Shown here piece by piece: positions 1 to 36,679 of a stretch of 36,679 bases of DNA. The stretch covers positions 1 to 36,679 of the forward strand of contig JAXMNT010000068.1 of the NCBI GenBank assembly GCA_034670305.1, read 5' to 3'. The notes under the pieces were generated by a model that had not been told where the DNA came from, made no database searches, and saw nothing but the letters and a program-made list of their open reading frames with translations. Numbering within the stretch: position 1 is the stretch's first letter; every line of letters starts with the position of its first letter. Position numbers and translations under genes: made by a program. This stretch comes from Deltaproteobacteria bacterium (GTDB lineage Bacteria; Myxococcota_A; Polyangia; Polyangiales; Houyiibacteriaceae).

Positions 1-53
1 TGGGCATCGCGCTCCGATTCGCGCCTCGCCGTCGCGAAACACACGGCGTCCAC

Positions 54-119
54 GACGCGGGCAAGGGCACGGGCAAGGGCAACGGCAAGGGAGCAGGTCG
101 CTTTTCAGCGACCTGCTAG
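54..119 (+). repeat. GGCAAG tract plus hairpin ending in CTAG (MITE/REP-like element)
   Basis: GACGCGGGCAAGGGCACGGGCAAGGGCAACGGCAAGGG followed by hairpin AGCAGGTCGC-TTTTCA-GCGACCTGCT and AG; a near-identical reverse-complement copy lies at 20287-20351. Confidence 0.8.
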
Positions 120-373
120 GCCCGCCAGCGAAGTCGAGCGAAGCGAGCGAGGCGTGTCACCGGGTTTGGGGGCCGTGGTGCTCAGAAGGAGCTCACCGAC
201 AAGTGCACCTGCGCAGCCCGCAGGGCGAGCAACTGGTGCACTTCCAATCGATCCCCGCGAGCGCCTCAAGGAGTGCCTGCACGCCGCGCAGCCGCCAATG
301 GTCCCAAGGGCTTCTTCACTGCACGAATCGATCGGGCGGCGAGCACGTGCAGGCGCGACGGGCGCGTGCATAG

Positions 374-415
374 GGCCGCCAGTCTCGCGAAGCGAGCCAG
401 GCCCGTATTGGCAGT
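374..415 (+). repeat. REP-like GAA-loop hairpin, copy 1
   Basis: GGCCGCCAGT-CTCGC-GAA-GCGAG-CCAGGCCCGTA; the copy at 11536-11576 has the compensatory stem CCCGC-GAA-GCGGG. Confidence 0.7.
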
Positions 416-423
416 GAGAATTG

Positions 424-453
424 AAAAACGCCCCGCACCGAAGTGCGAGGCGT
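424..453 (-). terminator. Intrinsic terminator of the RRM gene
   Basis: Minus strand reads ACGCCTCGCAC-TTCG-GTGCGGGGCGT-TTTT, about 20 nt after the stop at 476. Confidence 0.8.
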
Positions 454-475
454 CGTTCGATGTCTCGAAAGAGAC

Positions 476-784
476 TTACCAGCGGCCACCGCGGTCGCGG
501 TCACGACCGCCACCACCACCGCCGCCGCCGCCGCGCTGGCGGTCCTGGGCCTCGTTCACGTTGAGCGTGCGGCCATCAAGCTCCGCACCGTTCATCTGCT
601 CGATGGCCTCGTCGGCCGCCGCAGCGTCCGCGAACGTCACGAATCCGAATCCACGACTGCGACCGGAGTCGCGGTCGGTGATCACTTTGGCTTCGGTCAC
701 TTCACCGAACGCTTCGAACGCTGCACGGAGTCCGTGATCGTCCGTGTTCCAACTCAGGCTGCCCACAAAAAGCTTCTTCGACAT
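476..784 (-). CDS. RRM (RNP-1) RNA-binding protein with Gly-rich tail
   Basis: RNP-2 LFVGSL, RNP-1 RGFGFVTF, MNGAELDGRTLNVNEA and a poly-Gly tail. Confidence 0.95.
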   Translation of the reverse strand: MSKKLFVGSLSWNTDDHGLRAAFEAFGEVTEAKVITDRDSGRSRGFGFVTFADAAAADEAIEQMNGAELDGRTLNVNEAQDRQRGGGGGGGGGRDRDRGGRW

Positions 785-797
785 CACATTTCTTCAA

Positions 798-897
798 TCT
801 GGCACCCCCGAACTGACTCGTCACGAACCCCCACAAAAGGTGAGAGAAGCATGACGCCGCAGCAGCCGACATGGCTGCTTGGCTCGGGGACGTCAGA
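798..897 (-). promoter_or_regulatory. Putative structured 5' leader of the RRM gene
   Basis: Nested stems on the minus strand: TCTG/CAGA, CCCCGAGC/GTTCGGGG, GCAGCC/GGCTGC, CGTCATG/CGTGACG, CTCTCAC/GTGGGGG. Confidence 0.5.
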
Positions 898-1014
898 CCT
901 ATCTTGACTGTACGTCCCGAAACCACTGCGATGGTGCCGTGGGCGCTTCATGCGCCCCACAACCGCCGACCGCAAGGAGAAACCGTGCCCGGGAGGCGAT
1001 CTATGTGTCGAGAA

Positions 1015-1611
1015 TCACGATCCTTCTGCCTCTTTCTTCGATGAAACGTCCTCCCCGGCCTCGAGCGGCTCCAGGTCCTGGTCCTCTTCGGCCTCCACCC
1101 GCACCTCGAGCCCAGCCGCCACGGTGCCCTGGAGTGCAGCGGCGAGACCCTCCGGGTCCTTGGCCGCGACCACGCAGGTCTTGATCGATCGACCGCGCCG
1201 AAACCTCACCCGCACCCCGCGGGTGGCCCCGGGGTAGATGTAGCGCCAACCGTCCGGCCAGATCTTCGGGCCCACCGCCAGGCGGGTGAGCGCGTCGAGG
1301 GTGATGACCTCCACGGACTCGATGTCGCTCAGCGCGATCGTCGGGCCGATCGTGCCGTACTGCACCCGCAGCTCGGTGTCGGTCACGAGCACCCGCATGG
1401 CGGCGAAGTAGAGCGCGGCCCCCGAGGTCGCGACCGCCCCCGCGGCCATCGCCGCCGCGCCCGCCATCTCGCCTTGCACCGCCAGGACAACACCGGCGAC
1501 CGCGGTGACCAAGCTCGGGATGCCCAGCAGCGCGGCGAAGATCTTGGAGACGTGCTTCTCGCGGAACACCGCGGACTCGCCGTCCATGTAGTCGGTCTCG
1601 TAGTCGCCCAT
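1015..1611 (-). CDS. Small membrane protein (two TM helices plus a bacterial PH-like domain)
   Basis: Starts MGDYETDY 2 nt after the upstream stop; two hydrophobic segments, then VLVTDTELRVQYG...IALSDIESVE, typical of bPH domains; acidic tail. Confidence 0.7.
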   Translation of the reverse strand: MGDYETDYMDGESAVFREKHVSKIFAALLGIPSLVTAVAGVVLAVQGEMAGAAAMAAGAVATSGAALYFAAMRVLVTDTELRVQYGTIGPTIALSDIESVEVITLDALTRLAVGPKIWPDGWRYIYPGATRGVRVRFRRGRSIKTCVVAAKDPEGLAAALQGTVAAGLEVRVEAEEDQDLEPLEAGEDVSSKKEAEGS

Positions 1612-1613
1612 CG

Positions 1614-3170
1614 CTACGCGACCAGGGGCGACGTGGGGAGTTCTTCGAGGTGCACGGTGGTCTGTTTCCCCGAACGGGAGACATCGACGACCGCGAGCTG
1701 GGTGCCGGGCAAGAGCAGGTACTCGTCTTCCTGCTGGTAGCAGCTGTACCGTTTCACGCTGACGGCGCGGCTGGAGTGGACCTCGAAAAGGGTGCGGGCG
1801 CCGGATCCCAGAAAGCCCTTGGCCACCGTCAGGCTCGGCGTGCACGACGACACGCCCCACCAAGTCACCGTTTCGCCTTTGGGGTACTGGGTGCGCAGAT
1901 CGAGTGCGACGCCGCGGTAGAGGGTGCCGGTGAACGACTTGAGCTTCTTCAGCGCTTCGAGGAAGAGCCGGAGGTACGGGAAGTACGGCTCGGCGCGCAC
2001 GCGCTTCGGATCTCGGAGCGTTTCGTTGAGTCTCCGATAGAGCGGCGACTGCGTCGTGTAGAGGTAGAGCGCCGCGACTTCGTCGACGCTCAGGCCCATC
2101 CGGTTCTTGAGCTCCGCGCCGAACTTCAACGACATCTTCACCGGGTGCACGAGCCCCTTCTTCAGCAGCGCCGCGACCGGAGCGATGGCATCGGCGAACG
2201 GGAGCAGCGGGAGCGCGCCGATGCCGGTGATCGGACCGAGCGCCTCGGCGACGATGTCCTCGACGTCTTGGAGGCGCTCCAAGTACGTCTTGTGGAGATC
2301 CATCGTGGTCGCGATGAAGTCGCCCATGCGCGTGGCTTCCGAACCGGCGGCTGCGTTCCACCCGACCTTGGGCAACCAATCGATCGGCGTCATGCCGAGC
2401 TTCTGCAACGCCTCGTTGATCACCCCGAAGTGTGGGTCCCCCTTGCAGAACGCATCGCCCATCGCGGCGGGGTTGCAGTGGTCGATGTGGGCGACGCGGG
2501 CGTCGGGAAACTTCTTCGCGAGCGCTTCCACCATCGGGCGGAGCTTGCGCGCATGGGCGCCCCACCACGCGAAGACGACGCCTTCTTTGTTCGCGTGCTT
2601 CGCCGCAAGGATCTCGCGCACGATGCGCTGCACCACCGGCTTCCAGAACCCGGTGTGCTGCGCGGTCGACATCGCATCGTCGCTGTTGGCGGTGAGCGAG
2701 GCGTTGAGCAGCAGCACCCCCTGCGTGAGCATGCTCTGGAACCACTCCGGCGGTTGAACGATCTGTTCCTTCGCCAGCAGCGCCCGGATGTCGGCGGTCT
2801 TCGTTTTCACGTCGATGCCGAACTTCTGAATGCAGGCCGCCTTCAGGATGCACCGGATGGACGTCACCCGACCGAACGTCGGCTCCTTCCAGTGACCGAA
2901 CGCGTTGTCGAACATCGCGATGCCGGTCGCGGACTCGACGCGTGGGTACGGGTTCTGTCCGAACGCGACCACCCGCCACTTGCCGGGCGGGTTCGGTTTG
3001 AGCGCCTGAAACGTGAGCTCGCGGACCGGCACCACCGACGGCCCACGACTTGGCCCGATGAACTGCGCCGCGCCCGGCTGCGCTTCGATGGTGGGCTTCA
3101 GAAGCGGCAGCCACGCTTCACCACCGCCTTCGAAGAGCGGCGCCAGTTCGAGAGGATCGTCGTTCGACAT
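1614..3170 (-). CDS. Uracil-DNA glycosylase-fold domain fused to an ARTC-type (R-S-E) ADP-ribosyltransferase
   Basis: N-terminal VVAFGQNPYP, QGVLLLNASLT, VFAWWGAHA and HCNP match UNG family-1 motifs; C-terminal LYLYT...LYRRLN...LYRGV...GVSSCT...QEDEYLLLPG matches ART motifs. Confidence 0.85.
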   Translation of the reverse strand: MSNDDPLELAPLFEGGGEAWLPLLKPTIEAQPGAAQFIGPSRGPSVVPVRELTFQALKPNPPGKWRVVAFGQNPYPRVESATGIAMFDNAFGHWKEPTFGRVTSIRCILKAACIQKFGIDVKTKTADIRALLAKEQIVQPPEWFQSMLTQGVLLLNASLTANSDDAMSTAQHTGFWKPVVQRIVREILAAKHANKEGVVFAWWGAHARKLRPMVEALAKKFPDARVAHIDHCNPAAMGDAFCKGDPHFGVINEALQKLGMTPIDWLPKVGWNAAAGSEATRMGDFIATTMDLHKTYLERLQDVEDIVAEALGPITGIGALPLLPFADAIAPVAALLKKGLVHPVKMSLKFGAELKNRMGLSVDEVAALYLYTTQSPLYRRLNETLRDPKRVRAEPYFPYLRLFLEALKKLKSFTGTLYRGVALDLRTQYPKGETVTWWGVSSCTPSLTVAKGFLGSGARTLFEVHSSRAVSVKRYSCYQQEDEYLLLPGTQLAVVDVSRSGKQTTVHLEELPTSPLVA

Positions 3171-3245
3171 CTCCCGTTCTTACCACCCCGCGGGCAGCAT
3201 CGGCTTCGGGATCCGGGATCGGGATCCACCCCGGTTCACCCAACC

Positions 3246-3437
3246 GCGGGCAAAGGCAAGGGCAAGGGTCTGCACGTCCGCGGTGCGGTTCGCGGTTCTG
3301 CGGTTCTGCGGTTCTGCGGTTTTGGAGCTCCCTTGCCAGCGCCAAAGGCGCGATGCCCTTGCCCTTGCCCCTGCCCGCCGTGCGGTTCTGCGGTCCTGCA
3401 GCTCTGTGGTTCTGCAGCTCCCTTGCCAGCGCCAAAG
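3246..3437. repeat. Composite intergenic repeat
   Basis: Inverted GGCAAG tracts (3246-3268 and 3356-3378), GCGGTTCT octamer runs, and AGCTCCCTTGCCAGCGCCAAAG present twice (~3326 and ~3416). Confidence 0.75.
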
Positions 3438-3523
3438 CAAACAAGCCCCGGCGCGCACAGTCGATCATCCAGGCGGCGCGCGTTCAGCTCCTGCCCCGCC
3501 CCACCTCGCCTTCGGCTCGGTGT

Positions 3524-5443
3524 TCAGGTGGTTTGGAGGACCACGGTGCGATCGGGCGCGCCGGCGTCGAGTTTGACCCAGAGCAGTCCGTCGGCGTCGA
3601 CGAACCAACCCGTGGCCGCCGCATCGAACGCGGCACGGTCGACGTGGGGCGTCGCGGCCGAGCCGTCGATCGTCACCCCGGTCACGACTTCGGCGACGCC
3701 GAGCGCCACCCGCAACCTCAGCAGGAACCGCTCGTCCGCCGCCGCGCCTTGAATCGCGAACCCTCGGGGTTCCGCGACGAGCGCGGCCGTCGAGTCGTCG
3801 GCATCGGTCGCGCCTTCGCGGTGAAGCGTGAACGACGAGTCGCCCGCGCCGACCGAGGGCAACCAGGACGCGATGGTCAGATGACCCGCCGACGCGGCGT
3901 TGCCGAAGCCGGTCACGTCGGAGTCGATCTCCATCGGCACCACGGCGCCTTCGCGGACGAAGATCGGGATGCGCGCCTGGTCGGTCGCACCGGCGTACGC
4001 GGCGAGCGTCGTGCCGCCGGCGACGGCTTCACCGGACCACCAGTCGTACCAACTGCCCGACGGGAGCTCGACGTCGCGCACGCCGCCCGCTTCGAGCACC
4101 GGCGCGACCAGAATCGTGTCTCCGACGAGGTACCGCCAGTCGCCGGCCCACTCGTCCACACCCGCGCCGATGGGATGCACGACGGTGTCGGAGGCCGCGT
4201 ACGCGTCCTCCGACAGGCTGTACCAGAACGGCACCATCTCGTGATGCAGCGTCGCCCAATAGCGGTAGAGCGCGATGGTCTCTTCGGTGCGCTCCTCGAT
4301 GTTCCACGGCTCGAGGTTCGCGCGGCCGTGCAGCTGGAAGAACGGCATCATGCCGCTCATCGCGACCCAGCGCGCGAACACTTCTTGGTCGAACGGGATC
4401 GTCACCAAGAGATCGTCCTGGTCGCGATCCAGGTACCCGCCGATGTCGCTGCCGATCACGACGTAGCCGGCCTGCGCCGACCGGAAGGTGTGGTCGAGCG
4501 CGTCGACGAGCCCGTCCCAGTTGCGGTGGTTGTCGCCGGTCCACGCGACCGGCGCGTGTTCCGGTCGCGCGTAGAAGCGGGCCGGCACGTCATACGAGAC
4601 GTCGTAGGGCCGGACCATCGTGACGAACTCGCGGCCGCTCCGATGCACGCCGTAGCGGAGGAAGTCCGCGTAGTAGAGCTCGCTGTATTCCTGCAGGGTG
4701 TGCACCCCGTCGGCGGTGTCGATCGTGTCGTCGTAGGAGTTCGGTGCATCCCGGATGTAGCTCTCGCCGAAGTCGAGTTTCCATCCGTCCACGCCCATCG
4801 CGAGCAGGTCGTCTTGCTGGCGGCGCCACCATTCGGCCGCGACCGGATTGAAGAAATCGAGCGCGGCGCCGCGTCCCTTCCACCAGGGGTAGAGCCGCCC
4901 GTCGTTGACGTAGAAGCCGCAGGCCTTGCCCTCGAGGTAGTTGGACGCGGGACCGCGGTAGGCATCGCCGCCGACCTCGGCATCGAAGGAGGTCAGGTTG
5001 ATCATCTGGGTGGTCCAGAGCACCAGCCGAATGTCCTGCGCGTGCAAGTCGTCCACGAGCGACTGAAAGTCGCCGTAGCGTTCCGGGTTCGGAATCAAAG
5101 TGTTGTACGAAGTCTCCCAAGGAGAATCGAGCACCACCGCGCCCACCGGAATGCCTCGGTCGAGAAACCCAGCGACGAACGCTTCGGTGTCCGCGCGGTC
5201 GGAGATGTCCTTGCTGATCCAGGGCTCGAACGCCCAGCGCGGCGTGTGCCGGGCCGGGTCGGGCAGCACCTCCGCCTCGTCGGTGAAGTCGCAGCCGGGA
5301 CCGGCGTCGGCACCCGCATCGAGCGGTGCATCCAGGGCCGCATCGCTCCCGGCGTCCACCACGGCATCGTCGTCGCCACACCCGGGTCCGAAGACTCCGA
5401 GTGCGACCACGACCCACCCGAGGATGCGCGACTTCGCGTTCAA
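3524..5443 (-). CDS. Glycoside hydrolase family 31 lipoprotein
   Basis: Lipobox-like GPGC-GDDD, GVDGWKLDFGE nucleophile motif, WTGDN, GSDIGGY, YLVGDTILVAPV and IPIFVREGAVVP; TTG start. Confidence 0.9.
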   Translation of the reverse strand: MNAKSRILGWVVVALGVFGPGCGDDDAVVDAGSDAALDAPLDAGADAGPGCDFTDEAEVLPDPARHTPRWAFEPWISKDISDRADTEAFVAGFLDRGIPVGAVVLDSPWETSYNTLIPNPERYGDFQSLVDDLHAQDIRLVLWTTQMINLTSFDAEVGGDAYRGPASNYLEGKACGFYVNDGRLYPWWKGRGAALDFFNPVAAEWWRRQQDDLLAMGVDGWKLDFGESYIRDAPNSYDDTIDTADGVHTLQEYSELYYADFLRYGVHRSGREFVTMVRPYDVSYDVPARFYARPEHAPVAWTGDNHRNWDGLVDALDHTFRSAQAGYVVIGSDIGGYLDRDQDDLLVTIPFDQEVFARWVAMSGMMPFFQLHGRANLEPWNIEERTEETIALYRYWATLHHEMVPFWYSLSEDAYAASDTVVHPIGAGVDEWAGDWRYLVGDTILVAPVLEAGGVRDVELPSGSWYDWWSGEAVAGGTTLAAYAGATDQARIPIFVREGAVVPMEIDSDVTGFGNAASAGHLTIASWLPSVGAGDSSFTLHREGATDADDSTAALVAEPRGFAIQGAAADERFLLRLRVALGVAEVVTGVTIDGSAATPHVDRAAFDAAATGWFVDADGLLWVKLDAGAPDRTVVLQTT

Positions 5444-5450
5444 GATGGGC

Positions 5451-7094
5451 TCAGGAGCGGCGGCGACGGAGCGTCACCACCAGGCCGAGGAGCACGAGCG
5501 CGAAGGTCGGTTCGCTGGAACCGGGCACGCTGCAGTTGCAGCCGCCGCCACCCGCGACGCCGCCGCCGGCATCCACGTCGCCCGCGTCCATGTCGCCCGC
5601 GTCCGCTCCGGCACCCGAGTCGGTGCCGCCCGCGTCGCCCCCCGTCGGACCAGCGTCGGTGCCCATCGGGCCGGCGTCCACGTCCATCGGTCCGGCGTCC
5701 ACATCCATCGGGCCTGCGTCGGCATCCGGGCCGGCGTCCACATCCGGGCCCGCGTCCACGTCCATCGGACCCGCGTCCACGTCCGGACCGGCGTCCACGT
5801 CCATCGGACCCGCGTCGACGCCGCAGCCCGCGATCGGGGTGTTCGCGCAGGTGCCGTCCGCGACCACGCACATGTCCGTGGTGCAGTCGTCGTCGTCGTT
5901 GCAGTCGACCGGCGTGCCGGCCATGCAGGCGCCGCTCATGCACATCGACACGCCGTTGCAGAGCATGCCGTCGTCGCAGTCGAAGCCGTCCGGGCGGAGA
6001 TCGTCGGCAGGACACGCGTTCGCGAGTCCGGTGCAGACTTCCGCCACGTCGCACACGCCCGCCGCCGCACGACACTCGGTGTCGGCCGCCGCGAAGCCGT
6101 CGGCCGGGCAGTCGACCTCGGTGCCGCTGCACATCTCGGCCACGTCGCACGCGCCGTCGGCCGCGCGGCAGACGGTGTCCATCGCGAACTCGTCGGTCGG
6201 ACAGTCCTTGCTGACTCCGTCGCACATCTCGGCGAGGTCGCAGGCACCGGCCGAGGCGCGGCATTCACCGGCGCCCAGGCGGTCCACGCAGGTGTTCGCG
6301 CCGTCGCAGGTGTCGGCCGCGTCGCAGTCACCCGCCACGGCGACGCCGTTGCACGCGGTGTCGGCCGGCTGGAACGCGCAGCTCGCATCACAGCAGGAAT
6401 CCGCCGTGCCGTTGAGCGCGGTGCCGTCGTCGCAGTCTTCGCCCGCGCCGATCATGCCGTCGCCACAGACCACCGGCGTGATGCAGAGGTTGGCGGCGCC
6501 GGGTGTCGGGGCGAACTGGTCGTAGTTCGCCGTGTTGCGCGCGCCGCCCGTGCCGTTGCGGCAGCGTTGGTTGGACTGGGTGTCTTTCTCACCCTTCTCG
6601 TCCTCGTTCACCTGCTCCTGGCCTGGGTTGAGCAAGACCAGAAGGCCGGCGTCGTCCCCGTCGTTGGTGTCGTAGACGAACGCGTCCAGCAGGTTCACGG
6701 TGGTCGGCGGGGTTCCGTTAGGAAAATCCGCGGCATCGCCCCGGTAAAGCGCGACCGCGTCGGCGCCGTTCTGAATGAGGTTCGTGGTCCCCGGGCCGAC
6801 CTCGAGGTCGGTGTTGGGCACGTTCGCCGCATCTCCCGCGAACACGAAATAGCCGTCGGCGCCGGTGGTCTGTCCGTCCAGATCAACCGCCAGGTACGAG
6901 ATGTCCATGTTGCCGTTGAAGAAGACCAACACCAGCCCATCAAGCGCGGTGGCCACAGGCAAGCCGGCGTAGAGTTCGACGAACTCCGCGGCGTCGGTGC
7001 CCGGACTGTCGACGTCGACTTCATTGATGAGGATCTGGGCGCTCGCCGTGGAGGTCAGCGCGAACAGGGCGGCAAGAAAGACGGAAAATCGCAT
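5451..7094 (-). CDS. MYXO-CTERM-sorted surface protein (lamin-tail-like domain, disintegrin-like Cys repeats, DAG linker)
   Basis: Signal peptide, ILINEVD...EFVELY, repeated CR...G.CD.AE.C.G...CP.D units, (VDAGPMD)n, and C-terminal GGGGCNCSV-TM-RRRRS. Confidence 0.85.
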   Translation of the reverse strand: MRFSVFLAALFALTSTASAQILINEVDVDSPGTDAAEFVELYAGLPVATALDGLVLVFFNGNMDISYLAVDLDGQTTGADGYFVFAGDAANVPNTDLEVGPGTTNLIQNGADAVALYRGDAADFPNGTPPTTVNLLDAFVYDTNDGDDAGLLVLLNPGQEQVNEDEKGEKDTQSNQRCRNGTGGARNTANYDQFAPTPGAANLCITPVVCGDGMIGAGEDCDDGTALNGTADSCCDASCAFQPADTACNGVAVAGDCDAADTCDGANTCVDRLGAGECRASAGACDLAEMCDGVSKDCPTDEFAMDTVCRAADGACDVAEMCSGTEVDCPADGFAAADTECRAAAGVCDVAEVCTGLANACPADDLRPDGFDCDDGMLCNGVSMCMSGACMAGTPVDCNDDDDCTTDMCVVADGTCANTPIAGCGVDAGPMDVDAGPDVDAGPMDVDAGPDVDAGPDADAGPMDVDAGPMDVDAGPMGTDAGPTGGDAGGTDSGAGADAGDMDAGDVDAGGGVAGGGGCNCSVPGSSEPTFALVLLGLVVTLRRRRS

Positions 7095-7221
7095 GGCCGG
7101 CAGCATACACCGCCGACTCGGTGCCCGCCCCCCGACGATTCGGTGACATCGAGGTCGCTTCCATGCGACCCGAGTCCAGCGGTGCTGGCCTCGGCAATCG
7201 CAGTGCTGGCAGCCGCTTGCT

Positions 7222-8688
7222 TCAGCCTGGTTCGGTGGGGTGGGCGAGCACGTGTTTCTTCACGGTGCGCCGGTCGAGGCCGGTGATCTGCGCGACCTGT
7301 TCGTAGGTCCCGTGGACTGCGTAGAGCTCCGCGCAGTACCCGGCGAGCAACGCCGCAGCGCTCAGGTTCTTGTCCGCCAGCGCACCGAACGCGTCCGGCC
7401 CTGCGCCCCGGGCGCCCGCCACCGGGTCCGGCGCGCAGCGTCCGGTCAGAAGCACCGAACGCACCGTCTGTTCGAGCTCCCGCACGTTGCCGGGCCACCC
7501 GTAGTCCGCGGGCAGGTCCCGCGCGATCGCCTCTTCGACCAGCCCTTCCAAACTTCGTTCCCGCTCTCCGACGATGCGCTCGATCAGCACCCCGAGCAGG
7601 TCCTGCAGTTCGCTCGCGTCTTCCCGAAGCCGCTGCTGCAGCGTCGGCACCCGCACCACGTGCGAACAGAGCCGGTAGTAGAAGTCGTCGCGAAACCGCC
7701 CTTCCCTTCGCAGGTCGTCGATCGATCGGTGGGTCGCGGCCACGACCCGCCCCGCGAACCGCTTCTCCACCGCCGAGCCCACGGGAGAGAACGTGCGCTC
7801 TTGCAGCACCCGCAGCAGCTTCACCTGGGTGTGCGGCGCGATCTCTCCGATCTCGTCCAGGAAGAGCGTCGCGTGGGCGCCGCATCGGCCGAGCGCGCCT
7901 TCGCGGCTTGCGATCGCACCGGTGAACGCGCCGCGTTCGTGGCCGAACAGCGCGCTCTCGAGCAACGTCGCGGGCACCTCGGCCAAGTTCAGTGGCACGT
8001 GCTGCGCCACGAACGGCATGCCGAACCCGTTGCCCTTCGCGTTGAGTGGCACGAAGCCACTGCGTCCGAGCGCCGCGGCCGCCGCGCCTTTGCCGCAGCC
8101 GGTCGCGCCCAGAATCATCGTCGAGAAGTCTTCGAGCCGATCCCAGAGATGCCGTTCGTAGCGGCGCACGTCGTGGGTGAACACCGCGTTCCACAACGCT
8201 TCCCGCAGACTGCGGGTGCATCGGCTGCGGCCGACCAGCCCACTCGCGATGAAGTGGTACGCACGGCGGAGCTGCCAGAAGAGTTCGAGCGCGCGCTTGG
8301 TCCGGTCCGCACGAAATCCATGGCGCGCGAGCCACGCGGAGATCTCATCGGCCGCTTCGAAGGGCGCGGTCTCTCCGGACTTGAGCTCGATCGCGATCTG
8401 GGCGTCGAAGGGTTCGGCGAAGCGGTGAAACGCGTCGAAGAGGATCGCGTCTTCCACGACCTGGGCGTCCGCCCGGGCGAAGTCCTTCGGCCGCTGGCTA
8501 GGGAGCGCGTCGAGCGTGCTGCGCAGCCGCGCGATCACCGTGGGCACGACCTCGGGGTCGTCCGGGTCGAGGCCCGCGACCTCGGCATCGAGCTGCCAGC
8601 GTTCGTCCCCGAACGGGTTCGTGAACGCAGCGCGGGAGATGCGCTCCAGAAGCGCTCGAACCTCAGGGCTCAGGGCAAAAGAGGGCAT
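7222..8688 (-). CDS. Sigma54-dependent activator (bEBP) with an unrecognised N-terminal domain
   Basis: Walker A GATGCGKG, intact GAFTGA, Walker B LFLDEIGE, FRDDFYYRL, WPGNVRELE and a C-terminal HTH; no receiver domain is recognisable. Confidence 0.92.
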   Translation of the reverse strand: MPSFALSPEVRALLERISRAAFTNPFGDERWQLDAEVAGLDPDDPEVVPTVIARLRSTLDALPSQRPKDFARADAQVVEDAILFDAFHRFAEPFDAQIAIELKSGETAPFEAADEISAWLARHGFRADRTKRALELFWQLRRAYHFIASGLVGRSRCTRSLREALWNAVFTHDVRRYERHLWDRLEDFSTMILGATGCGKGAAAAALGRSGFVPLNAKGNGFGMPFVAQHVPLNLAEVPATLLESALFGHERGAFTGAIASREGALGRCGAHATLFLDEIGEIAPHTQVKLLRVLQERTFSPVGSAVEKRFAGRVVAATHRSIDDLRREGRFRDDFYYRLCSHVVRVPTLQQRLREDASELQDLLGVLIERIVGERERSLEGLVEEAIARDLPADYGWPGNVRELEQTVRSVLLTGRCAPDPVAGARGAGPDAFGALADKNLSAAALLAGYCAELYAVHGTYEQVAQITGLDRRTVKKHVLAHPTEPG

Positions 8689-8693
8689 GCCTC

Positions 8694-8714
8694 GATGTAC
8701 ACGAGATGTGCATC
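8694..8714. promoter_or_regulatory. Palindromic operator or enhancer (UAS)
   Basis: GATGTACA-CGAGA-TGTGCATC (1 mismatch from a perfect palindrome); a similar site lies at 34134-34150. Confidence 0.65.
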
Positions 8715-8785
8715 CGGTGGTCAACGATTGCCGATCTGCCGTGCGTATCACACGAATTGTTCAATGATTTCAGCAGGCTCGAAAC

Positions 8786-8801
8786 GGGCACGGCGCTCGC
8801 A
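8786..8801 (+). promoter_or_regulatory. Sigma54 -24/-12 promoter
   Basis: GGGCACGGCGCTCGCA has GG-N10-GC spacing and resembles TGGCAC-N5-TTGC; it is divergent from the bEBP gene. Confidence 0.7.
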
Positions 8802-8813
8802 ATGCAAGGCGAC

Positions 8814-10760
8814 ATGCTCGCCCTGCTTCGTTCCCGCCGCTTCGGACCGCTGTTCTTCACCCAGCTGCTCGGCGCCTTCAACGACAACCTCTTCAAGAGC
8901 GCGCTCGTCGTCGCGCTGACGTTCGGGGTGCTCGCCGAACAAGCCTCTGCGGTGGGGACCGGCGCGCTGGTGAACCTGGCGACGGCGCTGCTCGTCCTGC
9001 CGTTCTTCCTCTTCAGCGCGACCGCCGGACAGCTCGCCGACCGGTTCGACAAGGCGCGGCTCATTCGGTTCTTCAAACGCACCGAGCTCGCGGTCATGGC
9101 GCTCGCGGTGCTTGGCTTCGCGGTCTCGAGCGTGCCGCTCCTGTTCGTCTCGCTCTTCTTGATGGGCACCCAGTCCGCGTTCTTCGGGCCGGTGAAGTAC
9201 GCCGTGCTTCCGCAGCACCTCGAAGAGGGTCAGCTCGTCCGCGCCAACGGCCTCATCGAGATGGGCACCTTCGTCGCCATCCTCGCCGGCACCATGGTCG
9301 GCGCGCTCGTGGTCGCAATCCCCGCCGTCGGGCTCGTCGTGCTTTGCGCGATGCTCGTGCTCGTGGCGTTCGGCGGCATGGCCGCGGCCGCCCGGGTGCC
9401 CGAGGCGCCCGGTTCGGACCGCGTGACCATCGACCGCAACCCCGTCCGCGCGACCCGCGACACGCTCCGGGTCGCCGCCACCGACCGCGGCATCTTCTGG
9501 GCGATCGCGGGCAGCAGTTGGTTCTGGCTCGTCGGCGCGTTCGTGCTCGGTCAGATGCCGGCGCTCGCGTTGGAACTCGGTGCCGGCGAAGGCGGACTGA
9601 CCTGGCTGCTCTCCTGCTTCAGCGTCGGCATCGGGCTCGGCTCGGTGGCCTGCGAGAAGCTCAACCACCAAGGGCGCGCCACCCGGATGCCGCGCGTCGT
9701 CTTCATCGCATCCGCCGCCGGCGTCGCGATGGCCCTCGCGCTCTTCGTGCTCGCGTCGGTCACGACCCTCGCCGGTGCCTGCCTCGTGCTCTTCGCGCTC
9801 GGCGCGGCCGGCGGCGTGTTCATCGTGCCGCTCTACGCGACCATGCAGGGCCGCGCGAAACGTTCGGAGACCTCCCGCGTCATCGCGGCGAACAACATCG
9901 TCAACGCGGTGTTCATGGTGGCGGCGGCGGGCTACGCGACCTGGCGCCTCGGCAGCGCGAGCCTCGGACAGGTGATCGTCGAGATCGGCGTCGCCCAGCT
10001 CGTCGTATCCATCGGCGCCCTCGGCGCGGTCGGCCGCGACCTCTTCCGCCTCCTCTTCCGACGGACCATCCGCGCGATGTACCGAGTGGACGCGAAGGGG
10101 TTCGAGCACATCCCGATGGAGGGCGCGGGCCTGGTGATCTGCAACCACGAGTCGTTCGTCGATGCGTTCGTGGTCGGTGGCCTCGCGCCGCGCACCATGC
10201 GCTTCATCATGGACCACCGGATGGCCAAGTTGCCGGGCATGAAGACCTTCTTCCGCTATTCGAAGGCCATCCCGATCGCGCCGCGCAGCGAGGATGTGAA
10301 CGCGCTCTCGCGCGCGATGGATCTGGTGGACGAAGCGCTCGCGAACGGCGAACTCATCTGCATCTTCCCCGAGGGCAAGTGCACCCGCGATGGCGAAGTC
10401 GACGTGTTCAAGTCCGGGGTGGAGAAGATCCTCGCGCGCCGCCGCGCCGCCGGGCAGTCGGTGCCGGTCGTGCCGGTCGGCCTCCTCGGCCTCTGGGGCG
10501 GGTTCTTCAGCTACTTCCGCGGCTTCCCGATGAAGAGCCTGCGCAAGCGTGCCGCCGGAAGGCCGCTCCGCGCGCCGCTCCGTGTGCGGGTGGGCGCCGC
10601 GCTCCCGAGCACGACCTCCGCGAACGCATTGCGCGACGCGGTCCTCGCGCTCCGAGGCGAACAACCGGCCACGAGTGCAGCGGCCGAGACCGATCGGAGC
10701 GCACCGTCGGTCGAGCGCGGGCTAGAGGTCCAGCGGGCCCAGGTCTTGGCCCGCCGGTAG
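8814..10760 (+). CDS. LplT-like MFS transporter fused to a PlsC-type acyltransferase (Aas-like)
   Basis: FFTQLLGAFNDNLFK, GQLADRFDK and FFGPVKYAVLP in the MFS part; NHESFVD (HX4D) and IFPEG in the acyltransferase part. Start is uncertain (8802 or 8814). Confidence 0.9.
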   Translation: MLALLRSRRFGPLFFTQLLGAFNDNLFKSALVVALTFGVLAEQASAVGTGALVNLATALLVLPFFLFSATAGQLADRFDKARLIRFFKRTELAVMALAVLGFAVSSVPLLFVSLFLMGTQSAFFGPVKYAVLPQHLEEGQLVRANGLIEMGTFVAILAGTMVGALVVAIPAVGLVVLCAMLVLVAFGGMAAAARVPEAPGSDRVTIDRNPVRATRDTLRVAATDRGIFWAIAGSSWFWLVGAFVLGQMPALALELGAGEGGLTWLLSCFSVGIGLGSVACEKLNHQGRATRMPRVVFIASAAGVAMALALFVLASVTTLAGACLVLFALGAAGGVFIVPLYATMQGRAKRSETSRVIAANNIVNAVFMVAAAGYATWRLGSASLGQVIVEIGVAQLVVSIGALGAVGRDLFRLLFRRTIRAMYRVDAKGFEHIPMEGAGLVICNHESFVDAFVVGGLAPRTMRFIMDHRMAKLPGMKTFFRYSKAIPIAPRSEDVNALSRAMDLVDEALANGELICIFPEGKCTRDGEVDVFKSGVEKILARRRAAGQSVPVVPVGLLGLWGGFFSYFRGFPMKSLRKRAAGRPLRAPLRVRVGAALPSTTSANALRDAVLALRGEQPATSAAAETDRSAPSVERGLEVQRAQVLARR

Positions 10761-11495
10761 GATCGCGCGCATCGCGTCGGTGCGGAACATCGCGGTCGGG
10801 GAACGTTCGTGCAGCCCGAGCTGACGCGCGACCTCGGCGCTCTGGCCCGCGCCCGTGACCTCGAGACGGCTGCCCCCACCGCGGCACCAGCGGGCACGGT
10901 GGCCGACCTGGATGTGCGTCCGGATCAGCCGGCCGTCGTTCACCGAGAACGTCACGAAGGGGAGCCCGGCCATGGTCGGACCGAAGCCGCGCTTGGCGTC
11001 GATGCGCAGCTCCCCGCCGAGGTCGATCTGCGCGTCCTTCTCACCGAACTCGGTCGCGATGTCGGTCACGTACTTCGGGTAGCCCCAGATCTCGGCGCCC
11101 GCCGCCCGCGCCGCTTCGGTCGTCACCGGGAGGGTGAGCACGAGCAGAGCCTGGTCCGGCTCCTTCACCATCTGAGACGCGAGCGTCTTCGCGACCGAGG
11201 GGTTCGTGCCGCGCCGCTTCACGTGCACCCCGATGCCGAGCTCGTTGTACACCCCGACGCTCGTCTCTCGGTACTCGAACGAGACCACCAGCCCCATGAC
11301 CCGACCCAGGATGGTCATCGGCTCGAACGCGGCGGCACCCGGCACCACCGAGTGGTCCAGTGCCTCCTGCACCCGGCTCGGCTTCAGCCAGTAGACCAGC
11401 CCGAGCAGGCTCGCGTCGGTGTACAGAATCGGCAGAGGACACGGACCCACGGAGGTCGAACGGTCGGACTGCTGCACGGACTGGAAGAACTGCAT
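10722..11495 (-). CDS. Acetoacetate decarboxylase-like family protein
   Basis: YRETSVGVYNELGIG and LPVT...GAEIWGYPK (Schiff-base Lys region); its 3' end overlaps the convergent MFS gene by 39 nt. Confidence 0.8.
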   Translation of the reverse strand: MQFFQSVQQSDRSTSVGPCPLPILYTDASLLGLVYWLKPSRVQEALDHSVVPGAAAFEPMTILGRVMGLVVSFEYRETSVGVYNELGIGVHVKRRGTNPSVAKTLASQMVKEPDQALLVLTLPVTTEAARAAGAEIWGYPKYVTDIATEFGEKDAQIDLGGELRIDAKRGFGPTMAGLPFVTFSVNDGRLIRTHIQVGHRARWCRGGGSRLEVTGAGQSAEVARQLGLHERSPTAMFRTDAMRAILPAGQDLGPLDL

Positions 11496-11535
11496 CCCAC
11501 TTCGTACGACCGAACCTCCGCTGCGGATCGCCGAC

Positions 11536-11576
11536 GGCCGCCAGTCCCGCGAAGCGGGCCAGGCCCGTAGTGCAGT
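11536..11576 (+). repeat. REP-like GAA-loop hairpin, copy 2
   Basis: Matches 374-415 with compensatory stem changes. Confidence 0.7.
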
Positions 11577-11956
11577 TAAAGAAGCTGAAGGGTGACGCGG
11601 ATGGTCCAGTCGGCTGGGGCGCGGTCGATGCCCGACACCACCGCACCCGCGTCTCGGACGACCACCACATCCCCCGAGTGCAGCACGAAGCGGTACTCTT
11701 GCCCGTCCACGACGATCGCTTGCAGCCGCCCGAGCGCGTCGTGTTTGAGGCCGATCACCCGGCAGCGGATCCGATGCCGCGGTCGGTCGAGTGCGGTCGC
11801 CATCACGACGAATCCACCCGAGGGCGCGGGGAAGGGTCCGCGCACGTCGAAGTCGCCTTCTTGGCCGTGGGCCACGCTCTGGTCCTGGCCGAACCAGCGC
11901 GGCGCCCAAAACGCCTCGAAGACCTGCACACCCGGCGGCGGATTCGACGTGCTCAT
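11576..11956 (-). CDS. Hypothetical protein
   Basis: ATGA overlap with the helicase stop; normal amino-acid composition. Confidence 0.65.
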   Translation of the reverse strand: MSTSNPPPGVQVFEAFWAPRWFGQDQSVAHGQEGDFDVRGPFPAPSGGFVVMATALDRPRHRIRCRVIGLKHDALGRLQAIVVDGQEYRFVLHSGDVVVVRDAGAVVSGIDRAPADWTIRVTLQLL

Positions 11957-13995
11957 CCGCGAAGCCTCGCGAGAAACTCCCTCGCCTTCGCCGCCATCTC
12001 CTCCGGATCGAGCTCCTTCTCGCCTTCGGTCCGGTAGGTCTCCCAGGCGTCGTCCGGGAAACCTTCCAGAAAGCGGCTCGGGATCCTCGGCGTCACCTTG
12101 CCACGCAACGTCTTGCGCTCCGGGCGGGTGAGGTAGAGCAGTTCGCGCGCCCGCGTGATGCCGACGTAGAAGAGGCGGCGCTCTTCGTCGACGTCGGTCG
12201 GCGCCGCTTCGGTCAACTTTGGATCGACGGTGCGCGCGTGCGGCATCGTGCCTTCGACGCAGCCGATGAGAAACACGACTTCGAACTCGAGCCCCTTGGC
12301 CGAGTGCAGCGACGAGAGCGTGACCATGTTGTCTTTGTCGCCCTCCTCCTCGTTCTCGAACCGAAGCGTCAGCTGGGTGAGCAGCTGGTTGAGTGTGAGC
12401 TTGTTCTTCTGCTCGTAGCGCTCGAACGCCCGCAGCAAGAAGAAGAGGTTCTCGCGGCGGCGTTTGCCCTGCGCCGAGTCGTCCTTCGCGATCGACGCGG
12501 CGAGCCCGGTCTCATCGAGCAACCCTTGGGTGACCTGCACGAGCGACTGCTTGGCGTCGAGCGCGCGCCGCGCGTTGTCGATCGCCGCGAACACCGACAT
12601 CACGCCGCGGCGCGCCTGGTTCGAGAGTTCGCCATCGATCGCGGCGGCACGCAGCGCGCGGTGGAAGGACAAGTTGCGGCGGGCGGCGTAGGCTTTGACC
12701 TTCTTGAGGGTCGCTTCGCCGATGCCGCGTGTCGGCACATTGAGCACGCGGCGGAGCGAGAGCTCGTCGCGTTCGTTGTCGACGACCTTCAGGTACGCGA
12801 TGACGTCCTTGACCTCTTTGCGGTCGAAGAACTGGGTCCCGCCGTAGAGGCGGTATGGGATGCCGGCGATGCGGAGCTCCTCTTCGATGAGGCGGCCCTG
12901 GGTGTTGCTTCGGTACAGCACCGCGCAGTGTCCGTAGCGAAAGAGCCGCTGCCCAGGCGAGTTCGGCCCGCCCTTGGCGAGCTGGATGATCTCGCGGGTG
13001 ACGAGCTTCGCTTCTTCGGCCGCATCCGGCGTGGCCACGACGCGCACCTTCGGACCGGGGCCGCGCACCGCACGCAGCTGCTTCTCGTGGCGCTTGCCGC
13101 GCGACTGCGAGATGACCGCGTTGGCGACCGCGATGATGGGTTCTCGGCAGCGGTAACACTCTTCGAGTTTCACGATCGTCGCGCCGCCGAAGTGGCGCTC
13201 GAAGTCGAGGATGTTGCCGACCTCGGCGCCGCGCCATCCGTAGATCGACTGGTCGTCGTCGCCGACGACGCACACGTTCTTGCTCGCGCCGACCAAGAGC
13301 CGCACGAGCTCGAGCTGACTGCGGTTGGTGTCCTGAAACTCATCGACGAGCAGATGGCGGAAGCGGGCGCGCCACTTCTCGCGCACGTCTTCGTGGGCCT
13401 GGAGGATGCGCGCGGGTGCGACGACGAGATCGTCGAAGTCCACCGCGTGCATGTTCGCGAGTTGCTCTTGGTAGATGGGGTACACCTGCTGGGCGACCTC
13501 GTCGTACTCGTACGTGCTCGTCTTCACTTCTTCCGGGCGCAAGAACGCGTTCTTCCAAAGCGAGATGCGCTGCAGGACCGCAGGAATGTCGAGCGACCGG
13601 TCGGAGACCTGAAGGTCGCGCAGGATCTCCCGCACGAGCCCGAGCGCGTCGCCCTGATCGAAGATCACGAACCGCGTGCCGTACCCGAGCCGCTTCGACT
13701 CTTCGCGCAGAAAGCGCACGCCGAAGCTGTGGAAGGTCGAGAGCCAGAGTTTCTCGCACGCGGCTTTGCCGATCAGCGGCACCATGCGTTCGCCCATCTC
13801 GGCGGCGGCTTTGTTCGTGAAGCTCACCGCGAAGATCGTGGACGGATGGTTGCCGCGCTCGATCAGCTTGGCGATGCGGTGCGTGATGACGCGCGTCTTG
13901 CCGCTGCCCGCGCCGGCGAGCACCAGCAGCGGTCCACTGCCGTGTTCGACGGCGCTCTGCTGAGCGCGGTTGAGTCCGGGGCCCTTCTTCGCCAA
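11953..13995 (-). CDS. UvrD/Rep/PcrA superfamily-1 DNA helicase
   Basis: AGAGSGKT, DEFQDTN, VVGDDDQSIYGWRGA, LHSAKGLEF and EERRLFYVGITRA; the short C-terminus is Rep-like. Confidence 0.95.
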   Translation of the reverse strand: MAKKGPGLNRAQQSAVEHGSGPLLVLAGAGSGKTRVITHRIAKLIERGNHPSTIFAVSFTNKAAAEMGERMVPLIGKAACEKLWLSTFHSFGVRFLREESKRLGYGTRFVIFDQGDALGLVREILRDLQVSDRSLDIPAVLQRISLWKNAFLRPEEVKTSTYEYDEVAQQVYPIYQEQLANMHAVDFDDLVVAPARILQAHEDVREKWRARFRHLLVDEFQDTNRSQLELVRLLVGASKNVCVVGDDDQSIYGWRGAEVGNILDFERHFGGATIVKLEECYRCREPIIAVANAVISQSRGKRHEKQLRAVRGPGPKVRVVATPDAAEEAKLVTREIIQLAKGGPNSPGQRLFRYGHCAVLYRSNTQGRLIEEELRIAGIPYRLYGGTQFFDRKEVKDVIAYLKVVDNERDELSLRRVLNVPTRGIGEATLKKVKAYAARRNLSFHRALRAAAIDGELSNQARRGVMSVFAAIDNARRALDAKQSLVQVTQGLLDETGLAASIAKDDSAQGKRRRENLFFLLRAFERYEQKNKLTLNQLLTQLTLRFENEEEGDKDNMVTLSSLHSAKGLEFEVVFLIGCVEGTMPHARTVDPKLTEAAPTDVDEERRLFYVGITRARELLYLTRPERKTLRGKVTPRIPSRFLEGFPDDAWETYRTEGEKELDPEEMAAKAREFLARLRG

Positions 13996-14086
13996 CTCAG
14001 CGTCCTGCCTTGTGGAGGGCCACGATCTGGAGAGCCAGAACCTCCGACCGCCGAAGGGGCGTCATGTGCGCGGGGTGCCGCATCGC

Positions 14087-15244
14087 TCAGACGACGTCGA
14101 ACCGGAGTCCAGCGTTTCGAAGGCGCGCGAGGAGCGGTTCGCCAAGGCCGGTGACCGTGGTCAGTACGCCGGCGCGCGCCGGCAACTGGTCGCGGTCGAG
14201 GGCCAGACACAGGGCCGACTCGGCGACCATCTTGGACGTTTCCGTGTATCCGGGGTCCGCGCCACCGACGATCACCTTCGCGGTGGTTCCGTCCGCGCTC
14301 TCGCCGAGGAAGACGACTTCGAACCAGGACTTCGCGCGCTCTTCTGGGGGCGGCCCGTCGCCCGGTGCTTTGACCTTCAAGAGTAGGTTCCGGGTCACCG
14401 CGAGCTGGGAGCCGACCAAGATCGCGCCGAGCCCCACCGCGCCGAGCGCGAGCGTCGAGACCTTCTTCACCCGCGCGTAGTGGCCGTACCGAAAGTGCGG
14501 TCCGTACTCCGGCAACGTGGCGGCGCTCCGCAGCACGACCTCGGGATCGATGGTCGGGAGTGGCACCGCGAAACAGTCGAGGCGCGGCTCTCGGTGCACG
14601 CCGCTCTTGACGCCGCCCACGCGTCGGCCATCGGTCGCCGGCTCTCGGGGCGGACGCCGCTGACCGGTCTCCCGGAGGCGGCTCATCGCGTTGATCGCGG
14701 AGTGCCAGGTGCCGCCGCTGAAGGTGCCCTTGCTGCGCACGAACCCTTCGACCTTCATCGGCTGGTCGGACGGAAGCGCGCGCGCGCACAACCACGCGCC
14801 GAAGTCGTGCGGGATCGAGTCGAACCCGCAGCAACTCACGAGGCGCACGCCCGCCGCCTCCGCCGCGTCATGGTACTTGGCGCGCGTCATGTCGACGAAC
14901 TCCGGCTCGCCGGTGATGTCGCAGTAGTCGGTGCCCTCAGCGACACACGCGGCGACGAGCGGCTCGCCGTAGCGGGCGTAAGGCCCGACGGTCGAGAGCA
15001 CGACACGGGTGCGTGCCGCCATCGCCGCCAAGCTGCTCGGGCTGTTGCTGTCGGCGACGATGCGGGCGACGTCGTCGCTCAGACCAGCTTCCGCCGCGAC
15101 CTTCTCCAGCTTGCGCTCGGTGCGGCCGGCGATCGCCCAGCGGAACGAGGCGTTCTTGGACCGCTCGGCCAGGTACTGCGCGACGAGCGTGCCGGTGAAT
15201 CCGGTCGCTCCGTAGACGACGACGTCGAAGTCTCGATCAGCCAT
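14087..15244 (-). CDS. Saccharopine dehydrogenase-like oxidoreductase (trans-acting enoyl reductase family)
   Basis: VVYGATGFTG, VGPYARYGEP, YCDITGE, CGFDSIPHD and DPGYTETSKM. Confidence 0.9.
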   Translation of the reverse strand: MADRDFDVVVYGATGFTGTLVAQYLAERSKNASFRWAIAGRTERKLEKVAAEAGLSDDVARIVADSNSPSSLAAMAARTRVVLSTVGPYARYGEPLVAACVAEGTDYCDITGEPEFVDMTRAKYHDAAEAAGVRLVSCCGFDSIPHDFGAWLCARALPSDQPMKVEGFVRSKGTFSGGTWHSAINAMSRLRETGQRRPPREPATDGRRVGGVKSGVHREPRLDCFAVPLPTIDPEVVLRSAATLPEYGPHFRYGHYARVKKVSTLALGAVGLGAILVGSQLAVTRNLLLKVKAPGDGPPPEERAKSWFEVVFLGESADGTTAKVIVGGADPGYTETSKMVAESALCLALDRDQLPARAGVLTTVTGLGEPLLARLRNAGLRFDVV

Positions 15245-15272
15245 GGTTCACACTCACTCTCGGTTGACTCAA

Positions 15273-15905
15273 CTACTGAACGACCGGACGGCCGCTCTTC
15301 TCGACCGTCTCGGGGGTGGCCGTCTTGGAGACGAACTGCAGCGCCGTCTTCACCCCGAGTGCGGTGAGCGCGACGCCCACGGTGAGGGCGCCGACGTAGC
15401 TCCAGACGATCGTGGTGACGTGCCCGCCCGGGAGCGTGGCCCCCGCGAACAGGACCCATACGATGAACACCCACACGAGGAGGTACGCGATCGTCTGTTT
15501 GAGCAAGCGCGACATCTCGTCGCGGAGCGACAACAAGAGATGCGCGACCCGCATCTGTTTGATCGCGACGCTCATCGCGATGCCCGCGAGGAAGACGACG
15601 ACGAGGGACACCCACCCGTCGCTCATCAATGCGCTCTGCCGGAACGCGAGCACGGTGAGCACGACCGGGGCGAGGGTGGCCGGAAACCCGAGCACCCCGA
15701 GCGTGAACGAGACCGCGGCCGCAATGCGGACCAGGATGGGCGTCTTGGCCTTCGCCCACACCTCGGTCGATCCTTCGCGGTAGGCGCCTTCGCCGGTGCT
15801 GGCCAGACGCGCGTCGAATCGGTCCCCGTGCCGCATCACCGTCATGTCGACGACGAGCAAGACGGCGGCCAGGACACAGAAGATTCCGACGACGACGACA
15901 CCCAC
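15273..15905 (-). CDS. Hypothetical multi-pass membrane protein
   Basis: About five hydrophobic segments; fills the gap between co-oriented genes. Confidence 0.65.
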   Translation of the reverse strand: MGVVVVGIFCVLAAVLLVVDMTVMRHGDRFDARLASTGEGAYREGSTEVWAKAKTPILVRIAAAVSFTLGVLGFPATLAPVVLTVLAFRQSALMSDGWVSLVVVFLAGIAMSVAIKQMRVAHLLLSLRDEMSRLLKQTIAYLLVWVFIVWVLFAGATLPGGHVTTIVWSYVGALTVGVALTALGVKTALQFVSKTATPETVEKSGRPVVQ

Positions 15906-15913
15906 GGCGGCGG

Positions 15914-16885
15914 TTATACCGTCTGCGCGTCCGCGTACCAGGCGGCGGTTTGGCGGAGGCCTTCTTCGAGGCTGGTCTTCGCGCGTACCCCGAAGATCTC
16001 GAACAATCGGTCCACGACCGCCTGCGAGTCGCGGATCTCTCCGGCACGCGCCTCCGCGTACTCGATCGCCCGATCGGACCCGCAGACCTTCTGGATGGCT
16101 TCCGCCAGTTGCTGCACGGTGACCGTGTGGCCGGTCCCGACGTTGCAGGGCGGCGTGGCCTCGGCGTGGTCGAGCGCCGCCACGATCGCGGTGGCCACAT
16201 CGCCCACGTACACGAAATCGCGGGTCTGCTGGCCATCGCCGTAGATGCGCAGCTGCGCTTTGCGGAGCGAACGATCGAGGAAGATGGAGATCACGCCCGA
16301 GTAGGCGCTGCTCGGATCCTGACGCGGGCCGTACACGTTGAAGAAGCGGAGCGGCGACGTCGGCACGCCGAGCACCGCCGCGTACATGTGCAGCCAGTGT
16401 TCGCCCGCGAGTTTGTCGATGCCGTAGGGCGAGAGCGGCGCCTTGCCGACGTCTTCGGGTGTCGGGACCACAGCCGTGTCGCCGTAGACCGCGGCCGAAC
16501 TGGCGAACACCACTTTGCGCGACTGCACGGCGCGCGCGTGTTCGAGCACTTCGACGACGCCTTTGCCGTTGACGCGCAGGTCCTCGAGCGGGTCGTCGAT
16601 CGACTTCATGACCGAGACCTGCGCGCCGAGGTGCACGGTTCGGGTGAGCGGCCCGAGCTCCGCTTCGATCGGCGCGAGCGTGGCACGCAGCCCTTCGGCG
16701 AGGTCCGCTTCGACCAGCCGGACCGACGGCTCGGCGGCGTCGAGGTGGTGCGCGAGGTTGCGGCGGTGACCGGAGCTCAAGTCGTCGACGACCACCACGC
16801 GTTCGCCGCGCGCCACCAGGCGGTCGACCACGTGCGACCCGATGAACCCCGCCCCCCCGGTGACCAGAATAGGCTGCGTCTTCAT
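15914..16885 (-). CDS. NAD-dependent epimerase/dehydratase (UDP-glucose 4-epimerase-like)
   Basis: VTGGAGFIGSH, ASSAAVYG, YGIDK (YxxxK), RFFNVYGPRQ and RDFVYVGDVA. Confidence 0.93.
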   Translation of the reverse strand: MKTQPILVTGGAGFIGSHVVDRLVARGERVVVVDDLSSGHRRNLAHHLDAAEPSVRLVEADLAEGLRATLAPIEAELGPLTRTVHLGAQVSVMKSIDDPLEDLRVNGKGVVEVLEHARAVQSRKVVFASSAAVYGDTAVVPTPEDVGKAPLSPYGIDKLAGEHWLHMYAAVLGVPTSPLRFFNVYGPRQDPSSAYSGVISIFLDRSLRKAQLRIYGDGQQTRDFVYVGDVATAIVAALDHAEATPPCNVGTGHTVTVQQLAEAIQKVCGSDRAIEYAEARAGEIRDSQAVVDRLFEIFGVRAKTSLEEGLRQTAAWYADAQTV

Positions 16886-17059
16886 GGCCGCCGGTCTAGC
16901 AGGTTGCGGTCCGGGCGCCCGTCTTCCGCCTCCATGAACCCGATGGGTGGTTGGGGTCCGTCTGGGGATGCATGGATGGGTGAAAGGGTGGCGCATGCGT
17001 GGGCGGCGCGTGAAGGTGGGTCAGGTGGCGCGGGCGGCCGGCGCCTCTACACTCGCGCG

Positions 17060-17638
17060 ATGAAGGCCATTGCACTCTTGTTGTCCTGTCTCGGGCTCGT
17101 TGCATGCGGGGACGACGACATGTCGGCCGATGCGGGCGACATCGACGCCAACCTCTGCTCCGCCAGCGTGGAGTGCGACGACGGGTTCTTCTGCAACGGC
17201 CGCGAAGAGTGCGACCCGGGCGCCATCGGCGCGAACGCGATGGGGTGTTTGCGCGGCCCCGACCCCTGTGCGGCCACCGACGTGTGCATGGAAGCGACCG
17301 ACGAGTGCCGCGACCCCTGCGGCACCCTCGACCGCGACGGCGACGGCCAGAACTCACTCGACTGCGGCGGACTCGACTGCGACGACGACGACGCGCGTCG
17401 CTTCAACGGCAACCCCGAGGTCTGCGACGCACTGAACGTCGACGAAGACTGCGACCCAACCACCTTCGGCGAGAAGGACTCCGACGGCGACGGCTTCCTC
17501 GACGCCGCCTGTTGCAACATGGGCACCTGCGGCAACGACTGCGACGACTCCGAAGCGGGCACCTTCCCCGGCGCCGAAGAGATCTGCGGCAACGAGATCG
17601 ACGAGAACTGCAACGGCTCGGTCGACGACGAATGCTGA
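17060..17638 (+). CDS. Cys/Asp-rich lipoprotein with MopE-like putative metal-binding repeats
   Basis: Lipobox LVAC-GDDD; repeats D.DGDG...DCDD...PE.C...D.DC. Confidence 0.8.
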   Translation: MKAIALLLSCLGLVACGDDDMSADAGDIDANLCSASVECDDGFFCNGREECDPGAIGANAMGCLRGPDPCAATDVCMEATDECRDPCGTLDRDGDGQNSLDCGGLDCDDDDARRFNGNPEVCDALNVDEDCDPTTFGEKDSDGDGFLDAACCNMGTCGNDCDDSEAGTFPGAEEICGNEIDENCNGSVDDEC

Positions 17639-17658
17639 AGTAGCTTTCGCGCGATACA

Positions 17659-17805
17659 GGAAGCGGTCGCGGTGCAGCGGTCGCGGATTCGGAAGCGGTC
17701 GCGGAAGCGGAAGCGGAAGCGGTCACGGACGCGGTCTCGGTCGCGGTGGCGGAAGCGGAAGCGGTCGCGGAAGCGGTCGCGGAAGCGGAAGCGGAAGCGG
17801 AGCGG
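17659..17805. repeat. Hexamer tandem repeat (GCGGAA/GCGGTC)n
   Basis: Directly visible in the sequence. Confidence 0.9.
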
Positions 17806-17952
17806 CCGACGCCCAGATGGACGCCGGCCTCACCGTCAGCGCGGAGACCCCTGTCTGAAGACACGCTTGATCACCCGCCGGGCAACCCGCCCCGACGGAG
17901 ACGACGCAAGATGCTCTCGCGGAAACCGACACGGAAGGGGAGCATGTCCAGT

Positions 17953-17983
17953 CGGCTTCGGCTTCGGCTTCGGCTTCGGCTTC
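17953..17983. repeat. (CGGCTT)5 tandem repeat
   Basis: Directly visible in the sequence. Confidence 0.85.
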
Positions 17984-18325
17984 CCCGCTGCGACAGCGCC
18001 TCGGCGGTGTCGTTCACACCGCGACGAAACGCCGATTGAGACCCCATGCAGAGGCCCGAGCGTCCGCTGCTGCTGGGGCGGACGACGCCGGAGTCGCGGT
18101 GTAGCCAATAGGGCGGCGGGGTTCCGGCTGGGAGCGGCTGCGCGCTGACGGCACCCGCCAAGCAGCGCGTCCGGGGGGCTTCTTTGCAGATGCACCATGC
18201 TGCTGCACCGCTTTGAACTGCCGTGTTCGGAGGACCGCCGTTCGTTGCCCGGCGGGCGGCACAAAGCGCAGCGTCCGACCCGCGTCGCCGGTGCTCAGAA
18301 AGTGGCTGCGCAAGCGACAAAGTAC

Positions 18326-18353
18326 TTGAAACGATGGCCGAATCTGATATGTT
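18326..18353 (+). promoter_or_regulatory. Possible sigma70 promoter of the transposase
   Basis: TTGAAA-N16-TATGTT with an extended -10 TG, in an AT-rich patch 11 nt before the ATG. Confidence 0.4.
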
Positions 18354-18364
18354 AGCCTAGTCAA

Positions 18365-19063
18365 ATGGCACGTCGCACTCGAAAACTCAAACAGTTGGAC
18401 CTGCAGTTTCGGCAGTGGGGTGGTCGGCGGGCGGGCGCGGGTCGCAAGCCCAAGGGAGAACGTGCGGGCGTGCCCCATCGCCGGAGGCCGGCCATTCAGA
18501 ACCGGCACCCTGTGCACGTGACCATCAAGGTCGCGAAGGACCTGCCAAACCTGCGTCGACGCGACCTCCGGGCGGTCTGCTTTGCTGTCTTGGAAGAAGC
18601 GGCCGAGCGCCACGGCATGCGCATCGTTCACTTCTCGATTCAAAGCAATCACGTGCATCTCATCGTCGAGTGCAAAGGCACGACGGCGCTGCAACGCGGC
18701 ATGAAGGGCTTGCTCGTTCGTCTGGCCAAGCGGCTCAACAAACACCTTGGCCGGCGCGGACAAGTCTTCCCCGACCGCTACCACGTCGAGCCGCTGAAGA
18801 CGCCGACCCAGGTCCGCCACGCGCTCCGGTACGTGTTGAACAACGCCCGCAAACACGCGGGGCCCCGCAAGAAGATCGACGCCCACTGGGTGGATCCCTG
18901 CTCCACAGCCCACACCTTCGATGGTTGGAAGTCGACGCCCAAGTGCCCTGCGAACTGTGGTCGGGCCCCGAGGATGCCAAGAGCCGGCACGTGGTTGCTC
19001 CGCGTCGGGTGGAGGAAGCGCGGGAGGATCCCCATCGACGACATCCCGGGTCCGCGCCGCTGA
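18365..19063 (+). CDS. REP-associated tyrosine transposase (RAYT / Y1 HUH transposase)
   Basis: PVHVTIK, HUH motif SNHVHLIVE, GQVFPDRYH, and catalytic Tyr in LRYVLNNARKH. Confidence 0.9.
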   Translation: MARRTRKLKQLDLQFRQWGGRRAGAGRKPKGERAGVPHRRRPAIQNRHPVHVTIKVAKDLPNLRRRDLRAVCFAVLEEAAERHGMRIVHFSIQSNHVHLIVECKGTTALQRGMKGLLVRLAKRLNKHLGRRGQVFPDRYHVEPLKTPTQVRHALRYVLNNARKHAGPRKKIDAHWVDPCSTAHTFDGWKSTPKCPANCGRAPRMPRAGTWLLRVGWRKRGRIPIDDIPGPRR

Positions 19064-19438
19064 CCCAAGCCCCAAAGCGCAGCCACTTTTCGACCAGGCG
19101 GAGCGGAGCCCTGGCGCTGCGCCTCACGACAGAGCCGGGCAACGAACGGCGCCGCTTCGAACACGGCAGTTCAAAGCGGTGCAGCAGCATGCTGCATTAG
19201 CAAAGAAGCCCCCTCGACGCTCCGCTTGTCCGGACCGTTGAACAAGGCTCCTGCGGACCGGAACCCCGCCTCCCTATTGGCTACACCAGGTCGTTGAGGC
19301 GATCGACCCCGCAACAGGCAACGTCTACCCAACGACTGTAGCGATCCGGTGATGGGCCATTTGGCGACGCGATCGGCGAGGCCCGACCGCGTCCCTGGTT
19401 GCGCGGCGGCCGGGGCTCGCTCCAGACTCTCGCTCAGC

Positions 19439-20290
19439 ATGACCTACCGATTGTTCGCGTGCGTTCTTCTCCTCGTCGGTGTCTTCGCGTGCGGAGACGA
19501 CGACGGCACCCTCGACGCGGGGGCCGATGCCGGGGTGGACGCGGCGTTCGACGCGTTCGTCCCCGAGGACGCGTTCGTACCGACGGACGCGATGCTGGAG
19601 GACGGGTTCTCCGAGGACGCGGGGACGGACGCGTTCGTGCCGACCGATGCGCCGATCGCGGAAGGCTTCGGCGCGCTGGCCGGTCCCTGCGGCACGTTCT
19701 TGGCCGACGAACTCGACGAAGCGACGCCGTCGTTCTTCGTGACTCGGCTCGACTTCATGGACGACCCCTACGACGACCCCGAAGACCGCGACCAACTGAC
19801 CACCGGCGGTCAGACGATCATGGAAGAGGGCAGCCTCGGCGGCTCGTCGGTGATCTCCGAAGGGTTTGCGTTCGAGGCGCTCGCGCGCTGCCACCTGGCG
19901 GAGCTCGTCAAGACCGAACGGTTCATCCGGTACGAGCCGATGGACAGCAAGAAGACCGACATCTTGGTCGCGATGGAGAACGTCGAGCTCGGCCGGGTGC
20001 AGGTCGGTGTCTCGGTGGTGCGCGCGGTCGGTTTCCCGCGCGACGACCCCTACCCGACCGCAGAGGCGATGCGCATCCTCGACGGCAAACTGCGCGACAT
20101 CCTCGTGAGCAGCGCGAACGTCGTCGAAGAAGACGCCTGGGTGAAACAGATCCTCGTCGTGCTCGCCTACGCCGACATGCACGCCGACCAAATCCGCAGC
20201 GTCTGGGACGGCCTCGGCGCCGACGTCCGCGCCGACACGATCGTCTACGTGGTCATCACCGACGGCGACGACATCCCGGTCTACTTCTAG
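19439..20290 (+). CDS. Lipoprotein with an AAC4-like (possible PD-(D/E)xK-fold) domain
   Basis: Lipobox VFAC-GDDD, DAG linker, then GGSSVISE...KTE..I.Y...KKTDIL...GVSVVRA. Confidence 0.7.
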   Translation: MTYRLFACVLLLVGVFACGDDDGTLDAGADAGVDAAFDAFVPEDAFVPTDAMLEDGFSEDAGTDAFVPTDAPIAEGFGALAGPCGTFLADELDEATPSFFVTRLDFMDDPYDDPEDRDQLTTGGQTIMEEGSLGGSSVISEGFAFEALARCHLAELVKTERFIRYEPMDSKKTDILVAMENVELGRVQVGVSVVRAVGFPRDDPYPTAEAMRILDGKLRDILVSSANVVEEDAWVKQILVVLAYADMHADQIRSVWDGLGADVRADTIVYVVITDGDDIPVYF

Positions 20291-20490
20291 CAGGTCGCGA
20301 AGAGCGACCTGCTCCCTTGCCCTTGCCCTTGCCCCTGCCCTTGCCCGCGTCGGGCAGTGACCGTCGGAGCCAGAGGTCGGAGCACTCCAGGAGTTGGTCG
20401 CGATGCGTCTCCATCGACCGTTGATCCGCGGGCAAGGCGGGCAAAGGCAGGGGCAAGGGCACGGGGCTGCCTGGTGAGTCGCTCTGCTAG
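20287..20490. mobile_element. MITE-like element filling a convergent intergenic region
   Basis: Ends are CTAGCAG...CTGCTAG, with inverted GGCAAG tracts inside; the left part matches 54-119. Confidence 0.6.
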
Positions 20491-22268
20491 GGGCGGGCGG
20501 GGGAGGTGATGCGCAGCGGGAGGGCCGCGGCGAGGGTCCATTGGTCGGGGAAGAGCCAGACCGATTCGCGGGAGAGGACTTCGACGTCGCCGCCGAGGCG
20601 CCCCACCACCTCGAACACGACTTCGCGGCCTCCGGCGGGCACTGGGATGTTGCGCATGGACGCGAACGGCAGTCCGGCGATCGACAAGCTCTCGGTTCGA
20701 GACACACACAAGGCGCCGACCCCGAGCTCGTAGAGCCTGATCTGAACGTCGTCGGCACCAACCGCCGCCAACGGGTCCAAACTCCCGCACTCGTTGAGGG
20801 GGAGGACGAGGCCCGCGGTCCCTGGCGCGGTCGAGGTCGTCATCAGCAGTTCGTCGAGCGCGTAGATCGTCCGGCCCTCACTCGCGGTGAACAGCTGGGT
20901 CACCGTCGTGCCGACGCCGGCCCGGGTGTGGCGCATCGAGAACCGCTGACCGACGCGCAGATCCACGAGGACCTCGCCACTGGCCACCGGCTTCACCTCG
21001 CAGCGCGGATCGAACGCACACTCGGCGCCCGGTACGCCGTCCCAGATCTCGACGTCCCCATCCTCCACGGGCGAGAGTCCGACGCGAACCTGCATCGTCA
21101 TCGTAGACGGAGCGGGGTCGGGATCGCCGAGGTCCCAGACACCGCGACACGAGAAGTCGCAACCGACCGTTCCGCAGACGTCGCCCGCCACCACCTGCGC
21201 GTCGGTGTAGCCGCCTTCGTCCAGGTCTCCGTCGCAGTCGTTGTCGACTCCGTCGCAGTATTCGAGGGCGCCGTCATACGCGAGCGGGTCGTCGTCGTCG
21301 CAGTCCGTCTTCGGGAAAGGCCCGCCCATGCAGACGTCGTCGATCGCCACCTGCGAGTCGCCGTCGGCGTCCTCCGGTCCGCCCGCGTCGCAGTCGCGGC
21401 GGTCGCCGTCGCACTCGTCGGGCGCGCCGGGGTACACCTCGGCTCGGTCGTCGTCGCAGTCGTTGCCGAGCGGGCAGGACTCGTCGTTGTGGCGGTCGAA
21501 GCCGTCGGAGTCGCCGTCGAAAGGAGACGCGGTGTCGTCGTTGCAGTCGTTGTTGCCGAAGTCGTCGCAGACTTCGCTGACGCCGGGGTTCACGTAGCCG
21601 CGGGTGTCGTCGCAGTCGCGGTCGTTCTCACTGAAACCGGCCGGCTGGGAGCACGCCATGGTCGACTCGCCGTCGGGGTCGCCGAAGTCGTCGCCGTCCT
21701 CATCGGCGTAGTAGGTCGTCGCCGCGCCTTCGTCGGTGACCCCGTCGCAGTCGTCGTCCGTGTCGTTGCACGACTCCGTTTGCCCGGGCCGGACGTTGCC
21801 GTTGCCGTCGTTGCAGTCCTCTCCGCAGTTGCCTTCGTTGCAGCAGGCCGAGTCGCCGACCCCGTCGCCATCGCTGTCGCGGAACCCGAACGTGGTGGGG
21901 TCGCAGTCTTCGTCCACGTCGTCCGCGTCGCAGATCTCCGTGTTGCCCGGGAAGCGGTTCGGGTCGCTGTCGTCGCAATCGGTGCCGCCACAGACCATCG
22001 AGGCCGCGCCATCTCCGTCCGCGTCGGCCGCGACTTCGCAGTCGGCGCAGCGGTCGGCGTCTTCGTCGCACGCCCCGGTGCAGGGCGCGTCGCCCGGTTG
22101 GCACACCCCACCGACGCAGGTCTCGACCCCATTGCAGAAGAGATCGTCGTCGCAGTCCGTACAGACCGCGCCGTCGGACCCGCCGTCCATCGGGACCATC
22201 GAGTCGTCGTCGCCGCAGCCGAAGAACAAACCACACACCACAAGGAGCACACAGGAGCCTGAACGCAT
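20487..22268 (-). CDS. Large Cys/Asp-rich lipoprotein with MopE-like repeats
   Basis: FFGC-GDDD lipobox; many DCDD...PG..E.C...D.DCDG units; similar to 17060-17638. Confidence 0.85.
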   Translation of the reverse strand: MRSGSCVLLVVCGLFFGCGDDDSMVPMDGGSDGAVCTDCDDDLFCNGVETCVGGVCQPGDAPCTGACDEDADRCADCEVAADADGDGAASMVCGGTDCDDSDPNRFPGNTEICDADDVDEDCDPTTFGFRDSDGDGVGDSACCNEGNCGEDCNDGNGNVRPGQTESCNDTDDDCDGVTDEGAATTYYADEDGDDFGDPDGESTMACSQPAGFSENDRDCDDTRGYVNPGVSEVCDDFGNNDCNDDTASPFDGDSDGFDRHNDESCPLGNDCDDDRAEVYPGAPDECDGDRRDCDAGGPEDADGDSQVAIDDVCMGGPFPKTDCDDDDPLAYDGALEYCDGVDNDCDGDLDEGGYTDAQVVAGDVCGTVGCDFSCRGVWDLGDPDPAPSTMTMQVRVGLSPVEDGDVEIWDGVPGAECAFDPRCEVKPVASGEVLVDLRVGQRFSMRHTRAGVGTTVTQLFTASEGRTIYALDELLMTTSTAPGTAGLVLPLNECGSLDPLAAVGADDVQIRLYELGVGALCVSRTESLSIAGLPFASMRNIPVPAGGREVVFEVVGRLGGDVEVLSRESVWLFPDQWTLAAALPLRITSPARP

Positions 22269-22373
22269 GCGGCCAGCCTATCCGAAGATGGCTGGCCGAA
22301 CGAACTCCGTTTCGGTGAGGCCGGATGCCGGTCTCACTCGTTCGACTTCGCTTCACGCGAAATCGGCAAACGG

Positions 22374-23075
22374 TCAGGCCTTGGCGGACTTGCGTCCGCG
22401 CATTCGGCCGACGAAGAACGCGAGCAGGAACACGACGAAGAGCGCGATGCCGCCGCCGATCATGAAGTACTGGCGCTGCATGTCCAAGATGGGGTTGTCG
22501 AACATGCTCGAGGAGTAGCTGAACGAACCGATGCGCCACGTGCCGTCGTCGTTGCGCAGCAAGGTCGTGACCCAGACCGCCTTCACGTCGAACTCGGTGC
22601 CATCGCTGAGCTCGTAGTGTCCGTCGCTCTGGCCGAAGGCGATGGCGCTGCGTTGGCCCTCCGGACCTCCGTGAAGGATCGAGAGATCGTCCGCCTCGAA
22701 GGTGGTGCGGATGTCGGCGAGAAACGCGTCGGGACCCACCAGCATGCGCTCGTAGTACGCACGCACTTCGTCCGGACCGCGCACGATCGTTCCGTTCATC
22801 GGGGTGAAGATCACGTTCTCGTCGAGAGCGCCGACGATCGCGTCGATGTCCTTCTCGTTGAGCCCGCGCTCCATCTCGCCGTGGAAGGCACGCAGCTCGT
22901 TGTGGATCTCCTCCACGCTCGGGCCCGGGTCCACTGGCGCAGGCGGCGGCACTCTCGCGACTTCGGGCTGCTCGGCGTCGCCGGCTTCGCCTTCGGTTGC
23001 TTCGGATTCGGGCTCCTGCGCGTGGACCGTGGCGGTTGTGAGCAAGAGGAGGGCGGCAAGGGACAGGTGCTTCAT
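22374..23075 (-). CDS. SnoaL/NTF2-like (YybH) protein with signal peptide and C-terminal TM, copy B
   Basis: Signal peptide, VIFTPMNG..VRGPDEVRAY, WRIGSFSYS and a C-terminal TM; ATGA overlap with the upstream gene. Confidence 0.8.
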   Translation of the reverse strand: MKHLSLAALLLLTTATVHAQEPESEATEGEAGDAEQPEVARVPPPAPVDPGPSVEEIHNELRAFHGEMERGLNEKDIDAIVGALDENVIFTPMNGTIVRGPDEVRAYYERMLVGPDAFLADIRTTFEADDLSILHGGPEGQRSAIAFGQSDGHYELSDGTEFDVKAVWVTTLLRNDDGTWRIGSFSYSSSMFDNPILDMQRQYFMIGGGIALFVVFLLAFFVGRMRGRKSAKA

Positions 23076-24547
23076 GGGGTCTCCGTGCGCCACACCGCGG
23101 CGCGTTCTTGGGGTTCGGGCAGGAGCCCAAAGGCGGACACGTATCGGGTGCCCGCATAGGTTCGGATCGAGCGCGCAAACATGCGCAGCGCGCGGTGGCC
23201 AGCGCGCCCTTCGAGTACGGAAAGCAGTTCGTCGGTGGCGTCGAGCGCGCGCTGCGCCGCTTGATACTCGCGGTGCATCCACGAGCGGACGGCGTCGGTG
23301 CCGAGCAGTTCTTGGAAGCGCGATGACGGATCGGCGAGCGAAGCGCCTTCGGCCACCGCTTGTTCCACGACTTCCCGCGGCACGAGGTAGAGCCCCTTCT
23401 GAAGGTCCTCTTCCAGATCGCGCATCGTCGAACACCACGCGAACGCGTCGAGCAGCGCCGGCGCGTCGTCGCTGCGCAGCTCCGCGCCCCCCGCGGTCAA
23501 CATGAGGTCGACACTCAATGCGAACGTCTCGCGAAGCTGCGCCCGCATCTCCGACTCAGGCAGCGCACATTGGTCCAGCACCCGCTGCCGGTCGCGCTGC
23601 ATCACCCGGATGAGCTGGGCGGCCTGCGCAAGCGCGTGGGGACCGCCGGCTCGGCCGAGGTCCTCATGAAACGCGCGGGCCAATCGATCGAGCGGCTCGT
23701 CTCCGAACTCCGCGCCTTCGAGCTGCTCGAGCAACGACTGCACCACGTCGAGCGGCTCGCCCTCGCACGCGCGGTCTCCATCGAGCAGGTCGTCGACCAC
23801 CTGCAGAAACGCAAACCCGGTCCGAAGCACGCGGCGTTTCCGCCAGCGGCCAAGCGACTGCGCCGTGAGCGCGACGCCGATCAGCGCGTAGCGCCGGTGC
23901 CGGCGGGCGAAAGCGTAGAAGTTCTCGTAGCAGAGCAGCTCCACGTCGAAGGCATCGACCAGCCGCTCTTCGCGTCGCAGCGCAACCATCCACGTGCCGA
24001 CCGCGAGGGCGGCGCCTGCGACCACGTCGAGCAGGTGGTGCTCGTGGATCAACATCGTGCTCGCGGCGATGCCGAGCGCCCACCCGCCGACCACGAACCG
24101 CGCGAGCAAGCCGCGGTCGCGACCGAACGCGAGCGCACCGGTCACCGCGAACGCGACGTGCAGGCTCGGGAGGAAGTTGCGCTCGAGGTTGATGGTGTCC
24201 GCGATGGCGAACGCCATGGTCGCGTCGGCGCGCACCGGGAACGAGGTCTCGACCGGCAGCACGACGAAACAGAGCGCACCGAGCACGGTCTGGAGCGTCA
24301 GCGCGACGAACATCGGGACCATCTTGCGCCAGCCGATCGTCAGCGGCGCGAGCACGAGCAGGAAGTTCATCGAGAGGTAGATCCACGCCGCCGCACTGAC
24401 GTACGGGATGGCCTGCTCGAACCCGAAGTCGACGTGGATGCGCCAGGGAACGAGGCCACTGAGCGCGCTCGCCGCGCCGTAGAACGTGACGAAGATCAGC
24501 GTGAACGCACCAGCGAGGAACCAGGCGCGGCGGTCGAGCGGTTTCAT
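23072..24547 (-). CDS. PAP2-family membrane domain fused to a squalene/phytoene-synthase-like domain
   Basis: PAP2 motifs NFLPSLH and HEHHLLDV; isoprenoid-synthase motifs VDDLLDGD (DDxxD) and MRDLEEDLQKG. Confidence 0.75.
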   Translation of the reverse strand: MKPLDRRAWFLAGAFTLIFVTFYGAASALSGLVPWRIHVDFGFEQAIPYVSAAAWIYLSMNFLLVLAPLTIGWRKMVPMFVALTLQTVLGALCFVVLPVETSFPVRADATMAFAIADTINLERNFLPSLHVAFAVTGALAFGRDRGLLARFVVGGWALGIAASTMLIHEHHLLDVVAGAALAVGTWMVALRREERLVDAFDVELLCYENFYAFARRHRRYALIGVALTAQSLGRWRKRRVLRTGFAFLQVVDDLLDGDRACEGEPLDVVQSLLEQLEGAEFGDEPLDRLARAFHEDLGRAGGPHALAQAAQLIRVMQRDRQRVLDQCALPESEMRAQLRETFALSVDLMLTAGGAELRSDDAPALLDAFAWCSTMRDLEEDLQKGLYLVPREVVEQAVAEGASLADPSSRFQELLGTDAVRSWMHREYQAAQRALDATDELLSVLEGRAGHRALRMFARSIRTYAGTRYVSAFGLLPEPQERAAVWRTETP

Positions 24548-25527
24548 GTCTGGGCCTCCACGACTCGGGTGCTCGGAAGCGCAGCTTCGGACGATGCGCC
24601 TTCAGGGGCGGCCGCGAGCTCCGCGAGGAAGTCGGCCTCCTGCACCGGACCGCGCCACATGCGCAGCCACACCCGCCAGAAGCTCGGGCGCTCGCGCCGT
24701 TCGTCGACGAGCGCCGGCAGCTGCACCCAGGACGCCTTCGGCTCCCGGTGGTGTGCGAGGTGCAGGTGGTAGTTGAGGAAGAACGCGCGGGTCAGCACCG
24801 AGACCCGCAGGTCGTGCGCGCCGTCGCGGGGGTCGAGCGGGCTGAAGGCGTGGTCCGCGTACTGGAGCGAACTCCACTGCAGACCGAAGGCGGCGTAGCA
24901 GGCGAGCCAACCGACAAGACTCAAGTCACAGAAGACGAAGAGCGCGGCTTGCAGCGCGAAGGCGGCGGCGATCTCGAGCCGGGCGCGGACGGGCGGGATG
25001 CGATCGAGCGCTTCGAGGTACGCGCTGGAACTCGTCTGGGTGGAGACCTGGCCGCCGTCGCGCAAGGACCGCGTCGCGAGTGCGCGCGGGATGAACAGAA
25101 ACGCCACCGCGCCGAAGACCGCCACGACCCAGTAGACGCCGGTGAGAATCGCATACCACTGGGCGCGCTTGAGCCATGCGACGTCGCCTTCGTGGAGAAT
25201 GTCGAACTGCTCGAGCGCAGAGCGGTTGTTGCGGTGGTGGGTCAGATGAAACGCGCGCTGCATCAACAGGCCCGTGGGAAAGAACACCCCGGCCCAGCGC
25301 CCGCCCCACTCGTTGGCCGCGCGGCGCGAGAAGAGCACCCCGTGCACCGCTTCGTGGAAGAGCGAGAAGAGGGTGTTGGCGGTGAACGAGAAGGTCAGCG
25401 CGCAGAGCGCGATCTCCCACACCGCGGTGGCGTGCGAGGCGCGGTGCAAGAGCGCGACGCTCGCTGCGGAAGCAAGCAGCAGCACCGCGGCGTTGACGGC
25501 GTTCAGGCGCGTGGGACGCTCAGCCAT
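24544..25527 (-). CDS. Membrane fatty-acid desaturase/hydroxylase family protein
   Basis: His boxes HEAVH, HLTHH and HLAHH, plus TM segments. Confidence 0.9.
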   Translation of the reverse strand: MAERPTRLNAVNAAVLLLASAASVALLHRASHATAVWEIALCALTFSFTANTLFSLFHEAVHGVLFSRRAANEWGGRWAGVFFPTGLLMQRAFHLTHHRNNRSALEQFDILHEGDVAWLKRAQWYAILTGVYWVVAVFGAVAFLFIPRALATRSLRDGGQVSTQTSSSAYLEALDRIPPVRARLEIAAAFALQAALFVFCDLSLVGWLACYAAFGLQWSSLQYADHAFSPLDPRDGAHDLRVSVLTRAFFLNYHLHLAHHREPKASWVQLPALVDERRERPSFWRVWLRMWRGPVQEADFLAELAAAPEGASSEAALPSTRVVEAQT

Positions 25528-26632
25528 GGGCCACCTGCGGGCGCTCGACGGCGTGATCGGCGTGGTCGATGTGATCGGTCGCCTCGACCTGCGGCGCATC
25601 GGGGGACGTGGCGACTTCGCCCGACTCGGAGTCGCTCGTTCGCGCTCCCGACGTCAGAAGCGGCCCGGTGCGCAGGCCGCGCAGGAACGCCGCCATGGCG
25701 CGCACGCCGACGTCGTCCACGTCGACCCGCAGGCGCATGCCTTCGACGACGCCGAAATCCTTGCGCAAGAACGCGGTGAAGAGCCACCGGGTCACGCGCA
25801 GTCGAAGCGCGGTCCACAGCGCGGAGACGATTGGCACCTGCAGCCGGTTGCGGGTGATGCCGAACGCGCCGAACGCGCGTACCCCGTCCGGGGTCGGCAA
25901 GAGCCCGAGCACCGCGCTCGTGGTCCGGGACTGGATGCGGCTCTGCACGACGACGTTCGGTCCCCTGCACGTCTGGGTGACTTCGATCCGGTCGCCGCTG
26001 AGCCAGCGCATCACTCGGTCGGCGAAGCCACCACCCGACACCCGCGACACGTAGCGCAGTCGAATGCGGCCCGGCTCGGTCTCGATCGTCGGGGGTTCGA
26101 CGAGCGTCCGGTGATGCACCGCCGACAGGTGCGTCAGGTCGAACCCGTTGACGACCATCGCGAGCCACTCGGTCGGCAGCTCGATCGGGGCCGCACTGAT
26201 CCAGGCGAGCGCCTCGGGGCTCTCGGGCAGCGGCAGGGGCGGACGTTCGGAGGCATCGCCGAAGTAGACGAAGACGAGACCGAGTCGCTCTTGCACCGTC
26301 CACGCGCCCGCGCGGCAGCGGCCTGGTTGTTCGGCGCCGATCGTCCAGTGGTGCAGTGGACACCGCAGCGCCTCACCGACGACCTCCCCGTGTTTCAAGT
26401 GCGCGCCCATGTGGGGGCAATGCGCGTCGATCGCGTGCAGCCCGCCGCCTTCGCCGCGGTAGACGACGAGCGACTGGCCGGCCAGCTCGACCGGCAACAC
26501 CCGGCCGCCCGTCAGGTCGCGGCTGCGCGCCACGGTGTACCAGGCGTGCGGCCAGGTCGGCAGCTCGGTGGGCCTGCGTGCGTCGTCACCCTGGGGCAAC
26601 ACCCGAAGGGCGCGTTTGGATCCACCGCTCAT
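25520..26632 (-). CDS. Rieske non-heme iron oxygenase alpha subunit
   Basis: Rieske cluster motif CPHMGAHL...CPLHHW; mononuclear Fe site NGFDLTHLSAVH. Confidence 0.9.
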   Translation of the reverse strand: MSGGSKRALRVLPQGDDARRPTELPTWPHAWYTVARSRDLTGGRVLPVELAGQSLVVYRGEGGGLHAIDAHCPHMGAHLKHGEVVGEALRCPLHHWTIGAEQPGRCRAGAWTVQERLGLVFVYFGDASERPPLPLPESPEALAWISAAPIELPTEWLAMVVNGFDLTHLSAVHHRTLVEPPTIETEPGRIRLRYVSRVSGGGFADRVMRWLSGDRIEVTQTCRGPNVVVQSRIQSRTTSAVLGLLPTPDGVRAFGAFGITRNRLQVPIVSALWTALRLRVTRWLFTAFLRKDFGVVEGMRLRVDVDDVGVRAMAAFLRGLRTGPLLTSGARTSDSESGEVATSPDAPQVEATDHIDHADHAVERPQVAHG

Positions 26633-27363
26633 GCGATGGCTTTCTTGCGACCGCCGAACTTGAGCCCGAGCAAGAACGCGAGGCCGAAGACGACGAGGAA
26701 CGCGATGATGCCGACCATCGTCATCAGCGAGCGCTGCGCGTCGAGCACCGGGTTGTCGAACATGTTCGTCGAGTAGTGGAAGCTCGCCACCCGCCACGCA
26801 TCGCCGTCGCGGACCATCGTGCCGGACCACCGCGCGACCACGTTCATCGCGGTGCCGTCCGTGAGCACGTAGTGGTCGTCGCTCTGCCCGAACGCGATCG
26901 CGACGTCGTCTTTCAGCAGGATGGAGAGGTCGTCGGGTTCGAACTCGGTGGTGACGGATTCGACCACGCGGTCCGGCCCTTCGAGCATGGTCTCGAAGTA
27001 CGCGCGCACTTCGTCCGGTCCGCGCACCGTGTCACCGTTCATGGTGGTGAACACGATGTCGTCCGTGATGTTGGCGACGATGGTGTCGATGTCCCGCTCG
27101 TTGAGCGCGCGCTCCATCTTGTTCTTGAGCGCGCGCAACCCCTCGTGGAGAACTTCGGTGCTCGGAGCCTCCGGTTCCGCGGGCGCTTCCAGTTCGGGCG
27201 GCGTCTCGGGCTCCGGCGGCGTGTCCTCGGCGGGTGGCTCGGGCACGACCTTGGTGGGCCGGACGACGCGTGGGCGGCTGGGGCCGATGTCGGCGGAGGC
27301 GACGGAGACGATGGAGACGGTCGCGAGCAGACAACCGAGGAGGATCAGAGGGCGGGTGCGCAT
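26629..27363 (-). CDS. SnoaL/NTF2-like (YybH) protein with signal peptide and C-terminal TM, copy A
   Basis: Paralog of 22374-23075; IVFTTMNGDTVRGPDEVRAY and WRVASFHYS. Confidence 0.8.
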   Translation of the reverse strand: MRTRPLILLGCLLATVSIVSVASADIGPSRPRVVRPTKVVPEPPAEDTPPEPETPPELEAPAEPEAPSTEVLHEGLRALKNKMERALNERDIDTIVANITDDIVFTTMNGDTVRGPDEVRAYFETMLEGPDRVVESVTTEFEPDDLSILLKDDVAIAFGQSDDHYVLTDGTAMNVVARWSGTMVRDGDAWRVASFHYSTNMFDNPVLDAQRSLMTMVGIIAFLVVFGLAFLLGLKFGGRKKAIA

Positions 27364-29015
27364 GGGGGCTCCGTGGGCGGGTGAGACAGATCCTGGAACG
27401 CGCCCGGGAGGTGGGCGGACCAGTCGAGTCGTTCGTCGAGGCAGGTCGGTTTGAGGTCGCCGAGCGTTCGGCCTTCGGCGTGAAGGCGCCGCAGGTGGGC
27501 GTGGTGGGCGTCGGGGGCGACGCGGAAGATCCGAGGCGGTCCGAGCTGACCGAGGTCGCGGGCGTAGGCGTAGTGCGGGTTGGCGCGAAGCCGCGCATCG
27601 AGCGCTGTGGGGTCCACCGAGGCGTCGACGAAGAGCACGTAGCGCGGTGCGGTGGAACCGGGTTCCATGGCCGACGGAGCCAACATCGAGAACGCGGCGG
27701 CCGGACACAAGGCGCCGAGCACCTGGGCCACGAACGACTCGTGGAGCTTCTCGCCGACCCGGTCGACGACCCGATCGCAGCGCCCCACGAATCGGATGGA
27801 CGGAGTCGCGCCGACGAACCCATCGACCCGCACCCGGTCGCCGGTGCGCATGCGGCACAAGCCGCCGGAGGTGGTCACGACCAGCTCGTACTGCGCGCCC
27901 TGCTGCGCTTCGTCGACCGTTCGGCACCGGCCCTCGTCGTCGCGCAGCTCGAGGAAGTGGGAGGCCACCGCGAGCGGATGGCGGCCAGCGAACGGAATGG
28001 AGGCGAACGCTTCGGTCGAGACGAGGCCCTTCGGCGCGAGGACGGCAGGCGCGACGAGCTCGGCGAGCGCACGGGCGGGTCCCGCGGCGGCGCCGTCGGC
28101 CCAGGCGCTCACCACGCGGAGCTTCGGCCAGACGTCGGTGGGCCGGGCGTGCACACCGAGCGACCGCAGCCGATCGGCGCGGGCCCGGTCCGGCTCGGAG
28201 GTGCACGCGCGGCGGACATCGTTCGGCACGTCTTCGTCGAACACCGCGGAGCACGCGCCGGTGCGCACGTCTTCGACGAGCTGCCTCCAAACCGAGGTGC
28301 GGCTCTCCCAGAGCAAGGTGAAGAAGCTCGGATGCCACACCGAGATCAACCGAAGGTCGGCGCGCCGCAGAAGCGTGAGCAGGGTGGCGTACTGGAAGGT
28401 GCCGAGTGGCCGCACGCCTCGAAGCGCGGCGGGCGCGGCGAAGACCCGCTCCGCCAACGGCGCGAGCAGGCCGAGGTAAGACGCATCGCTCTCGAACCCA
28501 ACCGGAACCGAAGAGACGACCTCGGTCTCGAACGCGGGCGAGACACTCCAGTACGCGGAGCCACCGCGGAGTGTCCGGTGCTGGGTGTGCATGTCGGCGA
28601 TCCAGGGATCGATCGCGGCGCGAAACTCCGAGCGAAGCGGCCGGGTGACGGGCACGAGTTTCGGAGCGGTGGTGCTGCCGCTGGTCGGGAGCAGCCGCTC
28701 CACCCGCGCGCTGGTCAACACGCCGCGCGCGCCGGTGCGGATCCGGTCGACGAAGGGGCGGAAGTCCTCGGCGCTGCGCTCCGGGACCCGGCGCTGGAAC
28801 TGGGCGACCGAAGACACGTCGCCGAGCCCGTGGAGCCGGCCGAACTCGGACTTCGAGCTCTGCCGAAGGATCGCGCGCAGACGTTTCTCCTGCGCCCGTT
28901 TCGGATCCCGCAGCGCGCGGCGAAACCGGCGGTGCCCCGCCTCGGCCGCGAGCAACCACGCGTTGTTTATCAGCGTCGGGTTCATGAGCGTCGGGTTCAT
29001 GAGCGTCGGGTTCAT
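27345..29015 (-). CDS. GH3-family (acyl-acid amido synthetase-like) adenylating enzyme
   Basis: PTSGSTTAPKLVP, KGLVSTEA, YELVVTTSGGLCRMRTGDRV and FVGR...GEKL. The start is chosen at the ATG overlapping the stop of an upstream mini-ORF. Confidence 0.85.
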   Translation of the reverse strand: MNPTLMNPTLMNPTLINNAWLLAAEAGHRRFRRALRDPKRAQEKRLRAILRQSSKSEFGRLHGLGDVSSVAQFQRRVPERSAEDFRPFVDRIRTGARGVLTSARVERLLPTSGSTTAPKLVPVTRPLRSEFRAAIDPWIADMHTQHRTLRGGSAYWSVSPAFETEVVSSVPVGFESDASYLGLLAPLAERVFAAPAALRGVRPLGTFQYATLLTLLRRADLRLISVWHPSFFTLLWESRTSVWRQLVEDVRTGACSAVFDEDVPNDVRRACTSEPDRARADRLRSLGVHARPTDVWPKLRVVSAWADGAAAGPARALAELVAPAVLAPKGLVSTEAFASIPFAGRHPLAVASHFLELRDDEGRCRTVDEAQQGAQYELVVTTSGGLCRMRTGDRVRVDGFVGATPSIRFVGRCDRVVDRVGEKLHESFVAQVLGALCPAAAFSMLAPSAMEPGSTAPRYVLFVDASVDPTALDARLRANPHYAYARDLGQLGPPRIFRVAPDAHHAHLRRLHAEGRTLGDLKPTCLDERLDWSAHLPGAFQDLSHPPTEPPCAPAL

Positions 29016-29076
29016 GAGCGTCGGGTCCACAGCGTCGGGTTCCACAGCGTCGGGTTCCACAGCGTCGGGAGCGTCG
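28971..29076. repeat. 15-bp tandem repeat containing one 14-bp unit
   Basis: AGCGTCGGGTTCATG x3, AGCGTCGGGTCCAC (14 nt), AGCGTCGGGTTCCAC x2. Confidence 0.9.
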
Positions 29077-29083
29077 AGGTCAC
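29012..29083 (-). CDS. Possible 23-aa mini-ORF MTSTLPTLWNPTLWNPTLWTRRS, or the frameshifted N-terminus of GH3
   Basis: Its GTG overlaps the upstream TGA (GTGA), and its own TGA overlaps the GH3 ATG (ATGA). Confidence 0.4.
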   Translation of the reverse strand: MTSTLPTLWNPTLWNPTLWTRRS

Positions 29084-29820
29084 GTTGCGACGGCCTTCTG
29101 CGGAACCTGCATCGCGTCCCGCTCGAACGCGCGCACCATGCGCCAGCCGGCGCGGGTGAGGTTGTCGTCGGACAGATCGGCGAGGCACGCGAGTTCGTCG
29201 CCTTCGTCCGCGTTCGGGTTGAGGGTGTGGAAGAGGTCGACGTGCTTGTCGCGCCGCACGCCGGGCAAGTCGCGAATCTCCGGCCGGAGCCGCTGGGGTT
29301 CGGTCAGATGCACGAGACCGGTCCGGTGGTCGAAGCCGTCCCCGTACCGCGCGTGGGCCAGCTCGTGCAGGAGGTTGCGTGCCAGCGCCGGCGACCCCGT
29401 GTGGTGCGGTACGAAGCGGCGGAAGAACACCGGCAGGAACCGGTAGGTGCGCGGACCACTGCAGATGAGCAGCCACAGCAGCCGTTTGCCTTGGAGTTCG
29501 TCGCGCAGTGCGCGCACCGCACCGATCCACTGGCTGGCCAAGGACAGACTGCCCCAGTGCGAGCGCTCGACGATCGTGTCACCGCTGTGGAGCACGTACA
29601 GATCGCGGGCGGGGTGGTGGGTGATCGCGAGGGTGGTGAAACCGCGCAGGGTTCCGCCTTCGTCACGCAGCAGAAGCGCGTGATCCTTGTTCTCGAGATC
29701 GCGCTCGAACCCGGCGCGGGTCACGCCTTCGAAGTTGCGATCGAGCAGGGCGCACATCGACCACAGATCGACGCGGCTGAGCTCGGGGACCGCCACGCAC
29801 TCTGCGAAGAGCCGGGTCAC
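29080..29820 (-). CDS. GNAT-like acyltransferase-fold protein
   Basis: GTGA coupling; FERDLENKD...LRGFTT...SGDTIVERSHWGS...WLLICSGPRTYRFLP pattern. Confidence 0.6.
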   Translation of the reverse strand: MTRLFAECVAVPELSRVDLWSMCALLDRNFEGVTRAGFERDLENKDHALLLRDEGGTLRGFTTLAITHHPARDLYVLHSGDTIVERSHWGSLSLASQWIGAVRALRDELQGKRLLWLLICSGPRTYRFLPVFFRRFVPHHTGSPALARNLLHELAHARYGDGFDHRTGLVHLTEPQRLRPEIRDLPGVRRDKHVDLFHTLNPNADEGDELACLADLSDDNLTRAGWRMVRAFERDAMQVPQKAVAT

Positions 29821-30953
29821 AGCGTCGCCACTTCGATCCACGGCAGGTTGCCGCCAAGCGCTTCGGTGGCACCCACCGCGCGATCCCAACCCACCGCGTA
29901 GAGCATCGAGCGGTAGGGCCGCGCCGAGAGCTTCTTGCGGAGCGCGTCGCGGAGCGGGTGGTCGACGGCCAGCGCGAACGCGAGCTGCTCGAGGCCCCGC
30001 GCCCGGGCTTGGATCTGAAGCGACCGCACGAGGGCGAGCGCGCCTTCGAAGTCGTCCGCGTCGAACGCGAGGTGCGAAGCGTACGCCATCTTCAAGGTGG
30101 ACCCCGCCGGCGGGAGCGCCGGTTGGCGCGCGAGCCGAAGGCCGAGGTTCACCAAAGGCCGGCTCCAGCGCAGCGCCGGCTTGTAGCCCGTGACGACCGC
30201 TTGTTTGAACGCGCGCTGGTCCCACACCGCGCCCGTCGCGCGGATGCGACCGTCGCCGTGACTCAGCACGCGCAGGTGTTCGATCTCGAGTCCACGGGTC
30301 GCCGACGATCCGAAGTCGACCTTTTGCCACGCGGGTGCGAACGCATGGCGGCGGTGGTGCGCGTTGAGGTGCTGTACGAACGAATGGAGCGCCTCCGGCT
30401 CGAGCGCAGAAGCCGCATCGTGGGCGGACGTGCGGGTCGAGCACACGAGCGTCTCGATCTCACCGACCGGCGTGTACTTCGGCAGGCCCGGCAGCCCGCG
30501 CTCGAGCAACCGGCGCGCCGGCTCGTTGTCCGAGACGATGGCGGTCAAATCGAACGGGAGCTCGTCCGGAAGTCGGCCCGCGTCGAGCTCCGCGAAACCG
30601 GCCCGAAGACGTTTGATGCCGCAGCTGCGGCCGCGGGTGCGGAGCTGGCCGAGGTAGCCGAGCGACGCGACCTGGCTGCGGTGAAAGACCCGGCGGACCG
30701 AACGGGTGCCCATGCCGACCAACGCGCCCTCGCGGTCGCGCGCCAGAAAGGTCTGGTGGCGGCTGCCTTCGATCGACGCGGCGTGCTCGAGGTTCGGCTC
30801 GCGGGTGAGCGCCACCTGAATGAGCCCGTCCATCGCACTCTCGCGCAGGAGCGCCCGCACCTCGGCGTCGGCTTCCGGTGTGAGTCCGGGCCGGGTGGGT
30901 TCGGATGGCGCGTGGGCCTGCGCATGGGCATGCGCGTGGGCGGCGGCGCTCAC
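29817..30953 (-). CDS. GNAT-like (probably tandem) protein
   Basis: GTGA coupling; LVGMGTRS...GYLGQLR...AIVSDNEPARRLLE (GNAT motif A/B-like). Confidence 0.6.
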   Translation of the reverse strand: MSAAAHAHAHAQAHAPSEPTRPGLTPEADAEVRALLRESAMDGLIQVALTREPNLEHAASIEGSRHQTFLARDREGALVGMGTRSVRRVFHRSQVASLGYLGQLRTRGRSCGIKRLRAGFAELDAGRLPDELPFDLTAIVSDNEPARRLLERGLPGLPKYTPVGEIETLVCSTRTSAHDAASALEPEALHSFVQHLNAHHRRHAFAPAWQKVDFGSSATRGLEIEHLRVLSHGDGRIRATGAVWDQRAFKQAVVTGYKPALRWSRPLVNLGLRLARQPALPPAGSTLKMAYASHLAFDADDFEGALALVRSLQIQARARGLEQLAFALAVDHPLRDALRKKLSARPYRSMLYAVGWDRAVGATEALGGNLPWIEVATL

Positions 30954-32506
30954 GACGCGCTCAAGCGGATGAGCGGGCTCCGCGTCTGGGTGGTGGCTTT
31001 GAGAAGCGGCCCGGTCACGCCCGCGTCTCCGAGCGGCAGCCCGTGGCGGCCTTTCACGTCGACCTGGTGCATCGCGTTGATGAGCACGAAGTAGAACGCC
31101 ATCAGCGGGTCCTGCAGGTTGGTCGGGTGCCGGAAGCGCCGGCCGATCGACTTCCATCCGTAGAACTTCTTGCGCGCGTCGATGCAGAGCCGCGCCAGTT
31201 CTTCCGGCGCCATGCGGGCGGGCACGAAGGGCACGTCGCCGTAGAGGTAGCGGTCGTCGAGCCACCACGGATCCATCCGCAGGCGGCCTTCCTTCTTGAG
31301 CCGGTCGTAGAGCGGGGTGCCCGGGAACGGCGTGATGTGGTTGAAGGCCGAGATGAAGAGGCCCTGGTCTTGGGCGAACTCGAGCGTGTTCTCGAAGGTC
31401 TCGGCGGTGTCGTGGTCGTACCCGAACACGAACGTGCCGTAGACCCGGATGCCGTGGCGCTGGAAGTTCGCGAGCGCGGCGGGCGGACCACCGCGGGTGG
31501 CGTTGAACCCCTTGCGCATCTTCTTGAGCGTCGCGGCGTCGAGCGACTCGAACCCGACCAGCACGCCCTGGCAGCCGGAGCGTTTCATCAGGGAGAGCGC
31601 TTCCTCGTCGAACGCAACGTCGATGCTCGCCTGACTGATCCAGCGGACCTTCGTGCCGCGGCGGCGCAGCGCGATGAGCGCACGCATGAAGTCTTTGGCC
31701 TGCGCCAGGTCGCTCGTGATGTTGTCGTCGATGAAGAAGACGAGCTGACCGCGTCGATGGATGCGGGTGAGTTCGGAGATGACCTGATCGATGCGCCGGT
31801 GGGTCTGGGTGCCGTCGTGGAACGCTTGCACCGCGCAGAACTCGCAGCGGTAGCGGCAGCCACGCGCGAACTCGATGAGCCGGATCGGCAGGTAGTGTTT
31901 GCCGCGGAAGATGCTGCGGTCCGGCACCACGGTGCTGGGATCGGGTCGCGCCGAAGCCTTGTAGAACTTCTGCGGCGTGCCGTGCCGGTAGTCGTCGAGC
32001 AGCTCCGCGAAGACGCTCTCCGCTTCGCCGACCACCACCGAGTCCGCGTAGAGCGCGACCTCGTCCGGACACAGGGTCGCGTGGAAACCGCCCATGACGA
32101 CCGGCACGCCGCGGCGGCGGTACTCGCTGGCGATCTGGTAGCAGCGTTTCGCGGTGTAGGTCTCGATGCTGATCGCGACGAGATCGGTCGGCGCGTCGTA
32201 GTCGATCGGTTCGAGACGGTCGTCAAAAAACGTGCGGCCGATGTCGGCCGGTGTGAGCGCGCTGATGAGCGCCGACGGGATCGGCTCCATCTTCCAGGTG
32301 TGCATGTACGCGCGGGAGCCGGCCCGGCGACCGACGCAGGGATGAATGATGGTGAGGTGGAAGGGCGTCGCGCGGACGCGTTTTCGAGACGGGGCGCCGA
32401 GTCGAATCAAGGTGCCCTTCGTGTCGGAACCGGTGCTGGCGCAGGGCGATTCTGGGGTCGGCGCAGTGGAAGTGGGGGTGTCCACGGTGTGGGTCGAGTC
32501 GGTCAT
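30950..32506 (-). CDS. B12-binding radical SAM protein 2
   Basis: Cobalamin domain DLVAIS...VVMGGFHAT...GEAE; RGCRYRCEFC (CxxxCxxC); FFIDDN; VGFES; TPFPGTPLY. Confidence 0.93.
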   Translation of the reverse strand: MTDSTHTVDTPTSTAPTPESPCASTGSDTKGTLIRLGAPSRKRVRATPFHLTIIHPCVGRRAGSRAYMHTWKMEPIPSALISALTPADIGRTFFDDRLEPIDYDAPTDLVAISIETYTAKRCYQIASEYRRRGVPVVMGGFHATLCPDEVALYADSVVVGEAESVFAELLDDYRHGTPQKFYKASARPDPSTVVPDRSIFRGKHYLPIRLIEFARGCRYRCEFCAVQAFHDGTQTHRRIDQVISELTRIHRRGQLVFFIDDNITSDLAQAKDFMRALIALRRRGTKVRWISQASIDVAFDEEALSLMKRSGCQGVLVGFESLDAATLKKMRKGFNATRGGPPAALANFQRHGIRVYGTFVFGYDHDTAETFENTLEFAQDQGLFISAFNHITPFPGTPLYDRLKKEGRLRMDPWWLDDRYLYGDVPFVPARMAPEELARLCIDARKKFYGWKSIGRRFRHPTNLQDPLMAFYFVLINAMHQVDVKGRHGLPLGDAGVTGPLLKATTQTRSPLIRLSAS

Positions 32507-34020
32507 GCGGCCTCCTGGTCGTCGTCGGTTCGGGTCGGGCGGGGGTCGCCGGTGGGTGCGCCTTGCCAGAGCGGCAGGTGTGGTTTTCGGGGCGCGTCGC
32601 CAATACGGATGTCGGCCGCGCGGATCTCGGCCGTGCGGACTTCGGCCGGTGCGCGGTCCGCGCCACGCCCCCGTGCAGCCGCGAGCGCGAGCGGATCGAC
32701 GGCGAGTCCCCAATCGCACGTGTAGAACTTCGACAGCCGGTGCGCGTAGTGCCGGTACCCGAGGTTGGTCAGCATCGCGACGTGCAGAGGCGCCGCGGTG
32801 TGGCGCAGCCGGCGCGCGATGTTGGTCCAGCTGTAGGCGTGTTTCCACGCCGCTTCGGTCGCGCGCTCGAGCGCCGATGCGCTCATCTTCTTCGGCTGGA
32901 AGACGACGTGCTGCCCGTCGTACTGCTCCCAGTGCCGGTGCAGAATGCGCCCTTCCGCATCGAGCCGGGCGTAGAGCGGCGTGCCCGGAAACGGGGTCGC
33001 GATCGCGAAGCGCGGCAGATCGATCTTCGCATCGACCGCGAACTGCGCGGTCTGTGCGCAGACCTCCTCGGTGTCGTCGTCGAGCCCGAAGACGAAGCAG
33101 CCCTGCACCGAGATGCGCCGCGCGTGCAGCTTCTCCACCACCGCCGCGTAGTCGTCGGGGTGGTTGAACCCTTTGCCCGCGCGCCGGAGGTTCTTCGGGT
33201 GGATCGACTCGAAGCCGAGCAAGAGGCCGCGGCAGCCCGACGCTTCGAGCAGATCGAGCAGCTCGGGATCGCGCGCGACCTTGGTGGTGACGAGGCCGTA
33301 CCACTGGATGCGGAGCGGGATGAGCGCGCGGAAGAGCTGACGCGCGTAGGGGACGTCGGAGATGAGGTTGAGGTCGACGAAGATCGCGCGTTTGGCGCGC
33401 TGCGCTTTCAGGTCGGCGACGACTTCGTGCACCGGCTTCTGAAGCGGGGTGCGCCCCCACGCCGAAGGCGCGACGCAGAACTCACACGCATGGATGCAGC
33501 TGCGGGTGGCTTCGAACACATCCGCGGTCAGGTAGTGACGCCGCGGCAGCACGGTTCGGTCGGGCAGGGGGCGGCCGGCGAGCGAGAGGTCCGCCGCTTG
33601 ATCGTAGCGGGGGCGCAGCTCTCCGCGTGCGGCGTCGCGCAAGAGCTCCGGCCAGGTGTCTTCGGCGTACCCGACCACGATGCTGTCCGCGTGGGGCGCC
33701 GCGTCTTCGGGCACGAGCGTCACGTGCGGACCCCCGAGCACGACTTGGATGCCGCGGCTGCGGAAGGTGCGGGCGAGTTCGTAGGCGCGGGAGGCGGTGC
33801 CGGTGATCACCGTCATGCCGACCAAATCCACGTCGAGCGCGTACGGATCGATGTCCGCGTGGCCTTCGTCGATGCAGGTCAACTCGACGTCGAGGTCCTT
33901 GGGGATCAACGCCGCCAGCGTCGGGAAGGTCAGCGGCATGTAGCGGAGCGACTGCTTGAAGATCCCGCTCTTGCGGTAGAGCGGCCCTTTGGGGCTCAGG
34001 AGCGCGATGCGAAGGGTCAT
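32503..34020 (-). CDS. B12-binding radical SAM protein 1
   Basis: DLVGMTV...VVLGGPHVT...GYAE; RSCIHACEFC; LGFES; TPFPGTPLY. Confidence 0.93.
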   Translation of the reverse strand: MTLRIALLSPKGPLYRKSGIFKQSLRYMPLTFPTLAALIPKDLDVELTCIDEGHADIDPYALDVDLVGMTVITGTASRAYELARTFRSRGIQVVLGGPHVTLVPEDAAPHADSIVVGYAEDTWPELLRDAARGELRPRYDQAADLSLAGRPLPDRTVLPRRHYLTADVFEATRSCIHACEFCVAPSAWGRTPLQKPVHEVVADLKAQRAKRAIFVDLNLISDVPYARQLFRALIPLRIQWYGLVTTKVARDPELLDLLEASGCRGLLLGFESIHPKNLRRAGKGFNHPDDYAAVVEKLHARRISVQGCFVFGLDDDTEEVCAQTAQFAVDAKIDLPRFAIATPFPGTPLYARLDAEGRILHRHWEQYDGQHVVFQPKKMSASALERATEAAWKHAYSWTNIARRLRHTAAPLHVAMLTNLGYRHYAHRLSKFYTCDWGLAVDPLALAAARGRGADRAPAEVRTAEIRAADIRIGDAPRKPHLPLWQGAPTGDPRPTRTDDDQEAA

Positions 34021-34034
34021 GAGGGGTTCTCATG

Positions 34035-34050
34035 AGCAAGCTTCGGGCCG
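34035..34050 (-). promoter_or_regulatory. Sigma54 -24/-12 promoter of the radical SAM operon
   Basis: Minus strand CGGCCCGAAGCTTGCT has GG-N10-GC spacing with TTGC. Confidence 0.7.
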
Positions 34051-34133
34051 GCGGCGGTTCTCCGCGTCTTCTTTGAAATCACTGTGCTTTTCCCGCGGTT
34101 CGACGGGCCGAGCACACGATCGATGCCAGGCGG

Positions 34134-34150
34134 GGTACACACGATGTACA
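34134..34150. promoter_or_regulatory. Palindromic enhancer similar to 8694-8714
   Basis: GGTACA-CACGA-TGTACA. Confidence 0.6.
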
Positions 34151-34244
34151 CGCCGTGGAATCGCCCACCCGGTCCCTGCGCCATCTGATCGATGCGCACC
34201 GAACCGGTCAAGAAACCGGCGGAAGGGCGGCGCTGAGAATGCGT

Positions 34245-35366
34245 CTAGGAAAGCGGCGGAGAGAACGGGCTCACGGGGACCGAGTCTTCGGTGCGGACCG
34301 GGCCGACCCGCGCACCGGTCTTCTTCCACCGCGAGAAGAACGGCGCCTGGTCGCTGCTGTGAGCGCAAAGCGAACCGACCGCCTCCCCAGTCCAGGTGCG
34401 CGCTTCGCGGTGGGGAAGCTGCACCAGCACCGAGTGGAGTTCGGTCTCCACGTCGGTCCCGATCACGGTGCGGGGGATCCAGACCGACTGCGGATCGGAC
34501 ACCCGCGCACGCCCGCGCAGGGGATCGTAACGGAGCGCGTCGACGCCGAAGTCGAGCGTGGTCAGGTAGCGCCCGCGGTGTTCGTGGAACCGGGTGCGCC
34601 CGGATTGCACGAAGGTGAACCCGAACCCGGTGAGTCCGACGGTCCCGAGCCGTGTGTTGGGGGTGCCCTGGAGCTCGAGACCGGTGGTCCGCGGCGCGCG
34701 CCGGCGGGCACTGCCAACCGCGCGGCTCTCCTGGCGCTTGGTGCGGAGGTGCTGGTCGTCGCCCGAGAGCGCGGTGACGAACACCTCCAGATCGAAGTCG
34801 AGTTTCTCGTTGAGCGGCTTCTCTTCGACGAAGGGCACACCCCCGCGGGTCGGCGTCCACGCGCGATCGATCTCGACGACGACTTCGAAGACGTGGTGGT
34901 CACCGTCCCGGACCGGCGGCTCGAGCCGCACCGCGAGGTGGCAAGGCCACAGCCCGTTCGAGTTGCACGGATTGTCCGGCGACTGGTGTTCGTCGCAGCA
35001 CTTGGTGTCGAGCCGGATCCCCGCAAGCAGGACCTCCGTCGGCACACCACCGGTTGGGATCCGAAGCGTCTTCGACTGTCGGGATCGTGCGATCGGTACC
35101 GGCAGCGGATCGATCGCATCGCGCCACTGAAACGCCGCCGTGGCCCGCTGGGTGGTGACGCCCGGCGACACGAGCGCGCCCCAGCGCCCGACCGGCTTCA
35201 TGTAGTTGCCATCGACGCCGGTCGACTGAGCGAAGTGAAACCGCGGATCATCCACCGCCTCCGACAGGTAGCTGTGCAGCCGGGAGATCCGATGCGGCAA
35301 CCGAAACCCCATCACCTCCCGCAACCACTCGTGCCGAAACCCCCGCCAGAAGAACACCGGATCCAT
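34245..35366 (-). CDS. Hypothetical protein
   Basis: Long ORF with normal composition starting MDPVFFWRGF; no family recognised. Confidence 0.7.
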   Translation of the reverse strand: MDPVFFWRGFRHEWLREVMGFRLPHRISRLHSYLSEAVDDPRFHFAQSTGVDGNYMKPVGRWGALVSPGVTTQRATAAFQWRDAIDPLPVPIARSRQSKTLRIPTGGVPTEVLLAGIRLDTKCCDEHQSPDNPCNSNGLWPCHLAVRLEPPVRDGDHHVFEVVVEIDRAWTPTRGGVPFVEEKPLNEKLDFDLEVFVTALSGDDQHLRTKRQESRAVGSARRRAPRTTGLELQGTPNTRLGTVGLTGFGFTFVQSGRTRFHEHRGRYLTTLDFGVDALRYDPLRGRARVSDPQSVWIPRTVIGTDVETELHSVLVQLPHREARTWTGEAVGSLCAHSSDQAPFFSRWKKTGARVGPVRTEDSVPVSPFSPPLS

Positions 35367-35483
35367 CGCGCCCGAGAGTCCCCCGGGAGCCCACCCAGCG
35401 CAATGTGGATGCCGGATGCCGGCATCCACCTGCGGCCTTCGGCCGCGATCCCGACTGCAACCGTGGCGCCAACAGTGGCGGCG

Positions 35484-35712
35484 GCGGAAGCGGTCGCGGT
35501 CGCGGAAGCGGTCGCGGTCGCGGTCGCGGTCGCGCGGTCGGAAGCCGACGCCGAACCTGACGCCGACGCTTGAAGCCGAAGCCGAGGCCGAAGCCGAGGC
35601 CGAAGCCGAGGCCGAAGCCGAAGCCGAAGCCGAAGCCGAAGCCGAAGCCGAGGCCGAAGCCGAGGCCGAAGCCGAGGCCGAAGCCGAGGCCGAAGCCGAG
35701 GCCGAAGCCGAG
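35484..35712. repeat. Hexamer arrays (GCGGTC/GCGGAA)n then (GCCGAR)23
   Basis: Directly visible; 35575-35712 is 23 units of GCCGAA or GCCGAG. Confidence 0.92.
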
Positions 35713-35734
35713 GCCCGCGACTCGCGCGGGCCTC
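35710..35734 (-). terminator. GC-rich hairpin just after the four-helix-bundle stop
   Basis: GAGGCCCGCG-ACTCG-CGCGGGCCTC; no U-tract, so termination is not certain. Confidence 0.4.
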
Positions 35735-35743
35735 GCGCCGCTC

Positions 35744-36055
35744 CTAGTGACTCAGCCGGTACAACATCGCGCAGACCTCATCGCAGCGACCGAACACCTC
35801 TTCGCTCACGTCTGCGTATCCGAACAGCCGCACCAACCGAAGAGCCGCCTTCAGTTCGCTCGCCTCACCGTAAGCAATGGAAAACCTATCCACGCTCCGC
35901 TTCCCGCGAGCGTTCTTCGCTTCCGCGCAGTTCAGAACGACGGACTGAGCCGCCCGCCGCATCTGCTCACCCAGCGAACGGTCCTTGCGAGAAACAGCCG
36001 CCATCACCCCGCGCAACTCACCAACGAGAACCAAACTAGATTCGAGAACAATCAT
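35744..36055 (-). CDS. Four helix bundle protein (23S rRNA IVP / Avd-like family)
   Basis: LGEQMRRAAQSVVLNCAEA...RFSIAYGEASELKAAL matches the family signature Q..RA..S...NIAEG...F...A.G...E. Confidence 0.85.
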   Translation of the reverse strand: MIVLESSLVLVGELRGVMAAVSRKDRSLGEQMRRAAQSVVLNCAEAKNARGKRSVDRFSIAYGEASELKAALRLVRLFGYADVSEEVFGRCDEVCAMLYRLSH

Positions 36056-36069
36056 CAGAGCCTCCTCGC

Positions 36070-36385
36070 GCCGGAAAGAGTGAGCAACGTTGCTCGGCGG
36101 CGCGGAGCGCCCCCCGGTGGAGAGCGCAGGGCGGGTCAAGGGCGAAGCCAGCCTTCCGAAGGCTGGGGCCGAAGGCACCCTTGACGCGACCGAGCACTCC
36201 TTTGCTGAGGGGATGGGACATCCCCTCCGACCTGCGGGGCAAGCCCCTCCGGTCTCCTCCCAATCTGGGCCACGATGAAATTGCCGCCGAGCCAGCAGGC
36301 CCCCCCGCCAAGTCACTCCAAGTCCGAAGGACGCAGGAGCCGACTTCCGAAGGAGAGGCTATAAACCGCGCGACTCCGAAGGAGA
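36070..36385. other. Hairpin-dense non-coding region upstream of the four-helix-bundle gene
   Basis: GAGCAACGTTGCTC; GTCAAGGG...CCCTTGAC enclosing GAA-loop hairpins; GGGGATG/CATCCCC; GGGGC-AA-GCCCC; TCC-GAA-GGA three times. Confidence 0.65.
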
Positions 36386-36398
36386 GCATGACTGGGAG

Positions 36399-36552
<154 letters not shown>

Positions 36553-36679
36553 GTACGTCCTCTCCCCATCCCGTGGTGACGCGAGCGCCTAGCGATGGCC
36601 ATCTCGGCGGCCGGAGGCCGATATGGACACTCAAGATCTACGTGACGAGGTGGCGCGTGCAGGGACCGACGAAGGACGG

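What the first reader, a model, noticed from the sequence alone, without database searches (positions are those of the whole stretch)
1614..3170. UDG-fold fused to an ADP-ribosyltransferase: candidate sensor-effector system
Seen: an UNG family-1 scaffold with altered catalytic motifs (GQDPY to GQNPY, HPSP to HCNP) joined to an ART domain with an intact R (YRG), S (SSCT) and ExE (EDE) set, and no signal peptide. Known: the Asp of GQDPY is the UNG general base; R-S-ExE ARTs usually modify Arg; some phages have uracil DNA (PBS1/2) or encode UNG inhibitors (Ugi, p56). Inference: the UDG domain may sense modified or damaged DNA, or act as a decoy for phage UNG inhibitors, and trigger a toxic ART; alternatively it couples base excision to ADP-ribosylation. 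I do not know of a characterised protein with this architecture.
Basis: partly seen in the sequence, partly recalled or inferred. Interest (0 to 1): 0.85.

Follow-up and report, generated by a model that had tools for sequence, protein, structure and literature searches.

The report
Dead uracil glycosylase fused to ADP-ribosyltransferase
This gene encodes an uncharacterised cytoplasmic enzyme in which a catalytically disabled uracil-DNA-glycosylase domain is joined to an intact ADP-ribosyltransferase, and relatives in other bacteria carry DNA-damage promoters and a dedicated eraser enzyme.

Summary
Window 1614-3170 (-) is an intact 518-aa ORF. It has an N-terminal family-1 UNG fold lacking the catalytic Asp (GQNPY) and the Leu wedge (HCNPAA). 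The C-terminal R-S-ExE ART is intact (YRG, SSCT, EDE).

It is not a one-off. At least 543 stretches in a collection of one genome per species encode a relative, at about 60% identity across Myxococcota, Actinomycetota, Planctomycetota and Acidobacteriota. Protists hold relatives too.

The glycosylase Asp is N, S or A in all 36 aligned fusion proteins. Seven of nine stand-alone relatives keep it.

The family has a dedicated Macro-domain partner: divergent and adjacent in 54 of 85 loci, fused in frame in 11. Partner and fusion co-occur in 19 of 19 Streptomyces genomes that hold the fusion. In this genome the partner is unlinked and lies beside a type XIII retron.

In actinomycetes both genes carry the PafBC DNA-damage promoter motif (5.26 per kb against 0.065 per kb in other intergenic DNA).

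Best reading (about 0.5): a pseudo-glycosylase aims reversible ADP-ribosylation at DNA-associated targets during DNA damage. A defence or toxin-antitoxin-like role (about 0.25) is not excluded. I found no publication on this architecture.

The parts
1614..3170 (-). CDS of the UDG-like/ART fusion protein (518 aa, stop included)
   Evidence: GC by codon position 0.64/0.45/0.88
2361..3131 (-). N-terminal family-1 UNG-like domain (residues about 14-270), predicted to be catalytically inactive
2946..2960 (-). GQNPY, in place of the UNG water-activating motif GQDPY; Asn73 at nt 2952-2954
   Evidence: position 73 is N, S or A in 36 of 36 fusion proteins
2703..2714 (-). LLLN; Asn156 aligns with the uracil-recognising Asn of UNG and is invariant
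2463..2480 (-). HCNPAA, in place of the UNG motif HPSPLS; Ala235 aligns with the Leu wedge
   Evidence: HMMER alignment to 3uf7
2109..2360 (-). Linker of two long helices (residues 277-303 and 325-353); from about residue 295 it belongs to the ART module as found in other proteins
1638..2108 (-). R-S-ExE ADP-ribosyltransferase domain (Pfam PF01129, residues 355-511)
1911..1919 (-). YRG (Arg419 of the R-S-E triad)
1839..1850 (-). SSCT (the S-x-S type motif)
1722..1730 (-). EDE (ExE motif of the ARTT loop; E481 and E483 are invariant)
1015..1611 (-). Downstream 198-aa membrane protein gene (weak DUF3093 match) whose ATG lies 2 nt after the fusion gene's stop. Probably co-transcribed here, but not a conserved partner
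3171..3523 (.). Upstream intergenic region. It is occupied by a dispersed genomic repeat, and no promoter was recognised

Best explanation
The gene encodes a cytoplasmic reader-writer enzyme. The N-terminal domain is a pseudo-glycosylase derived from the Nitratifractor-type branch of family-1 UNG. It keeps the fold, the uracil-recognising Asn and part of the DNA-backbone contacts. It has lost the general base Asp and the Leu wedge, so it can bind but not excise (inferred). It would aim the C-terminal R-S-ExE mono-ADP-ribosyltransferase, which is intact. That domain most resembles arginine-specific protein ARTs. The targets would lie at or near DNA that carries uracil or another lesion (inferred). 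A dedicated Macro-domain protein of the yeast YMR087W type, encoded elsewhere in this genome (G000:C67:11585-12373), would remove or read the ADP-ribose, which makes the mark reversible. In actinomycete orthologues both genes are predicted members of the PafBC DNA-damage regulon, so the module most likely acts in the DNA-damage response. Shown here: domain identities, motif states, family-wide conservation, Macro linkage, fusion and co-occurrence, and promoter-motif enrichment. Inferred: DNA binding, the nature of the target (protein Arg or nucleic acid), erasure by the Macro protein, and the same role in this myxobacterium.
For: Domains and folds. The catalytic Asp is absent in 36 of 36 fusion proteins while R419, S441, S442, E481 and E483 are invariant. 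Seven of nine stand-alone relatives keep GQDPYPR (P0163 and P0188 read GLAPYPR), while both kinase-fused ones (P0176 from Thecamonas, P0203) have GQNPY. ART relatives occur in PARP-like contexts, for example BRCT-SAP-WGR-PARP_reg-ART in a Paulinella protein and WWE-UDG-ART in Amoebophrya. Macro partner: 54 of 85 loci divergent and adjacent, 11 fused in frame, 3 on the same strand. In Streptomyces, 19 of 101 genomes hold the fusion and the same 19 hold the full-length Macro; one further genome holds only a Macro fragment. Among 61 relatives of this genome, all 4 with the fusion hold the ortholog-level Macro, against 2 of 57 without it. PafBC motif TGTC-N12-TAN3T: 44 of 54 intergenic regions toward the Macro gene, 26 of 54 toward the fusion gene, and 13 of 13 fused or same-strand loci. 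Density is 5.26 per kb, against 0.018 per kb in flanking DNA and 0.065 per kb in 310 other intergenic regions. The published consensus is tGTCgg(N10)tA(N3)T (passages of PMC8635444). No signal peptide or trafficking domain is present.
Against: No biochemical data exist. In the window itself there is no adjacent Macro gene, no PafBC-type or other recognised promoter, and no DNA-repair operon context. The promoter evidence comes only from actinomycetes. The uracil pocket is remodelled: Met86 aligns with the stacking Phe, the motif-B His varies in distant members, and the Leu wedge is Ala. DNA or uracil binding is therefore not assured. ExE ARTs typically modify Arg, and from recall Arg-ADP-ribose is usually removed by ARH-type enzymes rather than Macro enzymes, so the writer-eraser chemistry is not obviously matched. 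Distribution is patchy (4 of 61 relatives, 19 of 101 Streptomyces) and identity is about 60% across phyla, which fits an accessory, horizontally moving gene, as defence genes are. The partner Macro gene lies beside type XIII retron genes in this genome, in one other Polyangiales genome and in a Holophagales genome.
Confidence: 0.5

Rival explanations
1. Anti-phage or toxin-antitoxin-like system. The ART is a growth-arresting toxin held in check by the Macro protein, as DarG checks DarT. The dead UDG domain senses phage DNA (uracil-containing or modified) or phage UNG inhibitors. In some lineages it may work with a type XIII retron.
For: The ART plus Macro pairing. Patchy, accessory distribution. 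In the Holophagales locus L004 the fusion gene, RT_XIII, SWIM_XIII, WGR/HEAT_XIII and the Macro gene lie within 10 kb, with the Macro gene overlapping the WGR gene by 4 nt. In this genome and in G064 the Macro gene lies 1.3-5 kb from such a retron cluster. One relative is a vWA-UDG-ART fusion (P0122). The closest ART structures include the toxin of the Tre1/Tri1 pair.
Against: PADLOC has no model that matches the protein. Of 122 neighbour proteins from 24 loci most had no hit at E<=1e-5; strong defence-model matches came at L004 (retron XIII genes) and L030 (a type II methyltransferase, with a mad2 match), and the remaining hits were weak or generic, such as RtcR-like activators and short GajB, LmuB, mad1, mad2, RTasPolA and MzaA stretches. 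The two genes are mostly divergent or fused, not a co-transcribed toxin-antitoxin operon. In this genome and in G064 they are unlinked, 1.8 Mb apart in G064. The actinomycete promoters are of the DNA-repair regulon type. Type XIII retrons are reported as vertically inherited in myxobacteria, possibly with non-defence roles (passages of PMC7736814).
Confidence: 0.25
2. Nucleic-acid ADP-ribosyltransferase. The pseudo-glycosylase holds a flipped or terminal nucleotide, and the ART modifies the DNA or RNA itself (a base or a phosphate end). The Macro protein reverses this, as DarG and TARG1 do for thymidine- or uracil-linked ADP-ribose. This differs from the best explanation only in the target.
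For: Macro domains are established erasers of base- and phosphate-linked nucleic-acid ADP-ribose (abstract and passages of PMC13036486; abstract of PMC12945103). The DNA-glycosylase scaffold is retained with the invariant Asn156.
Against: The ExE motif and the closest folds are those of protein-Arg or protein-Asn ARTs. No pierisin, ScARP or DarT structure is among the 50 best Foldseek matches. The partner Macro is of the YMR087W type (1njr, E 1.8e-8), not the DarG/TARG1 type.
Confidence: 0.15
3. An ordinary, active repair UNG that merely carries an extra domain, or a degenerate remnant.
For: Some sources name homologues 'uracil DNA glycosylase'. This genome has no other TIGR00628-type UNG.
Against: The Asp is absent in 36 of 36 members. 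Scores lie far below every UNG equivalog cut-off. The frame is intact and conservation is strong over the whole length, 59-96% identity in 29 homologues, so it is not a remnant.
Confidence: 0.03
4. A secreted or injected inter-cellular toxin (a polymorphic toxin or effector).
For: The ART fold resembles Tre1, Vis, ExoS/T, HopU1 and XopAI.
Against: There is no signal peptide and no PAAR, Rhs, WXG or other trafficking domain. There is no adjacent ARH-type immunity gene. In actinomycetes it is regulated with intracellular DNA-damage genes.
Confidence: 0.04

Closest known systems
Nitratifractor salsuginis unconventional family-1 UNG (PDB 5x3g, 5x3h)
   Same: Best sequence and fold match for residues 14-270 (E 5.3e-15; TM 0.71-0.74). 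It shares the GQxPYPRxESAxG form of motif A.
   Different: That enzyme keeps the Asp (GQDPYPR, alignment) and stands alone. The protein here has Asn and is fused to an ART.
Arginine-specific R-S-ExE mono-ARTs (Tre1 6dre, Vis 4xzk, ExoS/T, HopU1, vertebrate ART2.2; Pfam PF01129)
   Same: Fold, R-S-ExE triad, and a Pfam score above the cut-off.
   Different: Those are secreted, injected or ecto-enzymes. Tre1 is countered by an ARH-type immunity protein (title of 6dre, and recall). This protein is cytoplasmic, N-terminally fused to a UDG fold, and paired with a Macro domain.
DarT-DarG toxin-antitoxin (a DNA ART with a Macro antitoxin)
   Same: An ART paired with a Macro-domain antagonist, and a link to DNA.
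   Different: No PADLOC match, DarT models included. The ART clade is different. The genes are divergent, fused or unlinked rather than forming one operon. The Macro is YMR087W-like.
Eukaryotic PARP1 with PARG or MacroD (damage-sensing ADP-ribosylation)
   Same: The logic is shared: a DNA-lesion-binding module joined to an ART, a Macro-fold eraser, and induction or activation by DNA damage. ART relatives of this family sit in BRCT-SAP-WGR-PARP_reg architectures.
   Different: The ART is of the R-S-E clade, not the H-Y-E PARP clade. The sensor is a dead glycosylase, not zinc fingers or WGR. No poly-ADP-ribose is implied.
SCO6735, the Streptomyces Macro hydrolase under a RecA-NDp promoter
   Same: A Macro protein of actinomycetes with the same PafBC-type DNA-damage promoter (passages of PMC5087735).
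   Different: SCO6735 is compared there with TARG1 and has no known cognate ART. The Macro here is of another type and is strictly tied to the UDG-ART gene.

Membership tests
UDG family 1 (UNG) | UNG alpha/beta fold | tested here: met
   Foldseek TM 0.71-0.74 to 5x3g and 5x3h, plus matches to M. tuberculosis, HSV-1 and other UNGs
UDG family 1 (UNG) | Motif A GQDPY with the water-activating Asp | tested here: not met
   GQNPY here; N, S or A in 36 of 36 fusion members
UDG family 1 (UNG) | Motif B HPSPLS with the His and the intercalating Leu | tested here: not met
   HCNPAA; the His is kept here but varies in distant members, and Ala235 aligns with the Leu
UDG family 1 (UNG) | Score above the NCBIfam equivalog cut-off | tested here: not met
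   47.8-73.1 bits against cut-offs of 143-237
UDG family 1 (UNG) | Uracil excision activity | not testable with these tools
   Needs an enzyme assay
R-S-E ADP-ribosyltransferases (Pfam ART PF01129) | Profile match above the gathering score | tested here: met
   56 bits against 22.3
R-S-E ADP-ribosyltransferases (Pfam ART PF01129) | Catalytic Arg, S-x-S type motif and ExE | tested here: met
   R419, S441-S442, E481 and E483 are invariant in 36 sequences
R-S-E ADP-ribosyltransferases (Pfam ART PF01129) | NAD-dependent transferase activity | not testable with these tools
   Needs an assay
DarTG | DarT-family ART | tested here: not met
   No PADLOC family at E<=1; the Pfam match is to PF01129
DarTG | Macro antitoxin co-transcribed with the toxin | tested here: not met
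   Divergent in 54, fused in 11 and same-strand in 3 of 85 loci; unlinked in this genome
Polymorphic toxin or secreted ART effector | N-terminal secretion or trafficking domain and an adjacent immunity gene | tested here: not met
PafBC (RecA-NDp) DNA-damage regulon | Promoter motif tGTCgg(N10)tA(N3)T upstream of the gene | tested here: inconclusive
   Met in actinomycete orthologues (26 of 54 divergent loci and 13 of 13 fused or same-strand loci for the ART gene). Not seen, and not expected, in the window. Induction was not measured.
Retron type XIII system | RT_XIII, SWIM_XIII and WGR/HEAT_XIII genes next to the gene | tested here: not met
   They are not in the window. They lie next to the partner Macro gene on contig C67 and next to the fusion gene only in L004.

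The most novel reading that the evidence does not exclude
The Asp-less glycosylase domain is a lesion reader. It captures an extrahelical uracil or damaged nucleotide in chromosomal DNA, or in retron msDNA in the lineages where the partner Macro gene sits in a type XIII retron locus. It then directs the ART to put ADP-ribose on the nucleic acid or on the repair machinery at that site. This would be a reversible, damage-induced marking system. It would be a bacterial analogue of PARP1 signalling, built from unrelated parts and shared with protists.
Probability: 0.2. Interest if true: 0.9.

Novelty: new variant of a known kind. Interest (0 to 1): 0.72.

Why it matters
Reversible ADP-ribosylation in the bacterial DNA-damage response is poorly understood. 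Streptomyces has a damage-inducible Macro hydrolase (SCO6735) with no known writer. Here a writer-eraser pair is strictly co-inherited, present in about a fifth of sampled Streptomyces species and in at least four phyla. Its predicted targeting domain is a disabled base-excision enzyme, and in actinomycetes it sits behind PafBC promoters.

If confirmed, three things would follow:
- A tractable bacterial counterpart of PARP-type damage signalling.
- A first function for a pseudo-glycosylase as a reader domain, which is also found fused to kinases in eukaryotes.
- A possible link between ADP-ribosylation and the classical myxobacterial retrons.

Tried and rejected
- Structure prediction of the fusion protein together with its Macro partner gave no verdict because the job was not folded. 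Whether the two proteins bind each other remains open.
- No RNA holder was listed for window 1000-3600.
- Sigma-70 promoter scan of window 400-3700: 0 sites.
- A sigma-54 (-24/-12) scan upstream of the gene in the window and 12 non-actinomycete loci found nothing. This was tried because related RtcR/PspF-like activators lie upstream in the window, L008 and L018.
- The repeats upstream of the gene (3230-3450) looked like operators but are a dispersed genomic repeat with 48 matches in the genome.
- The triple palindrome TGAACTC-N4-GAGTTCA in the Gemmataceae intergenic region looked like an SOS-type operator. It occurs 43 times per strand in that genome, next to unrelated genes such as AcrB, an ECF sigma factor and a WD40 protein. 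It was rejected as a regulatory clue.
- Rfam at gathering thresholds found nothing in the window or in five loci with long intergenic regions.
- The downstream DUF3093-like gene was considered as a partner and rejected, because it is not conserved next to homologues.
- The paper on the Nitratifractor UNG is not in the searchable library. Statements about its biochemistry would be recall, so none are used as evidence.
- Supplementary tables of the PafBC regulon papers could show whether orthologues were experimentally bound or induced. They were not seen.
Full report
**1. What is in the window**

Positions 1614-3170 on the minus strand hold one intact ORF of 518 codons. Its codon-position GC is 0.64/0.45/0.88, typical of real genes in this 65-71% GC window.

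Pfam finds an NAD:arginine ADP-ribosyltransferase domain (PF01129) at residues 355-511, E 4.5e-15, well above the gathering score. NCBIfam finds only sub-threshold matches to five uracil-DNA glycosylase equivalogs, 47.8-73.1 bits against cut-offs of 143-237. PADLOC finds nothing.

Against PDB sequences the best hit is the Nitratifractor salsuginis UNG (5x3g, E 5.3e-15, residues 14-222). Classical UNGs follow. For residues 360-508 the hits are the T6SS ART Tre1 (6dre) and the Vis toxin.

An AlphaFold2 model built on 36 homologues has mean pLDDT 86 but pTM 0.59, so the domains are confident and their mutual orientation is not. Foldseek matches the N-terminal half to 5x3g and 5x3h (TM 0.71-0.74 by target). 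It matches the C-terminal half to Vis, Tre1 (TM 0.80), XopAI, HopU1, ExoS/T, C3 and rat ART2.2.

**2. State of the catalytic sites**

The roles of UNG residues given here are from established knowledge and are recalled:
- the Asp of GQDPY activates water;
- the His of HPSPLS stabilises the leaving uracil;
- the Leu of that loop wedges into the duplex;
- the Asn of LLLN reads uracil;
- a Phe stacks on uracil.

In this protein Asn73 occupies the Asp position. The HMMER alignment to 3uf7 places Ala235 at the Leu wedge, Asn233 and Ala236 at the two Ser, and Ala205 at the Ser of the WGSHAQ loop. By my own reading of the motif-A region (not a tool alignment), Met86 sits at the stacking Phe.

In a 30-sequence alignment GQNPYPR, N156, R419, S441-T444, E481 and E483 are invariant. 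With more distant full-length members added (36 sequences), position 73 is N, S or A and never D. The motif-B His becomes variable. R419, G420, S441, S442, E481 and E483 stay invariant.

So loss of glycosylase chemistry is an old, family-wide trait, while the transferase is under strict conservation.

**3. The family and its relatives**

The word-indexed search returned 1143 hits at E<=1e-3 among 8000 scored candidates. The best 120 all cover 98-100% of the query at 58-96% identity. Named sources are Myxococcota, Gemmataceae, Streptomyces, Kitasatospora, Nonomuraea, Dactylosporangium, Nocardia, Actinomadura and others. The names given are only 'ADP-ribosyltransferase domain-containing protein', 'uracil DNA glycosylase' or 'NAD(+)--protein-arginine ADP-ribosyltransferase'.

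The exhaustive HMMER search of 50%-identity representatives gave 4400 hits at E<=1e-3 and 129 at E<=1e-30. Among 30 of these that I scanned with Pfam and 10 that I looked up by name:
- The full fusion occurs with extra N-terminal domains: vWA (P0122) and WWE (P0146, Amoebophrya). P0125 (873 aa), known only from a marine eukaryote transcriptome record, carries a long N-terminal stretch without a Pfam match.
- The Asp-less UDG-like domain alone is fused to Ser/Thr kinases (P0176 from Thecamonas trahens, and P0203).
- The ART module from about residue 295 onward recurs in eukaryote-type architectures. These include WWE-ZZ, WW, LRR, tyrosine phosphatase and PARP domains, and BRCT-SAP-WGR-PARP_reg-ART in a Paulinella protein (P0263).

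Seven of the nine short stand-alone relatives in that alignment (P0166, P0185, P0217, P0221, P0248, P0204, P0225) keep GQDPYPR. P0163 and P0188 read GLAPYPR instead, and P0172 is a short Asp-less piece. Both kinase-fused members have GQNPY.

The substitution therefore mostly tracks fusion to a signalling or modifying domain. That is what one expects if the domain has become a binding module.

**4. The partner**

I called genes in 85 fetched loci with a GC3-based caller of my own. It is imperfect: it missed the gene at 1015-1611. Clustering the neighbours showed one recurrent family, a Macro-domain protein of about 225 aa (Pfam PF01661).

A tblastn re-check that does not depend on gene calling classified the 85 loci:

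| Arrangement of the Macro gene | Loci |
|---|---|
| Directly upstream, opposite strand (67-386 nt between the matches) | 54 |
| Fused in frame to the N-terminus | 11 |
| Same strand, unfused | 3 |
| About 7 kb downstream (L004) | 1 |
| Absent, with at least 900 nt of upstream sequence available | 11 |
| Too short to tell | 5 |

The 11 loci without a Macro gene are myxobacterial or other metagenome-assembled genomes. Six of the 120 listed database homologues carry PF01661, and one carries a histone-deacetylase domain.

The window has no Macro neighbour. Its genome does encode the ortholog at G000:C67:11585-12373, at 59% identity to the Gemmataceae protein (E 2.9e-79).

Co-occurrence holds even without linkage:
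- Among 61 genomes (this one and 60 relatives) the fusion is in 4: G000, G012, G030, and G051 with two copies.
- The ortholog-level Macro (E<1e-80) is in those 4, again twice in G051, plus G004 and G059, which are 93% and 91% complete.
- In 101 Streptomyces genomes the fusion is in 19. The full-length Macro is in exactly the same 19, always beside the fusion gene. One further genome holds only a Macro fragment.

The Macro protein is most like yeast YMR087W (1njr, E 1.8e-8 for this genome's copy). The L011 copy matches it only weakly. It is not like DarG or TARG1.

**5. Regulation in actinomycetes**

Reading the 54 divergent intergenic regions, I saw the sequence TGTCAGTGG followed 7-8 nt later by TAnnnT, in both orientations. 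This is the PafBC or RecA-NDp promoter of the actinobacterial LexA-independent DNA-damage response. Its consensus tGTCgg(N10)tA(N3)T is given in PMC8635444 (passages read). PMC6789036 describes RecA-NDp as the PafBC target motif (passages). PMC5087735 reports it upstream of the UV-inducible Macro gene SCO6735 (passages).

Counts for the pattern TGTC-N12-TAN3T:

| Measure | Result |
|---|---|
| Intergenic regions with the motif pointing at the Macro gene | 44 of 54 |
| Pointing at the UDG-ART gene | 26 of 54 |
| Pointing both ways | 22 of 54 |
| Density in these regions | 5.26 per kb |
| Density in the rest of the same loci | 0.018 per kb |
| Density in 310 other intergenic regions of those loci | 0.065 per kb (4 hits in 61,391 bp) |

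All 11 fused loci and 2 same-strand loci carry a perfect TGTCAGTGG motif 61-82 nt upstream of the Macro start, 13 of 13. With the stricter TGTCRGTG-N8-TANNNT pattern, 34 of 54 regions match exactly. That is 41 hits in 13.3 kb against 7 in 884 kb of flanking DNA.

Ten of the 54 lack the motif at this stringency. They include the one non-actinomycete (L009) and several Dactylosporangium loci with very short spacers.

This is a prediction from sequence. No expression data were examined, and the supplementary regulon tables were not available to me.

**6. Context in the window and in non-actinomycetes**

The gene's neighbours in the window are:
- an RRM protein (476-787);
- a 198-aa membrane protein with a weak DUF3093 match, whose ATG lies 2 nt after the fusion gene's stop (1015-1611);
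- a GH31 glycosidase (3524-5443);
- a secreted disintegrin/LTD protein;
- a sigma-54 activator;
- an MFS-acyltransferase;
- farther off, a UvrD helicase.

None of these recurs beside homologues, except that related RtcR/PspF-like activators lie upstream in L008 and L018. No sigma-54 or sigma-70 promoter was recognised. The upstream spacer is filled by a dispersed repeat. The genome has no canonical TIGR00628 UNG.

PADLOC scanning of 122 neighbours from 24 loci gave no hit at E<=1e-5 for most of them. Two loci gave strong defence-model matches: L030, with a type II methyltransferase and a mad2 match, and the Holophagales locus L004. The other hits were RtcR-like activators and weak or generic stretches.

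In L004 the Macro gene heads an operon with WGR/HEAT_XIII, SWIM_XIII and RT_XIII. These are the components of type XIII retrons, and the fusion gene lies just beyond the RT gene.

The same three retron genes follow the Macro gene on contig C67 of this genome. They lie 5 kb from it in G064. A HEAT-ARM_XIII-like gene follows the Macro gene in the Gemmataceae locus.

Among the 61 relatives, the seven genomes with the best SWIM_XIII scores (over 595 bits) are the six with the ortholog-level Macro plus one genome that is 56% complete.

Type XIII comprises the classical myxobacterial retrons (Mx162, Mx65). It is described as largely vertically inherited and possibly domesticated. That paper's main text does not mention Macro or ADP-ribosyl (0 occurrences each; passages of PMC7736814).

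This link is real for the Macro gene in three or four lineages. It is absent in actinomycetes: Streptomyces G061 has only a weak SWIM match about 1.1 Mb away.

**7. Interpretation**

The data fit a reader-writer-eraser module. An inactivated glycosylase binds a nucleic-acid feature, an active Arg-type ART writes, and a dedicated Macro protein erases or reads. In actinomycetes the whole module is switched on with the DNA-damage regulon.

I put about 0.5 on this. Within it, the acceptor is open. Protein arginine is favoured by the ExE motif and the fold neighbours (the rule that ExE means Arg is recalled). A nucleic acid is favoured by the Macro eraser.

The main rival, at about 0.25, is a defence or toxin-antitoxin-like role. 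It draws on the patchy distribution, the DarTG-like pairing and the retron neighbourhood. Against it stand the lack of an operon, the unlinked arrangement in this genome, the sparse defence context and the repair-type promoters.

An active housekeeping UNG and a secreted toxin are each unlikely.

**8. Novelty**

Four full-text searches combining ADP-ribosyltransferase with uracil-DNA glycosylase, UDG, macrodomain, Streptomyces or domain architectures returned no paper describing this fusion. I read passages of PMC13036486 and PMC11377751 and the outline and abstract of PMC12945103. Reviews that are not in the searchable library, such as comparative-genomics surveys of ART domains, could still mention it.

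The parts are known kinds. The combination, its strict Macro partner, its predicted PafBC control and its protist relatives appear to be undescribed.

Noticed in passing
G000 contig C67 (locus L091 6586-14000; L108): The partner Macro gene of this genome is followed on the same strand by WGR/HEAT-ARM_XIII (850 aa), SWIM_XIII (563 aa) and RT_XIII genes. This is a Macro-associated type XIII (Mx162-like) retron cluster. The same linkage occurs in G064 and, as one operon, in the Holophagales locus L004.
   Followed up: partly
window 3230-3450: Two copies of a roughly 90-nt unit with GCAGAACC-type octamer runs, plus a GGGCAAGGG inverted repeat. It is a dispersed repeat with 48 matches across the genome, one of them just downstream of the Macro gene on C67.
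   Followed up: partly
window 1015-1611 (-): A 198-aa two-helix membrane protein (weak DUF3093 match, E 0.0024) starts 2 nt after the fusion gene's stop codon. My GC3-based gene caller missed it because a longer spurious frame overlaps it.
   Followed up: partly
window 7222-8751 (-); L008 4895-6307; L018: Related sigma-54 activators lie upstream of the fusion gene in the window and in two other myxobacterial loci; the L008 copy scores 379 bits to the PADLOC RtcR_PspF2 CARF_AAA_HTH model. No -24/-12 promoter was found upstream of the fusion gene.
   Followed up: partly
L009 7672-7983 and 21 other places in genome G063: The palindrome TGAACTC-N4-GAGTTCA occurs in tandem pairs or triplets and is dispersed through a Gemmataceae genome (43 matches per strand against 1 for the control pattern). 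It lies next to unrelated genes and is probably a REP-like element.
   Followed up: yes
L027, L038, L072, L075, L077, L080 intergenic regions (340-394 nt): Some actinomycete loci have a longer spacer between the Macro and fusion genes, with extra sequence downstream of the PafBC motif on the fusion-gene side. This could be a leader. There was no Rfam match in the five of these loci that were searched.
   Followed up: partly
P0082, P0122, P0143 (database homologues): Unusual architectures: histone deacetylase-UDG-ART (862 aa), vWA-UDG-ART (1051 aa), and SAM-domain-UDG-like in a record labelled archaeon.
   Followed up: no
G132:C28:11170-11487: A Streptomyces genome without the fusion gene holds only the C-terminal half of the Macro gene (residues 118-223). 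It looks like a remnant of a lost pair.
   Followed up: no
window 35570-36184 (+): An ORF encoding a long PKPRPKPR low-complexity repeat lies near the end of the contig.
   Followed up: no
L091 6586-7374 (Macro protein of this genome): Compared with the other aligned Macro orthologues, this copy has a long acidic C-terminal tail with a run of nine Gly; the Holophagales copy (L004) has a shorter acidic tail.
   Followed up: no

Follow-up and report, generated by a model that had tools for sequence, protein, structure and literature searches.

A ten-gene operon with a conserved core of B12-binding radical SAM, GH3 and GNAT-fold proteins as a candidate pathway for an amide-linked membrane lipid

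The window analyzed here is a stretch of 36,679 nucleotides from a Deltaproteobacteria bacterium (GCA_034670305.1, JAXMNT010000068.1:1-36679). Ten genes, all of those listed by the initial annotation and in the same order, lie on its minus strand between 22374 and 34020:

34021-34244, minus strand: intergenic region upstream of rSAM1, presumed promoter (sequence read)
32503-34020, minus strand: rSAM1, putative class-B (B12-binding) radical SAM protein, 505 aa (Pfam and motif)
30950-32506, minus strand: rSAM2, putative class-B radical SAM protein paralogous to rSAM1, 518 aa (Pfam and motif)
29817-30953, minus strand: orf3, tandem-GNAT N-myristoyltransferase-like acyltransferase, 378 aa (predicted fold)
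29080-29820, minus strand: orf4, single-domain GNAT-fold protein without a Pfam model, 246 aa (predicted fold)
27345-29060, minus strand: putative GH3-family acyl-acid amido synthetase (Pfam GH3 N, M and C domains)
28965-29069, no strand: 15-nt tandem repeat, 7.1 copies, at the 5' end of GH3 (Tandem Repeats Finder)
26629-27363, minus strand: SnoaL/DUF4440 protein, first copy, 244 aa (Pfam)
25520-26632, minus strand: putative Rieske non-heme iron oxygenase, 370 aa (Pfam and motifs)
24544-25599, minus strand: FA_desaturase, putative membrane His-box desaturase/hydroxylase, 351 aa, or 327 aa from ATG 25527 (Pfam)
23072-24547, minus strand: PAP2_3 membrane domain fused to a divergent squalene/phytoene-synthase-like (SQS/PSY-like) domain (Pfam and family profile)
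22374-23075, minus strand: SnoaL/DUF4440 protein, second copy, 233 aa (Pfam)

Every junction had been described as overlapping, which holds for eight of the nine: six have 4-nt ATGA/GTGA overlaps, the GH3 and first SnoaL genes share 19 nt, and the Rieske and desaturase genes share 80 nt with one possible start codon and 8 nt with the other, but orf4 and GH3 are separated by 19 nt (GTG 29060) or 64 nt (ATG 29015). As first noted, no PKS, NRPS or ACP occurs among the scanned window ORFs of at least 90 aa, and the ten-gene cluster lacks any gene that would supply fatty acids, ACP or amino acids. Membrane segments are predicted in four of the ten proteins, and the catalytic motifs of both radical SAM proteins, the Rieske protein and the desaturase are intact. 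None of the ten genes reaches the curated NCBIfam cut-off for any characterized enzyme, and full-text literature searches returned no paper on this gene set, in agreement with the earlier statement that no characterized pathway matches it. The matches to OlsH, OlsE, HpnJ, PhpK, SdmA and CrtW given below lie far under their cut-offs and are therefore read at the superfamily level only.

Domains and motifs place rSAM1 and rSAM2 in class B (B12-binding) of the radical SAM enzymes. rSAM1 matches the Pfam families B12-binding (2.4e-11), Radical_SAM (1.7e-10) and DUF4070 and carries its CxxxCxxC motif as CIHACEFC at residue 175; rSAM2 matches Radical_SAM (5.3e-15), B12-binding (5.2e-9) and DUF4070 and has CRYRCEFC at residue 217. 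The two proteins are 36% identical to each other, and rSAM1 is 62-70% identical to its homologues in the rSAM-type loci defined below. The top NCBIfam match is HpnJ for rSAM1 (78 bits against a cut-off of 577.6) and the PhpK family for rSAM2 (104.8 bits against 600); these being the best scores against cut-offs of 360-650, the HpnJ, HpnR, PhpK, BchE and ladderane radical SAM equivalogs were all rejected. The closest solved structure to rSAM2 is that of the diol-dehydratase AprD4 (6fd2, 1.5e-13), and non-methylating chemistry also occurs among B12-dependent radical SAM enzymes. The methylation originally ascribed to both proteins stands as a deduction from enzyme class, but is not borne out at the family level, where scores of 78 and 105 bits fall far short of 360-650.

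No Pfam match at E<=1 and no NCBIfam match at E<=0.01 was obtained for orf3 or orf4. Their designation as GNATs is upheld by predicted fold and by weak matches in relatives (Acetyltransf_9 in three of 22 for orf4, Acetyltransf_1 in six of 21 for orf3), but neither protein itself matches a sequence family. Structure prediction points to a single GNAT fold in orf4, whose AF2 model (pLDDT 93) retrieves GNATs with Foldseek, namely YhbS (4rs2, 8.5e-7), NatD and AAC(2'), and to tandem GNAT folds in orf3 (pLDDT 85), for which the PDB matches listed are all N-myristoyltransferases (E about 1e-11, TM 0.51-0.59). The tandem-GNAT architecture of the eukaryotic enzymes is predicted across the whole length of orf3, but identity is 9-14% among the matches listed; membership in the N-myristoyltransferase family was rejected, there being no Pfam NMT match and a likeness at the level of fold alone (TM about 0.55). 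A protein N-terminus is an unlikely acceptor for orf3 because the gene is bacterial and sits inside a lipid-type operon. At E<=1e-3 orf4 has 459 relatives, of which those with a name are all called "hypothetical protein", and matches are found in 478 genome loci; one protein (P0125) is a natural orf4-GH3 fusion with the same domain order.

The GH3 protein is assigned by its domains and motifs to the GH3 acyl-acid amido synthetase family. The N, central and C domains score 144.4, 51.4 and 29.6 bits against a Pfam gathering score of 23.6 each (5.7e-42, 1.2e-13 and 1.2e-6), and comparison with the known forms of the GH3 nucleotide-binding motifs locates TSGST at 126, STE at 348 and RTGD at 405. 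Three such motifs are described in the OlsH report (PMC12493201). The protein measures 571 aa from GTG 29060 or 556 aa from ATG 29015, the latter being the form in the protein collection, and its conserved part begins near residue 35. The 15-nt repeat at the 5' end (Tandem Repeats Finder score 140) codes for a run of VEPDA/MNPTL pentapeptides that does not appear where the fused homologue P0125 aligns. Rice GH3.8 (7dk8, 3.6e-15) is the closest solved structure. The sole NCBIfam match is OlsH, in two partial stretches; identity as an OlsH lyso-ornithine lipid synthetase (NF052613) was rejected at 57.4 bits against an equivalog cut-off of 620.

The remaining five genes encode candidate tailoring and membrane proteins. 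The two SnoaL proteins are paralogues (49% identity): the first matches DUF4440 (6.1e-11) and SnoaL_3 and has hydrophobic segments at 3-27 (N-terminal, signal-like) and 209-239 (C-terminal, membrane), and the second matches SnoaL_2 (2.1e-8), begins with a signal-like stretch and has its C-terminal membrane segment at 201-228. The Rieske protein (Pfam Rieske, 8e-18) has both a Rieske cluster motif (CPH...CPLH at 72) and a D/E-x2-H-x4-H iron site (DLTHLSAVHH at 165), and its best NCBIfam match is the sterol 4-methyl oxidase SdmA (45.9 bits against 600). Three His boxes (HEAVH, HLTHH and HLAHH) and four hydrophobic segments mark the desaturase (FA_desaturase, 9.1e-23) as a putative membrane-bound desaturase/hydroxylase; its best NCBIfam match is the ketolase CrtW, far under the cut-off. 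In the fusion protein, PAP2_3 occupies about residues 1-195, scores 31.5 bits against a gathering score of 27, which assigns it to the lipid phosphate phosphatase/phosphotransferase family by score; the protein has four hydrophobic segments. Judged by the established definitions of the PAP2 motifs, C2 (PSLH) and C3 (HHLLD) are present and C1 (KxxxxxxRP) was not found in the protein. The synthase half proposed for this fusion (about 200-491) is present as a divergent, putative SQS/PSY-like domain: SQS_PSY Pfam matches occur in 17 of the 38 members of its family, not in the window copy, the family shows no variation at the DDxxD and DxxxD aspartates, and the top PDB profile match is a weak one, HpnC (4hd1, E 0.023). 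The weak best matches to HpnJ, HpnC, SdmA and CrtW, together with the SQS/PSY-like domain, favor isoprenoid over acyl substrates.

Induction via sigma54, also suggested initially, is not supported. The only bEBP gene (7222-8760) is some 25 kb away from the end of the operon where its promoter would lie, and -24/-12-like matches across the window are at chance level (108 observed, 108.9 expected); the sole one upstream of rSAM1, CGGCCCGAAGCTTGCT at 34050-34035, has two mismatches and stops 15 nt short of the ATG. No sigma-70-like promoter match was found in 34021-34244.

A conserved-synteny check was run on the best 80 of the 478 genome loci with an orf4 relative, and the core order was found to recur across several phyla. 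Twenty-two of the 80 carry rSAM/orf3 genes (rSAM-type loci), and in 17 of these rSAM1-rSAM2-orf3-orf4-GH3 keep the same order and strand, an arrangement that is therefore far beyond chance. The collinear core is found in at least four phyla (Acidobacteriota, Gemmatimonadota, Verrucomicrobiota and Planctomycetota), and three of the five non-collinear loci are short contigs of 3.8-8.5 kb. orf4 adjoins GH3 in every locus with the five-gene core. An acidobacterial locus (L032) keeps nine of the ten genes collinear at 42-70% identity; it has no separate second SnoaL, the sole match overlapping its single SnoaL gene. The five downstream genes vary among relatives, and homologues of these shell genes adjoin the core in differing orders on either side: PAP2_3, FA_desaturase, Rieske, SnoaL, AurF-like and extra B12-binding radical SAM genes recur around it in ten annotated loci, a desaturase homologue being found in 11 of the 22 rSAM-type loci and a Rieske homologue in nine. 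The SQS/PSY-like domain occurs in one of the 80 related loci and is therefore a lineage-specific accessory outside the conserved core. From this comparative evidence and the overlapping junctions, the ten genes are judged to constitute one conserved biosynthetic unit and a real operon.

The other 58 loci are mostly cyanobacterial; they keep orf4, GH3, Rieske and SnoaL and have di-iron and Rieske oxygenases in place of the radical SAM proteins. The Rieske homologue is found in 48 of the 58, and orf3, present in 21 of the 22 rSAM-type loci, in none. Such uncharacterized orf4-Rieske-GH3 clusters (Microseira wollei, L011; Nostoc sp. C117, L040) share orf4, GH3, a homologous Rieske protein and SnoaL/DUF4440 with the window, but are without B12-binding radical SAM genes and orf3 and include three Rieske proteins, ferritin-like and AurF-like di-iron proteins, a ferredoxin, an OlsE-like FA_hydroxylase, a hexapeptide transferase, an Mpo1-like protein, an amidohydrolase and a GT2. 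The FA_hydroxylase matches only OlsE, an ornithine-lipid hydroxylase (69.7 bits), the cyanobacterial GH3 matches only OlsH, and the Rieske proteins score 71-82 bits to SdmA.

It is proposed, at about an even chance, that this self-contained operon assembles and tailors an amide-linked membrane lipid of a hitherto undescribed class, with rSAM1, rSAM2, orf3, orf4 and GH3 as the conserved core and the other genes as a variable tailoring shell. In the putative route, GH3 would activate a carboxylic acid with ATP and join it to an amine (OlsH-type chemistry), and orf4 and orf3, with acyl-CoA or acyl-ACP as donor, could attach a further acyl group or two. Radical chemistry at unactivated carbons, whether in the head group or in the chain, would fall to the two radical SAM enzymes, C-methylation being likeliest, and the Rieske oxygenase and His-box desaturase would leave the product hydroxylated or desaturated. 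PAP2_3, fused in this lineage to a putative prenyl-diphosphate-binding SQS/PSY-like domain, may transfer or remove a phosphate-linked group on the inner membrane's outer face. The two membrane-anchored SnoaL-fold proteins might act on or bind the lipid from the periplasmic side. The initial annotation had named a methylated, oxidized, amide-linked or prenyl-containing membrane lipid; the amide-linked, methylated and oxidized lipid is the most economical reading, but the prenyl part is weakened, the SQS/PSY-like domain being seen here and in just one related locus. Its support comes from the overlapping genes and conserved synteny, the GH3 machinery with its OlsH match and the OlsH and OlsE matches of the cyanobacterial cluster, the acyltransferase-like folds of orf3 and orf4, the adjacency and fusion of orf4 with GH3, the predicted membrane segments, the recurring tailoring genes and the intact catalytic motifs. 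Counting against it are the missing supply genes and OlsI-type hydrolase, matches that stay far under their cut-offs, the isoprenoid leaning of the weak best matches, the non-methylating chemistry seen among B12-dependent radical SAM enzymes, a likeness of orf3 to N-myristoyltransferases at the level of fold, and an inspection that covered 80 of the 478 loci.

The same enzymes might instead tailor an isoprenoid lipid, with a hopanoid, sterol, carotenoid or polyprenyl lipid methylated or rearranged by the radical SAM proteins, oxidized by the Rieske and His-box enzymes and furnished with an amino acid or acyl group by GH3 and the GNATs; the N-aminoacyl aminobacteriohopanetriols, known but genetically orphan, are a possible example. 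Aminotriols carrying N-tryptophanyl, N-ornithinyl and N-phenylalanyl groups have been reported, with no biosynthetic gene named in the consulted part of that source (PMC12583986). The SQS_PSY family matches with their invariant Asp-rich motifs and top HpnC structure speak for this alternative, as do the best matches to HpnJ (rSAM1), SdmA (Rieske, also in the cyanobacterial clusters) and CrtW (desaturase). We nevertheless consider it unlikely: such matches reach 46-105 bits against cut-offs of 350-650, several span mainly the generic Rieske or radical SAM core, the SQS/PSY-like domain is confined to one of 80 loci, and the flanks of ten rSAM-type and two cyanobacterial loci contain no cyclase, hpn, crt or prenyl-synthase gene.

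A soluble specialized metabolite (amino-acid-derived, phosphonate-like, siderophore-like or peptide), made by radical SAM methylation, N-acylation and GH3 ligation and then exported, is less probable still. It would suit the top match of rSAM2 to the PhpK P-methyltransferase family, with ApyD and other RiPP methylases scoring too, the recurrent AurF-like di-iron N-oxygenase homologues, the MacB, MFS and FeoAB genes beside some loci, and the small acids that plant GH3 enzymes use as substrates. However, an integral-membrane desaturase, PAP2 and membrane-anchored SnoaL recur, no conserved small ORF precedes rSAM1 across the 19 upstream regions compared, and there is no PepM, NRPS, PKS or conserved transporter, flanking transporters varying by locus. 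That the genes are not one pathway, forming a chance same-strand run or two unrelated operons (the five-gene core and an oxidative block), is highly improbable: GH3 is preceded by the sole non-overlapping junction (19-64 nt) and the downstream five genes are variable, but this gap falls within the conserved core and not at the core/shell border, shell homologues recur beside the core, and L032 has nine genes collinear.

Returning to the amide-linked lipid, we put forward a bolder and decidedly tentative extension: the five-gene core may make an undescribed class of N-acylated amino or sphingolipid-like membrane lipids bearing C-methyl groups or C-C links installed by the radical SAM enzymes and widespread in soil and water phyla, and the oxygenase-rich cyanobacterial cluster lacking these enzymes may arrive at a related scaffold by an O2-dependent route. 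If so, the phyla in question would be Acidobacteriota, Gemmatimonadota, Verrucomicrobiota, Planctomycetota and the window's own lineage, and the product could account for so far unassigned environmental lipids.

Two known lipid systems offer comparisons. The hopanoid genes for side-chain and ring modification (HpnJ, HpnP, HpnR and HpnC) resemble the window in B12-binding radical SAM proteins, which in the window too would act on a membrane lipid, and in a putative HpnC-like SQS/PSY-fold domain, but the window proteins reach just 19-89 bits where the cut-offs are 250-650. Within the consulted part of PMC13459092, hpn clusters are without a counterpart of the GH3 and GNAT genes. No shc or hpnH/G/I/K gene occurs in any annotated locus.

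The window core always includes two B12-binding radical SAM genes, unlike the ornithine-lipid pathways, none of which to our knowledge includes such genes. In the OlsH/OlsI system of Singulisphaera acidiphila, as is proposed for the window, a GH3-like ATP-dependent amide synthetase with its nucleotide-binding motifs is central to a membrane-lipid operon and a second acyl-transfer step is encoded alongside; OlsH forms N-acyl ornithine (lyso-ornithine lipid) from a free fatty acid with the help of ATP and Mg (PMC12493201), and is the sole characterized bacterial GH3-like enzyme found in this analysis. An OlsI-type alpha/beta-hydrolase domain is found in none of the ten genes, the window having two GNAT-fold proteins in place of OlsI. 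Tailoring hydroxylases are known for the OlsH/OlsI product class.

The ten consecutive minus-strand genes at 22374-34020 are read here as a proposed GH3-dependent bacterial amide-lipid pathway of new core composition. Genes in the window (G+C about 68%) were called from third-position GC and ORF analysis with Pfam and NCBIfam, which gave the following order starting from two B12-binding radical SAM genes (rSAM1 and rSAM2):

32503-34020, minus strand: rSAM1, with Pfam B12-binding, Radical_SAM and DUF4070 domains
30950-32506, minus strand: rSAM2, with the same three Pfam domains
29817-30953, minus strand: orf3, a predicted tandem GNAT
29080-29820, minus strand: orf4, a predicted single GNAT domain
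27345-29060, minus strand: GH3, with three GH3 domains
26629-27363, minus strand: first SnoaL/DUF4440 protein
25520-26632, minus strand: Rieske protein with cluster motif and iron site
24544-25599, minus strand: FA_desaturase with three His boxes
23072-24547, minus strand: PAP2_3 fused to a second domain (PAP2_3 score 31.5 against a gathering score of 27)
22374-23075, minus strand: second SnoaL/DUF4440 protein

The calls and junction measurements bear out the gene list and order of the initial annotation but not its statement that every junction overlaps. Six junctions have 4-nt ATGA/GTGA overlaps and the overlaps at GH3/SnoaL and Rieske/desaturase are 19 nt and 80 or 8 nt, respectively, but orf4 and GH3 are separated by 19 nt, or by 64 nt with ATG 29015 as the GH3 start (the 556-aa form in the protein collection). 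Two plus-strand ORFs within the operon region have no family match. Induction via sigma54, also put forward earlier, is unsupported: the window encodes a single sigma54 activator (7222-8760, minus strand; sigma54-interaction domain matched from profile position 22), far from the operon, -24/-12-like matches in the window are at chance level (108 found, 108.9 expected), and the single such site upstream of rSAM1 (34050-34035, two mismatches) is so close to the rSAM1 ATG that hardly any leader would remain. A sigma-70 scan of 21900-34400 gave one promoter-like site, located within the last gene, and terminator-like sites in the same interval are at chance level (6 found, 5.2 expected).

Scanning species-representative genomes with an orf4 profile gave 478 loci, the best 80 of which were fetched with 10-kb flanks and compared with the window proteins by tblastn; gene calls in the high-GC loci are crude. 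Genes for rSAM/orf3 are present in 22 of these 80 loci and missing from 58. The initial annotation had named conserved synteny as a check, and it is found: in 17 of the 22 loci the five-gene core rSAM1-rSAM2-orf3-orf4-GH3 is collinear and on one strand, spanning 4.5-5.5 kb, except in L022 (10.7 kb), because the best rSAM1 match there is an upstream paralogue. Outside the 17, the contigs of L007, L009 and L056 are just 3.8-8.5 kb long, L041 has no orf3 match at 50% coverage, and L072 has orf3, orf4 and GH3 in a different order and no rSAM genes. The carriers are labelled Acidobacteriota (Thermoanaerobaculia, Vicinamibacteria and others), Gemmatimonadota, Verrucomicrobiota and one Phycisphaerales MAG. 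Two loci may be mis-binned MAG contigs, namely L045 (labelled Bifidobacteriaceae, 73% G+C, its orf4 grouping with Vicinamibacterales) and L060 (labelled Acetobacteraceae, its orf4 inside the Nostoc clade). The closest arrangement is in an Acidobacteriota MAG (L032), where nine operon genes have counterparts in unchanged order, one of them the PAP2 fusion at 52% identity. On either side of the core, Pfam analysis of ten loci revealed a recurrent shell of PAP2_3, FA_desaturase, Rieske, SnoaL/DUF4440, AurF-like di-iron and further B12-radical SAM proteins; in the 22 rSAM-type loci, PAP2_3 occurs in 8, desaturase in 11, Rieske in 9, SnoaL in 8 and AurF-like in 6.

The window genes flanking the operon, encoding a MopE-motif protein and a Ser-rich protein, have homologues in none of the best 80 of the 478 loci. 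The former (20487-22268, minus strand, directly downstream) has 593 residues in which putative metal-binding motifs of the MopE type recur; this protein and the 68% G+C hint tentatively at a Myxococcota origin of the window. The Ser-rich ORF (34245-35777, upstream) contains a hexanucleotide array, GAAGCC x29, at 35541-35715, and a second array, CTGTCT x24.7, lies at 36405-36552. An IS200-like Y1 transposase domain protein is encoded about 3 kb past the operon 3' end (18356-19063, plus strand). Farther away are a protein of 521 residues that ends in an NAD:arginine ADP-ribosyltransferase (ART) domain (1614-3179, minus strand; Pfam E 4.6e-15), a Disintegrin and lamin-tail-domain protein (5451-7259) adjoining the sigma54 activator gene, an MFS transporter fused to a PlsC-type acyltransferase domain (8625-10760, plus strand), which we read as a putative lysophospholipid transporter/acyltransferase-like protein, and, after it on the opposite strand, an acetoacetate-decarboxylase-like protein (10722-12092).

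For the core chemistry, the only characterised bacterial GH3-like enzyme found in the literature searched is OlsH (2025) of an ornithine-lipid pathway. Passages of two reports describe OlsH as an enzyme that uses ATP and Mg to couple ornithine to a free fatty acid, and its partner OlsI as adding the second acyl chain (PMC12493201; PMC12971839). The window GH3 has all three GH3 domains with the TSGST, STE and RTGD motifs, its nearest solved relatives are plant GH3 amido synthetases, and by analogy with OlsH it would form an amide bond. The two proteins encoded before it, orf3 and orf4, have no Pfam match at E<=1 and no NCBIfam match at E<=0.01, and their folds are predictions: models built from relatives' alignments give a single GNAT domain for orf4 (pLDDT 93) and a tandem GNAT for orf3 (pLDDT 85), and a protein-atlas look-up, taken as a lead only, agrees with GNAT-type folds. 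The PDB matches listed for the orf3 model are all N-myristoyltransferases (NMTs; E ~1e-11, TM 0.51-0.59), and the profile of orf3 relatives has no match at E<=1 among PDB sequences. It is proposed that orf4 and the NMT-like orf3 attach further acyl groups, that the two B12-radical SAM enzymes modify unactivated carbons, methylation being the commonest outcome for the class, and that the Rieske, His-box, PAP2_3 and SnoaL proteins afterwards tailor the lipid within the membrane or at its surface. We infer all substrates and the order of the steps, and give the scheme about an even chance of being right.

A natural orf4-GH3 fusion of metagenomic origin (P0125, 759 aa), the single match when longer proteins were searched for orf4 fusions, has the two parts in operon order (residues 8-228 orf4-like and residues 246-751 GH3, each at 39% identity). 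Aligned with P0125, the 571-aa GH3 model is conserved from about residue 35 onwards; the preceding part is encoded by a 15-nt tandem repeat at the GH3 5' end (28965-29069, 7.1 copies, 91% matches) specifying VEPDA/MNPTL pentapeptides and containing in-frame starts at GTG 29060 and at ATG 29015, 29000 and 28985. A complex prediction for GH3 residues 35-571 with orf4, both entered as alignments (score 0.00, mark 0.32), speaks neither for nor against binding.

Both radical SAM proteins have a CxxxCxxC motif and are paralogues with 36% identity; across the carrier phyla, their counterparts are 54-70% identical to the window copies (tblastn). The top curated-family scores are 78 bits for rSAM1 (HpnJ) and 104.8 bits for rSAM2 (PhpK family) against NCBIfam cut-offs of 360-650, and judged by such profiles both belong to no named equivalog. 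Among solved structures, the diol-dehydratase AprD4 is closest to rSAM2. In some rSAM-type loci the conserved pair is accompanied by one or two extra genes for B12-binding radical SAM enzymes (L022, 35-5866; L001, 4065-5768; L045, 14871-16727); the number of such enzymes per cluster runs from 0 in cyanobacteria up to about 4.

Among the putative tailoring proteins, the Rieske protein has a D-x2-H-x4-H iron site and the desaturase has four hydrophobic segments. The two SnoaL proteins are 49% identical, and the signal-like start and C-terminal hydrophobic segment of each suggest that they are membrane-anchored and periplasm-facing. The PAP2 fusion keeps PSxH and HxxxD and lacks KxxxxxxRP, which we take to be the PAP2 motifs. 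Its C-terminal 292 residues belong to a family of 268 representatives at E<=1e-3, comprising both stand-alone (about 270-300 aa) and PAP2-fused (about 470-510 aa) proteins; in an alignment of 38 of them DDxxD and DxxxD are invariant, and Pfam SQS_PSY is matched by 17 of the 38. The top PDB profile match of this domain is the squalene synthase HpnC (E 0.023); the whole fusion sequence gave nothing meaningful against PDB. With these family matches and invariant motifs, and with the N-terminal part passing the PAP2_3 cut-off, the earlier label of PAP2-synthase fusion is reasonable, although the window copy is not itself among the SQS_PSY matches. The domain bears on the main rival, tailoring of an isoprenoid lipid, which we regard as rather unlikely: weak best matches to the curated families HpnJ, SdmA and CrtW also point that way, and N-aminoacyl aminobacteriohopanetriols have been reported, in passages that give no biosynthetic gene for them (PMC12583986), but the SQS/PSY-like domain lies outside the conserved gene set (in an HMM search of the best 80 of the 478 loci for free-standing copies, it was found in L032 only) and no cyclase or hpn/crt gene was seen in the annotated flanks of ten rSAM-type and two cyanobacterial loci. 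A soluble metabolite is less probable still, since the PhpK, ApyD and AurF resemblances that favour it are set against membrane proteins in the operon and no conserved small precursor ORF 5' of rSAM1 in the 19 upstream regions compared, where matches were confined to closely related locus pairs and the window was unmatched.

The gene set of the preferred amide-lipid pathway unites a bacterial GH3-like enzyme with lipid-type B12 radical SAM enzymes. The initial annotation could match it to no characterised pathway, and this stands: no gene reaches a curated NCBIfam cut-off for a characterised enzyme, and the literature searches found no paper combining the operon genes. Names among the relatives are generic ("hypothetical protein", "GH3 auxin-responsive promoter family protein"); for orf4, those of the 459 relatives at E<=1e-3 that bear a name are all "hypothetical protein". 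Passages of a 2026 review list the lipid-modifying radical SAM enzymes Tes, Mss, Gms, GrsA/B, Gmm, Cds, HpnH/J/P/R, Jaw5 and the ladderane enzymes, and describe those that are B12-dependent as few, several underlying geochemical biomarkers (PMC13459092). Core order kept in at least four phyla and an orf4 family at 478 places in species-representative genomes point to a widespread product that has yet to be tied to genes. Its identification would give a function to orf3 and orf4, two families without a Pfam model, would give class-B radical SAM enzymes a new reaction context, and might account for orphan membrane lipids in soil bacteria and cyanobacteria.

The 58 loci without radical SAM genes are almost all labelled cyanobacterial (Nostoc, Calothrix, Tolypothrix, Microseira, Planktothrix and others), and rSAM and orf3 matches occur in 0 of the 58. 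In a quick orf4 tree they form one clade with L072 (support 99); the window is on the opposite side with the remaining 21 rSAM-type loci (support 99), its exact neighbour being unsure owing to its long branch. Both Rieske genes flanking orf4 are present in 57 of the 58 loci, ferritin-like and AurF-like genes in 53 and 52, respectively, and GH3 in at least 27, a lower bound because the 10-kb flank ends close to this gene. Microseira wollei (L011, 4687-18122) and Nostoc sp. C117 (L040, 20-19293, where unrelated genes interrupt the order) have an uncharacterised cluster of about 14 genes, without radical SAM, in the order SnoaL - GT2 - amidohydrolase - Mpo1-like - Rieske - orf4 - Rieske - ferritin-like - AurF-like - ferredoxin - Rieske (VanA_C) - FA_hydroxylase - hexapeptide transferase - GH3. 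In NCBIfam its FA_hydroxylase matches a single family, ornithine-lipid hydroxylase OlsE (69.7 bits, cut-off 475), and its GH3 likewise matches OlsH alone (27.8 bits). This cluster, represented by these two and 56 further loci, has orf4, GH3, Rieske and SnoaL in common with the window operon, but differs in its three Rieske proteins, ferritin-like and AurF-like di-iron proteins, ferredoxin, OlsE-like FA_hydroxylase, hexapeptide transferase, Mpo1-like protein, amidohydrolase and GT2.
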